Shown here: one piece after another, positions 1 to 64,000 of the stretch
Numbering within the stretch: the first letter of the stretch is position 1
Layout of the letters: each line of letters starts with the position of its first letter
Notes under the pieces: generated by a model
What the model was told of the DNA's origin: nothing
Databases searched by the model: none
The model's input: the letters and a program-made list of their open reading frames with translations, nothing else
Position numbers and translations under genes: made by a program
From: Burkholderiales bacterium UBA4657
GTDB lineage: Bacteria; Pseudomonadota; Gammaproteobacteria; Burkholderiales; Burkholderiaceae_E
Assembly (NCBI GenBank): GCA_002405475.1
Contig: DHLX01000023.1
Coordinates: 41,221 to 105,220, forward strand
Reading direction: 5' to 3'
DNA length: 64,000 nt

Positions 1-1154
1 TGGTAGCACGATTTGGTGGAGATGAATTCGCAGTCCTGGTTAACCGTGTTACTGACCTGGCCCAACCGCAGACTGTAGCCCGCCGTATTCTTGAGCATTT
101 ACGCGAGCCATTTGTTGTGAATGGAGTAGAAAACTTTATTTCAGGTTCAGTGGGTATCTCAGTATTTCCCGATGATGGACGTGATGTTGAGACCTTGGTA
201 AGAAATGCCGATGCGGCCATGTATTCGATCAAGGCTCTTGGCCGAAATGATATTCGCAATTATCAACCCGAGCTTTCACAGGAAAGCCGACGTCGTTGGG
301 AAATTGAAAAAGATTTGTATAAAGCTCTTGAGCGAAATGAACTCGAACTATTTTATCAGCCCCAGGTTGATGCCCAACTGGCTCGCATTACTCATGTCGA
401 GGCCCTGATGCGCTGGAGAAGAAATGGTCAGCTTATCAGTCCGAAAGACTTTATACCGCTGGCTCAGGAAAATGGACTTATTATTCCGATGGGTGAGTGG
501 GCTATTAATACGGCCTGTAAGCAAATCAGGGCGTGGCGTGATTCCGGCTACGGTGATATTGGTATCGCAGTGAATATTCCCAGTATTCATATACAGCGCG
601 GTAACCTTCCTGGAGTGGTCCGGCAAGTGGTTAGGCAACACGAGATTCCACCTGAGTTGCTTGAGTTGGAAATTACCGAAACCATGTTGATGCAGGACCT
701 GGCGCAGACAATTGATGTTTTGCAGGAATTAAGCGAGTTTGGTGTCAAGCTGGCGGTGGATGATTTTGGTACCGGGTATTCATCTTTGGCCTATCTGAAA
801 AGATTTCCGATAGATTCTTTGAAAATTGATGGCTCATTTGTACGTGACCTGGAAACCGGGTCGGAAAATGAGGCCATTGTTCAAGCCATATTGGCCTTGG
901 CCAAAACACTTAAATTAAAAGTGGTGGCAGAAGGCGTCGAGACCAGTGATCAGGCCATGTTGCTGGATCAAATTGGCTGTTCTTTCATGCAGGGTTTCTG
1001 GTTTGCCAGACCACAACCGGCAGAAGAAATAGGGCGGCTTTTATCCAGGCAGAGAGTCGAGCCAGTCGTACCGGCTCTGCCTCGTTTTATGCCCAAGGGA
1101 CTACTGGATAATGGTCAGTCGGTATTGATAGTCCCACACGCCAGCCCCCAATAA
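1..1154 (+). CDS. GGDEF/EAL dual-domain c-di-GMP signalling protein (5' partial, runs off window start)
   Basis: Frame 3 is open from nt 3. It encodes ARFGGDEFAVL (GGDEF at nt 15-29), then an EAL domain with HVEALMRW, DDFGTGYSSL and EGVET motifs. The track ORF 117..1154 is the same frame. Confidence 0.9.
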   Translation, partial: VARFGGDEFAVLVNRVTDLAQPQTVARRILEHLREPFVVNGVENFISGSVGISVFPDDGRDVETLVRNADAAMYSIKALGRNDIRNYQPELSQESRRRWEIEKDLYKALERNELELFYQPQVDAQLARITHVEALMRWRRNGQLISPKDFIPLAQENGLIIPMGEWAINTACKQIRAWRDSGYGDIGIAVNIPSIHIQRGNLPGVVRQVVRQHEIPPELLELEITETMLMQDLAQTIDVLQELSEFGVKLAVDDFGTGYSSLAYLKRFPIDSLKIDGSFVRDLETGSENEAIVQAILALAKTLKLKVVAEGVETSDQAMLLDQIGCSFMQGFWFARPQPAEEIGRLLSRQRVEPVVPALPRFMPKGLLDNGQSVLIVPHASPQ

Positions 1155-1219
1155 AAGCATTTTTCACCCATTAATTTGCCATATTGTCGTGACGTGCTTC
1201 AATTGAGAATGTTGGCATT

Positions 1220-2710
1220 ATGAATGACGTACCTGGTGCTGATACTCCTGGTACTGACGATGCCAAGCGTCAGGCTCAAGAGTGGGCGACTCTGATTCAA
1301 CGTTTGGTCAAGGCACTTGAGGCCCCACATGCCGGAATTACTCATGCGCGTAAGCGTGAGGGCTTGTCGCGTTCCTTATTGGTGCGTGACCCTACGGCAG
1401 ATGCTTTACGTGCCAAGCTGACTAGGTTGATCGAATCATGGGGGCAGGTCAATGCGGGTGTCGATGTGGGCGATCTGCGTGGCACTCCGGAGAGTTCTGA
1501 CACTACCCGGTCAAGCCGCAGTTCCCAGGTCGAGCCTGAGTTGCCGCAGAACGCGCCAGGTCTGACCCAGCGCATGATGTCACTCACTCAGAGGAAAAGT
1601 CTGGATACATCCAATTCTCAAAGTAGTATTACAGAACGTTTGAGAACTGGAGTACACAAGATCGAGACCAGTCTCGGGTATGGGGCAATACTGGAACCAG
1701 GGGTCGTTGAAAAAATGCGCAACCTGCTATTGTTGTTGCTAGAAAATGTCGCTCAATTAACCCCAGAAAGTCCCTTGCTGGCACAGCAAATAGACCAGCT
1801 GGGACATACCCTTTCGATGCCGCTGACGGTACGTCGCCTCGAAGAGTCAGAGCGACAGTTACGCTCTTTGATGATCAGGCAAGGAGCTATCAAGCATAGT
1901 ATTGAAGTTGCAAAAAATGCGACCAAAGAGATGCTGGCGGTCCTCATCAAGCGAATAGGACGTATTGGTGACAGTACCGGCCAATATGGTGAAAAAATTG
2001 ATGCGTATGCGGAGCGAATACTTCGTGCCAGAGATCTTCCTGAACTGTCCGATATGGTCAGGCAGCTGCTGGACGATACCCGGGTCATGACGGCCGATAT
2101 GGTGCAGGCACGTGACGACATGGTTGAGTCGCGTCAGCGCCTTAAAGAGCAGGAGCAGCGGGTCGCCCAGCTAGAGCGCGAACTCGAGCGTATCAGTGAA
2201 CTCGTAAAAACCGATCCGCTTACCGAGACACTGAATCGGCGCGGTTTTGAAGAGGCTTATGGTGTGGAGGCGGCACGAGTCGACCGTACACCACAGACGC
2301 CCATCAGCATCGCTCTGCTGGATGTCGATAATTTCAAGCAACTTAACGACCAGTTAGGACATGAGGCCGGTGATCAGGCATTAAAACATCTGGCTTCGGT
2401 ATTAAAAGATCTGTTACGCCCGACTGATGCGGTCGGGCGTTATGGTGGCGAGGAATTCGCTTTGTTATTGCCAGGGCTGGGGGTACAACAGGCCGCAGAG
2501 ATAATGATTCGCATGCAACGCGAATTGACCAAGCGCATTTTCCTGCATCAAAATCAGAAAACTTTGATTACTTTTTCAGCAGGAGTGGCCCAGGTTGATA
2601 TTAATCTTGGTTTGACTGAGGCCTTACGCCGTTGTGATGCTTCCATGTACGAAGCCAAGCGCACAGGCAAGAATCGAGTATTGACCGCCCCCATGCCTGT
2701 TAGCGCCTGA
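1220..2710 (+). CDS. diguanylate cyclase (GGDEF domain) with long N-terminal coiled-coil/sensor region
   Basis: C-terminal DPLTETLNRRGFEE...LLDVDNFKQLND...RYGGEEFALLL. An RPTD (RxxD I-site) lies 5 residues upstream of GGEEF. Confidence 0.9.
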   Translation: MNDVPGADTPGTDDAKRQAQEWATLIQRLVKALEAPHAGITHARKREGLSRSLLVRDPTADALRAKLTRLIESWGQVNAGVDVGDLRGTPESSDTTRSSRSSQVEPELPQNAPGLTQRMMSLTQRKSLDTSNSQSSITERLRTGVHKIETSLGYGAILEPGVVEKMRNLLLLLLENVAQLTPESPLLAQQIDQLGHTLSMPLTVRRLEESERQLRSLMIRQGAIKHSIEVAKNATKEMLAVLIKRIGRIGDSTGQYGEKIDAYAERILRARDLPELSDMVRQLLDDTRVMTADMVQARDDMVESRQRLKEQEQRVAQLERELERISELVKTDPLTETLNRRGFEEAYGVEAARVDRTPQTPISIALLDVDNFKQLNDQLGHEAGDQALKHLASVLKDLLRPTDAVGRYGGEEFALLLPGLGVQQAAEIMIRMQRELTKRIFLHQNQKTLITFSAGVAQVDINLGLTEALRRCDASMYEAKRTGKNRVLTAPMPVSA

Positions 2711-2717
2711 CAGCAAT

Positions 2718-3773
2718 TTACTTCCAGCCCACACGATCCAGTATTTTTTGTGCTTCAATCGTATTGCGTGCAATTTGCTGTACCGAAATTTTTTCTGCCG
2801 TGAATGTCCCCAATGATTCCAGCTCGGGGTTTCGTGCCACGGCTGTTCTCACTGCCGGCCACTCGTTATTGCCGTTGGCGAAGTAGGCCTGGGCTTCATC
2901 ACTGGCCAGATATTCCAGGAATTTTACCGCTGCGTCGCGGTTCGGTGCGTTACGAGCGACTCCGCCCCCCGAGATATTGACATGCGTTCCCCCTGACTTC
3001 TGATTCGGCCATACCATACCGATCCTGCTGACCAGCTCACGATCTTTGGCATCACTAGAGCGCATCAAACGTACCCAATAATAGGTATTACCGATAGCGA
3101 TCTGACACTCGCCAGCGCCAACAGCACGTAATTGGTCAGTATCGCCACCGCGCGGTGGGCGGGCGAAATTGGCTACTACCCCTTTCGCCCAATCCTCTGC
3201 CGCTTTGCTACCGAGACGTTCAACCATGCTGCCAATTAATGACAGCATGTACGGGTGCGTGCCTGATCGTGTACAGACCTTACCCTTGTTTTTGATATCG
3301 GCCAGTTCTTCATAGGTATCAACTTCCTCAGGCCTGATTTTAGCTTTGTCATAAAAAATGACACGCGCGCGACTGGAAAATCCAAACCATTCACTGCCTT
3401 TACCCTCATTTCTTGAACGCATCGACTCAGGAATGCGGCTTTCCAGCACCCTGGAGCTGATAGGCTGAAACAGACCATCAATCTGGGCTTTCCATAAACG
3501 GGCCGCATCAACCAGCAAAATGACATCGGCAGGACTGTTGCGACCCTCATTCCTCAGCCGTTCCAGCAATGCCTCGTCACCCAACTCTATGCGATTCATT
3601 TTGATACCAGTTTGGCGGGTGAAATTGGCATACAGAGCCTCATCCGTGTTGTAATGACGTGCGCTGTATAGATTCAGGACTTTTTCCTGCGCCGATAATG
3701 GCGTCGAGAGCAATAAAGAACTGGAAAGCATTGCGGCGGCTAAACCAAGAAAGTTTTTCATAGATAAATCCAT
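2718..3773 (-). CDS. periplasmic Fe(3+)-binding protein of an ABC transporter (FbpA/AfuA-like)
   Basis: Signal peptide, then LNLYSARHYNTDEALY and the ...GNTYYW... motifs typical of ferric-binding SBPs. A Fur-box-like site lies upstream. The start could instead be the Met at 3761. Confidence 0.75.
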   Translation of the reverse strand: MDLSMKNFLGLAAAMLSSSLLLSTPLSAQEKVLNLYSARHYNTDEALYANFTRQTGIKMNRIELGDEALLERLRNEGRNSPADVILLVDAARLWKAQIDGLFQPISSRVLESRIPESMRSRNEGKGSEWFGFSSRARVIFYDKAKIRPEEVDTYEELADIKNKGKVCTRSGTHPYMLSLIGSMVERLGSKAAEDWAKGVVANFARPPRGGDTDQLRAVGAGECQIAIGNTYYWVRLMRSSDAKDRELVSRIGMVWPNQKSGGTHVNISGGGVARNAPNRDAAVKFLEYLASDEAQAYFANGNNEWPAVRTAVARNPELESLGTFTAEKISVQQIARNTIEAQKILDRVGWK

Positions 3774-3836
3774 GGGTTGGTTGAAAATCAGGAGCTGACA
3801 GTCATTACCATAATGACCTCATTCAATAATCTAATT

Positions 3837-3855
3837 ATAAACGATAATCATTATC
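3837..3855. promoter_or_regulatory. candidate Fur box in the divergent fbpA-like / patatin-like intergenic region
   Basis: ATAAACGATAATCATTATC matches 15 of 19 positions of the GATAATGATAATCATTATC consensus, counted by eye. It sits about 65 nt upstream of the iron-SBP start. Confidence 0.55.
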
Positions 3856-3868
3856 ATTTGCAAATAAC

Positions 3869-4789
3869 ATGATTTTCAATCCACGTTTTCTCTTGGTCTT
3901 TTGCCTTGTTGCTGGGCTGGTCGCCTGTACGCCCGGAAAAATGGTGACTAAACCTGACAGTCTGCCGCCCTTATCTGGAACCACACCTGTTACGCCTGCT
4001 GCTCCGACACCCAAGGTGCCGAAAGTTGCTTTGGCTTTGGGTGGCGGCGCAGCGCGCGGTTTTGCCCATATTGGCGTGATCAAGATACTGGAAGCACACA
4101 ACATAAAAGTTGAAATCATTGCCGGTACCAGCGCTGGCAGCGTGGTGGGGAGTTTGTATGCTTCCGGGCTCAATGCCTTCGAACTGCAGCAGATGGCATT
4201 ACGCATGGATGAGAGTGTTTTTGCCGACTGGACACTGGGAAACCGTGGCATGTTTCGTGGTGAAGCCCTGCAACAGTGGGTGAATCAGCAAATGAATCAG
4301 CGTGTGATCGAGCAGTTACCTCGAAAACTTGGTATTACTGCTACTGACCTGGCGAGTGGTGAGGCTATCTTGTTTCAGCGCGGTAATATTGGCATCGCGG
4401 TACGTGCCTCGTCTTCTGTACCTGGGGTATTTACACCGGTCGCCATCAATGGTCGCGAGTATGTCGATGGAGGTCTGACCGCTCCAGTGCCGGTTCAAGC
4501 GGCGCGCAGTATGGGTGGTGATATTGTCATCGCTGTCGATATATCGACTGAGCCAGGTGGCCAGACCACCCAAAGTGTGACTGAGTTGCTGCTACAGACT
4601 TTCGCCATCATGGGGCGTGCAATTAACCGTCATGAGTTGAGCGGCGCCGATATTGTGATTCGCCCTGTTCTGAATACCAGGGGTACAGATTTTTCCGCGC
4701 GGCATTTGGCTATTTTGGCTGGAGAGCAGGCCGCTCTGGCGGCTCTGCCAAAAATCAAGCAGAGGCTAGGTGAGAAATCCACACCCTGA
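3869..4789 (+). CDS. patatin-like phospholipase (RssA-like), lipoprotein-type N-terminus
   Basis: GGGAARGFAHIGV oxyanion motif, GTSAGS nucleophile motif, DGG near the catalytic Asp. N-terminal LVAGLVAC lipobox. Confidence 0.85.
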   Translation: MIFNPRFLLVFCLVAGLVACTPGKMVTKPDSLPPLSGTTPVTPAAPTPKVPKVALALGGGAARGFAHIGVIKILEAHNIKVEIIAGTSAGSVVGSLYASGLNAFELQQMALRMDESVFADWTLGNRGMFRGEALQQWVNQQMNQRVIEQLPRKLGITATDLASGEAILFQRGNIGIAVRASSSVPGVFTPVAINGREYVDGGLTAPVPVQAARSMGGDIVIAVDISTEPGGQTTQSVTELLLQTFAIMGRAINRHELSGADIVIRPVLNTRGTDFSARHLAILAGEQAALAALPKIKQRLGEKSTP

Positions 4790-4815
4790 AATGGCACTTA
4801 CGCCTTGAGTCCAGC

Positions 4816-5430
4816 CTATTGGCTGAGATCATTCGGCTGATCGAGTCGTCGTGCGCCATTCCAGCGTTGTTGCCAGTAAGGAATGTCAATACTCTCAATT
4901 CGGACTTGACCGCCAGAACTCGGGGCATGCAGAAACCGCCCGTCACCCAGATAGATGCCGACATGGGAATAGGCTCGGCGTAGCGTATTGAAAAACACCA
5001 GATCACCAGGTCTGAGCTGGTCACGTGACACTTCCTTGCCGGCGTCTGCAATTTGTTCGGAACGTCTGGGCAGCATGATGCCCCAGGTGCGATTAAATAC
5101 CCAACGAACCAGACCAGAACAGTCAAAGCCTTTATCGGGATTGTCTCCGCCATATTTGTATCGAACACCGAGGTGGGATAAGGCGTAAAAGATCATCTCG
5201 TTGGCACGCTCGGTTGCACTGCCCAGTAGCGTTGTTTTTTCGGGTGTAATCTCGCCAGCCGTCATGAATTCTTCCCAACCGGCCGGCGTCGTGGGCAGCT
5301 TGCTGCTGGCCGTACCACTGGTAGAGTTGACCGGCACATTCCTCGGTTCGGCCAGCGTAAGATTGCCGATGGAGCCCGTCATAATGACGAAAAACACCAC
5401 GCTCAATCGCTTTATTTTTTGCAAAGCCAT
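4816..5430 (-). CDS. NlpC/P60 (C40) family cell-wall peptidase
   Basis: Signal peptide. YKYGGDNPDKGFDCSGLVRWVF (catalytic Cys context) and HVGIYLGDGRFLHAP (His). Confidence 0.85.
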   Translation of the reverse strand: MALQKIKRLSVVFFVIMTGSIGNLTLAEPRNVPVNSTSGTASSKLPTTPAGWEEFMTAGEITPEKTTLLGSATERANEMIFYALSHLGVRYKYGGDNPDKGFDCSGLVRWVFNRTWGIMLPRRSEQIADAGKEVSRDQLRPGDLVFFNTLRRAYSHVGIYLGDGRFLHAPSSGGQVRIESIDIPYWQQRWNGARRLDQPNDLSQ

Positions 5431-5539
5431 CCCTATGCCTGTAGATTAGTCGCTTTTATAAGGGTAGGGCAAAGTCATATTTGTGTCAAAGACCACAATA
5501 CGGCTGCCGTTTTTGTCATGGTCAGTGTAAGCTCGAATC

Positions 5540-6688
5540 ATGGAACAGATCAAGGATAGTCCCGGAACGGTCAATCTCAAGTCGCTGCTTACCCAGGTCA
5601 AAGTGCTGATCATTGATGATTCACGATTTATTCGCGCCTCGGTAGCTAAACATTTGCACGGTCAGTATCCCTATGCAGAAGAGGAAGATGGCGAGGCCGG
5701 CTGGGCGCGCATTAATTCAGACAGCGAGGTCAGGGTGGTCATTTCAGATATCCAGATGCCGAACCTGGATGGTTTTGGCCTGCTGCGCCGTATTCGGGCA
5801 TCGAATGACCCACGCATTAAAGATTTGCCTGTAATAATCATTTCTGGCAGCAAGGAAGAGGCGCAGAAAGCCGCTGAATTGGGTGCGACCGAATTCATTA
5901 CCAAATCCGTTGGTGCGACGGAACTTTTATCACGGCTTAAAGTTTTGCTCAAACTGGCAGACGCGCTGCCCGCAGTGGCAAAGGCTGAATTGACTACTGA
6001 CGGCATCAAGACGGAGGCCGAATTGATCCTGGAATCACAACGCATGTGGTCGTTTTCAAGACGCCACGCGATGAATCTGGTGTTAATCAGTGTACGGCTC
6101 GATCCGCTACCTGAGCTGGAACCTGTCATGCCGCAGGTACGCGACAAGCTGGTTCATAAAATACTGGACTTTATCGGACGAACCCTGCTGAAAACCATAC
6201 GGCAGGAGGACGCACTAGGGCGATTACCGGACAATGAATTTGTCCTGGCTGCCATGGGCATTTCACCGACTGCGGCCCATAAGTTTGCGCAGCGATTGTT
6301 GCAGGCCATAGCGCGTAGCCGGATCAGCTATGAAGGTCGTGATCTTGGCGTGAGCGCCAGCATCGGCATTGCAACTTCTTCCGATATCGCCATAGACAAA
6401 GCGGAAGAACTCATCAGGCTCGCATCAGAACGCAGCCGTATAGCGCAGGATGCCGGTGGTCAGCGCGTGCTTGATTTGTCCGAGTATGAAAAACTGACAG
6501 GCGTATCTGCGTCAGTTCAAATGACAAATCCATGCATGACACTGACAGAGGCTTTGAGCCTGATTGCGCAGGGTAATGATCAGGCAGTGCTTCCTTCTCT
6601 ACAGCACCTGATGAACAGCATTCAGCCGCTGCTGCAGCTTGCCGCCAAACAGCAACTGCAGACAAAAGATAATGTCACGAAAGGATGA
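5540..6688 (+). CDS. response regulator receiver fused to a degenerate GGDEF-like domain
   Basis: REC domain (VLIIDDS...VISDIQMPNLDGFGLL...IIISG). In the C-terminal GGDEF fold the signature reads LGRLPDNEFVL, not GGDEF. Confidence 0.8.
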   Translation: MEQIKDSPGTVNLKSLLTQVKVLIIDDSRFIRASVAKHLHGQYPYAEEEDGEAGWARINSDSEVRVVISDIQMPNLDGFGLLRRIRASNDPRIKDLPVIIISGSKEEAQKAAELGATEFITKSVGATELLSRLKVLLKLADALPAVAKAELTTDGIKTEAELILESQRMWSFSRRHAMNLVLISVRLDPLPELEPVMPQVRDKLVHKILDFIGRTLLKTIRQEDALGRLPDNEFVLAAMGISPTAAHKFAQRLLQAIARSRISYEGRDLGVSASIGIATSSDIAIDKAEELIRLASERSRIAQDAGGQRVLDLSEYEKLTGVSASVQMTNPCMTLTEALSLIAQGNDQAVLPSLQHLMNSIQPLLQLAAKQQLQTKDNVTKG

Positions 6689-7491
6689 ACATGCTACCAG
6701 AGGGTATTGATGCAGGCTGGTTCTGGACTAATGTTTTGACCGCACTCGTATTACCACCCGCGGGTTTGTTATTGGCAATCGTCTTCGGCCTGTTGCTGCT
6801 GGCTAAGCAACGCATCCTGTCGGCTGCGTTGTTCCTGGTCACCGGAATTGGCCTGTTATGGGTTTTATCCACGCCGTGGATGGCGTATCAGTTGCAAGCC
6901 AGTATGGTGACAGATGCACCATTCAGTCTGGAAGATTTCAATGCCTGGAAAGAAGAAGATCGGCCTCAGGCCATAGTGGTTTTGGGAGGTGGACGTAATC
7001 GATCGGCATATGAGCGGCCGGGCGGCGAGGATGTATCTTCCCCTACCCTTGCCCGGATTCGCTATGCCGCAGTTTTGTATCGTGCGACCCGATTGCCCTT
7101 GATGACAACCGGAGGTAAGCCCACTGGAGGTAAACTCGCTGAAGCGGTATTGATGGCTGAAGTGCTGGAACAGGAATTTAAAGTCCCGGTATTACTGGTT
7201 GAGAGCCAGTCTCTGAATACCACACAAAACGCTGTTTTTTCGCGGCCTCTGCTCAGTGCTGCGCGAGTGGATAGGATTTTGCTGGTCACCGACGCGTTTC
7301 ATATGCGCCGCGCGCGCATGGAATTCAGAAATGCTGGCCTTCAGGTCATACCCGCACCCATGGGATTTCGCGGCCTGGAATCTGGCGACCCGAAAAATTA
7401 TTTGCCCACTGCCCGAGGCTTGATGCTGTCGAGTGAGGCCTTGCGTGAATGGCTCGGAATAGCCGTATTCACGCTGCGGCGCAGCATTTAG
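6685..7491 (+). CDS. DUF218 / YdcF(ElyC)-family membrane protein
   Basis: N-terminal TM helices, then AIVVLGGG...TTQNA...ILLVTDAFHMRRA, typical of DUF218. Its start overlaps the upstream stop (ATGA). Confidence 0.75.
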   Translation: MNMLPEGIDAGWFWTNVLTALVLPPAGLLLAIVFGLLLLAKQRILSAALFLVTGIGLLWVLSTPWMAYQLQASMVTDAPFSLEDFNAWKEEDRPQAIVVLGGGRNRSAYERPGGEDVSSPTLARIRYAAVLYRATRLPLMTTGGKPTGGKLAEAVLMAEVLEQEFKVPVLLVESQSLNTTQNAVFSRPLLSAARVDRILLVTDAFHMRRARMEFRNAGLQVIPAPMGFRGLESGDPKNYLPTARGLMLSSEALREWLGIAVFTLRRSI

Positions 7492-7609
7492 CGCTGGTCC
7501 TAATCAGGGTTCTGACTTCGTATTGCACCGTTATCAGGCTAAGATGCAACTTTTCGTGCAGTAGCGGAGTCATTGGCTAGTTAAGTCTTCATCAACAGAG
7601 AGGAAAAAA

Positions 7610-8509
7610 ATGCGGTCATTACGTTTACCTGCGCTTGGCGCTGCAATACTTGGCATCAGCTTACTTGCAGCAAGTTTATCCCTGCATGCTCAAACGCAAA
7701 CCAAGTGTACGTACAAGCCCTCGGTCGGTCAGGCCGGCAAGGATGTGATCTGGGTTCCAACACCAGACAGCGTTGTAGACCGCATGTTGCGCATGGCTGA
7801 GGTAAGCGCCAACGATTATGTGATTGATCTGGGCTCTGGCGATGGCAAAATTGTGATTTATGCTGCGCAAAGATTCAAGGCTAGAGGCCAAGGGATTGAA
7901 TACAACCCGGATATGGTCGATCTGTCACGCTGTCTGGCACGAGAAGCCAAGTTGACCGACGTTGTACGTTTTGATCAGGGCGATATTTTCAAGAGCGATT
8001 TTACCCAGGCCAGTGTCATCACCATGTATCTGTTGCCTTCACTCAACCTGAAATTGCGTCCCATCCTGTTTCAAAAAATGAAACCGGGTACACGCGTGGT
8101 ATCGCATCAGTTCACAATGGGCGATTGGCAACCCGATGAGACTTCGGTAGTGGAGGGTCGATCGAGTTATTTTTGGGTGATTCCTGCCAACGCAGGGGGC
8201 AGCTGGCGTATGAATTGGGGTACCGGGCGCGGCGAGGCTGGCGGTGACTTGAGTATTGATCAGACCTTTCAGAAGATTGAGGGAAAAATACGCTTTGGGG
8301 TCATAGAAGCCACCTTGCGTGAACCCAGATTACGTGGTGAAAACATCAGTTTTGACATGATGGACGAACAAGGCGTACTACGTACTTTCACCGGGCGAAT
8401 TCGCGATAACCGCATGGAAGGAACAGCGACAGGACCCAATAACAGTACCATTGTATTCACAGCGGTACGAAATGGTCCGCCGCCACCGATTCGTGGCGTG
8501 AGCGAGTAA
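7610..8509 (+). CDS. class I SAM-dependent methyltransferase with N-terminal signal peptide and an extra C-terminal domain
   Basis: Signal-like MRSLRLPALGAAILGISLLAASLSLHAQ. SAM motif I VIDLGSGDGKIV. About 130 aa of C-terminal sequence has no motif I recognise. Confidence 0.65.
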   Translation: MRSLRLPALGAAILGISLLAASLSLHAQTQTKCTYKPSVGQAGKDVIWVPTPDSVVDRMLRMAEVSANDYVIDLGSGDGKIVIYAAQRFKARGQGIEYNPDMVDLSRCLAREAKLTDVVRFDQGDIFKSDFTQASVITMYLLPSLNLKLRPILFQKMKPGTRVVSHQFTMGDWQPDETSVVEGRSSYFWVIPANAGGSWRMNWGTGRGEAGGDLSIDQTFQKIEGKIRFGVIEATLREPRLRGENISFDMMDEQGVLRTFTGRIRDNRMEGTATGPNNSTIVFTAVRNGPPPPIRGVSE

Positions 8510-8530
8510 CTTTCAGCACTGGATAATCTT

Positions 8531-9934
8531 ATGTCAGCCGCCCCGAATGCGGCTGGAGTGCCAGTGCGCTCCAGTCCCCACGAGACCCTGGGTCTTAAAG
8601 AGGCTATCGCCATCATTGTTGGTATCGTTATAGGTGCCGGTATTTTCAAGGCGCCTTCGCTGGTGGCCAATTTTGCCGGTAGTGAAGTCTGGATGTTTGC
8701 TGTCTGGATAGCCGGCGGCATCATTTCCCTGATTGGCGCCCTTTGTTACGCCGAGTTGGCAACGGCCTACCCGAATGCTGGAGGCGACTACCATTTTTTG
8801 CGCCGTGCCTATGGTCGCAGTGTTTCTTTTTTGTTTGCCTGGGCACGCTTTTCGGTCATTACGACTGGCTCCATAGCCTTGCTGGGTTTTGTCTTTGGCG
8901 ACTATACGGCACAACTCCTGCCCTTGGGTACGGCCTATGATGCCGCGATTTATGCGGCGCTGGCAATTGCAGTGCTGACCTGGGTCAATGTACGTGGCAT
9001 ACGTGCCGGGGCTGCGACCCAGACCTGGCTCACGGTACTGGAAGTCAGCGGTCTGGTACTGATTATTTTCGCGGGTCTGTTTTTGGTCACCAATGGTAAT
9101 AGTGCGCCAGTAGCAGCGGCCGCTGCAACGACAACCAGCAGTACTACCGGTATTCCTCCCATGATCGGTTTGGCCATGGTATTCGTATTACTCACCTTTG
9201 GCGGCTGGAATGAAGCGGCTTACATTAGTGCCGAGCTGAAAGATGAGAAACGCAATATGGTCAAGGCACTGATCTGGTCAATCGTATTGATTACCGCCTT
9301 ATATCTGCTGGTGGTCTGGGCTTATTGGCATGGCCTGGGTTTACAGGGCATGGCCAAGTCCAAGGCTGTCGCAGCCGATCTGTTGAATGTGGCTTTCGGA
9401 CCAGTGGGTGAAAAACTGATGTCGGTCATGGTGGCGGTGGCTGCCCTGACCTCGATTAATGCCACCATGATCGTGGGAGCGCGTACCAATTACGCTTTGG
9501 GTCGCGACTGGCCGGTATTGGGACGTTTGGGCGAATGGGATGAGCGGCGCGAAGCTCCGATAGTGGCCGTTTATGTTCAAAGTGCCGCAGCTTTGGTCCT
9601 GGTACTCATCGGCGCTACGGCCACTCTGGGCGGTGGGTTCAAATCGATGGTTGAATTTACCGCCCCGGTATTCTGGTTATTCTTTTTGTTGTCGGGCATT
9701 TCCATTTTCATCCTGCGGCGTAAAGAACCGGATACGCCACGTCCGTTCAAGGTGCCTTTGTATCCACTGACGCCGCTCGTTTTCTGTTCGGTTTGTGTCT
9801 ATATGCTTTGGTCCAGCCTGAACTATGTTTATAACAACGAATTGGGTGGGCTGAATGCGGCCTGGATCGGGGTGCTGGTGCTGGCGCTTGGGGGGCTGGT
9901 TTTACTGTTGCTACCGAAGCGTCCGGCAGTTTAG
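8531..9934 (+). CDS. APC-family amino acid permease
   Basis: About 12 hydrophobic segments. N-terminal GIVIGAGIFKAP and YAELATAYPNAGGDYHF motifs are typical of APC transporters. Confidence 0.8.
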   Translation: MSAAPNAAGVPVRSSPHETLGLKEAIAIIVGIVIGAGIFKAPSLVANFAGSEVWMFAVWIAGGIISLIGALCYAELATAYPNAGGDYHFLRRAYGRSVSFLFAWARFSVITTGSIALLGFVFGDYTAQLLPLGTAYDAAIYAALAIAVLTWVNVRGIRAGAATQTWLTVLEVSGLVLIIFAGLFLVTNGNSAPVAAAAATTTSSTTGIPPMIGLAMVFVLLTFGGWNEAAYISAELKDEKRNMVKALIWSIVLITALYLLVVWAYWHGLGLQGMAKSKAVAADLLNVAFGPVGEKLMSVMVAVAALTSINATMIVGARTNYALGRDWPVLGRLGEWDERREAPIVAVYVQSAAALVLVLIGATATLGGGFKSMVEFTAPVFWLFFLLSGISIFILRRKEPDTPRPFKVPLYPLTPLVFCSVCVYMLWSSLNYVYNNELGGLNAAWIGVLVLALGGLVLLLLPKRPAV

Positions 9935-10749
9935 GACAGGCTCTCGACAAATGCCTGAGACAGGAGCCTTTGCGCCAGGCGCTGCAAAGGCTCCAGGGTT
10001 CCGCTCGTCACCAGCCGGATAGTGGGCGCGTTCAGGTGGTACACACGCAAACTGCTTTCGTTCCGTAACCGGCGCTCAAGCTGGCGTGCTATCGCGGGTG
10101 CGGTGTCGATGATTTGTACGGTAGGCGCAGCGGCTTGAATCAGGCTTTGTAAAAACGGGTAATGGGTACAACCCAGCACCAGGGTATCAGGGGCTGGCGC
10201 AGTAGCCGGATCAAGCAAGGGCTGTAAAGCCTGCGCGACCAGCGCTTCTACTTTGTCACCCTCTAGTTCTCCGCGCTCGACACATTCGACCCAGCCCGTG
10301 CCTGGTGCGGTCAGAAAGCGGGTGTTCGGGGACAGCGCTTGTACCTGTTGCATGAGTCGTGCGAAACGTTCGCTGCTCAAAGTACTGGGCGTGGCCAGTA
10401 CACCAATGACATGATTGCGTGAGACTTCCAGTGCCGGTTTCAAGCCTGGTTCGACCCCGACGATGGGCAGAGTCGGATAGCGTTCGCGCAAGGTACGTGC
10501 CGCCACTGCGGTGGCAGTATTGCAGGCAACGACAATGGCCTTGACGCCTTGGCTTTGCAGCCACGCGCCAATCCATACACTGCGTTCGCGAATATACTCA
10601 TCTGACTTGTCGCCATAGGGCGCATAACCCGAATCGGCCAGGTAGAGCAGATTTTCGTGCGGTAGCTGCGCCTGTACCGCGCGCAACACCGACAAGCCAC
10701 CCAGGCCGGAATCAAAGACCCCAATGGGGGCATTATCGGAGGAAGGCAT
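9931..10749 (-). CDS. murI: glutamate racemase
   Basis: PIGVFDSGLGGLSVL, VVACNTA and LGCTHYP motifs. I chose the ATG at 10749; the track ORF begins at an upstream TTG at 10758. Confidence 0.9.
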   Translation of the reverse strand: MPSSDNAPIGVFDSGLGGLSVLRAVQAQLPHENLLYLADSGYAPYGDKSDEYIRERSVWIGAWLQSQGVKAIVVACNTATAVAARTLRERYPTLPIVGVEPGLKPALEVSRNHVIGVLATPSTLSSERFARLMQQVQALSPNTRFLTAPGTGWVECVERGELEGDKVEALVAQALQPLLDPATAPAPDTLVLGCTHYPFLQSLIQAAAPTVQIIDTAPAIARQLERRLRNESSLRVYHLNAPTIRLVTSGTLEPLQRLAQRLLSQAFVESLS

Positions 10750-10767
10750 CAGACCCAACGGCTTTCT

Positions 10768-12282
10768 TTAAACCGTCGCTGCCAATTTTTCTATTTTTAT
10801 TTTCCATTCCTTCGGCCCGGCCTCATGCACGCTGGTGCCCTGGGCATCCACCGCCACGGTCACTGGCATGTCCCTGACTTCAAATTCATAAATGGCTTCC
10901 ATACCCAGGTCTTCAAAAGCGACAACTTTGGCACTGCGTATGGCCTTGCTGACCAGGTAAGCAGCCCCGCCGACTGCCATCAAGTAGGCGCGCTGGTGGC
11001 GTTTGATCGACTCTATGGCCTGCGGTCCGCGCTCGCTTTTGCCGATCATGGCCAGCAACCCGGTACCGAGCATGGCATCGGTAAATTTGTCCATGCGCGT
11101 CGCAGTGGTAGGCCCGGCTGGCCCCACCACTTCATCGCGTACCGGATCGACCGGGCCGACGTAATAAATGACACGGCCAGCAAAATCGACCGGCAGCTTT
11201 TCTCCCTTGGCTAGCATGTCGGCAATGCGTTTGTGGGCGGCGTCCCGTCCGGTCAGCATTTTTCCATTCAGCAACAAGGTTTGCCCTGGTTTCCATGCCG
11301 CCACCTGCGCTGCGGTCAGGGTGTCGAGGTTCACACGTTGCGAGGTCTCGGTATTGGCGGTCCAGGTCACTTTCGGCCAGTCGTCAAGCGATGGGGGCTC
11401 GAGTTGTGCCGGACCGGAGCCATCAAGCACAAAATGGGCATGGCGTGTCGCAGCACAATTGGGAATCATGGCCACTGGCAGGTTGGCAGCATGGGTCGGG
11501 TAGTCGAGAATTTTGACATCCAGCACGGTCGTCAGACCACCCAGACCTTGTGCGCCGATACCCAGGGCATTCACCTTGCGGTACAGCTCGATGCGTAATT
11601 CTTCCAGCTTGTTGCTGGGCCCACGTGCGATCAGTTCGGCCATATCTATCGGAGCCATGAGCGACTCTTTAGCCAATAACATGGCTTTTTCTGGCGTACC
11701 TCCTATGCCTATCCCGAGCATCCCGGGCGGGCACCATCCTGCCCCCATGCTGGGAACCGTTTTCACCACCCAGTCAACCACCGAATCGCTGGGGTTGAGC
11801 ATGGCAAACTTGGCCTTGGCCTCCGAGCCACCGCCCTTGGCAGCAACGATGACTTCGACTTCATCACCCGACACCATTTCGTAGTGAATGACAGCAGGGG
11901 TATTATCTTTGGTATTTTTTCGACCAAAAGCCGGGTCGGTCAGCACCGAGGCACGCAACAGATTGTCCTTGAAGTTGTAAGCCCGTCTGACACCTTCATT
12001 GACCATATCACCGATGCTCATATTGCCGTTCCAGCGCACGTGCATACCAATTTTCAGAAAAACGGTAGCAATACCCGTGTCCTGGCAGATCGGGCGTTTA
12101 CCCTCGGCGCTCATACGCGAATTGGTCAGGATCTGAGCGATCGCATCACGCGCTGCCGGACTTTGCTCACGTTCGTAAGCCGCTCCAAGCGCACGAATAT
12201 AGTCGAGGGGATGATAGTAGCTGATGAACTGAAACGCATCGGCGATGGACTGAATAAAATCATCTTGCTGAATAGTGGTCAT
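10768..12282 (-). CDS. class I (Fe-S) fumarate hydratase, fused alpha/beta type
   Basis: About 504 aa starting at MTTIQQDDF. CQDTGIA, GGGSE, IPNCAATRHAHF and C-terminal GPTTATRMD motifs. The start at 12282 avoids overlap with the upstream gene. Confidence 0.9.
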   Translation of the reverse strand: MTTIQQDDFIQSIADAFQFISYYHPLDYIRALGAAYEREQSPAARDAIAQILTNSRMSAEGKRPICQDTGIATVFLKIGMHVRWNGNMSIGDMVNEGVRRAYNFKDNLLRASVLTDPAFGRKNTKDNTPAVIHYEMVSGDEVEVIVAAKGGGSEAKAKFAMLNPSDSVVDWVVKTVPSMGAGWCPPGMLGIGIGGTPEKAMLLAKESLMAPIDMAELIARGPSNKLEELRIELYRKVNALGIGAQGLGGLTTVLDVKILDYPTHAANLPVAMIPNCAATRHAHFVLDGSGPAQLEPPSLDDWPKVTWTANTETSQRVNLDTLTAAQVAAWKPGQTLLLNGKMLTGRDAAHKRIADMLAKGEKLPVDFAGRVIYYVGPVDPVRDEVVGPAGPTTATRMDKFTDAMLGTGLLAMIGKSERGPQAIESIKRHQRAYLMAVGGAAYLVSKAIRSAKVVAFEDLGMEAIYEFEVRDMPVTVAVDAQGTSVHEAGPKEWKIKIEKLAATV

Positions 12283-12298
12283 GGTGCGCTCGCAGAAT

Positions 12299-12901
12299 TT
12301 ATTGGGGTTTGAAGTTATGGCTGATGATTCTATCGGCATAGGCAATCGCCAATGCCGAGAATAAAAACGCAATATGAATCAGAGTTTGCCAGATTAACAC
12401 CTTGGTGTCGTAGTTGGCAGCATTGATAAAGGTCTTGAGCAGGTGGATGGAGGAGATGCCAATAATGGCGGTTGCCAGTTTTACTTTTAGAACCGAGGCA
12501 TTGACATGGGACAGCCATTCGGGCTGGTCTGGGTGCCCTTCTATATTCAGGCGCGATACAAAAGTTTCATAGCCGCCAATAATGACCATGATCAGCAGGT
12601 TCGAGATCATGACGACATCAATCAGCCCCAGCACCACCAGCATGATCAGGGTTTCATTCAGGCGTATTTGCAAGGCGCCACTAACGGCCTGGGCACATAG
12701 TTCTGCAGATGAAGTATTGCAATATAAAGCGATGATGTCAGACTGGCTGCCCATGGCGCCCTTGATCAGGTGCACCAGTTCTATCCAGAAATGAAAAACA
12801 TAGACGCATTGCGCCAAAATCAGCCCGATATACAAGGGCAGTTGCAGCCAGCGGCTCGCAAAAATCAGGCGTGGCAAAGGGGGAAGCGCTTTATTAGACA
12901 T
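12299..12901 (-). CDS. yqhA: YqhA/UPF0114 family inner-membrane protein
   Basis: ASRWLQLPLYIGL..., GGYETFVSRL and AIIGISSIHLLKTF align by eye with E. coli YqhA. Confidence 0.8.
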   Translation of the reverse strand: MSNKALPPLPRLIFASRWLQLPLYIGLILAQCVYVFHFWIELVHLIKGAMGSQSDIIALYCNTSSAELCAQAVSGALQIRLNETLIMLVVLGLIDVVMISNLLIMVIIGGYETFVSRLNIEGHPDQPEWLSHVNASVLKVKLATAIIGISSIHLLKTFINAANYDTKVLIWQTLIHIAFLFSALAIAYADRIISHNFKPQ

Positions 12902-13071
12902 GAATGATGCACCGCAATAGTTGGTAAAAGTCCTATTTTATATTGGTTGCGCCGCAGCAATTTGCACTGAGTACTTGTCTTATGACTAATAGCGACGCAA
13001 ACTACGTACGCGTGAAAAAAATAAAACGGTGCGATAACACGCCATGTGTGATTACAAACAGGAAGACAACT

Positions 13072-15039
13072 ATGGCATCGATAGAATCAGTACTGCAAGA
13101 AAACCGTTTATTTGCTCCTTCACAAGATCTGGTCAGTCAGGCTCGAATTTCCGGCATGGCGCAATACCAGGCCTTATGCGCAGAAGCGGAACGCGATTTT
13201 GAAGGTTTCTGGGCGCGGCTGGCGCGTGAGCATGTGGTGTGGAAGAAACCGTTTACCCAAACCCTCAATCAGACCACCCCACCTTTTTTCAAATGGTTTG
13301 AAGACGGTGTGCTCAATGTTTCGTACAACTGTCTGGACAAACATCTGAGCAACGGCAATGCTGACAAGGTGGCAATCATTTTCGAGGCCGATGATGGTAA
13401 GGTCAGCCAGCATACTTATCGTGATTTGTATCAACGCGTTTGCCAAATGGCCAATGCCATCAAGTCGCTAGGTTATAAAAAGGGTGAGCGCGCCATCATT
13501 TACATGCCCATGTCGGTTGAGGCCGTGGTGGCGATGCAAGCGTGCGCACGACTGGGTCTGATACATTCCGTCGTATTCGGGGGCTTCTCGGCCAAGAGCG
13601 TACAAGAGCGTATTGTCGATGCTGGTGCGACCCTGGTCATTACGGCAGACGAACAGGTGCGAGGCGGTAAGACCATTGCGCTCAAGCCGGCGGTGGATGA
13701 AGCCTTTTCTTTGGGTGGCTGCGAAGCGGTGCGTAAAGTCATTGTTTATCAACGTACTGGCGGCAAGGTGTCGTGGACCGAGGGGCGTGATGTCTGGTGG
13801 CATGAGGTATTGAAAGCACAGCCTATGGAATGCGAGCCCGAATGGGTCGAGGCTGAACACCCCCTGTTCATTTTGTATACCTCCGGTTCCACCGGTAAAC
13901 CCAAGGGCGTACAGCACAGTTCGGGCGGCTATATTTTATGGGCCAACCTGACCATGCAATGGACCTTTGACCTGAAGCCGAATGACATTTTCTGGTGTAC
14001 CGCCGACGTCGGCTGGGTCACCGGCCATACCTATATTGCTTATGGACCGCTGGCTGCAGGTGCGACCCAGATTGTATTTGAAGGCGTACCTACCTACCCG
14101 GATGCAGGACGATTCTGGCGCATGATTCAGGATCACAAGGCTACTATTTTTTATACTGCCCCGACCGCCATTCGTTCGCTGATCAAAGCTGGGGGAGATC
14201 TTCCGAAGCAATATGACCTGAGCAGTTTGCGTTTACTGGGTTCTGTCGGCGAACCGATTAACCCCGAAGCCTGGGTCTGGTATCACACCACAGTCGGCGG
14301 TTCGCGCTGCCCGATAGTGGATACCTGGTGGCAAACCGAAACCGGTGGTCAGATGATTACCCCGCTACCGGGCGTACACGCCCTGAAACCGGGTTCCTGC
14401 ACCATGCCCTTACCTGGAATTGCCGCCGCCATTGTCGATGAAACTGGCGCCGATGTTGAAAAAGGCAAGGGCGGCTTTCTGGTCATCAAAAAACCCTGGC
14501 CGTCAATGATACGCACCATTTGGGGTGACCCGGAGCGTTTCAAGAAGAGCTATTACCCGGCAGATTTTCAGGGCAGGTATTACCTGGCCGGAGATGGTGC
14601 CAACGTCGATCTCGATGGCTATTTCTGGATCATGGGACGTATTGACGATGTACTCAATGTTTCAGGACATCGGCTGGGTACCATGGAAATTGAGTCGGCA
14701 CTGGTCGCCAATCCGAAAGTGGCTGAGGCCGCGGTGGTGGGCAAGCCTGACGATACAACCGGCGAGGCGGTTTGCGCTTTTGTGGTGCTGAAGCAGGCAC
14801 GTCCTACCGGGGCCGAGGCGCAGGCACTGGCGAAAGAGCTGCGCGACTGGGTAGCCAAGGAAATCGGTCCGATTGCCAAACCCAAAGACATTCGTTTTGG
14901 AGACAATTTGCCCAAGACCCGTTCAGGAAAAATCATGCGCCGACTGCTGCGCGTGATTGCCAAGGGTGAAACCATTACACAGGACGTGACAACACTGGAA
15001 AACCCGGCTATTCTTGAGCAATTAAAAGAAAGTCAGTAA
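13072..15039 (+). CDS. acs: acetyl-CoA synthetase
   Basis: [14 protein letters not shown] start preceded by [24 protein letters not shown] and [11 protein letters not shown] motifs. The upstream in-frame extension from 12943 looks non-coding. Confidence 0.95.
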
Positions 15040-15101
15040 TACGTAAATGGCACGATCATGAGGTCGCGCCACCGTTACTAGCTAAAACGTGGGGGCAAAG
15101 A

Positions 15102-15404
15102 GTGACGTTGTTAGTGGTCATCTTGAAAACGCTGGCTGAAATTTCCCTGATGCTGTTGCTTGGGCAGTTTATTCTGGCGTTATTGGCGGGTAGTCGCAGA
15201 CAAGACAACGCAGTCTATCGCCTGTTTGAGATTGCCACCAGTCCAGTGGTCAAGGCCACGCGCGTCATCACGCCCAGAATTGTATTAGACCGGCACGTGC
15301 CTCTGGTTAGCTTTTTCCTGCTGATTATTCTCTGGTGCGCATTGACGGTGACCAAAATTTATCTGGTGCGAATAGCACCCATGACAGCGGCTACCGGGGG
15401 ATAA
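15102..15404 (+). CDS. small membrane protein, possibly YggT-like
   Basis: 100 aa, GTG start, two hydrophobic helices. TSPVVKATRVITPRIVLDRHVPLVSFF resembles the YggT core. Weak call. Confidence 0.4.
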   Translation: MTLLVVILKTLAEISLMLLLGQFILALLAGSRRQDNAVYRLFEIATSPVVKATRVITPRIVLDRHVPLVSFFLLIILWCALTVTKIYLVRIAPMTAATGG

Positions 15405-15409
15405 ACTGC

Positions 15410-16090
15410 ATGCGCAGCTTGAATAAATTATGGCTGCATTATCAGGCAAAAACTGCCTTGTTTTTCGGCAGGCAAGCGCGTGCCAGAGAACTGTATCAAG
15501 CGCTTGTGCAGCAGTTTCCAGCAGATATTCATGCTCGTATCTGCCTGGGTAATCTGGCAGCCAAGGCGGGCGACATGTCTCATGCCATGGCGCAATTTGA
15601 AGCGGTGGTCGCCATTCGACCCCAAGATGCCGATGCCTTGTTCAATCTTGGCTATTTGCATGAGCAGCTACAACAGTATGAAATGGCACAAGGCTATTTT
15701 GAACAGGCGATAGCAATCAATCCAAACCACGACCGTGCCTGGTACGGTCTGGGTCTGGCGCGCATACGCGCCGGGCAATTACAGTCAGCGATTGAAGCAC
15801 TCAAAGAAAATACCCGAATACAGCCCATGAGTCCTTATGGCTGGTATCAACTGGCAATGACCTATCACCATCTGGGTGAGTCGTCCGAGGCTGGCAAGAT
15901 ACTCAAGCACTTGAAAAATTTCGAGCCAAAGTTCGCGGCTCAACTCGAACGTGATTTGCGTGAGGTGTCCCCTCAGTCAAGCAGCGTCGCTGGCGATGGC
16001 GTTCATCGCACACAAGTAAAAGCCAAGGAGACTCAACCATGCAACTCACAGAAAGACACCACGAGTACTGGCGCAAGAATTTGCGCCTGA
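15410..16090 (+). CDS. TPR-repeat protein
   Basis: Repeated A..Y/F...A...P motifs (ALFNLGYLHEQLQQYEMAQGYFEQAIAINP, AWYGLGLARIRAGQ...). ATG at 15410 chosen. The 3' end overlaps the next gene by 52 nt. Confidence 0.65.
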   Translation: MRSLNKLWLHYQAKTALFFGRQARARELYQALVQQFPADIHARICLGNLAAKAGDMSHAMAQFEAVVAIRPQDADALFNLGYLHEQLQQYEMAQGYFEQAIAINPNHDRAWYGLGLARIRAGQLQSAIEALKENTRIQPMSPYGWYQLAMTYHHLGESSEAGKILKHLKNFEPKFAAQLERDLREVSPQSSSVAGDGVHRTQVKAKETQPCNSQKDTTSTGARICA

Positions 16091-16302
16091 CTTCGGTCTT
16101 GCTGGCAATCTGGTTTGTTGTCACGTTCGTCATGGCATTTTTTGCCCGCGAACTGGCCACAATCAATTTTTTCGGCTGGCCGTTTTCGTTTTATATGGCA
16201 GCACAGGGTTCGCTGATTGTTTATGTGGTCATCATCTGGTACTACGCCAGAGCCATGCGTAAACTGGACGAAGAATATGGCGTAGCCGAAGGAGATGAAT
16301 AA
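16039..16302 (+). CDS. DUF4212 small subunit of a solute:sodium symporter
   Basis: 87 aa, AAGGAG 7 nt upstream. EYWRKNLRLTSVLLAIWFVVTF is typical of DUF4212. It lies directly upstream of an SSS transporter with TAATG overlap. Confidence 0.8.
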   Translation: MQLTERHHEYWRKNLRLTSVLLAIWFVVTFVMAFFARELATINFFGWPFSFYMAAQGSLIVYVVIIWYYARAMRKLDEEYGVAEGDE

Positions 16303-18380
16303 TGAATACGGTCTCCTCTAATCGTGCTTTTTTTAACCAGCTTAAAAAATACTACCTCTGGTACACAGGTGGGTTTGCCACTTTTGTCATCATTCTGGCG
16401 ATACTCGAACAACTGGGGCTACCACGTGTCTGGATCGGCTACATCTTTCTGTTCGCTACGATAGCTTTGTATGCTGGTATCGGCATTATGAGCCGTACTG
16501 CTGATGTGGCGGAATACTACGTTGCCGGGCGACGGGTTCCAGCCTTGTTCAACGGCATGGCCACTGGGGCTGACTGGATGTCTGCAGCCTCGTTCATTGG
16601 TATGGCGGGTGGACTGTATTTGCAGGGTTTTGATGGGCTGGCTTTCATACTGGGCTGGACCGGCGGCTATTGCCTGGTGGCGTTTTTGCTTGCGCCTTAT
16701 TTGCGTAAATTCGGACAATTCACCATCCCCGACTTTTTGGGGGCACGTTATGGTGGCAATTTTGTACGTTTTCTGGGCGTAGTTGCCGCCATCATGTGTT
16801 CATTCGTGTATGTCGTGGCGCAGATTTATGGGGTCGGTATTATCACCTCACGCTTTACCGGGGTCGATTTCTCCATAGGGGTGTTCCTCGGTTTGGCCGG
16901 TATTCTGGTCTGCTCGTTCCTGGGTGGCATGCGTGCCGTGACCTGGACCCAGGTAGCACAGTACATCATCCTGATTGTTGCTTACCTGATCCCGGTGGTA
17001 TGGCTGTCTATCAAGCACACCAGTATTCCGGTGCCACAGGTAGTTTATGGTCAGATACTGCAAAAAGTGACCGAGCGCGAAAAAGTGTTCAATGACGCCA
17101 ATAGTGATCTGGGCAAGAAAGAGGCTGAGGTGCGCGCCGTTTTCAAACAGCGTGCTGATGCACTCGATGCCAGAATCAAGGCGCTGCCTCAATCGTGGGA
17201 ACAGGGCAAAGCCGATGCCGAGAAAAAACTGGCCGATTTACGCGCTGCCAATGCCGCGAGTACCGAAATAGCGGCGGCAGAAAAAGCCCTGAAAGACTAT
17301 CCTGCGTCGGCAGATGCAGCGAAAGCGGCCTGGACAACGCAACGAAATTCTTTGAATGCGCGCGCCGGTCCGGTACAACCCCATGGTACGCCGTTCCCGG
17401 CTAAAGATGAGAAGGCCAGTGATGTGAAGCGGCTCAATTTCATCACCCTGGTGCTATGCCTGATGATCGGTACGGCAGCCTTGCCGCATATATTGATGCG
17501 TTATTACACGACACCTTCAGTGCAAGAGGCGCGGCAATCGGTGTTCTGGTCCTTGTTCTGCATCTTCTTGCTGTATTTCAGCGCACCAGCGTTGGCGGTA
17601 TTGGTCAAGTTTGATATCTATCACTTCCTGGTTGGAACTCAATTTACCGATCTTCCGGCCTGGGCGGCAGCCTGGTCCAAGGTGGATCCGACGTTGTTGA
17701 GAATAGATGACATCAATAAAGATGGGATCGTACAGCTAGCTGAAATTACCCTGGGGCAGGACATTGTCGTCCTGGCAACGCCGGAAATTGCTGGTCTGCC
17801 TTACGTCATTTCGGGTCTGGTCGCGGCGGGTGGTTTGGCTGCCGCCTTGTCAACGGCCGATGGCCTGCTATTGACGATTGCCAATGCCCTATCGCACGAC
17901 GTGTACTACAAAATGATCGATCCGACTGCTTCGACACAGCGCCGCGTGACCATATCCAAGTTCCTGTTGCTGGGTGTAGCGATTGTTGCTGCCTACGTAA
18001 CGTCGTTGAAGCCTGGGGACATTTTATTCCTGGTGGGGGCGGCGTTTTCACTGGCAGCGTCGGCATTCTTCCCGGCGCTGGTTTTGGGTGTGTTCTGGAA
18101 ACGTGCGAATAAGCCCGGCGCTATAGCTGGTATGGTGGCGGGTCTGGGTATTTGCTGCTATTACATGGGTACGCGCTATCCGTTCTTCCAGAAAATGTTT
18201 GGTTTTAACCCAGCCGATTATCCGCTGTGGTTTGACATTCAGCCTATCTCGTCAGGTATTTTTGGGTTGAGCGTGGGTATCGTGGCATTAGTAGTAGTAA
18301 GCCTGTTAACCAAAGAGCCAGATCAGGAAACGCAAGAACTGGTGGAACATGTCCGTTACCCGAATCTGAAACAGGCCTAG
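16302..18380 (+). CDS. sodium:solute symporter family transporter (ActP / VC_2705-like large subunit)
   Basis: Many TM segments. YYVAGRRVP..NGMATGADWMSAASFIG signature. Paired with DUF4212 and close to acs. Confidence 0.85.
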   Translation: MNTVSSNRAFFNQLKKYYLWYTGGFATFVIILAILEQLGLPRVWIGYIFLFATIALYAGIGIMSRTADVAEYYVAGRRVPALFNGMATGADWMSAASFIGMAGGLYLQGFDGLAFILGWTGGYCLVAFLLAPYLRKFGQFTIPDFLGARYGGNFVRFLGVVAAIMCSFVYVVAQIYGVGIITSRFTGVDFSIGVFLGLAGILVCSFLGGMRAVTWTQVAQYIILIVAYLIPVVWLSIKHTSIPVPQVVYGQILQKVTEREKVFNDANSDLGKKEAEVRAVFKQRADALDARIKALPQSWEQGKADAEKKLADLRAANAASTEIAAAEKALKDYPASADAAKAAWTTQRNSLNARAGPVQPHGTPFPAKDEKASDVKRLNFITLVLCLMIGTAALPHILMRYYTTPSVQEARQSVFWSLFCIFLLYFSAPALAVLVKFDIYHFLVGTQFTDLPAWAAAWSKVDPTLLRIDDINKDGIVQLAEITLGQDIVVLATPEIAGLPYVISGLVAAGGLAAALSTADGLLLTIANALSHDVYYKMIDPTASTQRRVTISKFLLLGVAIVAAYVTSLKPGDILFLVGAAFSLAASAFFPALVLGVFWKRANKPGAIAGMVAGLGICCYYMGTRYPFFQKMFGFNPADYPLWFDIQPISSGIFGLSVGIVALVVVSLLTKEPDQETQELVEHVRYPNLKQA

Positions 18381-18426
18381 CTATTCTGGTTTGTTCATAA
18401 GGCACATTAAAGTGTCAAGGAGACAG

Positions 18427-18457
18427 CCCGGCTTTGGTGACAAAGCCGGGTTTTTTT
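18427..18457 (+). terminator. rho-independent terminator after the symporter gene
   Basis: CCCGGCTTTG-GTGA-CAAAGCCGGG stem-loop followed by TTTTTTT. Confidence 0.8.
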
Positions 18458-18492
18458 ATCCTGACAGAAAAAGGTATACTTTGCGCCTTTCA

Positions 18493-18583
18493 GGAGAGAT
18501 GGATGAGCGGTTTAAGTCGCACGCCTGGAAAGCGTGTGTAGGTTAATAGCCTACCGCGGGTTCGAATCCCGCTCTCTCCGCCA
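18493..18583 (+). tRNA. tRNA-Ser (anticodon GGA)
   Basis: Cloverleaf read by eye. Acceptor GGAGAGA/TCTCTCC; anticodon stem CACGC/GCGTG with loop CTGGAAA; long variable arm GTAGG..CCTAC; T arm GCGGG-TTCGAAT-CCCGC; encoded CCA. Confidence 0.9.
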
Positions 18584-18590
18584 ATAAAAC

Positions 18591-18612
18591 AGCCCACGTA
18601 GTGGGCTTTTTT
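18591..18612 (+). terminator. rho-independent terminator after tRNA-Ser
   Basis: AGCCCAC-GTA-GTGGGCT followed by TTTTT. Confidence 0.75.
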
Positions 18613-18726
18613 ATTGGGCAGGAAGGGTGGGGGAGGAGCCGCAACGCGCCGAAGGCCGAGTCTGCGAACAGCGTAGCGTTGTGAGCAGGCGAGCAATCCC
18701 GTCCGGGCTGCACCGTAGTAATTCTT

Positions 18727-19341
18727 TTATGGTCTGCGTGTGAATATCTGCTCGACAAAGAGCTGCTCTGGCTGCGCCGGGTACTTGATATAGATGCGTA
18801 AAACATTGCGATTCAGATCTGAAATCTCGAACACGAATCGAAGCGCACGTTTGCGACCTGTTGGAGTTGGGCCGAAGCCAGCCTCTGTACTCTCACCACG
18901 CAACTCAAATTTTTGTGGAGAGCCCAAGGTATGACCTTGATACCACATTTGACCTGGCTCGAATGTGTCAATAGTCGACAACTCCCAACGTTCATCCAGA
19001 TTGTTATAGCTGAGGGTCGCCAATCGGGTGGCAGGATTACCAGCAAATAGCCCTTGCAGCTCTTCACGAAGATAGCGTCCACCCAGAATGAATTCGCGCT
19101 TGGCAGTCAGATCCTTCGAGATAATGGGAGGCTGATCGGGAGCAGTAAAAACACGCATTTCTACGTTCCATTGCCCGACCAGTGGCTCCAGCCAACGATG
19201 GGCTTCTCCGGGCAAAGCGAGGCGAGCACTCGCTGGCAGGATGGGTGCCGATGTTGACCCAGGCTGAGCAATGGCCTGTGTAGTTGTAGCAATAAAAACT
19301 GTGGCATAAAGTACTGCTGTGATGAATCGAACTGTTTTCAT
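18727..19341 (-). CDS. secreted DUF1579-like protein
   Basis: Start chosen at MKTVRFITAVLYATVFIATTTQAIAQ (signal peptide). The core ...FILGGRYLREE...LSYNNLDERWELSTIDTF... resembles DUF1579. The longer track ORF to 19518 overlaps the neighbouring pseudogene tail. Confidence 0.5.
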   Translation of the reverse strand: MKTVRFITAVLYATVFIATTTQAIAQPGSTSAPILPASARLALPGEAHRWLEPLVGQWNVEMRVFTAPDQPPIISKDLTAKREFILGGRYLREELQGLFAGNPATRLATLSYNNLDERWELSTIDTFEPGQMWYQGHTLGSPQKFELRGESTEAGFGPTPTGRKRALRFVFEISDLNRNVLRIYIKYPAQPEQLFVEQIFTRRP

Positions 19342-19393
19342 GTGATGATCCTTCTTTGATTTGATCGGCTTGAAGTGACAATGAAGCTTTTTT

Positions 19394-20041
19394 CTACTTA
19401 GGTGCCAATGGTCGAGGGTCATTGGTCTTGTTATTAAAATCAAACTGGGTACGCAACGTAGCGGCGTTAGCACCGGAATTCCAAAAATCTGTGCCAACCT
19501 CAAATCGTGTGGCCTCATTCAGGGGCCCGACAATGACCGGTTAGAATCCCGCATCACGCACTAATTGAGCTGCCAGATTCAACGCTGCTTCGTTATCACT
19601 CGCCAGTGGTATACCGGGTGCATTCGGGCCTGTGCCTGTCGTGTTGCGCAGCTGCTGAAAGTAAACGGTATTGAAGGCTTTTACGACGACTGCGCCCGGC
19701 AGTTGTTGTGCTACCCACTGACCCGATCCAGTCCCTGCAGCTTCAATCTCGCGCGCCGCTTCTGGTTCACGCTGCGCAAAGGGGTTGGTGGCATCAAGCA
19801 CTATCTTGCCCATCAGAGCTGTTCCGGCTGTGGCCGCGACATCTGGCGTAGCTCCGAGCGGCACGGCCAGCAACAGTACCTCTGCCCAGGAAACTGCCTC
19901 GGCTACTGTCTGGCTAAGCCCGTCGCGAATCTTTACACGCTCCGGATGACGGGTTCCGAACCGCACCTCGTGTCCCGAGCGTATCCAGATCGAACCCAGG
20001 GTAGCACCTATCATTCCTGCACCGATTACACCGATTCTCAT
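19394..20041 (-). pseudogene. COG2085-type NAD(P)-binding (NADPH-dependent F420-reductase-like) oxidoreductase interrupted by an in-frame TAA
   Basis: MRIGVIGAGMIGATLG Rossmann start. The ORF stops at ...LVRDAGF-TAA (19541-19543). The same frame continues PVIVGPLNEATRFEVGTDFWNSGANAATLRTQF... to a TAG at 19394-19396, giving a family-typical length of about 215 aa. Confidence 0.65.
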
Positions 20042-20272
20042 GGTCAGTTCCTTGAAGATTAACGCTAATTAGTAGTGATGGACTGGACAACATCCAAGAT
20101 CGTAGTCTGAGCCTGGGCGCGATCAGTGCAGCCGATCGTGCCGGTAATCTCAATTATGGATTGATGCATGAGTCACTCCTGTGAACCAAAAATTTTGTAA
20201 TAGTCAGGATTATCGGAGTTCAATTGCTGTACGATAAGTATCAAATAAGGAATATTTGTTTCAACTTTCATT

Positions 20273-21199
20273 ATGGATAAACTCAGCGCTCTGGAAATGC
20301 TGCTAAAAGCTGCCGAATCAGGCAGCTTCTCCGTGGCCGCACGGGAGTTGGGTCTGACACCCGCTGCAGTCAGCAAACAGGTCGGTAAGCTCGAGCGTAG
20401 CCTGGGTAAGGCCTTAGTCAGACGTAGCACGCGGCACATTGGATTAACCGATGCTGGACGTTTACTGCTGCAAACGATTGCGCCAGCACTGAATGTGGTA
20501 CAGCAGGCCTTGTCTGAAATGCAGTCCAACGAGACAGCATACTCTGGCTCATTACGGGTCAGCATGGCACCGGGATTTGGTCGCAATTTTGTAATGCCAG
20601 TACTTGGTACCTGGCTTGCGCAACATCCATCGTTGAAATTTGATGGACATTTTGATAACCGACCAGTGAATCTGATTGCCCAGGGCTTCGATGTCGCAGT
20701 CTCGGGTGGACTAGAACTGCCAGGGGGTCTGATCGCGCGTGAGTTAGCCCCGCTACACTTGGTGCTGGTGGCGACCCCAGTTTATTTAGCCAATTTTGGT
20801 GAGCCTGATACGCCTGGAGATCTTCACAAGCATATTCTTCTGGCGTTGCGCTCGCCTTCAACGGGCCGGCCGCGCCCCTGGCATCTGATCGGTGAGCACG
20901 ACATACTATTCGAGCCACCTGCTCGCCACCTGCTCAACGATCCCGAGGCTCTGGCTATGGCGGCTGAACTGAGCTGGGGCATCGGTCTTGTGGGTCTGCC
21001 TCACGTACATAAGGCGCTGGCTACCGGCACCTTGCGCCGGGTATTGCCACGATACTGGGCAGATGCTGGCAGTATCCGTGTCTATCACGCGCATAACCGG
21101 TTGGTTCCGCCCAAGGTGAGAGATTTTGTGGATCTGTTAGTGGCGACCTCACGCTCTGAGGATTGGCATAAGGTTCTCAACGGACGATCAGTTCGTTAA
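20273..21199 (+). CDS. LysR-family transcriptional regulator
   Basis: N-terminal wHTH (FSVAARELGLTPAAVSKQVGKLERSLG) plus a LysR substrate-binding domain. Divergent from the reductase gene. Confidence 0.9.
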   Translation: MDKLSALEMLLKAAESGSFSVAARELGLTPAAVSKQVGKLERSLGKALVRRSTRHIGLTDAGRLLLQTIAPALNVVQQALSEMQSNETAYSGSLRVSMAPGFGRNFVMPVLGTWLAQHPSLKFDGHFDNRPVNLIAQGFDVAVSGGLELPGGLIARELAPLHLVLVATPVYLANFGEPDTPGDLHKHILLALRSPSTGRPRPWHLIGEHDILFEPPARHLLNDPEALAMAAELSWGIGLVGLPHVHKALATGTLRRVLPRYWADAGSIRVYHAHNRLVPPKVRDFVDLLVATSRSEDWHKVLNGRSVR

Positions 21200-21457
21200 A
21201 GTGTGGGTTCTAACCAGAAAAGACTCCAGTCTGATTTTGGGCATAAAAAGCCATATTGTCCCTACTAGGCGGACTTTTTAATTAACGGCGACGTGAGAAG
21301 TTTTCTATCGATGGGTGGTAGTGGCTTGCCCATTTTTTCGGTACCGTCATGTGTCGAAGTTCAAGACCTAAAAATTAGCGGCGGAGCAAGTAAGTGCGCA
21401 GTCATACGGGTTTATTCATGCTGCTGACCCATGTGGTAACGATACCGCGCTTTCTTA

Positions 21458-21694
21458 TATCTGAATAAAGCTGTCGTGCTGATCAAAAATTTGGTCGGAA
21501 AAAATCCATTCGAATCGTTCAAGATGGATAGTGCCATACAGATAAGAACTACGATTATTTTTACTAATTTTCCAGAGATAACCGCGATTATGGATATTTG
21601 TCTGGGCCCGCTGGATTTGCTCTGCGCTGGGTATTTGTAGCGATGGGGGGGCTGGTTTTAGCCTAGCTATTGCGGGGCAGACGTGCTCGCTGGT
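21458..21694 (-). pseudogene. start-less fragment of a TraB/GumN-family gene
   Basis: 79-codon open frame with no start codon. It encodes ...NRGYLWKISKNNRSSYLYGTIHLERFEW..., matching the family hallmark (LLWK....G..SYLFGTIH). The frame is closed by TGA upstream and TAA downstream, and the remainder is not recoverable. Confidence 0.4.
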
Positions 21695-21786
21695 TCAATA
21701 GGAGTATGGCAATAATTCTGACACTATCGGTTTTACTCGCCTGGAGGTGAGGATTGTTTTTCCAGGAAACTACTACGTTTTTACGC

Positions 21787-21993
21787 CTACATTTGTACTT
21801 CCTCGTATTCGACAGCCTTGAATTCATGACATGAAGCCAGCGCTGCCGAGCCGTCATGAAAATGGTAAATCGTGACACCATTTTGAGCTGTTTCAAGTAA
21901 ATCCGAGAGTTGTTCGGCGTAACGCAGAACTAGTGTCTGATCCAGAAACTCTAGTAGTCTTTGCAAATTTTGGGCAGTGTTTAATGTAGTCAT
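21787..21993 (-). CDS. small acidic hypothetical protein (68 aa)
   Basis: ATG preceded by GGAGAC at about 7 nt. No recognisable motif. Sits in an AT-rich, gene-poor stretch. Confidence 0.35.
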   Translation of the reverse strand: MTTLNTAQNLQRLLEFLDQTLVLRYAEQLSDLLETAQNGVTIYHFHDGSAALASCHEFKAVEYEEVQM

Positions 21994-22388
21994 TTTTTGT
22001 CTCCAAGGCTATGCAGTCTAGTGATAACCATTAATAAATATGGCTTTGAATAGCACCATAGAAACCAGTCTTTTTTTTAAATGGTGTTCAATCAGATCAA
22101 GACCAATATCCAGGAGATGGGAAATGAATGAAAGGTTTTTGGCACATACTTCCTCAGTACATGATTATGCTTTTTTCCCCATCTGTAATTGATGGGTGTG
22201 GTGGGTTAGGTCTGGCGGCATAAACGGGTGAAACAGCAATATGGCACGATTTGGATTATGTTAGCGGTACGAAGGCAGGAATTTAGTGCAATTGCAGAGA
22301 TGTGGTGTCTGTTATGCGTTGCGAAGCATGCTATTGCGCTTTATGACGCGACAAGCTACCCGAAACACGGATCTGGAGTCTAGAAAGC

Positions 22389-23288
22389 ATGACTGGTCTG
22401 GAAAAAATTGAGCCCTTGGCGGAAGATTTTTTGTCGTCATTATGGATAGAAGATGGACTGGCCAAAAATACGCTATCAGCCTATCGTGCCGATCTTGAGG
22501 CATTTATTCAATGGCTGAAAAAGAGTAACGTTGGATTGTTGTCGGTACAACAGAGCGATGTTTCTGCCTATTTGGCTGTCAGGCATGCAGCAAGCAAGGC
22601 TACTTCAGCCAATCGCCGTTTGACCGTACTCAGACGCTTCTATCGCTGGGCGCTGCGTGAACAACATATGCAGCATGACCCAACCGTCAATATTGAATCA
22701 GCGAAGCAGCCCTTGCGCTTTCCCAAAACCTTGAGCGAAGTGCAGGTTGAGGCTCTATTGGCGGCACCAGACGTGGCAACACCCTTGGGTCTACGTGATC
22801 GTGCCATGCTTGAATTACTTTATGCTACTGGCCTGAGAGTATCGGAGCTGGTACAGATCCAGTGTTATGCAATCGGCTGGAACGAGGGTGTGTTGCGCGT
22901 CGTTGGCAAGGGCAACAAGGAGCGACTGGTACCATTTGGTGAAGTGGCGCTCGACTGGCTCAGGCGCTATATGCACGAGTCTCGTACTGCATTATTAAAA
23001 CGGCAAGTCTCGGATGCCTTGTTCGTTACCGCACGGGGTGACGCCATGACGCGTCAAATGTTCTGGGTCTTGATTAAAAAGCACGCATTGTCTGCTGGCA
23101 TTGGCATCCCACTATCGCCGCATACCTTGCGTCATGCTTTCGCCACCCATCTGCTCAACCACGGTGCCGACTTGCGTGTAGTACAACTATTGTTAGGCCA
23201 TGCCGACATAGGCACCACCCAGATTTATACCCACGTGGCGCGTGAGCGCCTGAAGCAATTGCACGAAAGGCACCATCCGCGTGGTTAA
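22389..23288 (+). CDS. xerD: tyrosine recombinase XerD
   Basis: 299 aa. N-terminal LWIEDGLAKNTLSAYRADLEAF. Catalytic-region motifs ATGLRVSEL, HTLRHAFATHLL and LLGHADIGTTQIYTHV. Confidence 0.9.
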   Translation: MTGLEKIEPLAEDFLSSLWIEDGLAKNTLSAYRADLEAFIQWLKKSNVGLLSVQQSDVSAYLAVRHAASKATSANRRLTVLRRFYRWALREQHMQHDPTVNIESAKQPLRFPKTLSEVQVEALLAAPDVATPLGLRDRAMLELLYATGLRVSELVQIQCYAIGWNEGVLRVVGKGNKERLVPFGEVALDWLRRYMHESRTALLKRQVSDALFVTARGDAMTRQMFWVLIKKHALSAGIGIPLSPHTLRHAFATHLLNHGADLRVVQLLLGHADIGTTQIYTHVARERLKQLHERHHPRG

Positions 23289-24403
23289 GGGGCTAACTCT
23301 CGCCGCAAGTACTCGTGGAAGTGCTGCATGCCATCTTCAAACGGCGATTGGTAGGGGCCGACTTCAGAAACTCCGCGCCGGTACAATTGCAGACGACCGC
23401 GATCCATACGTTCTGCAATTTCGTCGTCCTCGACCGCAGTCTCCATGTAGGCGGCCTGTTCCGCTGCTATGAATTCAGGTTCGAAATCAACAATTTCTTC
23501 CGGGTAATAAAACTCGACCGTGTTCAGAGTCTTACCCGTGCCTTGCGGGAACAGGGTTGAAATACACAACACACCGGGATACCATTCCAGCATCATATTG
23601 GGGTATAGCGTCATCCAGATGGCACCCAATTCAGGCAGGGACTTGCCGCTATCGGCATACCATTGTTTGCAGACCTGATGCCAGCGTTCATACACTTTCG
23701 AGCCGGGTTTGCTCAAAGTATCTTTCAGCCCTACGGTTTGTACCGAGTAGTTGCTGCCGAATTCCCATTCCAGATTACCGCAATTGACAAACTGGCCCAG
23801 CCCAGGGTGGAACGGCACAACGTGGTAGTCTTCCAGATAGACCTCGATGAAGGTTTTCCAGTTGTAATGACATTCATGCCGCTCGATACGATGTAGTTTG
23901 TAGCCACTAAAATCGAAATACGGGGCAAACTTGCTTTGACTGACCTGATCCAGAAGCTGCCGGCTGCCGGCAGTATCTTCAAACAGCAGCCCATTCCATT
24001 GCGTCAAAGGAAATTTTTGCAGGTGTAGGCACGGTTTTTGTTCAAAATGGGGTGCGCCTACTAACTCGCCTTGCAGGTTGTAGGTCCAGCGATGCAGCGG
24101 GCAGACAATATTCTTTCCGGTGCTGCCGCGCCCCTCGAGCATAATGGCTTGACGGTGCCGACAAACGTTACTGATCAGTTCCACGCCATTTTCATTATGC
24201 ACCAGCGCGCGGCCGCTATCTTCTTGTGGCAGGGCATAGTAGTCGCCGGACTCTGGCACCCATAATTCATGCCCGATATAACGCGGTCCTTGGGCGAACA
24301 GACGCTCCAGCTCATGCTGATAGCGGTTTTGGTCGAAATACCAATCGACAGGTAACTGGCTCGCAGGGCGAGCGATTTGAACACGGCTGCCAATGTCTGA
24401 CAT
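23285..24403 (-). CDS. Rieske [2Fe-2S] oxygenase, alpha-subunit-like
   Basis: CRHRQ...CPLHRW Rieske motif. C-terminal catalytic-domain-like EVYLEDYHVVPFHP. Confidence 0.8.
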   Translation of the reverse strand: MSDIGSRVQIARPASQLPVDWYFDQNRYQHELERLFAQGPRYIGHELWVPESGDYYALPQEDSGRALVHNENGVELISNVCRHRQAIMLEGRGSTGKNIVCPLHRWTYNLQGELVGAPHFEQKPCLHLQKFPLTQWNGLLFEDTAGSRQLLDQVSQSKFAPYFDFSGYKLHRIERHECHYNWKTFIEVYLEDYHVVPFHPGLGQFVNCGNLEWEFGSNYSVQTVGLKDTLSKPGSKVYERWHQVCKQWYADSGKSLPELGAIWMTLYPNMMLEWYPGVLCISTLFPQGTGKTLNTVEFYYPEEIVDFEPEFIAAEQAAYMETAVEDDEIAERMDRGRLQLYRRGVSEVGPYQSPFEDGMQHFHEYLRRELAP

Positions 24404-24630
24404 GGCCCCAACCCTTTCCTGGAATTGAAGTCACAACAAAAATTAACGCCCCCGTAACTGCATTCGGAAACACCAACGAAACACGAAGCAACCAAACAGG
24501 GCAACCGGGCCGACATACAACACCGACGGCCAAAGCGAAACGCGATTGTACCCAAAACCGGGTCGGTAGGGGGCGCGGATAGCCTACAATTCACCTAAAT
24601 CTTGTAATGAATTGCAGCAAAGGAAATGGC

Positions 24631-24864
24631 ATGAGCAAGCGCCAGGCAGAAACCGCACCCGGGTTCGAGCAGGCTTTGACCGAACTGGAAAAAATTGTAA
24701 CTTCGATGGAAAACCAGACGCTGCCGCTGGATCAGTCAGTAGCTGCTTACCAACGTGGGGCCGAACTGATCAAGGTCTGTCAGCAGCATCTGGCTATAGC
24801 CAGGGAGAAGCTGCAACTTGTTGATGCCCTGGGTGAACTCAAGTCGGTGGATCTGGACAATTGA
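24631..24864 (+). CDS. xseB: exodeoxyribonuclease VII small subunit
   Basis: About 77 aa. FEQALTELEKIVTSMEN..LPLDQSVAAYQRGAELIKVCQ is typical XseB. First gene of the conserved xseB-ispA-dxs arrangement. Confidence 0.9.
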   Translation: MSKRQAETAPGFEQALTELEKIVTSMENQTLPLDQSVAAYQRGAELIKVCQQHLAIAREKLQLVDALGELKSVDLDN

Positions 24865-25727
24865 ATTTCGAACAATGGATGCGTGCTTGTGCGACACGCA
24901 CGGAAGCTGCACTGGAACAGACACTGCCGTCAGAACGGGTGGAGCCAGCGCGTCTGCACCGCGCGATGCGTTATGCGGTCTTGCAGGGTGGCAAGCGCAT
25001 GAGACCGCTACTGGTCTATGCCGCCGGAGAAGCGGTAGGCGCGGCCGAGGCGGTTTTGACTCAAGCGGCGGTCGCAGTTGAATGCATACATGCCTATTCC
25101 CTGGTACATGACGACATGCCCGACATGGATAATGACACCCTCAGGCGCGGCAAGCCAACAGTCTGGGTTGAATTTGACGCTGCGACCGCACTGCTGGTCG
25201 GCGATGCCTTGCAGTCACTGGCGTTTGCCACCGTATGCCAGACCGGCCAACTGGCCCTGGTGCAGGAACTGGCCGAGGCCAGTGGTTCATTGGGCATGGC
25301 GGGGGGGCAGGCAATTGATCTGGCCAGCGTCGGCCAAACCTTGTCACGACCAGAACTGGAACACATGCATCGGCTCAAGACGGGCGCTTTATTACGTTGC
25401 AGCGTGCGCCTGGGAGCATGGTTGGGCAGAGCTTTGACGCATGAGGAAAAAATGGCGTTTGACCAATATGCCAATGCCATGGGGCTGGCGTTTCAGGTGG
25501 TCGATGATGTGCTGGATGCCGAAGCAGATACCGCCACCCTCGGTAAAACGGCGGGTAAAGATGCTGCCGCCGACAAACCCACCTATGTTTCATTGTTGGG
25601 ATTGTCAGAGTCCAAAGCTCTGGCGCAGACCCTGCGGCATGAGGCACTGAGCGCATTGAAAAAAATTAACAGCGACACATCGCGTCTGGCTAACCTGGCC
25701 GACCTGATAGTGCTGCGGCAACATTAG
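24861..25727 (+). CDS. ispA: farnesyl diphosphate synthase
   Basis: [13 protein letters not shown] (first DDxxD region) and FQVVDDVLD (second). TTG start overlaps the xseB stop. Confidence 0.9.
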
Positions 25728-25746
25728 CCAGCAAGGAATAGCAGGT

Positions 25747-27600
25747 ATGGAGTTACAGAAAACCATTCATTCACCGGCAGATTTACGCCTGCTGGCACCG
25801 GGGCAACTCAAACCACTGGCGCAAGAATTACGCGCTTTTGTGCTGGATTCGGTATCGAAGACCGGTGGGCATCTATCGTCGAACCTGGGTACGGTAGAAC
25901 TGACGATAGCCTTGCACTATGTGTTCAATACCCCTGATGATCGTATCGTCTGGGACGTGGGACACCAGACCTACCCGCATAAAATTCTGACCGGTCGGCG
26001 TGAAGCTATGGCTACCCTGCGGCAGTATGGCGGTATTTCCGGTTTTCCACGGCGTAGCGAAAGTGAATACGATACGTTTGGTACCGCGCATTCCAGTACC
26101 AGCATTAGTGCTGCCCTGGGCATGGCAGTGGCCTCGCGCAACAAGGGCGAGCACCAGCGCCAGCATATTGCTGTCATAGGCGACGGAGCCATGAGCGCCG
26201 GCATGGCGTTTGAGGCGATGAACAATGCGGGCGTCACGCACGATATCAATATGCTGGTGATATTGAACGATAACGAAATGTCTATCAGCCCACCAGTGGG
26301 AGCTTTACATCGCTATCTGACCAAATTGATGAGTGGCAATTTTTATGCGGCAGCGCGCAGTGCCGCCGATAAACTGCTCAAACCACTGCCACCACTGCAT
26401 GAATTTGCCAAACGCTTCGAAGAGCACACCAAGGGTATGCTGGGTCCGGGTACTATTTTTGAAGAATTCGGGTTCAATTATCTAGGCCCGATTGATGGTC
26501 ACGATTTAGATACCTTGACCTCGACCCTGCGCAATATCAAACAGCGCGGCGGGCTGCAATTTTTGCACGTAGTCACTAAAAAAGGCGCGGGTTACAAGCT
26601 GGCCGAAGCCGATCCGGTGCTGTATCACGGCCCGGGTAAGTTTGACCCGGCTCAAGGTATCGTTAAACCAAGTACCCCGGGAAAAATCACCTACACCCAG
26701 GTGTTTGGCGACTGGGTCTGCGACATGGCGGCGCACGACACACGCCTGGTCGCCATTACCCCGGCCATGCGTGAAGGCTCGGGTCTGGTCAAGTTTGAGC
26801 AGCATTATCCGCAACGTTATTTTGATGTTGGCATTGCCGAACAACATGCCATTACTTTTGCGGCAGGTTTGGCCTGCGAAGGACTGAAACCCGTCGTTGC
26901 CATCTATTCCACCTTCCTGCAGCGCGGTTACGACCAGTTGATACACGATGTCGCATTACAAGATCTGGATGTGACTTTAGCGCTCGACCGTGCCGGTATT
27001 GTCGGTGCCGATGGCGCCACCCATATGGGCGCGTTTGATATTGCTTTTCTGCGTTGCCTGCCCAATGTTGCAGTGCTGACACCTGCCGACGAAAACGAGT
27101 GCCGGCAATTACTGACAACGGCCTACCAGCACGAAGGCACCGCCGCAGTGCGCTACCCGCGTGGCAGTGGCCCGGGTACGCCGCTGCAGAGTGGCCTGGC
27201 TACACTGCCCTGGGGCAAAGGTGAAATTCGCCGTCAGGGTAAAAAACTGGCACTGCTGGCGTTTGGCACCGTACTGCAGGCAGCGTTACAAGCGGGCGAG
27301 GTACTGGGTGCGACGGTCGCCAACATGCGTTTTGTCAAACCACTGGACACCGATTTACTGACCCAGCTGGCGCAGTCGCATGATTATCTGGTGACAATAG
27401 AAGAAGGTGTCGTCATGGGCGGTGCGGGTAGCGCGGTACTGGAATATCTCAGTCAGGCCGGTATGAACACGCCGGTTTTGACGCTGGGCTTGCCTGATGA
27501 ATTTGTCGATCATGGTGATCAGGTCTTGCTGATGAAGCAGCTTGGGCTTGATGCTGCTGGTATTCAGGCGGCCATTGAAGCCAAGTGGGTTCATATATAG
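25747..27600 (+). CDS. dxs: 1-deoxy-D-xylulose-5-phosphate synthase
   Basis: 617 aa. [31 protein letters not shown] and [15 protein letters not shown] motifs. Confidence 0.95.
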
Positions 27601-27615
27601 TTGGGCGGCATCTCT

Positions 27616-28500
27616 ATGCTGAACACAATCGCACAGCTCCTTGACGCCATTCCCGCTTCCTTTTGGGGTGTCGTGGTTGGTTCATTCTGCTCAATTGCCG
27701 GTGTAGCAATTACCAACCGTGCGAGCGACAAGCGCCTGCGCGCTCAGTTCGAGCACGAGCGGGAATCGAAAACCAAGGACCGTGAAATGGCGCTGAGGAA
27801 AGAAGTGTTTCTTTCTGCCGCCGAGGCGGTCGCTTCCGGCATGAATAGCATCGGCCGATTTGCGAATCTCGACATACCCAACGACCAAATCACACAGCCG
27901 TATGTCGAAAAGGCACCAGCTATATCCAAGGTTCATGTCATCGCCAACATCGAGACAATCCTCCCGCTAGCTCAGTTTACTAGTCGCCTTGGGGCGCTGT
28001 ATTTAGAGCTATTTGCGAAACGGCATGAACTCATTAACGCGAGAAATGCAATAGCTCTCGTCGACAATCAAGTCGAGCAATTTGGAAAAGAACGTGACCG
28101 CATTCTGGAAATGATCAAGCAACACAATATTGAAGGGGTCGTCGATCAGCGCCGATGGGAAGTGCTGCAAGATAATTTTGCGTTCGAGCAAAACCGAATC
28201 AGCGACGGTCTGGCGCATCGTGCCCAGTTGGCCGCTGCTCTGCAACCGAAGCACCTCGAATTTATGCGTCAGTGCCTTTCGCATACCGAGCAATTGGGTG
28301 CGATGCTAATTCCGGTCCTAACCGCCGTACGTCGTGAGCTTGATCTGCCTCTCGATGAGGCGGCCTATCGGCAGGCTATGGTAGAGATCTATGCGCAACA
28401 ACAGCAAGCCATTGACGGGTTCATCCAAAAGTTCATGCTCAATGCCACCCAACCCATCATTCCACCGGACCTTGCGCATGAAGCCGCGCAAGGTCGGTGA
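27616..28500 (+). CDS. hypothetical membrane-anchored, mostly helical protein (orphan)
   Basis: ATG at 27616. One N-terminal TM (FWGVVVGSFCSIAGVAIT) followed by about 260 aa of charged helical sequence. I recognise no motif. Confidence 0.6.
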   Translation: MLNTIAQLLDAIPASFWGVVVGSFCSIAGVAITNRASDKRLRAQFEHERESKTKDREMALRKEVFLSAAEAVASGMNSIGRFANLDIPNDQITQPYVEKAPAISKVHVIANIETILPLAQFTSRLGALYLELFAKRHELINARNAIALVDNQVEQFGKERDRILEMIKQHNIEGVVDQRRWEVLQDNFAFEQNRISDGLAHRAQLAAALQPKHLEFMRQCLSHTEQLGAMLIPVLTAVRRELDLPLDEAAYRQAMVEIYAQQQQAIDGFIQKFMLNATQPIIPPDLAHEAAQGR

Positions 28501-28544
28501 ATTCAGACGTTGAGGCTGTAAAAAACACCCTCACCAGCTAACTT

Positions 28545-28568
28545 ATTGAGTCGGCAATTGAGTCGGCC
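28545..28568. repeat. 12-bp tandem duplication (ATTGAGTCGGCA / ATTGAGTCGGCC)
   Basis: Read directly in the intergenic region downstream of both convergent genes. Confidence 0.7.
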
Positions 28569-28593
28569 AAGCCTTCCGAAACCTATCACTTTC

Positions 28594-29254
28594 CTAAAAC
28601 CGTCTTACCAGCACCATTGTTTCGCCTTCGCGTTGCATCTGTACCCGATTCAGAAATGAATTGCCCAGCAATATGGTGTTGAGTGGCGCTTCAATGACCG
28701 AGGCTGATACGTTGTACAGGGTAATGCCCTGAATCCGTACTGAATCGAGTGAGAGATTCCATGTTTGAACGCGGCCATTGGCGGTATTGGCTGCGCCGGG
28801 TGTACCTCGGGCGCGGTAATCAATACCCAGGCGGTTGGCCTCATTGGCAGGCAGAACCGTGACTGAGGCTCCGGTATCCACCATCATGGTGACGGCCTTG
28901 CCGTTAATTGAACCCTGCGCGACAAAATGACCGCGGCCGTCTGATTGCAGCACGGCTCTGCCCCCGGTGCTAGCTCCGTCTTCAGCGGCTGCTGCGCCGC
29001 CCACAGCGCCTTCACCCAGGCGCAGCGTGGTTTTACGTCCGCCGATTTCGACTACAGCGCTATCGCCAGCCAGACTCAAAACCTTGATACCCTGTACGCT
29101 GTTACCGACCGGAACAGAGGTGGGTGCCCCCCCCATTAATGGACAACAGAGCCCGTCCGGGCAAGACGCCTTGTAACTGTACCTGAGTCTGCGCGTAGAC
29201 CGACCAGACCCATAAGAGTCCTGCACTGCAGAGAAAAAAATTTCGTACAATCAT
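28594..29254 (-). pseudogene. retropepsin-like (clan AA, TIGR02281-type) aspartic protease, split by a +1 frameshift in a G8 tract
   Basis: From the ATG at 29254 the frame reads MIVRNFFLCSAGLLWVWSVYAQTQVQLQGVLPGRALLSINGG and stops 9 codons after the C8 run (29127-29134, plus strand). The protease body (..APTSVPVGNSVQGIKVLS...MVDTGASVTVLP...) is in the next frame. Removing one G joins them. Confidence 0.65.
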
Positions 29255-29258
29255 TTGC

Positions 29259-29984
29259 ATGTCCTTAACCAAGCCTATTGCCGTTTTTCAATTCAGTGCG
29301 CGTGTCGCACCCGGCTATTTTGCCTTGTATTGCCAGAAAATGGCACAAGATTTTGTAGTGATTCGCATTGACCAGGGCGCGATGCTGCCAGAAAGTCCTG
29401 AAGTCTTTTCCGGCGTCTGCCTGCTGGGCGGTGAAATGAGTGTCAACGACCCCTTACCCTGGATTGAGCCTTTATGCACCTGGCTACGCTGGGCCGATGC
29501 TCTGGGGCGCCCGATTATTGGCCATTGTCTGGGTGGGCAACTGATTTCCAAAGCGTTTGGGGCAGAGGTCCGACGCCATCGAGTCAAGGAAATTGGCTGG
29601 GGCACCATACAGGTGCAACAGCACCCGGTAGCGCAAGAGTGGCTTGGTGCGCGTCAGTCATTTGAAACCTTTCAGTGGCATGGTGACACTTTTGACTTGC
29701 CGCCCGGCGCCGTTCCCCTGATGCAAAGTACTTATTGCCAGCATCAAGGCTATGTACTGCATGAGCGACATTTGGCCATGCAATGTCATGTCGAAATGAC
29801 CTCAGAATTGGTACGCGACTGGTGTGTCGCCGGGCAGGAAGAAATTTCCCAGGAGAAGGCCGCTACCGGCGGACCGGCGACCCAGTGGCCGGAACAGATG
29901 CTGGACGGCCTTGATGAAAAAACTCAGGCGCTACATACGATAGCTGAGCAACTCTATGCACGCTGGATGAAGCAACTGGTCTAG
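29259..29984 (+). CDS. class I glutamine amidotransferase-like protein
   Basis: IAVFQF..., GHCLGGQL (nucleophile Cys elbow) and MQCHVE (His-Glu) motifs. Confidence 0.8.
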
Positions 29985-30466
29985 TCGCGAAAATTTTCAA
30001 AGCTCAAAGGCTGTTCGTTAATCTCTTTTTTGAGCAGCGCAATCGCGCTTTGCAAGTCATCGCGCTTGGCGCCCGAGACCCGCACGCTTTCACCCTGTAT
30101 GCTGCCTTGAACTTTCAGCTTACTGTCCTTCAGGGCCTTGACAATTTTTTTTGCCAGTTCGGTTGCTATGCCTTGCTTGATGGTAATCACCTGTTTAACC
30201 TTATCACCGGAAATTTTTTCGGCCTTGCCATAATCCAGGAAACGTACATCGACATTGCGCTTGGCAAATTTGTTCAACATCACATCTTTTAATTGCTCGA
30301 GCTGAAAATCACTGTCAGCATAGGCGGTCAGCTCCTGGTCTTTATGTTCCAGTCGTGCGTCCGAGCCCTTGAAATCGAAGCGATTTCCAATTTCCTTGTT
30401 GGTTTGTTCTATGGCATTACGCAATTCCACTGCATTGGCTTCGGACATAATATCGAATGATGGCAT
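29981..30466 (-). CDS. yajQ: YajQ-family nucleotide (c-di-GMP)-binding protein
   Basis: 161 aa. MPSFDIMSE...NRFDFKGS...[22 protein letters not shown] is typical UPF0234/YajQ. Confidence 0.9.
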
Positions 30467-30549
30467 GATGCTCCCCTGGCGGTTTTTTAACTATTTCAAC
30501 GCTATTTTATCCGCAAGGTAAACTCTCGGGGCTAGCACTGAAACAGAAT

Positions 30550-31563
30550 ATGAAAATTTTTCATCAATACCCCCTCGGCAGTCTCAATACTCTGGGTTTG
30601 ATCTCTGTCGCTGAACATTTCGCTCGGGTTGAATCAGCGGATGAATTGACGCAACTACTGCAACAGATTCGCGGCCAGTCGCTGCACGTATTGGGCGGTG
30701 GCAGCAATATAGTATTTTTACCCGAAGTCAGCGGTTGGGTTTTGCAGCCAGTTCTGCTAGGTCGAGGCCGATATGCGGAAGACCAGGAGTTTGTCTGGAT
30801 TGATGCGGGAGCTGGAGAAAACTGGCACGAGTTCGTGCGCTGGACTTTGCAACAAGGCTGGCCTGGGCTGGAAAATCTGAGTCTTATTCCCGGAACGGTG
30901 GGCGCGGCACCGATTCAAAATATCGGCGCTTATGGTGTTGAGCTAGAAAGTTTTGTCGATCTGGTTGAGATCGTGAATATTGCAACTGGATCCGTGCGCC
31001 AGTTACGGCGTGAGGAGTGTGCTTTTGCTTACCGTGACTCGATATTCAAACATACGCAGCGCGATAGCGTTATTACCAAAGTCAGGTTCAAATTGCCCAA
31101 ACGCTGGAAGCCCTGCCTGACTTACCAGGAATTGGTACGTGAACTTGAACAACAAGATGACCCGTGTCACATGACGCCATTACAAATCAGCGATGCCGTC
31201 ATCGCGATTCGACGCCGCAAATTACCTGATTGGCGAACCCTTGGTAATGCCGGCAGTTTTTTCAAAAACCCGATTGTTCCTGCCGGGTTGTACCAGACCC
31301 TGCTGCAGCGCTACGCCAAACTTCCGGCCTACCCCCAGGTCGATGGTCAAGTCAAACTGGCCGCCGGCTGGCTGATTGAGCAGGCAGGGTGGAAGGGGCG
31401 CAGGCTGGGCAATGTGGGTGTCTATGAAAAACAGGCGCTGGTACTGGTCAACCATGGTGGTGCCAACGGCAGCGAGCTGCTAGCACTGGCCGAAGCCGTC
31501 GCCGCCTCTGTCATGCAGCAGTTTGGTGTGGTACTGGAACGCGAGCCGGTGGTAATCCCCTAA
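30550..31563 (+). CDS. murB: UDP-N-acetylenolpyruvoylglucosamine reductase
   Basis: LGGGSNIV, PGTVGAAPIQNIGAYGVE, GNAGSFFKNP and LAAGWLIEQAGWKG motifs. Confidence 0.9.
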   Translation: MKIFHQYPLGSLNTLGLISVAEHFARVESADELTQLLQQIRGQSLHVLGGGSNIVFLPEVSGWVLQPVLLGRGRYAEDQEFVWIDAGAGENWHEFVRWTLQQGWPGLENLSLIPGTVGAAPIQNIGAYGVELESFVDLVEIVNIATGSVRQLRREECAFAYRDSIFKHTQRDSVITKVRFKLPKRWKPCLTYQELVRELEQQDDPCHMTPLQISDAVIAIRRRKLPDWRTLGNAGSFFKNPIVPAGLYQTLLQRYAKLPAYPQVDGQVKLAAGWLIEQAGWKGRRLGNVGVYEKQALVLVNHGGANGSELLALAEAVAASVMQQFGVVLEREPVVIP

Positions 31564-31668
31564 ATTTGGCGAACCAAGTTAAAACTTCACTGACCATCAG
31601 GCTGACCGCTTTGTCACATTCTTATATAATGTTACAACTGGCGATCCGCTACTTCGGAAATTTTCAGC

Positions 31669-32496
31669 ATGAATAAATTAAGTTTAATGACTTTGCCATG
31701 GGCGTGCCTTGTTGGGTCGGCGTCTGCCCAAAGCGTTGGTAGTGATTCTGCCCGAACCGCGGCAACCGGCTCGGCCGGGGGAGCCAACTCCGAGAATGCC
31801 AATGCTCAATTAGAACGCTGTGACCGTTCACTCGGTACTCTGGCTGTAGTCGAGGATACGAGTGCTGCCTGGTATGCACAAATGCAGTCGTATCAGTTAC
31901 GTTCCACTACCCCAGTACTACGCATGCTGGTACAACAGTCGAACTGTTTTGTGGTGGTGGAGCGTGGCCAGGCCATGCGTAACATGATGCAGGAGCGGGA
32001 ACTGCAGCGTAGCGGCGAATTGCGTGGCAATAGCAACATGGGTCAGGGCCAGATGGTGGCAGCTGACTATACTTTGAACCCAACGATTACCTTCAGCCAG
32101 AAAGGCACGGGTGGTGTAGGAGGGTTTCTGGGAGCCATCGGTGGAAGTGTATTGGGCGTCATTGGCGGCGGGGTGAAATTCAACGATGCCTCGACCATGC
32201 TGGTGCTGGTCGACAACCGCTCCGGGGTGCAACTGGCGGCAGCGGAAGGTGCGTCGCGTAATGTTGACTTTAACCTGTTTGGTGGCTTGTTTGGTGGTGG
32301 TGCGGCTGGCGGTTTGGGCGGGTTTACCAATACCCCTGAGGGTAAAATTATCGTCGCTGCTTTCATAGACTCCTACAACCAACTGGCCCGATCAGTGAAA
32401 AATTATCGTGCCCAGAGCGTTGAAGGTGGCCTGGGAACGGGCGGTGGGCTGGGTGTCCAGGGCGGTACGACACCAGCTTCAAGAAATCTGAAGTAA
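31669..32496 (+). CDS. secreted CsgG/HfaB-like protein, paralog 1
   Basis: Signal peptide. LGTLAVVED...PVLRMLVQQSNCFVVVERGQAMRNMMQERELQ resembles the CsgG-fold core. Gly-rich loops. Nearly identical to the next gene. Confidence 0.5.
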   Translation: MNKLSLMTLPWACLVGSASAQSVGSDSARTAATGSAGGANSENANAQLERCDRSLGTLAVVEDTSAAWYAQMQSYQLRSTTPVLRMLVQQSNCFVVVERGQAMRNMMQERELQRSGELRGNSNMGQGQMVAADYTLNPTITFSQKGTGGVGGFLGAIGGSVLGVIGGGVKFNDASTMLVLVDNRSGVQLAAAEGASRNVDFNLFGGLFGGGAAGGLGGFTNTPEGKIIVAAFIDSYNQLARSVKNYRAQSVEGGLGTGGGLGVQGGTTPASRNLK

Positions 32497-32506
32497 TTAT
32501 TCGAGG

Positions 32507-33481
32507 ATGATGTCGATGAAATACGTTTCCCTTTCCTTGTTATCTGTGGCATTACTGGCAGGATGTAATGCAACTGCGCCTACCATAGGCAATGACTCGG
32601 CCCGTACGGCAGCAACCGGCTCGGCGGGTGGTGCCAACGCAGAAAATGCCAACAAACAGCTGGAACGTTGCGATAGAACGCTGGGCACATTGGCGGTGGT
32701 CGAAGATACCAATGCGGCCTGGTATGCACAAATGCAGTCCTATCAATTGCGCTCTACCACGCCAGTACTGCGTATGCTGGTACAGCAGTCGAACTGCTTT
32801 GTGGTGGTTGAGCGTGGCCAGGCCATGCGTAACATGATGCAAGAACGTGATTTGAACCGGTCTGGAGAACTTCGTGGTGGCAGCAACATGGGTCAAGGCC
32901 AGATGGTAGCGGCTGATTTCACCATGAACCCGACCATTACCTTCAGTCAGAAAGGTACCGGCGGTCTGGGAGGTTTTCTGGGCGGCTTTGGTGGCGGTAT
33001 TGGTGCCGCGATTGCTGGCAGCATAAAATTTAACGATGCCTCCACCATGCTGGTGCTGGTGGATAATCGTTCTGGTGTTCAGTTGGCGGCAGCAGAGGGT
33101 TCCTCGCGCAATACTGACTTTAACCTGTTTGGCGGACTGTTTGGTGGCGGTGCGGCCGGTGGCGCGGGTGGTTTTACCAATACCCCGGAAGGAAAAATTG
33201 TTGTCGCCGCCTTCATTGATTCATACAACCAGTTAGTTAAGGCAGTAAAAAATTACCGTGCCCAATCGGTAGAAGGGGGTTTAGGGACTGGTGGCCATTT
33301 GGGAGTTCAGGGAGGTTCGACACCCGCCTCGCAGAAATTAGACAAAGAACCACAGAAACAGCAGCCCAAGCCGGCGCAACCTGCTTCCCAGGCTCCAGCA
33401 GCACAGACGCCCAAAACGCAATCATCTGCTCAGCCCCAACCCAAGGCGCAAACGCCAACACAGCCGCAGAAAAAGAACTGA
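32507..33481 (+). CDS. CsgG/HfaB-like lipoprotein, paralog 2, with P/Q/A-rich C-terminal tail
   Basis: Lipobox LLAGC. Same core as paralog 1. Extra tail KEPQKQQPKPAQPASQAPAAQTPKTQSSAQPQPKAQTPTQPQKKN. Confidence 0.5.
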   Translation: MMSMKYVSLSLLSVALLAGCNATAPTIGNDSARTAATGSAGGANAENANKQLERCDRTLGTLAVVEDTNAAWYAQMQSYQLRSTTPVLRMLVQQSNCFVVVERGQAMRNMMQERDLNRSGELRGGSNMGQGQMVAADFTMNPTITFSQKGTGGLGGFLGGFGGGIGAAIAGSIKFNDASTMLVLVDNRSGVQLAAAEGSSRNTDFNLFGGLFGGGAAGGAGGFTNTPEGKIVVAAFIDSYNQLVKAVKNYRAQSVEGGLGTGGHLGVQGGSTPASQKLDKEPQKQQPKPAQPASQAPAAQTPKTQSSAQPQPKAQTPTQPQKKN

Positions 33482-33482
33482 A

Positions 33483-33512
33483 CCATGGGCCCGACATGCA
33501 GTCGGGCCATGG
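33483..33512. terminator. stem-loop between convergent genes (possible bidirectional terminator)
   Basis: CCATGGGCCCGAC-ATGCA-GTCGGGCCATGG with one bulged G. No clear U-tract. Confidence 0.4.
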
Positions 33513-33513
33513 C

Positions 33514-33831
33514 TTATTGGCCAAAATGGCAGACGTAGTGCAGTGTCTCCAGGGTTTCAATTTCAAACGATGAATTTCCAGGTACCGAGAACGAATCGCC
33601 CGCCCGGTAGCGGGCTGTTTCGTTTTGACCAGCCTGTTTCACCTGACATGTCCCGGCAATAACTTCCATGACCTCTGGCGCCCCGGTGGTGAATAACAAG
33701 GTCGAGGGAAGAATGACACCCACGGACTTGCGCGACCCATCGGCCAGCAACACCGTATGACTGACGCACTTGCCATCGAAATAAACATTGGCCTTTTTAA
33801 TGACACTGACCTGGTCAAATTGATCACTCAT
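33514..33831 (-). CDS. ppnP: pyrimidine/purine nucleoside phosphorylase PpnP (DUF1255)
   Basis: 105 aa. [14 protein letters not shown]...G.......T.APE.M.V..G is typical of YaiE/PpnP. Confidence 0.8.
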
Positions 33832-33842
33832 ACAAGACCTCG

Positions 33843-35072
33843 TTATAGACCGCGTTTGATACGCGCATTCTCGGCAATCCGCATACGCAAAGCATTAAGC
33901 TTGATGAAACCACCGGCATCGGCCTGGTTATAGGCGCCGCCGTCATCGTCAAACGTGGCAATTTGCGAATCAAACAAGGTATTCTTGGAGTCACGCGAGA
34001 CCACACTCACCGAACCTTTGTAGAGTTTCAGACGCACCCAGCCATTGACATTTTGTTGGGTATGGTCGATTAATACCTGAATGGCATGACGCTCTGGGCT
34101 CCACCAGTAGCCGTTATAAATCAGGCTGGCATAGCGTGCCATCAGATCGTCCTTCAAGTGCGCCACTTCACGATCGAGCGTAATGGATTCGATGCCACGA
34201 TGCCCTTTCAGCAGGATGGTGCCGCCGGGTGTTTCATAGCAGCCGCGTGACTTCATACCGACATAACGGTTTTCCACCAGATCGAGTCGGCCTATGCCAT
34301 GTTTACCACCAAGTCGGTTGAGTTCGGCCAGCATATTGGCTGGGCTCAAGCGCTTGCCATTCAATGCGACCGGATCGCCTTTTTCATACTCTAGGTCAAT
34401 AAATTCAGCAGCATCGGGCGCCTGCTCCGGTGATACTGTCCAGCGCCACATCGCTTCTTCAGCCTCTGCCTTCGGGTCTTCCAGGTGCCGACCTTCATAG
34501 CTGATATGCAAGAGATTGGCATCCATAGAATAGGGCGCGCCCCCTTGTTTATGCTTCATTTCTACAGGGATTCCATGCTTTTCAGCATAGGCCAGTAATT
34601 TCTCGCGCGATAATAAATCCCATTCGCGCCAGGGTGCGATGACTTTCACGTTCGGCATCAGAGCGTAATAACCCAGTTCAAAGCGTACCTGATCATTTCC
34701 TTTGCCTGTAGCGCCATGACTGACGGAATCAGCTCCGACTTGTCGGGCAATTTCGATTTGACGTTTGGCAATCAGCGGCCGTGCAATCGAAGTGCCGAGC
34801 AGATACTCGCCTTCATAAATAGTGTTGCAGCGGAACATGGGAAAGACAAAGTCGCGCACAAACTCTTCGCGTAAATCATCAATAAAAATATGTTCCGGTT
34901 TGATACCAAATTTCAGAGCCTTGCTACGTGCCGGCTCCAGCTCTTCACCCTGACCGAGGTCGGCGGTAAAAGTCACAACTTCACATTGATAATTGTCTTG
35001 CAGCCATTTCAAAATGACCGAGGTATCTAGACCGCCAGAGTAGGCCAGTACGACTTTGTTGATATTGCTCAT
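33843..35072 (-). CDS. argG: argininosuccinate synthase
   Basis: [28 protein letters not shown] and the C-terminal region are typical ArgG. Confidence 0.95.
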
Positions 35073-35128
35073 AACTTACTTTCAAGAATGACTGGAATTT
35101 TTTCTGGATTATAACGAGTTGCTCTTTA

Positions 35129-35773
35129 TCAATTCAGCGCCCGACTCAATAGCGGAGCGATAGCAATATTTCTGGTGGGTTCAGAGAGCGCGGAACGATT
35201 GGGCATGATATCTAGCGCCCGCAGCTGGATTTGAGCGGCAGCACCCTTTTTCTTGAGTACCGCAGGCATCTGTGACAGGGCTGCCAATAACCTGGGAGTC
35301 AGTTCGGTCGCGGCAGCTTGTAACTGGGTCGGAGTTCGCGTCAGTGTCATGGTAGGAGGTACTCCTTGGTTGCGCCACTGTTTGTGCAACTCGGTTTGTA
35401 CGAAGCGGTCTGCCTCAATCAAACCCCGAAAAAAAGCTCGTACCAGCTCGAGATCAGCCTGATAGCGCACAGCAGCCTGTTCCAGCGCCTTGAGTTGTTG
35501 CTCATCACGCAATTTATTTTCAGGCGAGACTTTGTTGTTCCAATTGACTCGCGCCACATCGGGGGCGAGCAACAGTAACTCTCGGGTCAGAGTCAGCAGC
35601 GTGTTGATTTTTGCAATATCTGCCTCTTCGATCGATTCAATAACGACTGCAGTGGCTACAGGTTTGCTGGTTTCAACAGGCTTGTCTGGCGGCAGCGTGG
35701 TACAGGCACCGAGTATCAGTACTGCAGCAAGGACTAAGTAGCGGTTGGTGTGATGACTAAACTCGACCCACAT
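35129..35773 (-). CDS. lipoprotein with chorismate-mutase-like (AroQ gamma / periplasmic type) domain
   Basis: Lipobox ILGAC. LLLAPDVARVNWNNKVSPENKLRDEQ...LVRAFFRGLIEADRFVQ resembles secreted chorismate mutases. Overlaps the argF 3' end by 17 nt. Confidence 0.4.
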   Translation of the reverse strand: MWVEFSHHTNRYLVLAAVLILGACTTLPPDKPVETSKPVATAVVIESIEEADIAKINTLLTLTRELLLLAPDVARVNWNNKVSPENKLRDEQQLKALEQAAVRYQADLELVRAFFRGLIEADRFVQTELHKQWRNQGVPPTMTLTRTPTQLQAAATELTPRLLAALSQMPAVLKKKGAAAQIQLRALDIMPNRSALSEPTRNIAIAPLLSRALN

Positions 35774-36677
35774 GCAGATATTCCATCAAGGCTTTTTGTA
35801 CATGCAGGCGGTTTTCGGCCTCGTCCCACACGACAGACTGGGGGCCATCAATGACAGCCGCGGCAACTTCCTCGCCACGGTGTGCCGGCAAGCAGTGCAT
35901 GAAGATGGCCTTGGGCTTGGCCACCCGCATCATGTCGGCATCCACTTGCCAGTCTGCAAACGCCTTGAGCCGTGCTTCATTTTCAGCCTCAAAGCCCATC
36001 GAGGTCCAGACGTCAGTCGTGACCAAATCTGAATTACGTGCTGCATCCATAGGGTCACTGAATTGCTCAAAATGACTGGTGCCAACCACACCAGCGCGTT
36101 CTGGTTCGACTTCATAACCAGCGGGGGTAGAGACGTTCACCTTGAAGTCAAGCAATTCTGCAGCTTGCAGCCAGGTATTACACATATTGTTCGAGTCACC
36201 AATCCAGGCGATGGTCTTACCCTGGATCGAGCCGCGATGTTCGACATAGGTAAAAATATCAGCCAGTATCTGGCATGGATGATATTCATTAGTCAGGCCG
36301 TTAATGACCGGAACGCGTGAGTATTGTGCGAAGCGCTCGATAATGCTCTGCTCATAAGTACGAATCATAACCAGGTCGCACATACGGCTAATGACTTGTG
36401 CCGCATCTTCGACCGGCTCACCGCGACCTAGTTGGGAGTCACGCGTATTGAGGTATATGGCGCTGCCACCCAGTTGGTGCATACCGGCTTCAAACGATAA
36501 ACGGGTGCGGGTGCTGGCTTTTTCAAAAATCATCACCAGGGTACGGTCAGCCAGCGGATAGTAAGTTTCAAAACGCTTGAACTTATCCTTAATGATGCGC
36601 GCGCGTTCGAACAGGTATAGCGTCTCTTCCCGACTCAAATCCTTGAATTGCAAATAATGTTTGAGCGATTGACTCAT
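35757..36677 (-). CDS. argF: ornithine carbamoyltransferase
   Basis: FEKASTRTR, HPCQILAD and HCLPA motifs. The start MSQSLKHYL at 36677 overlaps the upstream stop (TAATG). Confidence 0.95.
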   Translation of the reverse strand: MSQSLKHYLQFKDLSREETLYLFERARIIKDKFKRFETYYPLADRTLVMIFEKASTRTRLSFEAGMHQLGGSAIYLNTRDSQLGRGEPVEDAAQVISRMCDLVMIRTYEQSIIERFAQYSRVPVINGLTNEYHPCQILADIFTYVEHRGSIQGKTIAWIGDSNNMCNTWLQAAELLDFKVNVSTPAGYEVEPERAGVVGTSHFEQFSDPMDAARNSDLVTTDVWTSMGFEAENEARLKAFADWQVDADMMRVAKPKAIFMHCLPAHRGEEVAAAVIDGPQSVVWDEAENRLHVQKALMEYLHVGRV

Positions 36678-37297
36678 TACAAACTCCATGGGGCAATGTG
36701 CTGCAAACCCGCGCTCACTGCCGTGGCACCCAGACCCAGAATCAGGCCAAAGTAAACCACGGTCAATAGGTTGGCAACATAACCCAGGGCAATGCTGCGA
36801 CCATCATTTTGCAGCAGACCCAGACATAAGAAAATAATCGCAATACCAGGCAACGTATTGGTAAAAGGTACAAAACCAAACGGTGCCATCAGCAACAGCG
36901 CCGCCACCAGTATCATAAAACCGTTGACCCGGATCATCCAGTGACCCGTCACTAGAGAATGCCAGCGTGGCTGGCTGAATTTTTCCAGTCGATGTAACCA
37001 GTCAGCACCTTTTGCCAGAGCCTGGCGCAGGCGCACTGATGAAAATTCACGTTTTAAATAGCGTTGAGGTAACCAGGGGTCGCGGTTCAGCATGATCGAC
37101 GCGCCGATCAAGGCAATCACGGCACCGAACACGGTACTGATGCCGGGTATTGAAACGGGAACCAGGAAAGGCAGTGTCAGGACCAAAGCCAGAAAGACAA
37201 AAGCTTCACGCCCCAGGCTGTCAACAATCGACTGTACCGAGACTCTATCTTCCGGCAGCTGTTGTATCAACTGATGCAATTTGTCGCGCAGGCTCAT
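36677..37297 (-). CDS. ExoD-family membrane protein
   Basis: SIVDSLGREAFVFLALVLTLPFLVPVSIPGISTVFG... and several TM helices are typical of ExoD. ATGA overlap with argD. Confidence 0.7.
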   Translation of the reverse strand: MSLRDKLHQLIQQLPEDRVSVQSIVDSLGREAFVFLALVLTLPFLVPVSIPGISTVFGAVIALIGASIMLNRDPWLPQRYLKREFSSVRLRQALAKGADWLHRLEKFSQPRWHSLVTGHWMIRVNGFMILVAALLLMAPFGFVPFTNTLPGIAIIFLCLGLLQNDGRSIALGYVANLLTVVYFGLILGLGATAVSAGLQHIAPWSL

Positions 37298-38475
37298 GCC
37301 GATTCCTGAAGAAATTGCCTGATCAGAGGGGCTAAACGCTGTACCAGCTCGGCGGCCTCTGTCTGATTCATGATTAAAGGAGGGAGTAGTCGAATTACGT
37401 TATCTCGTGTCACATTAATCAATAAGCCCGCTTCCAGGGCACGCTGAACCAGACTGCCACAGGGCCTGTTCAGTTCAATCCCCAGCATTAGGCCTTTACC
37501 ACGAATATCGACCACGCCGGGGCTACCTTCCAGGGCTTGCTTGAAAGCCTGCATCAAATATAAGCCGATGGCTTCGGCGTTTTGCAGTAGTGCATCTTCC
37601 TGCATGGTCTTCAGCGTAGTGATGCCTGCTGCACAGACTAAAGGACCGCCACCAAAGGTGGTGCCGTGCGAACCAGGACTAAACACTCCTGCGGCTCTGC
37701 CTTGTGCGGCAATGGCACCAATGGGAACACCCGAGCCCAGTCCCTTGGCCAGGGTAATCACATCAGGAGTAATACCCGAGTGTTGATAACCAAACCATTT
37801 TCCGGTTCTACCAATACCGCATTGCACTTCGTCGAGCATCAGTAGCCAGCCGCGTTCATCGCATAGATGGCGCAATTGTTGCAGATAATGGCTGTCGGCT
37901 ACATTAATGCCGCCCTCGCCCTGTAGCACCTCAAGCAATACCGAGTTGATTTCCGGGTGCGTGGCTGCAGCCTGCTGAATGGCTTCCAGGTCGTTGTAAG
38001 GAACACGGACAAAACATTCATCCTGCAGCGGGGCGAAACCTTTGCGGGCTTTTTCACTGCCGGTAGCGGCCAGGGTCGTGATGGTGCGGCCATGCCAGGC
38101 ACGATCCATCACTATTGTTTTAATAAAGGCTTTACCCTGCTGATAGCCATACAGACGCGCCAGTTTGATGGCGGCTTCGTTAGCTTCGGCACCCGAGTTG
38201 CAAAATAGAACTTCTTGCATACCCGAGTGCTCACAAATCATTTGCGCCAGTGTTTCCTGATGCCGAACCCCATAAATATTCGAAGTGTGGATCAGCTTGG
38301 CGGCCTGTTCGCTCAAGGTTTGAACCAGTTTTGGGTGTGCGTGACCCAAACCGGACACGGCGATACCCGCCAATCCGTCCAGATACTGTTTGCCTTGCTC
38401 GTCCCATAGCCAGACGCCCTGACCCCGTTCGAACACGACTGGCAGCCGGGCGTAGGTATTCATCAAATGCGTCAT
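37294..38475 (-). CDS. argD: acetylornithine aminotransferase (class III PLP aminotransferase)
   Basis: NSGAEANEAAIKLAR, LLMLDEVQCGIGRTGKWF and TLAKGLGSG (PLP Lys) motifs. Confidence 0.9.
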   Translation of the reverse strand: MTHLMNTYARLPVVFERGQGVWLWDEQGKQYLDGLAGIAVSGLGHAHPKLVQTLSEQAAKLIHTSNIYGVRHQETLAQMICEHSGMQEVLFCNSGAEANEAAIKLARLYGYQQGKAFIKTIVMDRAWHGRTITTLAATGSEKARKGFAPLQDECFVRVPYNDLEAIQQAAATHPEINSVLLEVLQGEGGINVADSHYLQQLRHLCDERGWLLMLDEVQCGIGRTGKWFGYQHSGITPDVITLAKGLGSGVPIGAIAAQGRAAGVFSPGSHGTTFGGGPLVCAAGITTLKTMQEDALLQNAEAIGLYLMQAFKQALEGSPGVVDIRGKGLMLGIELNRPCGSLVQRALEAGLLINVTRDNVIRLLPPLIMNQTEAAELVQRLAPLIRQFLQESA

Positions 38476-38559
38476 GTCTCAACTCCAAAACCAGACATGA
38501 TAAGCGAAAAACCGGTTTCGCCCCGCTTAACTCTTATATAAGATATCATTTATAAGATT

Positions 38560-38886
38560 ATGTTTCCGTCCGATATTTCACGCGAATTTTTTATACTAGG
38601 GCTCACCCGGGACGGCAAGCCGTTTCGACCTAGCGATTGGGCCGAGCGTTTGTGCGGCGTGCTGTCACCCTACCGGCCGGCTGGTGCGCGTAGGGCGCAC
38701 GCGCATATTGGCTATTCACCCTACTGCCGGCCTTCGGTGCTGGATGGGGTGAAATGCGTGATTGTCGATGTCAGATTGCGCGAGCTGGAGCCTATGGCAT
38801 GGGATTTTGCGCTGGCATTTGCCAAGGATAACGATTTACAGGCTTTTGAGGCGTGCGAATATGTGCCACCCTCGGGCCAGGCATAA
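38560..38886 (+). CDS. DUF3579 domain protein
   Basis: 108 aa. FILGLTRDGKPFRPSDWAERLCG is typical of DUF3579. Confidence 0.7.
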   Translation: MFPSDISREFFILGLTRDGKPFRPSDWAERLCGVLSPYRPAGARRAHAHIGYSPYCRPSVLDGVKCVIVDVRLRELEPMAWDFALAFAKDNDLQAFEACEYVPPSGQA

Positions 38887-38915
38887 AAAAAGCCGCACGA
38901 GGCGGCTGTTTTTTC
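38885..38915. terminator. bidirectional rho-independent terminator (DUF3579 gene / rpsT)
   Basis: AAAAAA-AGCCGC-ACGAG-GCGGCT-GTTTTTT. Confidence 0.8.
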
Positions 38916-38927
38916 TGGCGCGATTGC

Positions 38928-39191
38928 TCAAGCCATGGCTTTGAGCGCGGCGGCCAGACGGCTCTTGTGGCGAGAAGCAGTATTTTTGTGAATAATTTTT
39001 TTGTCCGCAATCTTGTCCATGACGCCGACCGAGTTTTTGAACAATTCCAGTGCGGCCGCCTTATCACCGCCGACAATAGCCTTGCGCACGGCTTTGACTG
39101 CAGTGCGATAGCGTGAACGTAGCGCTGAATTTTGTGCGTTTAACTTGATGGATTGGCGGGCACGTTTGCGAGCTTGTGCGGTATTGGCCAT
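38928..39191 (-). CDS. rpsT: 30S ribosomal protein S20
   Basis: [14 protein letters not shown]...[13 protein letters not shown] is typical S20. Confidence 0.95.
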
Positions 39192-39295
39192 ATTTTATTC
39201 GTCCTACCGGGCAGTCAGTACTACCCACAGAAATTTTAAAAAGAATAAATCGTATGACTGAAATTTATTCCAGGAAGCTTTCAATGATCGCAAAA

Positions 39296-40171
39296 TTAAC
39301 GCTCTTTGTCAAATACGGGTGTGGCGCGACTAAGCCACTGCCTGGGCGATACTCCTAAACGTTGAGAAAACACTCGGGTTAGGGCTGACTGACTCGAATA
39401 ACCCAACTCTAAGGCGAGGGCCTTCAGCGTTATTCCTTCTTTCAAACGTGCTTGTACCAGAGCCAAGCGCCAATCGGCCAGATATTGACCCGGGGAAGTG
39501 CCGAGCAATTTTTTGAACTTGATGGCAAATGCGGTGCGCGACATGCCGCTTGTTTCAGCTAATTGTTCTATTGTCCAGGCCAAACCAGGAGATTCATGCA
39601 TAGCTGTCAGCGCCTTTGCTATTTGCGGTGATGTCAGCCCCATCAATAAACCGTCGTTGATATTGGCATGTGCTGGATGATCCAAAAGCCAGCGTAGCAA
39701 CTGAATCAAGACTACCTCGAATAGACGATCCGCCAGAATTTTGTGGCCACAACGCACCCGCCCGGTTTCTGCAAATAGCAAATTTAATGATGCTTCCAGG
39801 CCATCCACTTCCGATAATGGCAATAGAACAAACGACGGCAAGGCTTGCACTATGGGGTGCATATTGCCACCTTGAAAGTCAATCTCAGCACAAACAAACT
39901 GCGAGGCGTCATCTGGACTATTGATAAATTGATGGGTCAAGGGTCGCGGATAAAACAAAAAAGAAGGTTCATTCAATTGCACCTGGGCAGGCACGCCTTG
40001 CATCTTTTGTGGGTGCCGCACTTTTACTGAACCACTTCTAAAGACATGTAAATAAGCTTTCTTGGCCTCATACGGAAAAACATGTTTGCCACACATCGAG
40101 CCAGAAAATGACAAACGTGCACTGAGGTGGAAATGCTCAAGCAATGCCGAAAGGCGGTCTATGGACGGCAT
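39296..40171 (-). CDS. AraC-family transcriptional regulator (cupin-type N-terminal domain)
   Basis: C-terminal dual HTH (WTIEQLAETSGMSRTAFAIKFKKLLGTSPGQYL...ELGYSSQSALTRVFSQRLGVSPRQW). Confidence 0.9.
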   Translation of the reverse strand: MPSIDRLSALLEHFHLSARLSFSGSMCGKHVFPYEAKKAYLHVFRSGSVKVRHPQKMQGVPAQVQLNEPSFLFYPRPLTHQFINSPDDASQFVCAEIDFQGGNMHPIVQALPSFVLLPLSEVDGLEASLNLLFAETGRVRCGHKILADRLFEVVLIQLLRWLLDHPAHANINDGLLMGLTSPQIAKALTAMHESPGLAWTIEQLAETSGMSRTAFAIKFKKLLGTSPGQYLADWRLALVQARLKEGITLKALALELGYSSQSALTRVFSQRLGVSPRQWLSRATPVFDKER

Positions 40172-40304
40172 GATTTACCTAGTGGGCTGTGTGAACGATT
40201 TGTCATGATTAATGTACTAAAAGAAACCAATTGTATCAACCATTTCTGCAAAATTCGCCCTGTTCCAGATGAAATTGTTCTGACGGACTAACCCAGTTAA
40301 AGGA

Positions 40305-41063
40305 ATGAAAATGAAATTTACGACACTCGCTCACATAACTACGGCAGCCTCCATTTATATGGTCAGTAGTATTGTTGTCGCCCATACTCATCATCATGGC
40401 GGCATCACTACCCAACCCAGTAAGGTGGTTAAGGCATCCTTCGATATCGTCCACTCCAAAATCAGTACCGAGGGAAATGTGGCGATTTTTCATATGGCGG
40501 TTTCCGGTAAGGCAGGCGATTCAAAACCCGCGAAATCAGGCAAGTTGGCCGGAAGTTCGGTATTTTCCTACGTCTGGCCTACAACACTTGACCCTTCTGC
40601 AGTAGGCTTCGAAGCTAAATCGGGAATCCTGGCATTTGCTGTTACATCACATCCCGATTTTGACGATACCCCTTTGTTTGACGAAAACGGTGACGGCAAT
40701 CCGCAAAACGATGGCAATGTTTGGCATTCGCATTGGGTGGTACTACAACCCGATGATGCTTGCGGTAAAGGTGCCCTTAAGGTGGTGGATATCCCCAAAG
40801 ATAGCAAACCGGCATTACCAAAAACCTGGCCAGGCTTGCCTATATTGATTGACAGCCCGGGTTGGAATCCAATCTTCAAAAAAGATACCGTGGAAGTGCG
40901 GGTTCCGTTTGATGATATCGGCGCTGTAAATGCAGCTTCATTTGATGGCGTTACAGCCGCTTTGCGTGTCAATGCTAGCGTGCATAACCCGCTCTTGTGT
41001 GTAGTCAATGTCTTTAAGGTGGGTTCAGGCAATCTGTCCCTTCCTGGTAAGGTCAATAAATAA
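40305..41063 (+). CDS. secreted hypothetical protein with His-rich mature N-terminus
   Basis: Signal-like N-terminus, then AHTHHHGG. Further His cluster NVWHSHWVV. I recognise no family. Confidence 0.6.
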   Translation: MKMKFTTLAHITTAASIYMVSSIVVAHTHHHGGITTQPSKVVKASFDIVHSKISTEGNVAIFHMAVSGKAGDSKPAKSGKLAGSSVFSYVWPTTLDPSAVGFEAKSGILAFAVTSHPDFDDTPLFDENGDGNPQNDGNVWHSHWVVLQPDDACGKGALKVVDIPKDSKPALPKTWPGLPILIDSPGWNPIFKKDTVEVRVPFDDIGAVNAASFDGVTAALRVNASVHNPLLCVVNVFKVGSGNLSLPGKVNK

Positions 41064-41112
41064 ACTCACGTTGCTTATTTTTCTGTTATTTCATTTTAGA
41101 AAAGGTTCCGCC

Positions 41113-41652
41113 ATGTCTTATCTCAATATCAATACCAATCAGGCTGCACCAGCAAGCCAGGAAATTCTTCAGCAAATTCACGCCGCGTTCGGCGCTACAC
41201 CCAATATGTTTAAGGTTGTTGCCAATTCACCGGCGGCACTGAAAAGTATGTGGAGTTCATTTGGCGCGCTGGGTTCTGGTACCTTAGGTGCCAAACTTGG
41301 CGAGCAGATTGCGGTGGCGATCGCCAATCGCAATCAATGCGAATACTGCTTGGCAGCACATACGGTACTCGGCAGGAATGCTGGCGCAAGTGCAGAGGAT
41401 ATGGCCAACGCTCAAATAGGCAAGTCACTTGATTACAAAACTCAGGCTGCACTGACTTTCTCACTGAAAATTGTCGAGAAACGTGCAGCTATCTCGCAGG
41501 CAGATGTTGAGGCGGTTCGTGCAGCGGGTTTTAGTGACGGAGAAATTGTTGAGATCATGGCTCATGTTGCGCTCAATTTGTTTACGAACTACGTTAACGT
41601 GGCATTTAACGTACCCGTAGATTTTCCCAAGGTAGTGCTTAAAACGAACTAG
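41113..41652 (+). CDS. carboxymuconolactone decarboxylase / AhpD-like family protein
   Basis: CEYCLAAH (CxxC-H) motif. About 180 aa starting at MSYLNINTN. Confidence 0.8.
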   Translation: MSYLNINTNQAAPASQEILQQIHAAFGATPNMFKVVANSPAALKSMWSSFGALGSGTLGAKLGEQIAVAIANRNQCEYCLAAHTVLGRNAGASAEDMANAQIGKSLDYKTQAALTFSLKIVEKRAAISQADVEAVRAAGFSDGEIVEIMAHVALNLFTNYVNVAFNVPVDFPKVVLKTN

Positions 41653-41705
41653 GGAAATCAAGCATCGGTATTTTTGTAGTACCTGATCAGTTGTCATAAC
41701 TGTAG

Positions 41706-41742
41706 TCAGAGCCTCAGCGGAATTAATCCGCTGAGGCTCTGA
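41706..41742. other. perfect 15-bp stem hairpin without U-tract
   Basis: TCAGAGCCTCAGCGG-AATTAAT-CCGCTGAGGCTCTGA, 14 nt upstream of the next start codon. Confidence 0.7.
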
Positions 41743-41755
41743 ATGAAAGGCCTGT

Positions 41756-42463
41756 ATGAAAACTTGTGTAGCTTTGCGACACTTGATGTTCGAAGACCTA
41801 GGTCTTCTTGAGCCTATGCTTAATGCTGATGGTTGGAGAATTTTCTACTACGAGCTTGGCGTGGGTCAATTACAAAAAATCAGTCTTGATCAGGTGGATC
41901 TTCTAGTCATACTGGGCGGACCCATCGGTGCGGAAGATGATGAGCAATATCCTTTTCTAAAAGATGAAGTGGCTTTAATTCGTGATCGCTTGGCCACAAG
42001 GAAGCTTATGCTGGGGATTTGTCTGGGAGCCCAACTGATTGCTCGGGCTATGGGATCACGGGTTAAACCCATGAAAGAGAAAGAAATCGGTTTTACTTCT
42101 TTGACATTTACTGCCGAAGGGCTAAATTCGCCTCTTGCAGAAATAGGCATGCAACCTGTATTTCATTGGCATGGTGATCAATTCGACTTGCCTACAGGCA
42201 TAAAGTCTTTGGCTAGTACACCGAAATGTCCGAATCAGGCTTTTCAGGTTGAACATCATACCTTGGCATTGCAGTTCCACATCGAGATAGACACAAATCG
42301 AATTGAGCAATGGCTGATTGGTCATGGTGCGGAAATACAGCAATGTGCAATTTCAACGAATATCTTGCGCAACGATGCCATACGGTATGGTTCAGGGATG
42401 AGTGACGCCATGCGGGGTGTCATAAATCAGTGGATTACCGCCGCGCGCCATTTTGATCACTAA
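41756..42463 (+). CDS. class I glutamine amidotransferase-like protein
   Basis: LLVILGGP, GICLGAQLIA (Cys elbow) and LQFHIE motifs. Confidence 0.8.
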   Translation: MKTCVALRHLMFEDLGLLEPMLNADGWRIFYYELGVGQLQKISLDQVDLLVILGGPIGAEDDEQYPFLKDEVALIRDRLATRKLMLGICLGAQLIARAMGSRVKPMKEKEIGFTSLTFTAEGLNSPLAEIGMQPVFHWHGDQFDLPTGIKSLASTPKCPNQAFQVEHHTLALQFHIEIDTNRIEQWLIGHGAEIQQCAISTNILRNDAIRYGSGMSDAMRGVINQWITAARHFDH

Positions 42464-42707
42464 ATATGGCGCTAGGAAATCAGCAACCTATTCCGCTGTA
42501 GCATTGAGAAACAGGGCACGCCATGCCCAGAGATAGAGCATTGCCAATATCACGCGAGTTTGCGCACCATAATGGCGCATAAGCGCACCACGATGTCCTG
42601 AGGGGGTGGATTGCTCACCTTCCCCTGCCTCACTGCTGAAATCAGGGTTCTGATTTAAGCCATTGAAAAACATCAGAAATAAAACATAAATGCGATCGGG
42701 CACGGTA

Positions 42708-42743
42708 TTTGCATCCATTCTTGTATACAAAATTGGATGCAAA
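42708..42743. promoter_or_regulatory. 36-bp nested palindrome, candidate GntR-type operator overlapping the allophanate hydrolase start codon
   Basis: TTTGCATCCA-ttc-TTGTATACAA-aat-TGGATGCAAA. The outer 10-bp arms are perfect and the central 10-mer is itself a perfect palindrome with a GT..AC core. Confidence 0.5.
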
Positions 42744-44449
42744 TGAGCACTGTTACATTTTCACAGACCCATTCTGATAATGCCTGGATCAAGCGTTTGA
42801 ACCCGGCGATTGAGTTGTCGACACCGGTTTCTAGCGTCAAGACTTTAGCACTGGCCGGGCTGAGCTTCGCCGTAAAGGACAATATTGATGTCGCTGGAGT
42901 GGCAACAACGGCGGCATGCCCCGACTTTGCCTATACACCGGCGTCTCATGCCACGGTTGTAGCGAATTTGCTGACCGCAGGCGCAAGTCTGCACGGCAAG
43001 ACCAATCTAGATCAGTTTGCCTGCGGCTTGAACGGAACGCGCTCACCCTACGGAGTTGTGCCGTGCGCGCTCGATCCCGACTATGTCAGTGGTGGCTCAA
43101 GCTCGGGTTCGGCCTATGTCGTCGCTACGGGGCAGGTCGATTTTTCACTGGGCACCGACACGGCCGGTTCGGGCCGTGTTCCCGCAGGTTTTAATAACAT
43201 TGTGGGCTTAAAACCATCCCGTGGGCTGATCAGTAATCATGGGGTTGTGCCAGCCGCTCGCAGTGTAGATTGTGTTTCAATTTTCGCGCGCGACGTCGTT
43301 ACTGCATGGCGCGCGTTTCAGGTTGCGGCCCAGTTCGATGCAAACGATCCGTATTCGAGAAGTCTCAAATTACGCCGTACTCCGTTCAGCAAAGGCTTTA
43401 GGCTAGGCATACCGCGCGATTGCGAATGGTTTGGCGATGCATTATCGGCCAAGGAATTTGAACGTGCTGTTGAGATGGCGAAGAAACTAGGCGCTGATGT
43501 GGTTGAAATAGATTTTTCACCATTCAGGTTAGTGGCAGATCTGCTCTATGGCTCAGCGCTTATCGCTGAACGTCTGGAAGTTCTGGAAGAATTTTTCGAG
43601 CGTACACCCGCTGCAGTAATTGAGCCAGTTTATTCTTTGCTATCACCAGGAAAACGATATACGGCAGTAGATGTCTTTCGTGCTATGACGCGCCTGAAAA
43701 CATTGAGCCAACAGGCGATGCAGTCCTGGGCAGACATGGATGTGTTAATGGTGCCGACGGCACCGACCCAGTACACGATAGCGCAAATGCAGGCTGATCC
43801 AATAGAGCTCAATCGCCGTCTTGGGTACTACACTAACTTTGTCAACTTGCTGGACTATGCCGCGATTGCAGTACCCAGCAGCATTCGTAGTGATGGCCTG
43901 GCGTTTGGTATTACCCTTATTGCAGCTGCAGGTTCTGATTGGTCATTGGCCGAGTTGGGTCTGCGCTACCACGAACAAACCGGGCTCAATCTGGGTGCTA
44001 CTTCTGAATCAGTCAAAAAAGCACAAATGCCGGAGCCACCAGCAATTGATACAGGATGGGTGCGCGTAGCTGTAGTGGGTGCACATTTATCTGGCATGCC
44101 ACTTAATTGGCAGCTGCGTCAATATGGTGCGCGGCTGTTGCAAGCGACTACTACAAGTAATTCCTATCGCCTCTATGCGCTCGCTAATACCCAGCCGAGG
44201 AAGCCTGGTTTGATACGCGTTGCTCCAGGGCATGGTGCGGAAATTGCGATTGAAATCTGGGCTTTACCCGTCGAGCATTATGGCGAGTTTGTTGCGCTCA
44301 TTCCCTCACCGCTTGGAATTGGACAGATCGACACGGCCGATGGTCAGCAGGTTCAAGGTTTTTTATGTGAGTCACAAGCCTTGGAGGGCGCGCAGGACAT
44401 CACTGACTTTAGAGGCTGGAAAAATTTTTTGAGCGCCGCTACGGCTTGA
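42737..44449 (+). CDS. atzF: allophanate hydrolase (amidase-signature N-domain plus AtzF-type C-domain)
   Basis: GGSSSGSA and GTDTAGSGRVPA amidase signature. C-terminal about 120 aa (VAVVGAHLSGMPLNWQL...GFLCE) is typical of allophanate hydrolase. Confidence 0.8.
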   Translation: MQMSTVTFSQTHSDNAWIKRLNPAIELSTPVSSVKTLALAGLSFAVKDNIDVAGVATTAACPDFAYTPASHATVVANLLTAGASLHGKTNLDQFACGLNGTRSPYGVVPCALDPDYVSGGSSSGSAYVVATGQVDFSLGTDTAGSGRVPAGFNNIVGLKPSRGLISNHGVVPAARSVDCVSIFARDVVTAWRAFQVAAQFDANDPYSRSLKLRRTPFSKGFRLGIPRDCEWFGDALSAKEFERAVEMAKKLGADVVEIDFSPFRLVADLLYGSALIAERLEVLEEFFERTPAAVIEPVYSLLSPGKRYTAVDVFRAMTRLKTLSQQAMQSWADMDVLMVPTAPTQYTIAQMQADPIELNRRLGYYTNFVNLLDYAAIAVPSSIRSDGLAFGITLIAAAGSDWSLAELGLRYHEQTGLNLGATSESVKKAQMPEPPAIDTGWVRVAVVGAHLSGMPLNWQLRQYGARLLQATTTSNSYRLYALANTQPRKPGLIRVAPGHGAEIAIEIWALPVEHYGEFVALIPSPLGIGQIDTADGQQVQGFLCESQALEGAQDITDFRGWKNFLSAATA

Positions 44450-44488
44450 TTCACTTTGTATAGATTCACTTACTGACAGGAGAGCATC

Positions 44489-45520
44489 ATGACTAAACCG
44501 ACTGAAATTCATTCTTCAACTAGCGATAAGAGAGAGTTAGCCTCGAGAGGACGGCGCCAGGTTCTGGCGGGCACGGTCGCTGGTGCCGTGACACTGGCTG
44601 CGCCTGCCATTGTGCGCGCTCAGTCATCACCAAAAATTCGAATTGGCTTTTGGCCAGTAGCGTCTGGCATCCCGTTTTATGCAGCGGTAGACAAGGGATT
44701 TTTCAAGCAGGCCGGTCTGGATGTCGAACCCGTTAAATTTGCCAGTCCGCAACAAGTGGCCGAGGCGATGCTGGCTGGACGACTTGAGGGTACCTCAAAT
44801 GGTACGGCTTCTGCCGCTTTGGGCATTGCCGAGCTGGCACAGCCAGGCTTGTTAAAAATATTCTGCACTAACCCGACCAATACCAGGTTTGTTCTTGACC
44901 AGTTTATAGTTGCCAAAGATAGTACCTTCAAGTCGGTTGCTGATTTGTCAGACAAGAAAGTGGGTTGTGGACCCGGTGTACAAAACGTCACTCTGGCTCG
45001 CACTATTCTTGAACGTGCTGGAGCTAAAAATTTCACCATCGTTGAATTGCCAATAGCGCAGCACGTTGCAGCGATTGTCGCCAACCAGGTCGATGCCTGC
45101 TATACGCTGGAACCTACTGGCACCATTGGTCGTTTAAATGGCACCACACGAAATCTGGAAGTGGGGGTCGTTGCCAGATATATATTGGGTGACCCGATGG
45201 CACCCTGGCACGGTGGTTCAGCCAGCTTGAGCACTGAATTCATCAAAAAATTCCCCGAGATCGTGCCACGCTATATCGCAGCCTATAAGCGTGGTGTCGA
45301 TCTGGTCAAAACCAATCCTGCCGAAGCTCGCCCCTCGCTTAAAGGTTACACCGCGATTGAAGGCGCGCTCACCAATGAAGTACCTATGGCCGACTATATG
45401 TTTTCAAATGAATTCAAGCCCAGCGATATAGCCGCGTTCCAAAGGTTTTTCGATCTGTTTGCAGAGAGAGGTATTTTCAGCAGACGTATTCTTATCGATT
45501 CCATTCTTTATAAGGGCTGA
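44489..45520 (+). CDS. ABC transporter substrate-binding protein (NitT/TauT, NMT1-like) with Tat signal
   Basis: SRGRRQVLAG...APAIVRAQ twin-arginine leader. NMT1/THI5-like body. Confidence 0.75.
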   Translation: MTKPTEIHSSTSDKRELASRGRRQVLAGTVAGAVTLAAPAIVRAQSSPKIRIGFWPVASGIPFYAAVDKGFFKQAGLDVEPVKFASPQQVAEAMLAGRLEGTSNGTASAALGIAELAQPGLLKIFCTNPTNTRFVLDQFIVAKDSTFKSVADLSDKKVGCGPGVQNVTLARTILERAGAKNFTIVELPIAQHVAAIVANQVDACYTLEPTGTIGRLNGTTRNLEVGVVARYILGDPMAPWHGGSASLSTEFIKKFPEIVPRYIAAYKRGVDLVKTNPAEARPSLKGYTAIEGALTNEVPMADYMFSNEFKPSDIAAFQRFFDLFAERGIFSRRILIDSILYKG

Positions 45521-45522
45521 CT

Positions 45523-46356
45523 ATGGCTTCGGAAGGTGTCAATAGCGGCGCATCTCTGCCTGCCAACGGTGTTCGATATGACGCCAAGCCGGCAGGCACA
45601 GCTTTCCAGGCGGCAAAATTATTACCGCTTCTGGGGCCGCTGGTTTTATTGCTCATTTGGGATATGGTGGTCAGAGCAGGGTTAATCAAAGCTATTTTGT
45701 TGCCACCACCGCTGGACACACTTTCGACCCTGTTATCGGGGATGGCTGGAGGTGCATTGCTGTATGACTTTTGGGTCACCTTGTATCGTACTCTTTGCGC
45801 CTTTGCCATTGCTGTCATCGCCGGAATGCCCCTGGGCATTTTGCTGGGCAGTAATGAGCGTGCTTACAGAAGTGTGGAGTTCCTGATCGATTTTTTCCGT
45901 AGCACTCCCGCCTCAGCATTGATTCCGCTGTTTCTATTGATTTTTGGTACTTCAGACATCAACAAGATCGCGATTGCTACTTTTGGAGCCTGGCTGCTGG
46001 TTGTGTTCAATTGTGCCTATGGTGTTATCAACGCACGTAAGCAGCGTATTGCTGCAGCCAAGGTTATGGGTGCATCACGTCGCCGTATTTTTGTTGATGT
46101 TCTGATCTGGGAAAGCTTGCAGGCTTCGTTTGTTGGTTTGCGTTCTGCCGTGTCCATGGCGCTGGTAATTGTGGTCGTGGCAGAAATGTTCATTGGCTCG
46201 GAAAGTGGGTTGGGACACAAAATTATTAATGCCCAGCAGGTTATGAATACCAAAATGATGTATGCCGCAATCATGTCGGCCGGTATTTTGGGGTACTTTT
46301 TGAATATTTTATTTTTATTACTTGAACGTCGTATAGTTCACTGGAGCGGTCGATGA
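45523..46356 (+). CDS. ABC transporter permease (NitT/TauT family)
   Basis: Six hydrophobic segments. EAA-like loop AKVMGASRRRIFVDVLIWESL. Confidence 0.8.
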   Translation: MASEGVNSGASLPANGVRYDAKPAGTAFQAAKLLPLLGPLVLLLIWDMVVRAGLIKAILLPPPLDTLSTLLSGMAGGALLYDFWVTLYRTLCAFAIAVIAGMPLGILLGSNERAYRSVEFLIDFFRSTPASALIPLFLLIFGTSDINKIAIATFGAWLLVVFNCAYGVINARKQRIAAAKVMGASRRRIFVDVLIWESLQASFVGLRSAVSMALVIVVVAEMFIGSESGLGHKIINAQQVMNTKMMYAAIMSAGILGYFLNILFLLLERRIVHWSGR

Positions 46357-47174
46357 CAACAGTACTCAACGCCCCGGTATTTGCTGACGTGCCCACGCCC
46401 CCGTTCCGTCCCGGGCCGCTGGGTACTCACATTACCATTCGTGGCCTGACCAAATATTTTGCTGGCTGGCCATTGTATGAAAATTTTGATCTCGATATTC
46501 CGAAGGGGAAAATTGTCTCGATTTTTGGGCCGAACGGTTGTGGCAAATCCACCCTCATTAATATGATTGCCGGGCTGATTCCAATTGACTCGGGAGAAAT
46601 TCTTTTCGATGGAAAGTCACTGAAAGAAACCACCATCGGCTACGTGTTTCAGAATTATCGCGAGGCACTGTTTCCATGGTGGAGAACCATTGACAATATT
46701 GCCTACCCGTTAAAGCTCATGGGAAAATCGAAGGCCGAGGTCGATCGGCGCGTGGCTGAACTGGTAGCGTCTTTCGACGTAAAATTCGACTTGAATCGAT
46801 ATCCCTACGAATTATCGGGGGGACAGCAGCAGACCGCGTCCATTATGCGCGCTCTGGCGCCCAACCCGGAAGTATTATTCCTGGACGAACCGTTTTCGGC
46901 GCTGGATTTTGAAATGACCTTGTTCATACGCGAGAAATTGCAGGAAGTTTTCATGAAAACGCACACCACCATGATGCTGGTGTCGCACGATCTGGAAGAA
47001 GCCGTCTATCTGGCGGATCAGGTATTGCTGCTGACCAAGCGGCCGACCTCGATTGCCGATATTTTGACGTATGATGACCCGAGGCCCCGAACAACAGCAA
47101 CCTTGTCCGAGCCCAGTTTTATTGCTACCAAGAAGAGGAGTCTGGAAATTTTCCAGCGAGAAGTCAGAAAATGA
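46353..47174 (+). CDS. ABC transporter ATP-binding protein
   Basis: Walker A GPNGCGKST, signature LSGGQQQ, Walker B LFLDEPFSALD. Confidence 0.9.
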   Translation: MTTVLNAPVFADVPTPPFRPGPLGTHITIRGLTKYFAGWPLYENFDLDIPKGKIVSIFGPNGCGKSTLINMIAGLIPIDSGEILFDGKSLKETTIGYVFQNYREALFPWWRTIDNIAYPLKLMGKSKAEVDRRVAELVASFDVKFDLNRYPYELSGGQQQTASIMRALAPNPEVLFLDEPFSALDFEMTLFIREKLQEVFMKTHTTMMLVSHDLEEAVYLADQVLLLTKRPTSIADILTYDDPRPRTTATLSEPSFIATKKRSLEIFQREVRK

Positions 47175-47875
47175 GTCTGGTCGAGAGTAAAAGCAACCGA
47201 AAAATTCTGGCGGAGGAAGCTTATGAACGCATCCGCTACGAACTATTCAACTTTTTACTCTTGCCCGGCGACCGTTTTACAGAACAGCAATTATGTGATC
47301 GGCTAAGTGTTTCACGTACTCCCGTGCGCCAGGCACTTTTCCGCTTGCAGCAGGAAGGCCATGTTGAAGTCTTGTTCAGAAATGGCTGGCGGGTATTGCC
47401 TATAGACTTCAAGAAATTTGATGCTCTGTATGATTTTCGTATTCTGATCGAAACCGAAGCGGCACAACGTTTATGCGAAGGTCGTATTAGTGGCGATATC
47501 GCGGTATCGAATCAGTTACTGCAGGAACTGGTCGATTTCTGGTTGGTACCGAAAGCTTCCCGAATTTACGATGCTCCAGCTGTCAGCAGGCAAGACGAAG
47601 AATTTCATTGCATGATCGTGGCCGCCGCTGGAAATCCGGTAATGCAAAACACCCACCGCGAAATAACCGAACGTATTCGTGTCATACGCAAACTTGACTT
47701 TACCTACCAGCCGCGAATCGACGCGACCTATGACGAACATGCACGAATTCTGAAAGCCATTCTCGATAAACGCAGCGAGCAGGCTCGTCTACTGCTCAAG
47801 GCGCATATCGAGTCGAGTCAGATTGAGGTGAGAAAACTAACACTGCACCAGTTACATCTGGCGCGTGAGATTTGA
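47171..47875 (+). CDS. GntR-family (FadR/FCD-type) transcriptional regulator
   Basis: N-terminal wHTH (LLPGDRFTEQQLCDRLSVSRTPVRQALFRLQQEGHV) plus a helical FCD-like C-domain. Overlaps the ATPase stop. Confidence 0.85.
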   Translation: MSLVESKSNRKILAEEAYERIRYELFNFLLLPGDRFTEQQLCDRLSVSRTPVRQALFRLQQEGHVEVLFRNGWRVLPIDFKKFDALYDFRILIETEAAQRLCEGRISGDIAVSNQLLQELVDFWLVPKASRIYDAPAVSRQDEEFHCMIVAAAGNPVMQNTHREITERIRVIRKLDFTYQPRIDATYDEHARILKAILDKRSEQARLLLKAHIESSQIEVRKLTLHQLHLAREI

Positions 47876-48016
47876 TCTCATCGACTTGCTTTTTTTCAGT
47901 ACTTGATACCGGTTTTTTGATTGCGTAGGTTGGTTCGACATTTTTGACAAAGCTTGCACTGGTCCAGAACCTGTGGCAACCTGCTTTTCATGCGATATTC
48001 CAGGTGCTAAATGTAA

Positions 48017-49279
48017 GTGAGTAATCAAAAAGTAATTGTTGTTGGTGCAGGCGTTATAGGTTGTGCTACGGCCTATTTGCTAGCGCGGCATGGATTTGCA
48101 GTAACGGTGATTGAAGCCGAACCTGGCCCCGGGTTAATGACCAGCTATGCCAATGGCGCGCAACTCAGCTATTCCTATGTCGAACCGCTGGCATCGCCGG
48201 CGACACTGAAAAAACTTCCTTCATTGCTGCTTGATCCTCAATCGCCACTGCGTTTCCGGGTGACAGGTGAATGGGCGCAGATAGTATGGGGTTTCAAATT
48301 TATTCGTGCCTGTACCCAAGCGCATGTCAAATTTGCTACCAAGGCTTTGTTAGGACTATCTTTTCTGAGTCGTAATGAGTTAGAGCTAGCAATCGAAAGA
48401 GACCGATTGTCTTTTGATTATTCACAACCTGGTAAATTGGTCATCTATAACACTCCAGAGGCTATTGAAGTAGCGAAAAAGCAAATGGAATTTCAGCGTA
48501 CGCTTGGTTGTCAACAAACGCTGTTAAGCACTCACGAATGTCTTGAGCGGGAACCTGCCCTGGAGAATTATCAATCGTATATGGCCGGCGGCGTATGGAC
48601 ACCGGGCGATGCGGTGGGTGATGCCAAAAAATTATGTGATGATCTGGTACGGCATAGTACAAGAATGGGTGCAACATTCCGGTATCTTTCCAATGTTGAA
48701 AATTTTATTGTTCAGCGTGATCGTATTCAAGCTGCTGTCCTTGAGTCAGGTGAGAGGCTTGAGGCAGACTATTTTGTGCTGGCGAGCGGTAACGGAGCTG
48801 CAAGTCTTGGGAAAAAATTAGGGCTATCGCTGCCAGTCTATCCACTGAAAGGCTATAGCCTTAGTTTGACCCTCAGGGCGCCTGCAAAGGCACCGCAAGT
48901 GAGTGTCACTGACCTCAGACGAAAAATTGTTTATGCTTGCCTCGGTAATAAACTGCGTGTTGCAGGCATGGCTGAGCTCGTGGGTTATGATTGGTCCGTC
49001 AGTGAAAAAAAGCTGCAGTTTTTAATGCAATGTACTGAAGAAACGTTTCCGGGTGCATGTGATTTTCATACAGATATCGCTCCCTGGGTTGGTCTGCGAC
49101 CCGTAACTCCAACTTCACTGCCCATGATTGGACCTGCCCGTTTTACCAATTTTTTGTTGAATGTGGGTCATGGTTCTTTGGGATTCACCCTGGCATTAGG
49201 GAGTGCTCGCCTGATAGTGGCTTATTTAAACAAGCAAACAGCTCTGATTGCTCAGCAAGGATGGAGTTTTAAACCTTGA
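48017..49279 (+). CDS. D-amino acid dehydrogenase-like FAD oxidoreductase
   Basis: GTG start. VIVVGAGVIGCATAYLLA dinucleotide fold. VYPLKGYSLSL, LRVAGMAELVGYD and GLRPVTP..P align by eye with E. coli DadA. Confidence 0.75.
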   Translation: MSNQKVIVVGAGVIGCATAYLLARHGFAVTVIEAEPGPGLMTSYANGAQLSYSYVEPLASPATLKKLPSLLLDPQSPLRFRVTGEWAQIVWGFKFIRACTQAHVKFATKALLGLSFLSRNELELAIERDRLSFDYSQPGKLVIYNTPEAIEVAKKQMEFQRTLGCQQTLLSTHECLEREPALENYQSYMAGGVWTPGDAVGDAKKLCDDLVRHSTRMGATFRYLSNVENFIVQRDRIQAAVLESGERLEADYFVLASGNGAASLGKKLGLSLPVYPLKGYSLSLTLRAPAKAPQVSVTDLRRKIVYACLGNKLRVAGMAELVGYDWSVSEKKLQFLMQCTEETFPGACDFHTDIAPWVGLRPVTPTSLPMIGPARFTNFLLNVGHGSLGFTLALGSARLIVAYLNKQTALIAQQGWSFKP

Positions 49280-49347
49280 AAACACCACTGCCTTCATTTG
49301 TGGCAAGCTCTGACTGTCTGATATCTGATGGAAATGGTTGATTATTG

Positions 49348-50895
49348 ATGAACCTGCTTAAAGCCCTGGCCACGGTCAGCGGCCTGACTCTGTTATCCCG
49401 CATTTCTGGTCTGGTCAGGGACTTGCTTGTAGCACGCTACTTCGGTGCCTCGGGAGCGACCGACGCTTTTTTCCTGGCTTTCAGCCTGCCTAATTTATTA
49501 CGTCGCCTGTTCGCCGAGGGCGCTTTTTCCCAGGCATTTGTGCCGATACTGGGTGAGTATAAAAATTCACGTGGCGAGGAGCAAACCCGCATCCTGGTCG
49601 ATTATGTTGCCACGCTCCTGTTCTGGATTTTGATGCTCGTCACTGCCATAGGCGTGATAGCTGCTCCCCTCATCATTTATATTGTCGCCCCTGGGTTTGC
49701 TGATGAACCCGAGCGCTTTTCTCTCGCGGTACAGATGCTGCGCATTATGTGGCCGTACATATTGCTGATTTCTCTGGTTGCCTTTGCTGGCGGTATCTTG
49801 AATACCTATAGTCGTTTTTCTATTCCGGCGTTTACCCCGGTTTTGTTAAACCTTAGTTTTATTGTTGCCATGCTTGGATTCGCACATTTTTTTCACCCAC
49901 CTATCTATGTGCTGGCCTGGGCGGTATTGGCAGGGGGCGTTGCACAGTTGTTATTGCAGTGGTCGGCATTAAAGCGTATCGGCAAGTTGCCCCGAATTCG
50001 CTGGAATTTGCGTCGTGCCTGGGCAGACGAGGGCGTGAAGCGCATTTTGCGACAGATGGGTCCGGCGGTGCTGGGGGTCTCGGTAGCGCAAATTTCGCTG
50101 GTGATTAACCGGATTTTTCAGTCATTTCTGGAAACCGGCTCAATTTCCTGGTTGTTTTATGCCGATCGATTAATGGAATTCCCGACCGCATTGCTAGGTG
50201 TCGCACTAGGGACCATACTGCTGCCGTTTTTGACTAAAGCTCATGCACAACAAGATCAGTCGTCTTATAACGAATTACTGGACTGGGGCTTACGTCTGAC
50301 TTTTTTATTGGCACTACCTGCCTCGGTCGCTTTGGCAGTATTGTCACTACCTCTTATTGCTACCCTGTTTCAGCATGGCCAGTTTTCTGCCCGCGATACC
50401 ATCATGAGTGCTCAAGCCTTGACTGCTTATGCGCTAGGCCTGCTGGGTTTGATCAGTGTCAAGGTATTGGCCCCGGCTTTTTATGCCAAGCAGGACATCA
50501 AGACACCAGTAAAAATTGCGGTGCTGGTTCTGATGCTGACCCAGTTAATGAATCTGGCGTTTATAGGCTGGCTCAAGCATGCTGGCCTGGCTCTGTCCAT
50601 TTCGCTCGCCGCTTGTATCAATGCAGCGCTGCTTTATGCGGGACTGAGGAAACGGGGCATCTATCTGCCTGCACCAGGCTGGGCATGGTTTTTATTTAAA
50701 CTACTGGTAGCTTTGGCCGTGTTCGGCGCGGCGTTGTACTGGGCGCAATCGCTGGTACCGTGGCTGCAACTGGTAGCACAGCCACTACAGCGTGCATTTT
50801 TTCTCGGACTCATAGTGATAGGCGGCGCGTTGTTATATTTCACGCTACTGTTTATGCTAGGGTTCAGGTTAAAGGACTTTAGACGCCGAGCATGA
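49348..50895 (+). CDS. murJ: lipid II flippase MurJ
   Basis: MNLLKALATVSGLTLLSRISGLVRD...FFLAFSLPNLLRRLFAEGAFSQAFVP is typical MurJ/MviN. 14 TM-like segments. Confidence 0.9.
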   Translation: MNLLKALATVSGLTLLSRISGLVRDLLVARYFGASGATDAFFLAFSLPNLLRRLFAEGAFSQAFVPILGEYKNSRGEEQTRILVDYVATLLFWILMLVTAIGVIAAPLIIYIVAPGFADEPERFSLAVQMLRIMWPYILLISLVAFAGGILNTYSRFSIPAFTPVLLNLSFIVAMLGFAHFFHPPIYVLAWAVLAGGVAQLLLQWSALKRIGKLPRIRWNLRRAWADEGVKRILRQMGPAVLGVSVAQISLVINRIFQSFLETGSISWLFYADRLMEFPTALLGVALGTILLPFLTKAHAQQDQSSYNELLDWGLRLTFLLALPASVALAVLSLPLIATLFQHGQFSARDTIMSAQALTAYALGLLGLISVKVLAPAFYAKQDIKTPVKIAVLVLMLTQLMNLAFIGWLKHAGLALSISLAACINAALLYAGLRKRGIYLPAPGWAWFLFKLLVALAVFGAALYWAQSLVPWLQLVAQPLQRAFFLGLIVIGGALLYFTLLFMLGFRLKDFRRRA

Positions 50896-51731
50896 CTGCC
50901 ATGACCTCTGCACTGGCTTACTGGGAAACGCTGGTTCGTGAAGACGAGCACCTGCCCCTGTTTGAGGCAGCTTTATCCATAGCCCAGGATGAATACCCCG
51001 AAGTCGATTTGCAGCAGATATTGTCTAGTATTGACGAAATGGCGGCACGCCTGAAAGCACGCTTTGCTGCTGATGCACCTCTGGCGCACAAACTGCGCTT
51101 GCTGAATCATTTTTTCTTCAATGAACTGCATTTTCGCGCCAACGTTAACGATTATTACGATACCGACAACAGTTATCTCAATCGTGTTCTGGAGCGTCGC
51201 TGCGGTATACCCATTACCTTGTCGGCCATGTATATGGAAATTGGCCAACAGGCTGGTTTGCCCCTGAAAGGCATTGCTTTCCCGGGGCATTTTCTGGTGA
51301 AAATGCGGCTGGGGGAGGGCACTGTCATCATGGATGTATTTGAAGGCGGGAAATCTCTGTCGCGCGAAGAACTGGAACAGCGTCTGGAACCTTACCTGGC
51401 TGAACAAAATGTTGCTGCACGCGAGGTACTCCCACTGTTTCTTGAAACCGCTAGTGCGCGACACATTCTGGCTCGCATGTTGCATAACCTTAAAGGTATA
51501 TATCGGGCCGATCAGGACTATTCACGTTTATTGCCCGTACTTCAGCGTTTGGTGGTTTTGCTGCCCGAACATCCGGTCGAGCGGCGTGATCGGGGTTTGT
51601 GCTATGCCGAACTGGACTGTCCGCGTGCTGCCATGGAAGATTTGCAGGCCTATCTGGCCATGGACCCGCAAGCCCCCGATGCAGAAAGCGTACGCGAACG
51701 CATGGCCGACCTGGAAAAACAAATTAACTAA
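50892..51731 (+). CDS. SirB1-like transglutaminase/TPR family protein
   Basis: NDYYDTDNSYLNRVLERRCGIPITLSAMYMEIGQQAGLPLKGIAFPGHFLV is typical of SirB1/YchA. ATGA overlap with murJ. Confidence 0.75.
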   Translation: MTAMTSALAYWETLVREDEHLPLFEAALSIAQDEYPEVDLQQILSSIDEMAARLKARFAADAPLAHKLRLLNHFFFNELHFRANVNDYYDTDNSYLNRVLERRCGIPITLSAMYMEIGQQAGLPLKGIAFPGHFLVKMRLGEGTVIMDVFEGGKSLSREELEQRLEPYLAEQNVAAREVLPLFLETASARHILARMLHNLKGIYRADQDYSRLLPVLQRLVVLLPEHPVERRDRGLCYAELDCPRAAMEDLQAYLAMDPQAPDAESVRERMADLEKQIN

Positions 51732-51735
51732 TCCT

Positions 51736-51759
51736 GGTCATTTCGGCTGCATGCGTATG
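51736..51759. repeat. left copy of the 24-bp perfect direct repeat GGTCATTTCGGCTGCATGCGTATG
   Basis: Identical to 56567-56590. It duplicates the last codons and stop of the SDR gene. Confidence 0.95.
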
Positions 51760-51836
51760 ATGCTGCGGTATTTCGCCAATTCTGTGACAGATAACACCAG
51801 ACAAGCGTATGTCGGTTGTGGATTAGCTGATTATGA

Positions 51837-54371
51837 CTAGATTGACTCCTGGTGCGTTTCAAGTAGAGTTAGCTGTCCGTTATCATAGCGAACACGTTGA
51901 CCTGGTAATAGGCGTGGGGGATCTGGCACTACCGCAGAGGGTTTGTGTAGCTCGCGTAGCAGAGTGGCGCCGTGCGATAAGCGTCCGCCCATGCGCACCA
52001 CAACGGCTAAGGCCTGCTGGTACTGGGCATGACATCCTGGGTCTAGAGTGTCTTCTAATAAAATATCGGTGCCTACTACGCCTTCTGCACTACCAGGGTA
52101 AATGACAAAGCTTGTAGCGATTTCACTACCCTTGCTGTGCCCGTCTTGCCAAAAGCTACCTTGTTGAGTGCGTGCATCGGGGTGTGGGGCAAACCAGTGG
52201 GCGCGGTCTGTATTGGGCATCGCATGGTGTAATCGCAAAAAGATTCGCATGAGGTTATCGCGGTACCATTCCCGCACCTGCACGCAGTATCCGCGCATAC
52301 CTGGCAGGCCTAGGAGCCAGGCCCAGCGCACTGCTATGGGCCAAACTGGGAAGTTTTGCAGCGGCATGGCGATGGGCGTGCTGGGACGTGGCGTGGCAGG
52401 ATCGCTCTCCCAGGGCAGGCGGTGTAGAGCTTGATGCAGGTCTTGGTAGGCAGTGGCGGGCTGGCCCCACACGCTGCCACCACTGCTGGCTAGAGCCGTG
52501 GCTATGCACAAATTGCCCTGCACCACGAACACATAAAACCGCACCAGCCAGTCGGCCAACCTCTGTCCGCTGGCATCTTGTTGATGTAGTTGGGCCAGTT
52601 CAGCATCCCACTCGGCTAAGGCGGTAGACAAGTTCAACAGTGCCTTGCGGCTCTGGGTCTGCATGCGCCATAGCAGGGGCAGGTTACACAATAGTCGCCA
52701 GGGTCGCCAGGGCAGAGCTGGTACGCTGCCACCTACCTCGTGGGCATAGCGGCGGGTGGGCATGCCCCAGTCGGCCAGCCGAGCTAAAAACAAGTCGTTG
52801 TTAATGTACGAGGCATTGGCAAACAAGGCGGTAAAAGGCTCGTTGTCCTGTAGCACCCGGGTATCCCAGCGAGCCATGATGGCGGGTATGCTGCCTGCTG
52901 CACGGCGTTGGGCATATTCAATCAGGCGGCTGGGTTGGGGTGGCAGTATTTCGGCCACATTGGCTGCTGTTAAATGCCGGCGCCAGCCATACCCGCTGAT
53001 GGGACGGTATTGCAGCAACCATAGTTGCTTACCATCCCAGGCCCATTCTACATCGCCATGTACATAGTGAAAGGTGTGCAACACGGACTGTAGAAACTGC
53101 CAGAGTGTTTGCGCGCTCAGCCCTGCTTGAGTGGGGAACTGGCCTTCGTTCCAGTCACCGCCCAAACGTGATAATACAGCGCGTTGTGGCGTACATTGGC
53201 CATTGGCCAGGACTTCAAGATGGCCTTGCGCCCATTCTATTTCCACTGCCAAGTGGCGCACAAAGGCTATGCCAGACAGCACAGGGGTTACAAAGCGTTG
53301 AACTACCACCTCGCCCGCAAGCTGAGCCAACAACTGATGTACTTTGTTTGGTACATCAGATGCTGATACGCGTAAAAAGGTGGTACTCAGGCCTGAGTTG
53401 GCGGCATCGGCTTGGTCTTCTGTGAGGTTGGATGAACGTACGGCCCAGAGGGCAGCGGGCTGCTGTGCCAACAAAGCAGGCAGGCGTGGATCTTGTGGAT
53501 GCGTCACGTTAATGGCAGGTGGCACGGGTAGATCTGCCATTAGCGCCAGTTGCAGGCGGCCACCTTTGCTGTGGGCGGTGATGGTGTCACTTGTGCTGCT
53601 GCAAGCTTTCGTGTCTCCCTCCAGCCATGCCACAGTGTCTGCGGGGTGGTCTATCCAGGGGTAGTGACCCCAGTGCTTGTGCAAGGTGACGGTTAATTGT
53701 GCCCGCGCCAGTACGGCCGACCATGCCGCTGCTTGGCGCATATCTAGCACGGCATCACGCCCGCCCCATACCAGTTCTATTGGGTCAGTGATCCATTCGA
53801 GCAAGGGCAGTGCCGTGTCGGGGCGCACCATGTCCCATAGTGGCAAAAAGGCACGGCAGCGCGCGTAGCCTTGACCCATGCGTTGGTACTGTGCGGGATT
53901 CCATCGTTGTGATGAAAACTGACGTGCAAACCAAGCGGGCTGATGAGACAGTAGCGCATGCACCAAGGTACGCACCGGGCGGGGAGCCATCAGCGCAGGC
54001 AGACGGCGTTGCCATAAATACACGCCTACCGGGGCCAGCAACACGGTACGGGCGAAGTGTCCAGGCTTTTTTTGCAGCGCATGCAGCACAACCAAAGCAT
54101 TCACGCCTACTGCAAAAATAGCTTGTCCAGGCAGCGTTGTGGCCAGCAAAGCATCGGCAAAATGACTTAGGCTGTGGCAAGGTGGTGCGGGGTTGCTGCC
54201 GTAGCCGGGTAGTTCAATAGGTACTGGGTAGTAGTGTGCAAAGTGAGGGAGAGCATCGTCCCACCAGTTAGCTGCGCTGCCATTGCCAGCCAGCAGGTAC
54301 ATCAGGGGGCGGGGCATTGGCGGTGTCACACCAGGTTTTGTAGTGCTGCCCGTAGTGTCGGATAGCGCCAT
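51837..54371 (-). CDS. fusion protein: degenerate alpha/beta-hydrolase domain + PEP/pyruvate-binding ATP-grasp + C-terminal PEP-utilising His-swivel domain
   Basis: WAVRSSNLTEDQADAANSGLSTTF (PPDK_N-like). C-terminal GSAEGVV...VVVRMGGRLSHGATLLRELHKPSAVV (mobile-domain His). N-terminal hydrolase-like fold with AVGVNALVV where GxSxG is expected. The start is uncertain (54371 or 54317). Confidence 0.7.
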   Translation of the reverse strand: MALSDTTGSTTKPGVTPPMPRPLMYLLAGNGSAANWWDDALPHFAHYYPVPIELPGYGSNPAPPCHSLSHFADALLATTLPGQAIFAVGVNALVVLHALQKKPGHFARTVLLAPVGVYLWQRRLPALMAPRPVRTLVHALLSHQPAWFARQFSSQRWNPAQYQRMGQGYARCRAFLPLWDMVRPDTALPLLEWITDPIELVWGGRDAVLDMRQAAAWSAVLARAQLTVTLHKHWGHYPWIDHPADTVAWLEGDTKACSSTSDTITAHSKGGRLQLALMADLPVPPAINVTHPQDPRLPALLAQQPAALWAVRSSNLTEDQADAANSGLSTTFLRVSASDVPNKVHQLLAQLAGEVVVQRFVTPVLSGIAFVRHLAVEIEWAQGHLEVLANGQCTPQRAVLSRLGGDWNEGQFPTQAGLSAQTLWQFLQSVLHTFHYVHGDVEWAWDGKQLWLLQYRPISGYGWRRHLTAANVAEILPPQPSRLIEYAQRRAAGSIPAIMARWDTRVLQDNEPFTALFANASYINNDLFLARLADWGMPTRRYAHEVGGSVPALPWRPWRLLCNLPLLWRMQTQSRKALLNLSTALAEWDAELAQLHQQDASGQRLADWLVRFYVFVVQGNLCIATALASSGGSVWGQPATAYQDLHQALHRLPWESDPATPRPSTPIAMPLQNFPVWPIAVRWAWLLGLPGMRGYCVQVREWYRDNLMRIFLRLHHAMPNTDRAHWFAPHPDARTQQGSFWQDGHSKGSEIATSFVIYPGSAEGVVGTDILLEDTLDPGCHAQYQQALAVVVRMGGRLSHGATLLRELHKPSAVVPDPPRLLPGQRVRYDNGQLTLLETHQESI

Positions 54372-55768
54372 TTAAAGTGCGCGTCCAGCAGGCGTTGCGG
54401 TACAGCTTTTTGCCCATCGACAAAAATTTGCGCCATCTCACCTGCTAGCCAGCGTATAGCAGTTGCAGGAATGTGCAGCCACACAGGGCGGTGCAGTAGT
54501 TGCCCTACGGTAGTGGCAAAGGTGCTCTGTGTAACGCATTCGGGGGCTACAGTGTTGTACGCGCCTTGCATATCGGGCCGTACCAATGCTTGAGCAATGA
54601 TAGCCAATACGTCTTCACGGTGAATCCAGGCCATGACCTGTTGCCCGCTACCGAGTCGACCACCCAGACCTAACCGGTGCGGTAGCAGCATGGGGGGTAA
54701 CGCTCCACCTGGACCTAGCACCATGCCGAGGCGTAGCACTACTTGGCGTATGCCTAGCATGGTGGCTTGGGCAGCGGCTTGTTCCCATTGCATGCATAAC
54801 TCGGTCATAAAACCTTGGCCGGGTGCGCTTTGTTCAGTCAGAGTTTCTTCAGGTGAGCGCACGCCGTAGACCCCAATACCCGATGCTTGTATCCACACAG
54901 TGGGTTTGTGTTGCGTGCGCTGTGCCCATTGCAGCAGTTGGTCGGTGGTGTGTAGCCGACTATCGAGCAGGCGCTTTTTTTGCCGCTGTGTCCAAGGCAT
55001 GCCTACCACGCGGGCACCTGCCAGATTCACTACAGCATCAAACGTGTCGTCGGGGTGTAAATGGTTCAGCGTGTATATGCAGCGCGCACGGCCTGCAAAC
55101 AAAAAAGCAGCGTTTAAAGGTTGGCGTGTGAGTACCGTGACCTGGTGGCCTGCGTCCAGCAGCTGTTGCACCAGGGCTTCGCCAATAAAGCCGGTGCCGC
55201 CCGTGACCAAGACTCGCTGGTGCGGCATTTGAGTAAAGGGGTTGAGGGCAGGTACTTGACGTGCTAGGCGCAGCGCAGCGAGGCCGTCGCGCACTCCCGA
55301 AGCGGCCACACCCACGGCAAACAGGCTTAATACCCAGCCACGCCAACCGAGGTCTATGGCTACCAGGGCGGTAGGCAAACTGGCCCATTGGGCTAGTTGC
55401 ACCCCATACAGCCCAAACAGAGCACCCCCATTGATCGCCAGCACCGTGTGTAGCACGCGTTCCGTGATGGGTAGCTTACGGCTGTTGTCCTCTACAATAA
55501 AGTCCCACAAAGTCAGTCCCACTTCGATCAGTACTACCGCTGCTAACACCCAGGCCCACAGCCCGTGAAACTGCAAGTGTGCTATGCCGGCAAATAGCGC
55601 CCCGTACAGTATGGCACGTACCGCATGTATGACAAGTTCTAGCCGCGCATTATGGCGCTGAGGCAGAGCGACAGTCATTTCGTGGTGGTAGAGGGTATCA
55701 AAAGCCCCCATGAGTCCCTGGGCAATCAGCAGGGCAATGGCAATATCTAGTATGGCAATTTCAGTCAT
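54326..55768 (-). CDS. membrane-anchored SDR39U1/YfcH-like (TIGR01777, DUF1731) NAD-dependent epimerase-family protein
   Basis: About 170 aa N-terminal multi-TM domain, then RVLVTGGTGFIGEALVQQLLDAGHQVTVLTR and C-terminal ...GQKAVPQRLLDAHFKWRYPTLRAAL, typical of the DUF1731 tail. Confidence 0.7.
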   Translation of the reverse strand: MTEIAILDIAIALLIAQGLMGAFDTLYHHEMTVALPQRHNARLELVIHAVRAILYGALFAGIAHLQFHGLWAWVLAAVVLIEVGLTLWDFIVEDNSRKLPITERVLHTVLAINGGALFGLYGVQLAQWASLPTALVAIDLGWRGWVLSLFAVGVAASGVRDGLAALRLARQVPALNPFTQMPHQRVLVTGGTGFIGEALVQQLLDAGHQVTVLTRQPLNAAFLFAGRARCIYTLNHLHPDDTFDAVVNLAGARVVGMPWTQRQKKRLLDSRLHTTDQLLQWAQRTQHKPTVWIQASGIGVYGVRSPEETLTEQSAPGQGFMTELCMQWEQAAAQATMLGIRQVVLRLGMVLGPGGALPPMLLPHRLGLGGRLGSGQQVMAWIHREDVLAIIAQALVRPDMQGAYNTVAPECVTQSTFATTVGQLLHRPVWLHIPATAIRWLAGEMAQIFVDGQKAVPQRLLDAHFKWRYPTLRAALQNLV

Positions 55769-56219
55769 GGTTATGAAGGTGTTGTTGGTCGTGCTTGTAG
55801 AGCCAGACTAATGGTGGCAGCATGCTGGCAAGTGCTAGCGCGTCTACCCAAACGTGGCTCCAAACACCGGCTTGAGCCGAAATTATCATGTCTTGCGGTG
55901 CCCACAGCACTAGGCCGGCCATCAGCCAGAGCCATACTTGAGGCATGCGAGTGAGGTTGCCTAGGTGTACCAGAGCAAGCATCCAAACGGCAAGGCACTG
56001 TATGGTGGCACCAAATAGCGCCATCCACCAGGCATTATTGACTCTGGCGTGTGGCGCGGGTGTCGTGTCCCAAAATGCAGTTACCAAGCTTTGGTGATAG
56101 GCATCGAGCCAAGGACCGTTTCCCCCTAGAACCAGACCTATGCCTACAAGGCCGTGGCATAAAGCGGCTGCGTACATCCAGCGTACGACCCATATGCGGA
56201 TGAGTGATGTGCGGTTCAT
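55761..56219 (-). CDS. Trp-rich four-helix membrane protein (hypothetical)
   Basis: 152 aa with four hydrophobic segments. An 8-nt overlap with the downstream gene suggests co-translation. Confidence 0.55.
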   Translation of the reverse strand: MNRTSLIRIWVVRWMYAAALCHGLVGIGLVLGGNGPWLDAYHQSLVTAFWDTTPAPHARVNNAWWMALFGATIQCLAVWMLALVHLGNLTRMPQVWLWLMAGLVLWAPQDMIISAQAGVWSHVWVDALALASMLPPLVWLYKHDQQHLHNHD

Positions 56220-56566
56220 GACTTTACCCAGTCAAGTAAGGGTGGCTTGTGGCGCAGATGCCAACGAACCTATACCACAATAGCGCAGACCGATGCCCAC
56301 TAAATTGGCTTGAGCCAAGCATGACTTAATCAGATGGTTATGGTTGAGTAACACTACCTGTCCATTTTTTTGATTCCTGCCGTTGCTGAAATTAGATAAC
56401 TTTCTGAAAGAGTTGTCAAAGTGGATGTCTTCAGTGGCCTTTCTTACAAGGGGTTCGTCATTGTTAGTGGTGATTTATAGCTGAGTGGATTGAACCAGTT
56501 GTGATAAGCGTTTCAATTCCAGCCAACATATAGGTCTTCAGCTGTCAATTTTGGTGTGATCAAATC

Positions 56567-56590
56567 GGTCATTTCGGCTGCATGCGTATG
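56567..56590. repeat. right copy of the 24-bp perfect direct repeat
   Basis: Identical to 51736-51759. Contains the stop codon (56569-56571) and the ...IRMQPK codons of the SDR gene. Confidence 0.95.
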
Positions 56591-57327
56591 GCACCGTCGA
56601 GCCGTATCGATTCGCCGTTCAACATGGGGTTGACGATAATCTGTTCAGCCAGCAGGGCGTATTCCTCAGGCTTGCCGAGCCGTGGCGGAAACGGCACCAT
56701 GGCGCCAAGTGCCTGTTGTACTTCTTTGGGCATGCCCAGCAGCATGGGCGTTTCAAAAATGCCTGGGGCTATGGTCATGACGCGAATACCATGACGTGAC
56801 AGGTCACGCGCCATCGGCAGGGTCATGCTGACGATTCCGCCTTTGGAAGCGGCATAAGCGGCTTGCCCCATTTGCCCATCGTAGGCGGCGACCGAGGCGG
56901 TCATGATAATGACGCCGCGCTCACCATCGCTATTCGGCGTATTGCCCTGCATGGCCTGGGCGGCCAGGCGTGCCATATTGAAGGTGCCGAGCAGATTGAT
57001 ACGTAGTGTTTTATCGAACAGATCGAGCGCATGGGCGCCATCACGCCCGATGGTTTTGCTGGCAGGGGCAATGCCGGCGCAATTGACAAGTATTTCTAGT
57101 GATCCGAGTGCCAGGCAGGCCTGTACCGCCGCTTGGGCGCTATCTTCGCGCGTGACGTCGCAAAGAATGAAGCGTCCCGAAATCTCTTGTGCCAGAGCGT
57201 TCCCGGCCTCCTGATTCAGGTCGGCAATAACGACTTTGGCGCCCAATGCTGACAAGCGCCGTGCGGTCGCCGCACCCAGCCCCGAGGCACCGCCGCTAAT
57301 CAAGGCCACACTGTTTTGAATATTCAT
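56569..57327 (-). CDS. 3-hydroxyacyl-CoA dehydrogenase type II-like short-chain dehydrogenase
   Basis: Start [18 protein letters not shown], with GGAGAA upstream. YAASKGG catalytic motif. The C-terminus ...[12 protein letters not shown] matches the HSD10-type ending. Confidence 0.85.
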
Positions 57328-57340
57328 ACGAGTTCTCCAT

Positions 57341-57366
57341 AAAAAAAGCGGTGAGAGCATCACCGC
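57341..57366 (-). terminator. rho-independent terminator downstream of hppA
   Basis: On the minus strand: GCGGTGA-TGCTC-TCACCGC followed by TTTTTTT. Confidence 0.7.
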
Positions 57367-57389
57367 TTAGTCATTAACAATCTTGTGTG

Positions 57390-59591
57390 TTATTTGTTGG
57401 CTGGGGCCGTTTCGGTCGAGACTGGCGCGGGCGCAGGTGCTACCGCTGGCGCCGACAAGGTGCTTGACATCGACATGCCTGGCGGGGTGCTGGGCACCAC
57501 CGGAGCGGGCGCCTGGCTGGCGTAGAGTGAGCCTAAAATCGGCACCATCAACAAGGCCACCAGGTTGATGATTTTGATCAGGGGATTCACCGCCGGACCG
57601 GCCGTGTCTTTGTACGGGTCACCCACGGTGTCGCCCGTCACTGCGGCTTTATGCGCATCGCTGCCTTTGCCACCATGATGACCTTCTTCAATATATTTTT
57701 TGGCATTGTCCCAGGCACCGCCCCCGGTCGTCATCGAGATGGCGACAAACAGGCCGGTAATGATGGTGCCCATGAGCAGCCCGCCGAGTGCAGCCGGGCC
57801 GAGTACCACGCCGACGATAATGGGAACAATGACCGGAAGTAAGGAGGGAATCATCATTTCCTTGATGGCGGCCGTGGTCAGCATGTCTACCGCTTTACCG
57901 TATTCCGGCTTGGCCGTGCCTTCCATAATGCCTGGTATCTCGCGGAACTGACGCCGCACTTCTTCCACCACGCTGCCAGCCGCGCGACCGACGGCTTCCA
58001 TGGCCATGGCACCGAACAGGAACGGTATTAGGCCGCCAATAAACAGGCCGACGATGACCATGGGGTCCGACAGGTTGAAACTGGTGCTGATATTGACCGC
58101 TTTTAGTGCCTCGTTATAGTCAGCAAACAGTACCAGGGCTGCCAGACCGGCAGAGCCGATGGCATAACCTTTGGTCACGGCTTTGGTGGTATTGCCTACC
58201 GCGTCGAGCGGGTCGGTCACCGCACGCACGCTGTCGGGCAGTTCGCTCATTTCGGCAATGCCGCCAGCGTTATCGGTAATGGGGCCGTAGGCGTCCAGTG
58301 CCACGATAATGCCGGTCATGGACAGCATGGCTGTAGCGGCAATGGCGATACCGTACAGGCCATAAGTACCCCCACCCATGACATAAAACGAAGCCAGAAT
58401 GGCAGCACACACGGCCAGTACTGGTAAGGCGCAGGCTTTCATTGAGACCGCAATACCGGCAATGATGTTGGTGGCATGTCCGGTGCGTGAGGCTTCAGCC
58501 ACGTATTTCACGGGTTTGAAGTCGGTACCGGTGTAATACTCGGTAATCCAGACCATGGCGGCGGTCAGAACAATGCCGACCACGGCGGCCCAGTACAGTT
58601 TCATGGGGGTAACGGCACCACCGGTGGCTTGTGTCACGCCGCCCATAATCCACTGGGTTACGGGGTAGAACAGCACGAGTGAAATAACACCCGCGACGAT
58701 CAGGCCGCGATAGAGCGCGTTCATGATCTTGCCGCCTTCGCGTGCCTTGACGAAATAGCAGCCGACGATAGAAGCCAGGATCGAGACACCACCCAACGCT
58801 AAAGGATAGACCACGGCTTGCGCCCCATATCCGGCAAAGGCCAAAGCACCCACGAGCATGGTGGCCACGACCGTGACGGCGTAGGTTTCAAACAGGTCAG
58901 CCGCCATACCAGCACAATCACCGACGTTATCACCCACGTTGTCAGCAATGACGGCTGGATTGCGCGGGTCGTCTTCAGGAATACCGGCTTCGACTTTACC
59001 GACCAGGTCAGCGCCGACGTCGGCGCCCTTGGTGAAAATGCCACCACCCAGACGGGCAAAAATGGAAATGAGCGAGGAGCCGAAGGCCAGGCCGATCATG
59101 GGGTGCAGCAAATCACGCAGGCTGCCCGACGGGTGACCTATTTTGAGCAGCACGGCATAAAACCCGGCGACACCCAACAGCCCCAGACCGACCACCAGCA
59201 TGCCGGTAATGGCGCCGCCACGGAAGGCAATTTCCAGTGCGGCATTAATACCCCGGGTTGCGGCTTGTGCAGTACGCACGTTGGCGCGTACTGAAACATT
59301 CATGCCAATATAACCGGCCAGCCCGGACAATACCGCACCTAGGGCAAATCCGAGCGCGGTGGACCAGCCTAATTGCGGCACGAAGCCAATGATGAGAAAC
59401 AATACGACACCCACCAGCCCAATGGTGCGGTACTGACGGTTCAGGTACGCCTGCGCGCCTTGTTGAACAGCGGCAGCAATTTCCTGCATACGTGCATTAC
59501 CGGCTTCCTGCTTCAAAATCCAGCGGGTCCAGATTGCGCCAAAAAATACTGCGATTGCGCCGCAGATAAGCGCGAGTAACAACCCTGACAT
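57390..59591 (-). CDS. hppA: membrane-bound H+-translocating pyrophosphatase, K+-independent type
   Basis: 733 aa. [28 protein letters not shown] and [16 protein letters not shown] (Lys in GNTTKA indicates the K+-independent class). Pro/Ala-rich C-terminal tail. Confidence 0.95.
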
Positions 59592-59738
59592 CTTGGTCTC
59601 CTTGGTTAATTTGCTTGCGTAATCAACTGCTTGGGTAAAATTGAATGCCCGGCTGAAGACATAACAGCTATCTTTGCAGGGTCTTGTCGTACAGCACTGC
59701 GAATATGCAGCAGTCCGCCTGGTCTGGCAAGATTTTTG

Positions 59739-61914
<2,176 letters not shown>

Positions 61915-61996
61915 GCCGTCTCCGTCGTCGATGTCTTTATAATTCGAGCTTACCCATGACTTCGGTCTTATTCCAGTATTTCTTTAGAAAGCGTGT

Positions 61997-64000
61997 ATGA
62001 AAGTCGCCGCAATCCGTGACAAATTTTTGAAATTTTTCGAGTCGCGTGGCCATACGATGGTACGCTCGTCAAGCTTGGTGCCAGCGAATGACCCGACCCT
62101 GTTGTTCACCAACAGCGGCATGGTGCAGTTCAAGGACGTTTTTCTGGGGTCGGATCAGCGCAGTTACAGTCGTGCCACGACAGCGCAGCGCAGTGTACGG
62201 GCAGGTGGCAAGCATAACGACCTGGAAAATGTCGGTTATACCGCCCGTCACCACACTTTTTTTGAAATGCTGGGCAATTTCAGTTTTGGTGACTATTTCA
62301 AGCGTGATGCGATTCGCTACGCCTGGGAATTATTGACCTCCGTTTATGGCTTGCCGCAGGAAAAATTATGGGTCACGGTGTACCAGGAAGACGATGAAGC
62401 TTATGACATCTGGCACCAGGAAATTGGCGTACCGGCAGCGCGCATAGTGCGCATAGGCGACAACAAGGGCGCACGCTACGCCAGCGATAATTTCTGGCAA
62501 ATGGCCGATACCGGGCCGTGTGGGCCGTGTTCAGAAATTTTTTACGACCATGGCCCCGAAGTATGGGGCGGTCCCCCGGGCTCTCCCGAGGCTGATGGCG
62601 ACCGCTACATCGAAATCTGGAACCTGGTGTTTATGCAATTTAACAAGGATGAGGCCGGAGTCCTGCACCCACTGCCCAAGCCTTGTGTCGATACCGGCAT
62701 GGGGCTCGAGCGCCTGGCCGCCGTATTGCAGCACGTGCATTCCAATTACGAGATTGACCTGTTCCAGACACTGATTCGAGCCGCTGCCCGTGAGACCGGC
62801 TGCGCCGACCTGAACGACAATTCCCTTAAAGTCATTGCCGACCATATTCGCGCTTGCAGCTTTTTGATTGTCGATGGCGTCATACCGGGCAGTGCCGGTC
62901 GCGGTTACGTACTGCGACGCATTATGCGGCGCGGCCTGCGTCATGGCTACAAGCTGGGTCAGACCCAGCCGTTCCTGCACAAACTGGTGAAAGATCTGGT
63001 GCTGGAAATGGGTGACGCTTACCCCGAGTTGAAACAGGCTGCGGCGCGGGTTGAGTCGGTCATTAAAACCGAAGAAGAACAGTTTGGCCGTACCCTGGAA
63101 CACGGCATGAAAATTCTGGAAACGGCATTCGCCAGTGGTGACAAGATTGATGGCGAGACCATTTTTACCCTGTATGACACCTATGGCTTCCCGGTTGATT
63201 TGACGGCTGACATGGCTCGCGAACGCAACAAGGAAGCTGACATGGACGGCTTTGAAAAAGCCATGCAGCGCCAGCGTGAGCAGGCACGTGCCGCCGGCAA
63301 GTTCAAAATGGCGGCCAGTGTCGAATACAGCGGCGTCAAAACCGCGTTTCGTGGTTATGACACGCTCGAACTGGAAGGCAAAATTACCGCACTCTATGTC
63401 GGTGGCACGGCGGTAGAAAAAGTAGTGGAAGGCCAGGAGGCCGTGGTCGTACTCGACAGCACACCGTTTTACGCTGAAAGTGGTGGCCAGGTGGGTGATA
63501 TCGGTGACCTGTTGTCGGTGACTGGCCAGTTCCAGGTGGAAGATACGCAAAAAATTCAGGCCGATGTCTTTGGTCACATTGGCACGGTACAACAGGGTAG
63601 TCTGGTAGTGGGTGGGCGCGTCAACTCGCGGGTCAATATGGCAGCGCGTCGTCGTGCTGCGGGCAACCATTCGGCCACACATTTGCTGCATGCCGCATTG
63701 CGCGCCGTGCTGGGGCCACATGTGCAGCAAAAAGGCTCACTGGTTGACCCGGACAAAACCCGCTTTGACTTTGCCCATGACAAACCCATGACCGAGGACG
63801 AAATTCGGCTGGTCGAGAAACTGGTAAACGATGAAATTCGGCTTAACCAACCGGTCACTGTACGTCACATGAGCTATGACGACGCCATTAAAGCCGGAGC
63901 CATGGCGCTGTTCGGTGAAAAATATGGCGATGAAGTACGCGTGCTGGGCATGGGTGATTTCAGTACCGAGCTATGCGGCGGCACCCATGTCACGCGTACT
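61997..64000 (+). CDS. alaS: alanine--tRNA ligase (3' partial, runs off window end)
   Basis: Translated by hand from the ATG at 61997: [51 protein letters not shown]...[35 protein letters not shown]. The frame is open to nt 64000 (...[11 protein letters not shown]). It is absent from the ORF track because no stop lies in the window. Confidence 0.95.

Follow-up and report, generated by a model that had tools for sequence, protein, structure and literature searches.

A three-gene cassette between 24-bp direct repeats at the 3' end of a short-chain dehydrogenase gene in a Burkholderiales population

The locus and its flanking repeats

Within the 64-kb window, by which the whole stretch of DNA analysed is meant, the sequence GGTCATTTCGGCTGCATGCGTATG forms a perfect 24-bp direct repeat with exactly two copies, at 51736-51759 and 56567-56590, and is the sole perfect long direct repeat of such kind. 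An exact search of the window thereby bore out the first-pass annotation, which had described a segment bracketed by this repeat at the same coordinates. Allowing up to three mismatches, no further copy of the 24-mer was found in the 64-kb window (0 of 100 shuffles had any match); with two copies in the window, the sequence does not behave as a dispersed repeat family, which had been raised as a possible objection.

The left copy (51736..51759, attL-like) lies 4 nt past the stop codon of a SirB1-family gene on the plus strand (50892..51731), which constitutes the left chromosomal flank. The encoded protein has a transglutaminase-like domain and TPRs (Pfam Transglut_core2 and TPR_9), with a weak match to NCBIfam SirB1. 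The right copy (56567..56590, attR-like) provides the last six codons (IRMQPK) and the stop codon of the target gene, a short-chain dehydrogenase (SDR) gene of 252 aa identified by ORF and domain search on the minus strand (56569..57327), while the left copy is a displaced, non-coding copy of the same 3' end; neither repeat is assigned a strand. The placement of the two copies relative to the SirB1-like and SDR genes, as well as the coding content of the right copy, agrees with the earlier description. The SDR gene is intact in occupied and empty genomes alike.

It had also been proposed that degenerate similarity to the SDR gene extends beyond the core into the inner flank of the left copy, but this similarity is at chance level (p = 0.28-0.44 versus shuffled sequence). 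The SDR duplication is limited to 24 bp, the adjoining inner flank is not SDR-like, and no donor-type tract was seen beside the repeat in the SDR gene of occupied genomes. Since only 24 bp of the SDR gene are duplicated and such a tract is missing, an att core fits better than recombination via a longer homologous gene end.

The cassette and its genes

Between the repeats lie a 77-bp tail, three same-strand ORFs (152, 480 and 826/844 aa) and a 347-bp leader with a conserved promoter. Domain, RNA and repeat searches supported the annotated picture of three same-strand genes and a leader, devoid of a recombinase, tRNA or inverted repeats. No integrase, transposase, Phage_integrase, resolvase or Cas1-like domain was detected by domain search between 51736 and 56590, no tRNA or Rfam match inside the cassette, no terminal inverted repeats at its ends and no credible hidden ORF of note in the leader. 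The domains of the three ORFs are only hydrolase/PPDK_N/PEP-utilizer and epimerase/DUF1731, or none.

The leader of the inserted DNA (56220..56566, minus strand) contains a conserved promoter-like block at 56356-56419, with a -35 element TTGACA at 56414-56419 and a -10 element TCTAAT at 56391-56396 on the minus strand. In L014, the corresponding operon is headed by a DCC1-like gene, absent here, and the block is homologous to the sequence ahead of that gene. Cargo gene 1 (55761..56219, minus strand) encodes a small, apparently hydrophobic protein of 152 aa with no family match. The collection indexes the identical protein in 94 blocks, and it lay at the locus described here in 23 of the 23 contigs read.

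Cargo gene 2 (54326..55768, minus strand) encodes a protein of 480 aa with a C-terminal TIGR01777/YfcH (SDR39U1-like) NAD-dependent epimerase-family domain and DUF1731. Residues 186-476 satisfy TIGR01777 with 315.9 bits against an NCBIfam cut-off of 207.35, and the PDB match is 4b4o (E = 1.7e-48). The N-terminal stretch of about 180 residues, which lies outside TIGR01777, has no family match and looks hydrophobic by eye.

Cargo gene 3 (51837..54317, minus strand) encodes 826 aa, or 844 aa if an upstream ATG at 54371 is used, with matches to Pfam PPDK_N and PEP-utilizers. The N-terminal part of this protein is a BioH/KAI2-type alpha/beta hydrolase, joined to a PEP-synthase/rifampin-phosphotransferase-like module consisting of an ATP-grasp, a helical domain and a phospho-histidine swivel domain. 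Its NCBIfam matches (PEP synthase, BioH, PigC and RPH) are all weak. Foldseek searches with an AlphaFold model (pLDDT 78.8) gave RPH-Lm structures as best matches (5hv3, 5hv1 and 5fbs, E = 1.5e-11 to 6e-10), as well as alpha/beta hydrolases. The PPDK_N ATP-grasp, the swivel domain and a GG-x-SH histidine motif, invariant across 25 homologues, are shared with the rifampin phosphotransferase/PEP synthase superfamily, from which the cargo protein differs by its fused N-terminal hydrolase; overall TM-scores to the RPH structures are low (0.18-0.24) because of the different domain arrangement. Assignment to the rifamycin-inactivating phosphotransferases was rejected, with RIF_Ptrans_rph at 16.8 bits against an NCBIfam cut-off of 999 and a resemblance at fold level only. 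The protein may act like a phospho-histidine phosphotransferase, outside the rifamycin-inactivating family. The tail that separates the stop codon of this gene from the left repeat (51760..51836, no strand assigned) has no homologue elsewhere, and its likeness to the SDR gene is at chance.

The cargo is a complete operon. The suggestion that the segment is a decayed island is therefore unlikely, since the interior contains an operon and its promoter and nothing else. The three-gene module is widespread and uncharacterised, with versions about 66% identical in Pseudomonas, Burkholderia, Bordetella and Achromobacter, while the nearest known operon has 82% nucleotide identity to the cassette. Following the proposal to look for the same genes travelling with an integrase, relatives were found in ordinary chromosomal contexts: the homologous operons of L014, L033 and Pseudomonas chlororaphis L031 have neither flanking repeats nor integrases.

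Occupied and empty sites

The annotation had predicted an empty site with a single repeat copy, and this site exists. In the conspecific contigs L018 and L019, the SirB1 stop codon is followed by TCCT, one 24-mer and the SDR gene, and the sister lineages L048, L027/L028 and L029, whose SirB1 is 78-88% identical, also lack the cassette. It is present with identical junctions in 15 distinct conspecific contigs. The segment 51760-56566 is thus an insertion into the SirB1 / SDR junction, the ancestral state of which is empty. The 22-nt coding end of the SDR gene is kept in relatives, with 21-22 of 22 positions in L048 and L027.

Empty and occupied alleles coexist in closely related backgrounds. 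On the right flank, the closest relative of the empty L018 is the occupied L017, with 24 differences in 5141 bp, and both have the GGTT allele of the repeat; the genomes are metagenome assemblies, in which linkage past about one read length is a consensus. Position 4 of the left copy is C or T among occupied genomes (GGTC or GGTT), and empty sites show the same two alleles. The right copy reads GGTC in all 15 occupied contigs. This asymmetry, 4/15 on the left versus 0/15 on the right, does not settle the matter statistically. An element that carried in its own copy of the gene end would fit an invariant right copy and a host-like left copy, but the counts are suggestive only. With regard to other indel polymorphisms nearby, the window contains two more variable segments, without flanking repeats.

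Composition and age of the cassette

In tetranucleotide signature, no part of the window deviates more than the cassette (z = 3.6-3.9). The GC and GC3 of the three cargo genes (z = +0.3 to +0.7) lie below those of the SDR and PPase genes on the right, and the initial impression of an interior GC-richer than the window was not sustained. The expected compositional contrast between 51760-56566 and its flanks therefore holds for the k-mer signature, which is foreign, but not for GC, which is unremarkable. On this sequence signature, the cassette is foreign and horizontally acquired.

Nucleotide diversity is 0.0008 in the cassette versus 0.011 and 0.0145 in the flanks, and divergence between the W and M lineages is 0.0018 in the cassette, 0.0405 in the left flank and 0.0227 in the right flank. 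At synonymous sites, two host lineages diverge by about 0.005 in the cassette, 0.056 in SirB1, 0.037 in SDR and 0.087-0.186 farther out, the cassette value being 10-20 times below that of the neighbouring genes. Judged by these divergences, the cassette is shown to be far younger than its chromosomal backgrounds. Divergence changes in a step at the repeats and is uniform and ungraded within SirB1 and SDR up to the junction. Lineage-specific flank differences occur 41 bp left of the left repeat, and a further one, common to the sister species L048, is found 3 bp beyond the right repeat. Such a step in divergence could also arise without site-specific recombination, since gene-conversion tracts from empty-site chromosomes must stop at the boundary of heterology.

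Search for a recombinase

No cognate integrase or integrase-bearing element at the site or with the 24-mer was found in 47 conspecific contigs, namely 24 with an identical SirB1 and 23 with the identical 152-aa protein. No second insertion site or circular (attP) junction was present among those 24 and 23 contigs, the P-core-P' junction expected from an excised cassette being ...GATCAAATC-24-mer-ATGCTGCGG... Additionally, JGI metagenome contigs, IMG/VR and phage and plasmid records yielded no integrase-bearing element using this site; the plasmid and phage blastn query was the whole segment, which tests the arms and the cargo, a lone 24-bp site being below the E-value limit. In the reconstructed attP, a core-type inverted repeat was not significant (7/9 with a 7-bp spacer, equalled by 13% of shuffles), and no arm-type repeats were found.

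Host XerD (22389-23288) is the only tyrosine recombinase among the window ORFs scanned, a set that covered all but about 25 of some 53 ORFs of at least 150 aa, and no integron integrase was detected among the ORFs scanned. A dif-like site was not found in the 64-kb window. The repeat itself was tried as a dif-like sequence and rejected: it has 10/28 matches to the E. coli dif, from which the dif of this host may differ, and 99% of shuffles do equally well.

Origin of the insertion

The favoured explanation, put forward tentatively and at a little below even confidence, is that reciprocal att-type recombination within the 24 bp, by a recombinase acting in trans, installed the cassette. The incoming DNA would have comprised the three genes, their native promoter and a 24-bp sequence shared with the SDR 3' end. 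In one Burkholderiales species, a single reciprocal (conservative) recombination inside these 24 bp, between SirB1 and SDR, would place the cassette between two copies, attL and attR, and keep the SDR gene intact. The catalyst would most likely be a site-specific, probably tyrosine-type, recombinase encoded elsewhere, which would place the cassette among cargo-only elements with flanking att sites, akin to a cis-mobilizable element (CIME). We infer site-specific recombination with the recombinase in trans and continuing gain and loss at the repeats.

The main rival, a substantial if somewhat doubtful possibility, is that one illegitimate or short-homology event inserted the cassette a single time and produced the 24-bp duplication incidentally. 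The cassette would then have spread between lineages by homologous recombination via its flanks, with occasional losses where the two repeats recombined or slipped, without any dedicated recombinase. Candidate routes are homology-facilitated illegitimate recombination and a Campbell-type single crossover of a circular fragment via the conserved 22-24-bp gene end. A length of 24 bp is near the minimum for RecA-dependent exchange in E. coli, and the conservation of the 22-nt coding end in relatives means that a foreign fragment could share it. The failure to find a recombinase, att architecture or an alternative site is in keeping with such an event, as is the single locus of the cassette in every contig read, and the synonymous divergence of SirB1 and SDR, about half that of farther genes (0.04-0.056 vs 0.087-0.19), could be partial hitch-hiking. 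However, a distant donor, as indicated by the foreign k-mers and the 82% identity of the nearest operon, should leave a diverged SDR tract or an SDR-like inner left flank, neither of which is seen. Moreover, SirB1 and SDR divergence is not graded towards the junction, and the old polymorphisms beside the repeats, at distances of 3 bp and 41 bp, require extra conversions that end exactly at the boundary on both sides.

That the repeat is a target-site duplication, made by a transposition- or casposase-like integration whose machinery lies off the cassette and cuts with a long stagger, is very improbable. The duplication of exactly 24 bp of target and nothing more, stop codon included so that the gene stays intact, would agree with it. 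Known target-site duplications span 2-15 bp; the cassette has neither terminal inverted repeats nor a transposase or Cas1-like gene, and both copies should be host-derived, yet the right one is invariant while the left one varies with the host. Hardly tenable is the view that the cassette is ancestral and vertically inherited, with empty sites as deletions only. A deletion between direct repeats gives exactly the empty site observed, but all sampled sister lineages are empty, and both the low synonymous divergence relative to the neighbouring genes and the foreign signature contradict this view.

Beyond the favoured recombination in trans lies a bolder version, considered unlikely, in which an 'operon cassette' without a recombinase of its own is actively mobile and undergoes repeated rounds of integration and excision at the 24 bp in the end of a housekeeping gene, via a host-encoded or unlinked recombinase not described for this purpose or via a recombinase-independent short-repeat mechanism. 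If true, free-living Betaproteobacteria would possess a class of trans-mobilised cargo elements that are neither decayed ICEs nor integron cassettes nor Xer/dif modules.

Comparison with known systems

Two familiar classes were rejected as a match. An integron gene cassette is ruled out by the three genes, their own conserved promoter block and the lack of a structured inverted repeat at the ends, and an insertion sequence or transposon with a target-site duplication by the lack of terminal inverted repeats and a transposase and by the 24-bp length of the duplication. Xer-dependent integrative elements (IMEX) and dif modules encode no recombinase and rely on host XerC/XerD. They resemble the cassette as recombinase-free cargo between short direct repeats in a host with XerD, whereas the repeat here is an SDR coding end.

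Islands, prophages and ICEs that integrate at gene 3' ends by a tyrosine integrase and bring a replacement gene end share with the cassette a core that spans the stop and last codons and leaves the gene intact, an invariant element-side copy beside a host-variable displaced copy, and an empty site with one core. In contrast, the cassette has no integrase or excisionase, measures only 4.8 kb and shows no significant core inverted repeat or arm sites. Flexible gene cassettes, which move by homologous recombination and gene-specific sweeps, are similar in their presence/absence polymorphism at intermediate frequency, in a cassette diversity far below flank diversity and in the other indel polymorphisms nearby; among the variable segments of the window, however, only the cassette has a perfect 24-bp duplication and a clean reciprocal-crossover geometry.

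The CIMEs of Firmicutes have lost their integration and transfer genes and have kept attL and attR (PMC5704250, PMC6323972). The cassette resembles them in its direct repeats, one of which holds the 3' end of the target gene, in its precise empty sites, in its lack of integrase, relaxase or transfer genes, and in that it would need a recombinase in trans or accretion with a helper element. Unlike them, it contains no ICE or IME remnants and consists of an entire metabolic operon, promoter included, with homologues among ordinary chromosomal operons; the 47 conspecific contigs and the JGI, IMG/VR, phage and plasmid records showed no helper element at this attB; and its host is a betaproteobacterium known from metagenomes only, with att recognition being putative.

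Implications

Small cargo-only islands are broadly known as a kind, and the cassette, carried by some members of one wild Burkholderiales population, is one of them. It offers a natural presence/absence polymorphism of an accessory operon, with junctions precise to the base pair, a known ancestral empty state and a cassette ten- to twenty-fold younger than its backgrounds. Its recent spread suggests a selectable function, which is possibly the modification or detoxification of small molecules. The largest cargo protein is an esterase fused to a rifampin-phosphotransferase-like enzyme. If a recombinase in trans is responsible, cargo-only att-flanked elements, mainly described in Firmicutes, would also shape the genomes of uncultured freshwater or soil Burkholderiales; if not, a 24-bp duplication alone could sustain the gain and loss of an operon.

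A repeat-bracketed cassette at the SirB1-SDR junction

Two copies of the 24-mer GGTCATTTCGGCTGCATGCGTATG, at 51736-51759 and 56567-56590, are the only ones in the window when up to three mismatches are allowed; shuffling the window gave no match, and a window-wide repeat scan revealed no other perfect repeat of its kind. The left copy begins 4 nt after the stop codon of a SirB1-family ORF (50892-51731), and the right copy contains the stop and the IRMQPK codons of a minus-strand gene for a 252-aa short-chain dehydrogenase (SDR, 56569-57327). The repeat and its placement, as described in the first-pass annotation, are thereby borne out. The interior (51760-56566) is encoded entirely on the minus strand and consists of ORFs of 152, 480 and 826 or 844 aa, a 77-bp tail and a 347-bp leader. 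Domain, RNA and repeat searches also agree with the earlier description of three same-strand genes devoid of mobility functions, as they found no recombinase or transposase domain within the cassette, no tRNA in its interior and no terminal inverted repeat at its ends. The leader showed no sign of an overlooked gene or RNA, yielding neither a credible ORF nor a match to an Rfam family.

Two other initial impressions did not survive. The inner left flank resembles the SDR gene no more than shuffled sequence does (p = 0.28-0.44), and similarity extending past the 24-bp core was rejected for both arms (p = 0.28-0.68; Smith-Waterman, 2000 shuffles). The interior had also been judged, by eye, modestly GC-richer than much of the window, but neither its GC nor its GC3 stands out (z = +0.3 to +0.7). 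The k-mer comparison with the flanks that had been proposed does set the cassette apart, its tetranucleotide signature being the strongest outlier of the window (z = 3.6-3.9).

Empty and occupied sites

The representative-genome collection contains no close relative (best SirB1 match 69% identical), and a look-up of the exact SirB1 protein of the window returned no record. In the protein database, a practically identical protein (P0121) is found on many contigs, at least eight of which carry the cassette; among the matches listed, SirB1 is followed straight away by the SDR gene in two conspecific contigs (L018 and L019). By alignment, this empty allele consists of the SirB1 stop, TCCT, one 24-mer and the SDR gene, which is the single-copy empty site that had been predicted. 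Further look-ups brought the distinct occupied contigs to 15, with identical junctions in all, and the occupied contig L037 (GCA_036747345.1) shows no differences from the window over the compared region. The exact 152-aa protein was found in 94 blocks of the collection, and all 23 contigs read have it at this locus and no other.

The junction is also empty in the sister lineages L048, L027/L028 and L029, whose SirB1 proteins are 88%, 81% and 78% identical, respectively; this makes the empty site ancestral and confines the insertion to the present species. In the more distant relatives L001 and L050 (SirB1 identity 66-69%), the junction holds a gamma-glutamyltranspeptidase gene (6635-8494 and 10854-12764, respectively) without an SDR-end repeat, none being found around the gene in L001. 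The junction is variable over deeper time too.

Spread among diverged backgrounds

All genomes compared are metagenome assemblies, in which linkage is reliable within read length of the junction and longer haplotypes represent a consensus. The 4807-bp interior has a nucleotide diversity of only 0.0008 among the occupied genomes, compared with 0.011 for the left flank and 0.0145 for the right. Two host lineages can be told apart, one made up of the window, L037, L042 and L044, the other of the remaining occupied contigs; their cassettes are about 8 sites apart (0.18%), whereas divergence reaches 4.05% in the left flank and 2.27% in the right. At synonymous sites, the window and the conspecific L020 diverge by about 0.005 for the three cargo genes (5 of 1081 sites), 0.056 for SirB1, 0.037 for SDR, 0.087-0.097 for PPase, ADK and FGGY, and 0.186 for MurJ. 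The differences in SirB1 and SDR are spread evenly up to the junction, so that divergence changes stepwise at the repeats. The two lineages are distinguished by sites 41, 59 and 131 bp outside the left repeat and by one site 3 bp outside the right repeat; this one is an old allele, since it is common to the sister species L048. As the divergence of the cassette is far below that of its flanks, the cassette reached, or passed between, diverged chromosomal backgrounds long after their split.

With regard to the repeats themselves, the right copy starts with GGTC in all 15 occupied contigs; the left copy starts with GGTC in 11 and with GGTT in 4, and the two empty sites have one of each. The right flank of the empty L018 is nearest to that of the occupied L017, with 24 differences over 5141 bp and the GGTT allele common to both. 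Gain or loss of the cassette also happened within close backgrounds.

Other variable features of the window

A D-amino-acid-dehydrogenase-like gene (DAO, 48017-49279, within a segment at 47877-49356) has the lowest GC3 of the window (z = -2.75) and is missing from the conspecific L013, which has an unrelated 131-bp spacer in its place. A 3.4-kb low-GC3 segment (39200-42563) with an AraC regulator, an unknown ORF, a CMD-family gene and a GATase gene is replaced by about 190 bp in the conspecifics L017, L019 and L020 and kept in L018, its state being independent of that of the cassette. Neither of these two indel polymorphisms is flanked by direct repeats; the DAO segment thus represents a second presence/absence polymorphism, of a type other than the cassette's. 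Additionally, the 3' two-thirds of MurJ (49436-50895) are hyper-divergent between the two host lineages: with a synonymous divergence of 0.19 and up to 11.5% in 200-bp bins, they greatly exceed the adjacent genes and may have been imported from a lineage farther away. Elsewhere, the adjacent same-strand ORFs at 31669-32496 and 32507-33481 share 300 nt (31724-32023 and 32574-32873) at 77% identity and look like a tandem paralogue pair.

Possible routes of insertion

The insertion has the geometry of a single reciprocal crossover inside the 24 bp that the incoming DNA would have shared with the 3' end of the SDR gene; the allele pattern puts this crossover to the right of repeat position 4. A site-specific recombinase acting in trans is the agent that we tentatively favour, at a little under an even chance. 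An att-type event of this sort is favoured by the element side, which holds only the last 24 bp of the SDR gene, and by the inner flank, which is not SDR-derived. A somewhat less likely alternative is one illegitimate or short-homology event, followed by spread through homologous recombination and repeat-mediated loss. The divergence step at both repeats fits integration into different backgrounds and is not decisive, because conversion tracts from empty-site chromosomes must stop at the heterology boundary; such tracts would bring back old alleles in the flanks as far as the repeat edges, and the step can also arise in this way. A third point for the att-type event, and against the short-homology route, is that the SDR gene of occupied genomes shows no donor-type tract; a donor foreign enough in k-mer composition, entering via longer gene-end homology, should have left such a tract or an SDR-like inner flank. 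A long target-site duplication seems very unlikely, and more improbable still is the view that the cassette was ancestral at this locus and the empty sites are deletions only, given that the sister lineages are empty.

The search results speak against a recombinase acting in trans. No integrase-bearing relative was found among 47 conspecific contigs, JGI metagenome contigs, phage records, IMG/VR and plasmid records, and no second insertion site in the conspecific contigs. Carriage by a phage, virus or plasmid was rejected: the segment has no counterpart in the phage records, nor do the large protein, the 22-mer or the P-arm in IMG/VR, and the plasmid matches are limited to homologues of the cassette genes, located on megaplasmids or chromids of Burkholderia and Cupriavidus. 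The circle junction ...GGTGTGATCAAATC-GGTCATTTCGGCTGCATGCGTATG-ATGCTGCGGTATTTCGCC... was not seen in the conspecific contigs read. In this reconstructed attP, the best core-type inverted repeat (7/9, with a 7-bp spacer) is equalled by 13% of shuffles and is not significant, and no arm-type repeats rise above chance. The housekeeping tyrosine recombinase XerD (22389-23288, plus strand; TIGR02225, 380 bits, above the cut-off) lies 29 kb from the cassette and is the sole recombinase among the approximately 28 ORFs scanned, out of roughly 53 of at least 150 aa in the window. The 24-mer does not resemble the dif site of E. coli, and the window contains no dif-like site.

The cargo module and its relatives

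The three cargo genes form a conserved module. It is present at 82% nucleotide identity in a metagenomic lineage (L014-L016), in another neighbourhood and with a DCC1-like gene at its head, at 71% protein identity (P0004) downstream of MarR and DCC1-like genes (L033), and at about 67% in Pseudomonas chlororaphis (L031). The large protein has many homologues of about 66% identity across Pseudomonas, Burkholderia, Bordetella and Achromobacter, and Burkholderia megaplasmids carry such homologues as well. The search for the cassette genes elsewhere that had been proposed therefore found the module in other settings, with no integrase near the related operons and no flanking repeat longer than 13 nt in the contexts compared.

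Homology to L014 covers the coding region only, save for a leader block of about 64 bp (56356-56419, minus strand) that aligns directly upstream of the DCC1-like gene in L014 (7562-7625). The block is promoter-like, with a -35 TTGACA, a 17-nt spacer and a -10 TCTAAT/TTTAAT, and includes a short palindrome, CTTTC-A-GAAAG. From this match, the cassette retains the operon's own putative promoter, and it lacks the DCC1-like and MarR genes. As these genes head the operon in its relatives, one may speculate that the cassette operon runs without its usual repressor. The leader matches the DCC1-like protein only marginally (9-24 residues, E = 0.05-0.07), and no remnant of that gene is claimed.

The 152-aa protein matches no family. 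The 480-aa protein has a TIGR01777/YfcH (SDR39U1-like) oxidoreductase domain behind an N-terminal region of about 180 residues without a family. The 826-aa protein combines a BioH/KAI2-type alpha/beta hydrolase with a module of ATP-grasp, helical and phospho-histidine swivel domains in a single chain. The best PDB fold matches of its AlphaFold model (pLDDT 78.8) are to the Listeria rifampin phosphotransferase (E = 1.5e-11 to 6e-10), with low overall TM-scores, and it falls far under threshold with the rifampin phosphotransferase sequence models. It is probably a phospho-histidine phosphotransferase and lies outside the rifampin phosphotransferase family. An anti-phage defence cargo was rejected, none of the three proteins having a PADLOC match. 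The start of the large gene (51837-54371) differs by lineage: that of the window has a C at 54332, leaving the frame open back to 54371, and the resulting 844-aa version overlaps the upstream gene by 46 nt; in other lineages the gene is annotated as 826 or 821 aa. The alignment with homologues begins at residue 19, which favours the 826-aa product. A literature search found no paper on the module or the source assemblies.

Relation to known mobile elements

Small integrase-less islands at gene 3' ends are a known phenomenon, as are gene-specific sweeps of accessory cassettes. The nearest described category is the cis-mobilizable element (CIME), which the cassette resembles in its flanking repeats, in targeting the end of a gene, in having no recombination genes and in its precise empty site. 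Unlike a CIME, it does not appear as a decayed ICE or IME, because its interior is an operon with its promoter and nothing else. Nor does it belong with the integron cassettes, the IS elements and transposons, or the Xer/dif modules. With its exact empty site, strong age contrast and uncharacterised, widely distributed cargo, the cassette offers a good test case.

Follow-up and report, generated by a model that had tools for sequence, protein, structure and literature searches.

A conserved bacterial fusion of a non-nucleophilic alpha/beta-hydrolase-fold domain to an apparently intact RPH-type dikinase module

The gene described here lies in a window of 64,000 nucleotides from Burkholderiales bacterium UBA4657, the window being the whole stretch of DNA that was analysed. 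An ORF and translation check showed a single unbroken frame of 844 codons on the minus strand, and the four peptides singled out in a preliminary description of this DNA are all present in its translation: FAVGVNALVV (residues 86-95), GHYPWIDHP (235-243), WAVRSSNLTEDQADAANSGLSTTF (309-332) and MGGRLSHGATLLRELHKPSAVV (794-815). Translation probably begins at Met19 (window position 54317) to give a product of 826 aa, because the SDR gene upstream stops 8 nt before this codon, the N-termini of the homologs agree with it, and most members of the 90% cluster are 826 aa long, the length expected of a Met19-type start. The coordinates of all features are given in Table 1.

Table 1. Position of the fusion gene, its domains and key residues, and its operon partners in the window.
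Feature	Coordinates	Strand	Basis
Reported ORF (844 aa and stop codon)	51837..54371	-	sequence
Probable true CDS, Met19 start, 826 aa	51837..54317	-	sequence, homolog N-termini, cluster lengths
C-terminal His-swivel (PEP-utilizers mobile) domain, residues 751-838	51858..52121	-	Pfam, AF2, profile
His800 (GGRLSHG), predicted phospho-carrier, aligns with RPH-Lm His825	51972..51974	-	alignment
Helical middle domain, residues 461-750, corresponding to the rifampin-binding domain of RPH	52122..52991	-	AF2, Foldseek, profile
R700-E701-W-Y-R704, aligns with RPH-Lm R666/E667/K670, putative second phosphotransfer site	52260..52274	-	alignment
Compact ATP-grasp nucleotide-binding domain, residues 266-460	52992..53576	-	Pfam, profile, alignment
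Nucleophile-less alpha/beta-hydrolase-fold domain, residues 19-252	53616..54317	-	profile, Foldseek, AF2 model, alignment
His236 (GHYPWID), invariant catalytic-type His	53664..53666	-	alignment, profile
Asp206, acid of the former triad (Asp or Glu throughout)	53754..53756	-	alignment
Gly89, nucleophile-elbow residue	54105..54107	-	alignment, profile, AF2 model
Upstream operon partner, 480-aa TIGR01777 SDR (YfcH-type, Epimerase+DUF1731) with ~180-aa N-terminal transmembrane domain	54326..55768	-	profile, neighbourhood
First operon gene, 152-aa multi-pass membrane protein	55761..56219	-	sequence, neighbourhood

The preliminary description had allowed that two genes might have been joined by a sequencing error. 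Full-length homologs with the same architecture number more than 120 non-redundant proteins (61-99% identity), and the fusion is encoded as the same single ORF in at least 214 species genomes, including those of Pseudomonas, Burkholderia, Rhodoferax and Bordetella, with complete chromosomes among them. This recurrence refutes an assembly or sequencing artefact, in favour of which only the unusual architecture could be cited and which we regard as having next to no chance of being correct: the gene is a real, conserved bacterial fusion. The base composition of the three operon genes resembles that of their neighbours, so that no sign of recent transfer is seen, and a search of the operon for promoters and terminators gave counts not above those in shuffled sequence.

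In 72 of 85 loci compared, the gene immediately preceding the fusion gene or the SDR encodes a homolog of the membrane protein, and 53 of the 85 have a TIGR01777 SDR upstream. These two proteins are the usual partners in Proteobacteria; they are not obligatory, since in Burkholderia the fusion gene stands without either of them. The 152-aa protein itself matched no family model. DCC1-like oxidoreductases are found fused with the membrane protein or adjoining it. When wider neighbourhoods were surveyed (Pseudomonas, Rhodoferax-like and metagenome contigs), the flanks varied, and apart from an occasional DCC1-like gene the membrane protein and the SDR were the sole conserved partners; no aromatic-catabolism genes were found near the fusion gene, and no pigment cluster at its locus.

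In other phyla the two halves of the protein are encoded by adjacent genes. Among stand-alone alpha/beta metagenome loci with room downstream, an RPH-like dikinase gene, RPH being the rifampin phosphotransferase that inactivates rifampicin by phosphorylation, comes next on the same strand in 56 of 60 informative cases, and the 80 metagenome loci hold separate genes in 70 and fusions in 4. The adjacent pairing also occurs in named genomes (Euzebya, a Rubrobacteraceae MAG and an Anaerolineae MAG). That the same parts adjoin as genes in other phyla suggests that they work together, and very probably the alpha/beta protein and the RPH-like dikinase act jointly on a small molecule. A gene for a CxxC thioredoxin-fold protein (AhpC-TSA_2) lies upstream at 35 of 67 loci, and there is one triple fusion (P0137). 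The two halves of the split form are tightly paired, and their genes often overlap.

In source databases the fusion proteins go by no names other than 'alpha/beta hydrolase', 'PEP-utilizing enzyme' and 'pimeloyl-ACP methyl ester carboxylesterase'. A literature search on the fusion, on DUF1731/YfcH/TIGR01777 and on photolyase or singlet-oxygen links found no paper on the fusion family, yielding background on RPH and HpeHI alone, and neither the databases nor the searchable literature gives a function for it, which agrees with the earlier statement that no described family with such a fusion was known to its author.

Taken as a single sequence, the N-terminal domain shows weak resemblance to alpha/beta hydrolases: Hydrolase_4 scored 15.6 bits, below its cut-off, and the E values were 9e-7 for BioH and 4.7e-6 for PDB 6i8w. 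A profile built from the family's N-domains and searched against the PDB gave 6i8w as its best match at E = 8.8e-24, and 250 alpha/beta hydrolases at E<=1e-3. The closest solved relatives by sequence are lipid-ester hydrolases: PlaF (6i8w), ABHD6 and BioH. Foldseek concurred, with target-normalised TM-scores (TMt) of 0.52-0.74 against alpha/beta hydrolases, and most blocks of this region in the AF2 model have pLDDT values of ~80-95, with a dip to 68-73 at residues 111-130. The alpha/beta-hydrolase fold proposed in the preliminary description is therefore unambiguous at the family level.

We compared 158 N-domains from several phyla (120 stand-alone, 7 distantly fused and 31 closely fused). No canonical-hydrolase nucleophile (Ser, Cys or Asp) was found at the strand-turn-helix elbow, where Gly89 is unchanged in 158/158 sequences. 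The absence of Ser had been correctly noted beforehand, as a Ser-to-Asn change at residue 91, but this register is two residues off and was rejected: the canonical elbow Ser (GNSMGG, GHSLGG, GWSMGG) aligns with Gly89 in profile alignments, and the AF2 model puts the end of the strand at residue 88 and the start of the helix at 91. Both lines of evidence place the elbow at Gly89 and not at Asn91. Nor is the proposed Asn conserved, position 91 being Asn in 86, Ser in 32 and Gly in 3 of 121 sequences; what is invariant is the elbow Gly. A Ser at position 91 would restore no nucleophile because this position is Nu+2, and positions 90 (Val/Ile) and 91 (Asn/Ser/Gly) together supply no conserved one. 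Ser93 of the stand-alone motif GHGIGGS was also considered as a substitute nucleophile and rejected, since the fused family carries Leu at that position.

The other members of the former triad are retained in every one of the 158 sequences, the acid at 206 as Asp or Glu and the histidine as His236. The latter, part of the late GHYPWIDHP motif to which the preliminary description had drawn attention, aligns in the profile with the catalytic His of 6i8w and other hydrolases. A G29-N30-G31 loop and Tyr169 are likewise invariant, and Arg122 is present in 157/158. Judged by this conservation, the hydrolase-like domain is not decayed. Moreover, this set of invariant and near-invariant residues gives its pocket the look of a functioning active or ligand-binding site, not of a passive domain, and the domain may be more than the binding module proposed in the preliminary description. 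With canonical lipid-esterase-type hydrolases such as PlaF, ABHD6 and BioH, and with nucleophile-replaced alpha/beta-fold proteins, the N-domain has in common the fold, the positions of acid and His, and an HG-type loop. Unlike the canonical enzymes, it carries an invariant Gly in place of Ser, in the context A-V-G-V-N-A (G-H-G-I-G-G-S in relatives), and Arg122, Tyr169 and the motif xAPVGxxLxxRxxPxLM are invariants specific to this clade.

The remainder of the protein has the order ATP-grasp, helical middle domain and C-terminal swivel that had been proposed from the sequence. Single-sequence scores were modest for all three domains; in Pfam, PPDK_N reached 34.6 bits against a gathering threshold of 27, and PEP-utilizers 28.0 bits against 23.1. 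The AF2 model (pLDDT 82.4, pTM 0.83) found its best Foldseek matches in RPH-Lm (5hv1, 5hv2 and 5fbs; E 8e-13 to 1e-10), rather than in PEP synthase, with an alignment spanning ~800 columns, and alpha/beta hydrolases came next. A profile of the kinase part and its kinase-only relatives had RPH-Lm as its best match (E = 4e-59), in an alignment that takes in both the ATP-grasp and the C-terminal half. Over the first half of the middle domain there was no significant sequence alignment to RPH, and a Pfam scan of the fusion protein gave no match to Rph_4th. A C-terminal PEP/pyruvate TIM barrel is absent from the Pfam matches and from the AF2 model, and the swivel histidine, His800, lies 44 residues from the C-terminus within a GGxxS/T-H motif. 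The domain order is accordingly that of RPH and not of PEP synthase, as first described.

Mutagenesis of RPH-Lm has shown that K22, R117, T136, R666, E667 and H825 matter (PMC4844700), and the counterparts of these residues in the fusion family, K269, R312, T331, R700, E701 and H800, are invariant or nearly so. Within the ATP-grasp, E442 additionally aligns with RPH-Lm E297, and K269, R312 and T331 are family-conserved; R700, E701 and R704, invariant in the family, correspond to the R-E-x-x-K/R apex of RPH (R666/E667/K670 in RPH-Lm), so that all of these RPH-Lm positions have conserved counterparts. The helical middle domain also bears an HRxxxExDxxxxR motif (650-662). On the strength of these residues, the module is apparently an intact RPH-type small-molecule dikinase at the superfamily level.

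Compared with RPH (RPH-Lm, PDB 5FBS/5HV1), with which it has the order of ATP-grasp, helical substrate domain and C-terminal His-swivel in common, the fusion adds the N-terminal alpha/beta-fold domain, has an ATP-grasp ~95 residues shorter, and cannot be aligned by sequence over the N-terminal half of its substrate domain. The prodiginine condensing enzymes PigC, RedH and HapC belong to the same superfamily; their NCBIfam models matched the fusion weakly (13.7-19.1 bits against cut-offs of 1300-1350) and they have no alpha/beta partner. These enzymes use the dikinase machinery for metabolite activation, not inactivation. Phenylphosphate synthase PpsAB, CreHI and HpeHI are RPH-like two-component phenolic dikinases that work by the same His-swivel mechanism and in which this machinery is split between polypeptides (PMC12167813). 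They separate the ATP-grasp from the swivel and substrate domain, whereas here the kinase is one chain and the separable partner is the alpha/beta-fold protein.

The reading that we favour, with a probability of about 0.6, is a soluble two-module enzyme composed of an RPH-type small-molecule dikinase and a non-nucleophilic alpha/beta-fold partner; in terms of known families, it would be a variant of the RPH-type small-molecule dikinases for which this partner is obligate. From the domain homologies, the conservation of catalytic residues and the gene linkage we infer kinase activity, a role for the alpha/beta domain and a class of substrate. In module 2 (residues ~266-838), ATP would be bound by the compact ATP-grasp, and His800 on the swivel would attack the beta-phosphate, with release of AMP and loss of the gamma-phosphate as Pi; the swivel would then ferry its phosphate to the middle-domain apex (R700/E701/R704) and on to a hydroxyl of the bound small molecule. 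Module 1 (residues 19-252), with its Gly at the elbow, should be unable to form an acyl-enzyme, yet it keeps the His-Asp pair, the Arg, the Tyr and a Gly-Asn-Gly loop of putative oxyanion type. Its most likely role is to bind the same compound or the phospho-product, or to convert it in a reaction that involves no covalent catalysis, such as general-base or anion-site chemistry. The substrate may be a small molecule or a lipid, as was suggested at the outset. Judged from the gene neighbourhood, it is probably hydrophobic or membrane-associated and tied to redox/thiol chemistry, because the fusion is accompanied by a small membrane protein and by a TIGR01777 SDR that is anchored in the membrane, and its relatives by thioredoxin-fold proteins with a CxxC motif.

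Alternatively, the alpha/beta domain could be a non-catalytic sensor or scaffold that gates the dikinase by binding a signal or by oligomerisation, a pseudoenzyme comparable to the KAI2/D14 receptors or RsbQ. The missing nucleophile would be explained, a regulatory partner would be expected to occur both on its own and in fused form, as is seen here, and the top TMt values among the listed Foldseek matches to the N-domain include KAI2-like proteins (0.67-0.74; D14 0.68). However, KAI2, D14 and RsbQ retain the Ser that is invariably Gly here, and the pocket of His, Asp/Glu, Arg, Tyr and Asn is conserved across phyla at the level of a catalytic or anion site; the close gene pairing would suit subunits of one enzyme equally. 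We consider a sensor or scaffold possible but unlikely. Rather improbable, in our view, is an RPH-like resistance kinase that inactivates a xenobiotic or antibiotic by phosphorylation, with the alpha/beta domain aiding drug capture. The homology to RPH, the retention of all catalytic residues, the occurrence in soil- and plant-associated Pseudomonas and Burkholderia and the presence of AraC, MarR and TetR regulators nearby in some genomes are consistent with such a function, but the NCBIfam equivalog for RPH proper (RIF_Ptrans_rph, NF041857) gave 16.8 bits against a cut-off of 999. Moreover, the gene is chromosomal, in most contexts without mobile-element linkage and of neighbour-like composition, and conserved SDR, membrane-protein and thioredoxin-fold partners are atypical for drug-modifying enzymes.

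The names in the source databases, together with weak partial matches to both models, would point to a central-metabolism enzyme of the PEP synthase/PPDK type or to a pimeloyl-ACP methyl ester esterase of the BioH type. PEP synthase and pyruvate phosphate dikinase do have a homologous ATP-grasp and swivel, but in these enzymes the swivel is central and a PEP/pyruvate TIM barrel follows at the C-terminus, neither of which holds for the fusion, and their models gave at most 37 bits against cut-offs of 598-1063 (the best being 37 against 598). The BioH equivalog reached 28.8 bits against 206.95, over residues 24-125 only and without the elbow Ser, and a Gly elbow offers no Ser nucleophile for esterase chemistry. 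Domain content thus refutes both identities, to which we attach very little credence.

We put forward one further, speculative reading as a long shot. In it, the Gly-elbow alpha/beta protein could belong to an unrecognised cross-phyla pathway of three steps, together with the RPH-like dikinase and a thioredoxin-fold protein that has a CxxC motif (AhpC-TSA_2 or DCC1-like); in Proteobacteria the membrane protein and the TIGR01777 SDR would join them. The pathway would act on a membrane-soluble compound in oxidised form, for instance a hydroperoxide or alcohol of a lipid or quinone. The compound would be reduced, the resulting hydroxyl phosphorylated by ATP, and the phosphate eliminated or displaced, the last step taking place at the His-Asp/Arg/Tyr site of the alpha/beta domain without a covalent intermediate. 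Such a pathway would be a repair or detoxification route in which phosphorylation makes a leaving group.

To our knowledge, RPH-type dikinases have few known functions: rifamycin resistance, phenol and hydroxyphenylethanone catabolism, and prodiginine condensation. The present family is a large, phylogenetically broad RPH-type branch tied to an alpha/beta-fold protein that has no nucleophile and keeps the rest of its active site. Its characterisation would extend these enzymes to a further class of substrate and perhaps show a reaction type new to the alpha/beta fold, and would correct hundreds of misleading annotations, among them the 'pimeloyl-ACP methyl ester carboxylesterase' and 'PEP-utilizing enzyme' of the fusion and the 'cell division protein' of the membrane partner. 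The proposal can be tested directly, given the pairing rule, the conserved residues and hosts that are amenable to genetics (Pseudomonas protegens, P. chlororaphis, P. syringae and the Burkholderia cepacia complex). Finally, a photolyase gene lies within 5 kb in just 5 of the 80 metagenome loci and on two named contigs, a weak lead towards a link with light or photo-oxidative stress.

Domain annotation and structure comparison recovered the order proposed in the preliminary description: an alpha/beta fold, an ATP-grasp, a helical middle and a C-terminal swivel. In Pfam, the fusion protein scored above the gathering cut-off for PPDK_N (34.6 against 27 bits) and for PEP-utilizers (28.0 against 23.1 bits); for this single sequence the alpha/beta fold stayed below threshold (Hydrolase_4, 15.6 bits). 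An AlphaFold2 model built from 66 family sequences was confident (pLDDT 82.4, pTM 0.83): after an alpha/beta domain that runs to about residue 252 come an ATP-grasp rich in beta structure (about 266-460), a long helical region (about 482-726) and, at the C-terminus, a small beta/alpha domain (755-836). Foldseek placed Listeria rifampin phosphotransferase (RPH-Lm) at the top of the PDB (5hv1, 5hv2, 5hv3, 5fbs and 5fbt; E 8e-13 to 1e-9), followed by alpha/beta hydrolases aligned to the N-domain. A profile made from the kinase part of the fusion family and 28 kinase-only relatives also matched RPH-Lm first (E 4e-59), over its ATP-grasp and over the C-terminal half of its substrate domain plus swivel; PEP synthases came second, through the ATP-grasp and swivel only. 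With RPH-Lm leading both searches and the PEP/pyruvate TIM barrel absent from the fusion protein, the earlier call of an RPH-type enzyme and not a PEP synthase was correct. Compared with RPH, the ATP-grasp is shorter by about 95 residues. NCBIfam returned partial, far sub-threshold matches to PEP synthase, BioH, PigC/RedH and the RPH equivalog (16.8 bits; cut-off 999). Annotation as PEP synthase or BioH is refuted by these scores, the missing barrel and the lack of a Ser nucleophile.

Stogios et al. (PMC4844700) reported roles for eight residues of RPH-Lm: K22, R117 and T136 in positioning the ATP phosphates, E297 in Mg2+ coordination, R666 and E667, together with K670, as the second phosphotransfer site, and H825 as the phosphate carrier. 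Profile alignments equate these residues with K269, R312, T331, E442, R700, E701, R704 and H800 of the fusion protein, respectively; all eight codons were confirmed in the window, and all eight residues are invariant or nearly so across the family. A further invariant motif, H650-R651-x3-E655-x-D657-x4-R662, aligns to RPH GMRCAGEIDLTKTRW. This conservation of catalytic residues suggests that the dikinase part is active, by the established two-site swivel mechanism.

We next considered the hydrolase-like domain. In the close family (n=121), residue 91 is Asn in 86 sequences, Ser in 32 and Gly in 3, and we rejected it as a variable nucleophile: the elbow is Gly89, two residues upstream. Indeed, distant fused and stand-alone relatives carry G-H-G-I-G-G-S at the site of the canonical G-H-S-x-G-G, aligning gap-free to A87-V88-G89-V90-N91-A92; in the N-domain profile the catalytic Ser of 6i8w (GNSMGG), 4opm (GHSLGG) and 8ynv (GWSMGG) falls on Gly89; and the modelled strand stops at 88, with the helix starting at 91. 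Thus the claim that the elbow has no Ser nucleophile held, but its Ser-to-Asn register was off by two. Among 158 N-domains (120 stand-alone, 7 distantly fused and 31 closely fused), Gly89, the G29-N30-G31 loop, Tyr169, His236, Pro238, Trp202 and Gly203 are invariant, residue 206 is always Asp or Glu (158/158), Arg122 is found in 157 and Cys172 in about 80%. The nearest solved relatives by profile search are lipid-ester hydrolases (PlaF, ABHD6, BioH). From these alignments, the N-domain is a distinct alpha/beta-fold clade that has lost covalent catalysis and kept a highly conserved pocket, and so is no decaying pseudo-domain.

The kinase machinery is of an already known kind; what is new is that it comes obligately paired with an alpha/beta-fold protein that is conserved and non-nucleophilic, along with associated partners. 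Homology argues strongly that ATP would bind in the ATP-grasp and yield pyrophosphoryl- and then phosphoryl-His800, with release of AMP and Pi, and that the swivel would then move to the R700/E701/R704 apex and place the phosphate on a substrate hydroxyl. With moderate confidence, the Gly-elbow domain would bind the substrate or product, or convert it non-covalently, by means of the His236-Asp206 pair, Arg122, Tyr169 and an anion-friendly elbow and oxyanion loop. Less probably, this domain would be purely regulatory or a scaffold, or the whole protein a drug-resistance kinase. Family models (Pfam, NCBIfam), source names and searchable literature give no function for the family. The substrate may, tentatively, be a hydrophobic, redox-related small molecule. 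Characterising this family might bring to light a new substrate class and possibly new alpha/beta-fold chemistry.

The 844-aa frame contained all four peptides quoted in the preliminary description (residues 86-95, 235-243, 309-332 and 794-815). With its annotated ATG, the frame shares 46 nt with the upstream SDR gene. Met19 (window 54317), 8 nt past the SDR stop, coincides with homolog N-termini, and the 90% identity cluster consists mostly of 826-aa proteins; the true product is therefore probably 826 aa and starts at Met19. Residue numbers given here are those of the 844-aa frame. An artefactual fusion of two genes is refuted, since the same architecture recurs in over 120 non-redundant, full-length homologs at 61-99% identity and, with one genome scanned per species, in 214 genomes. 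The homologs bear generic names only and belong to Pseudomonas (syringae, viridiflava, fluorescens, chlororaphis and protegens groups), the Burkholderia cepacia complex, Bordetella, Achromobacter and Rhodoferax.

An exhaustive representative search found only about four 50% clusters of the 810-840-aa type. More distant were proteins of 909-1128 aa that keep the alpha/beta, PPDK_N and PEP-utilizers order; the search also gave many proteins made of the kinase alone (about 620-800 aa) and hydrolase-like proteins that stand alone at about 250 aa. The separate halves are adjacent genes elsewhere, the alpha/beta gene lying directly upstream of an RPH-like dikinase in Euzebya tangerina, a Rubrobacteraceae MAG and an Anaerolineae MAG; on a fourth contig the kinase was called as split ORFs, and a Bacteroidota contig had no kinase. 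Among 80 metagenome loci, 70 had separate genes and 4 fusions; a same-strand dikinase followed at -27 to +310 nt in 56 of the 60 loci that extend 600 nt or more downstream. Outside Proteobacteria, an AhpC-TSA_2 thioredoxin-fold (peroxiredoxin-like-2 type) gene directly preceded the Gly-elbow gene in 35 of the 67 loci that extend far enough upstream, its product having CxxC wherever the N-terminus was complete, and one 1128-aa protein (P0137) joins all three parts in a single chain. Given this linkage, the window's gene is the fused version of a module of two or three genes that is widespread. Light-related genes adjoin some stand-alone modules; a photolyase lay within 5 kb in only 5 of 80 metagenome loci, and photo-oxidative stress is a weak lead.

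In the window, a multi-pass membrane protein of 152 aa, the 480-aa SDR and the fusion protein are encoded in that order on one strand, by genes that overlap or abut and have an unremarkable base composition. The membrane protein matched no Pfam or NCBIfam model, nor did the SDR extension, which carries His-rich motifs (DTLYHHE, ELVIHAVR, ERVLHTVL), match any family model. The NCBI label on membrane-protein homologs, "cell division protein/inhibitor", looks like an unsupported carry-over. Upstream of the fusion gene, the membrane protein was found in 72 and the SDR in 53 of 85 loci, with otherwise variable flanking genes. Some lineages have the SDR extension; the P. fluorescens group lacks it (orthologs of about 305 aa), the P. 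syringae group has the membrane protein only, and Burkholderia has neither partner beside the fusion gene. At a separate Burkholderia contaminans locus, the membrane protein forms one chain with a DCC1-like thiol-disulfide oxidoreductase (P0460), beside a TIGR01777 SDR; this cluster has no alpha/beta::dikinase gene, which suggests that the membrane protein and SDR make up an independent module. A DCC1-like gene stands ahead of the membrane protein/SDR/fusion trio in the closest relative with another gene context. Judged by gene context, the two different CxxC-type partners in two lineages hint at redox chemistry, and the partners in the membrane at a hydrophobic substrate.

Features in the window and at loci outside it (L087, L088, L089, L174)
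Feature	Position	Strand	Remark
Fusion ORF, 844 aa	51837..54371	-	uninterrupted
Annotated ATG to Met19 (first 18 codons probably outside true coding sequence)	54317-54371	-	start likely Met19
TIGR01777/YfcH-type SDR (Epimerase+DUF1731), 480 aa	54326-55768	-	N-terminal transmembrane extension, ~180 aa
Multi-pass membrane protein, 152 aa	55761-56219	-	conserved LWAPQD motif
Neighbours, one side	42737-51731	+	amidase-like 570-aa gene with probable ABC transporter and regulator; DAO-type FAD oxidoreductase, MurJ, SirB1-like transglutaminase/TPR protein
Neighbours, other side	56569-61914	-	classical SDR, membrane H+-pyrophosphatase, adenylate kinase-like and glycerol kinase-like genes
168-aa ORF	51334-51840	+	overlaps SirB1-like gene 3' end, reaches fusion-gene stop
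399-aa ORF	62531-63730	-	TTG start
AhpC-TSA_2 + Gly-elbow alpha/beta module	L088 6621-10378; L089 7421-8774		
Light-related genes	L088 1-6323; L087 930-12028		B12-binding MerR regulator, DNA photolyase, lycopene-cyclase-like, amine-oxidase/desaturase-like, ECF sigma factors
B. contaminans cluster	L174 8126-12921		MarR, Epimerase+DoxX_3, DUF2269, DCC1-like::membrane protein, Epimerase+DUF1731 (499 aa), GST

The neighbouring genes, identified partly by Pfam and otherwise from their translations, are of ordinary kinds and have no evident functional tie to the operon. The 168-aa ORF and the 399-aa ORF, the latter with an odd, low-complexity-looking translation, look like spurious reading frames.
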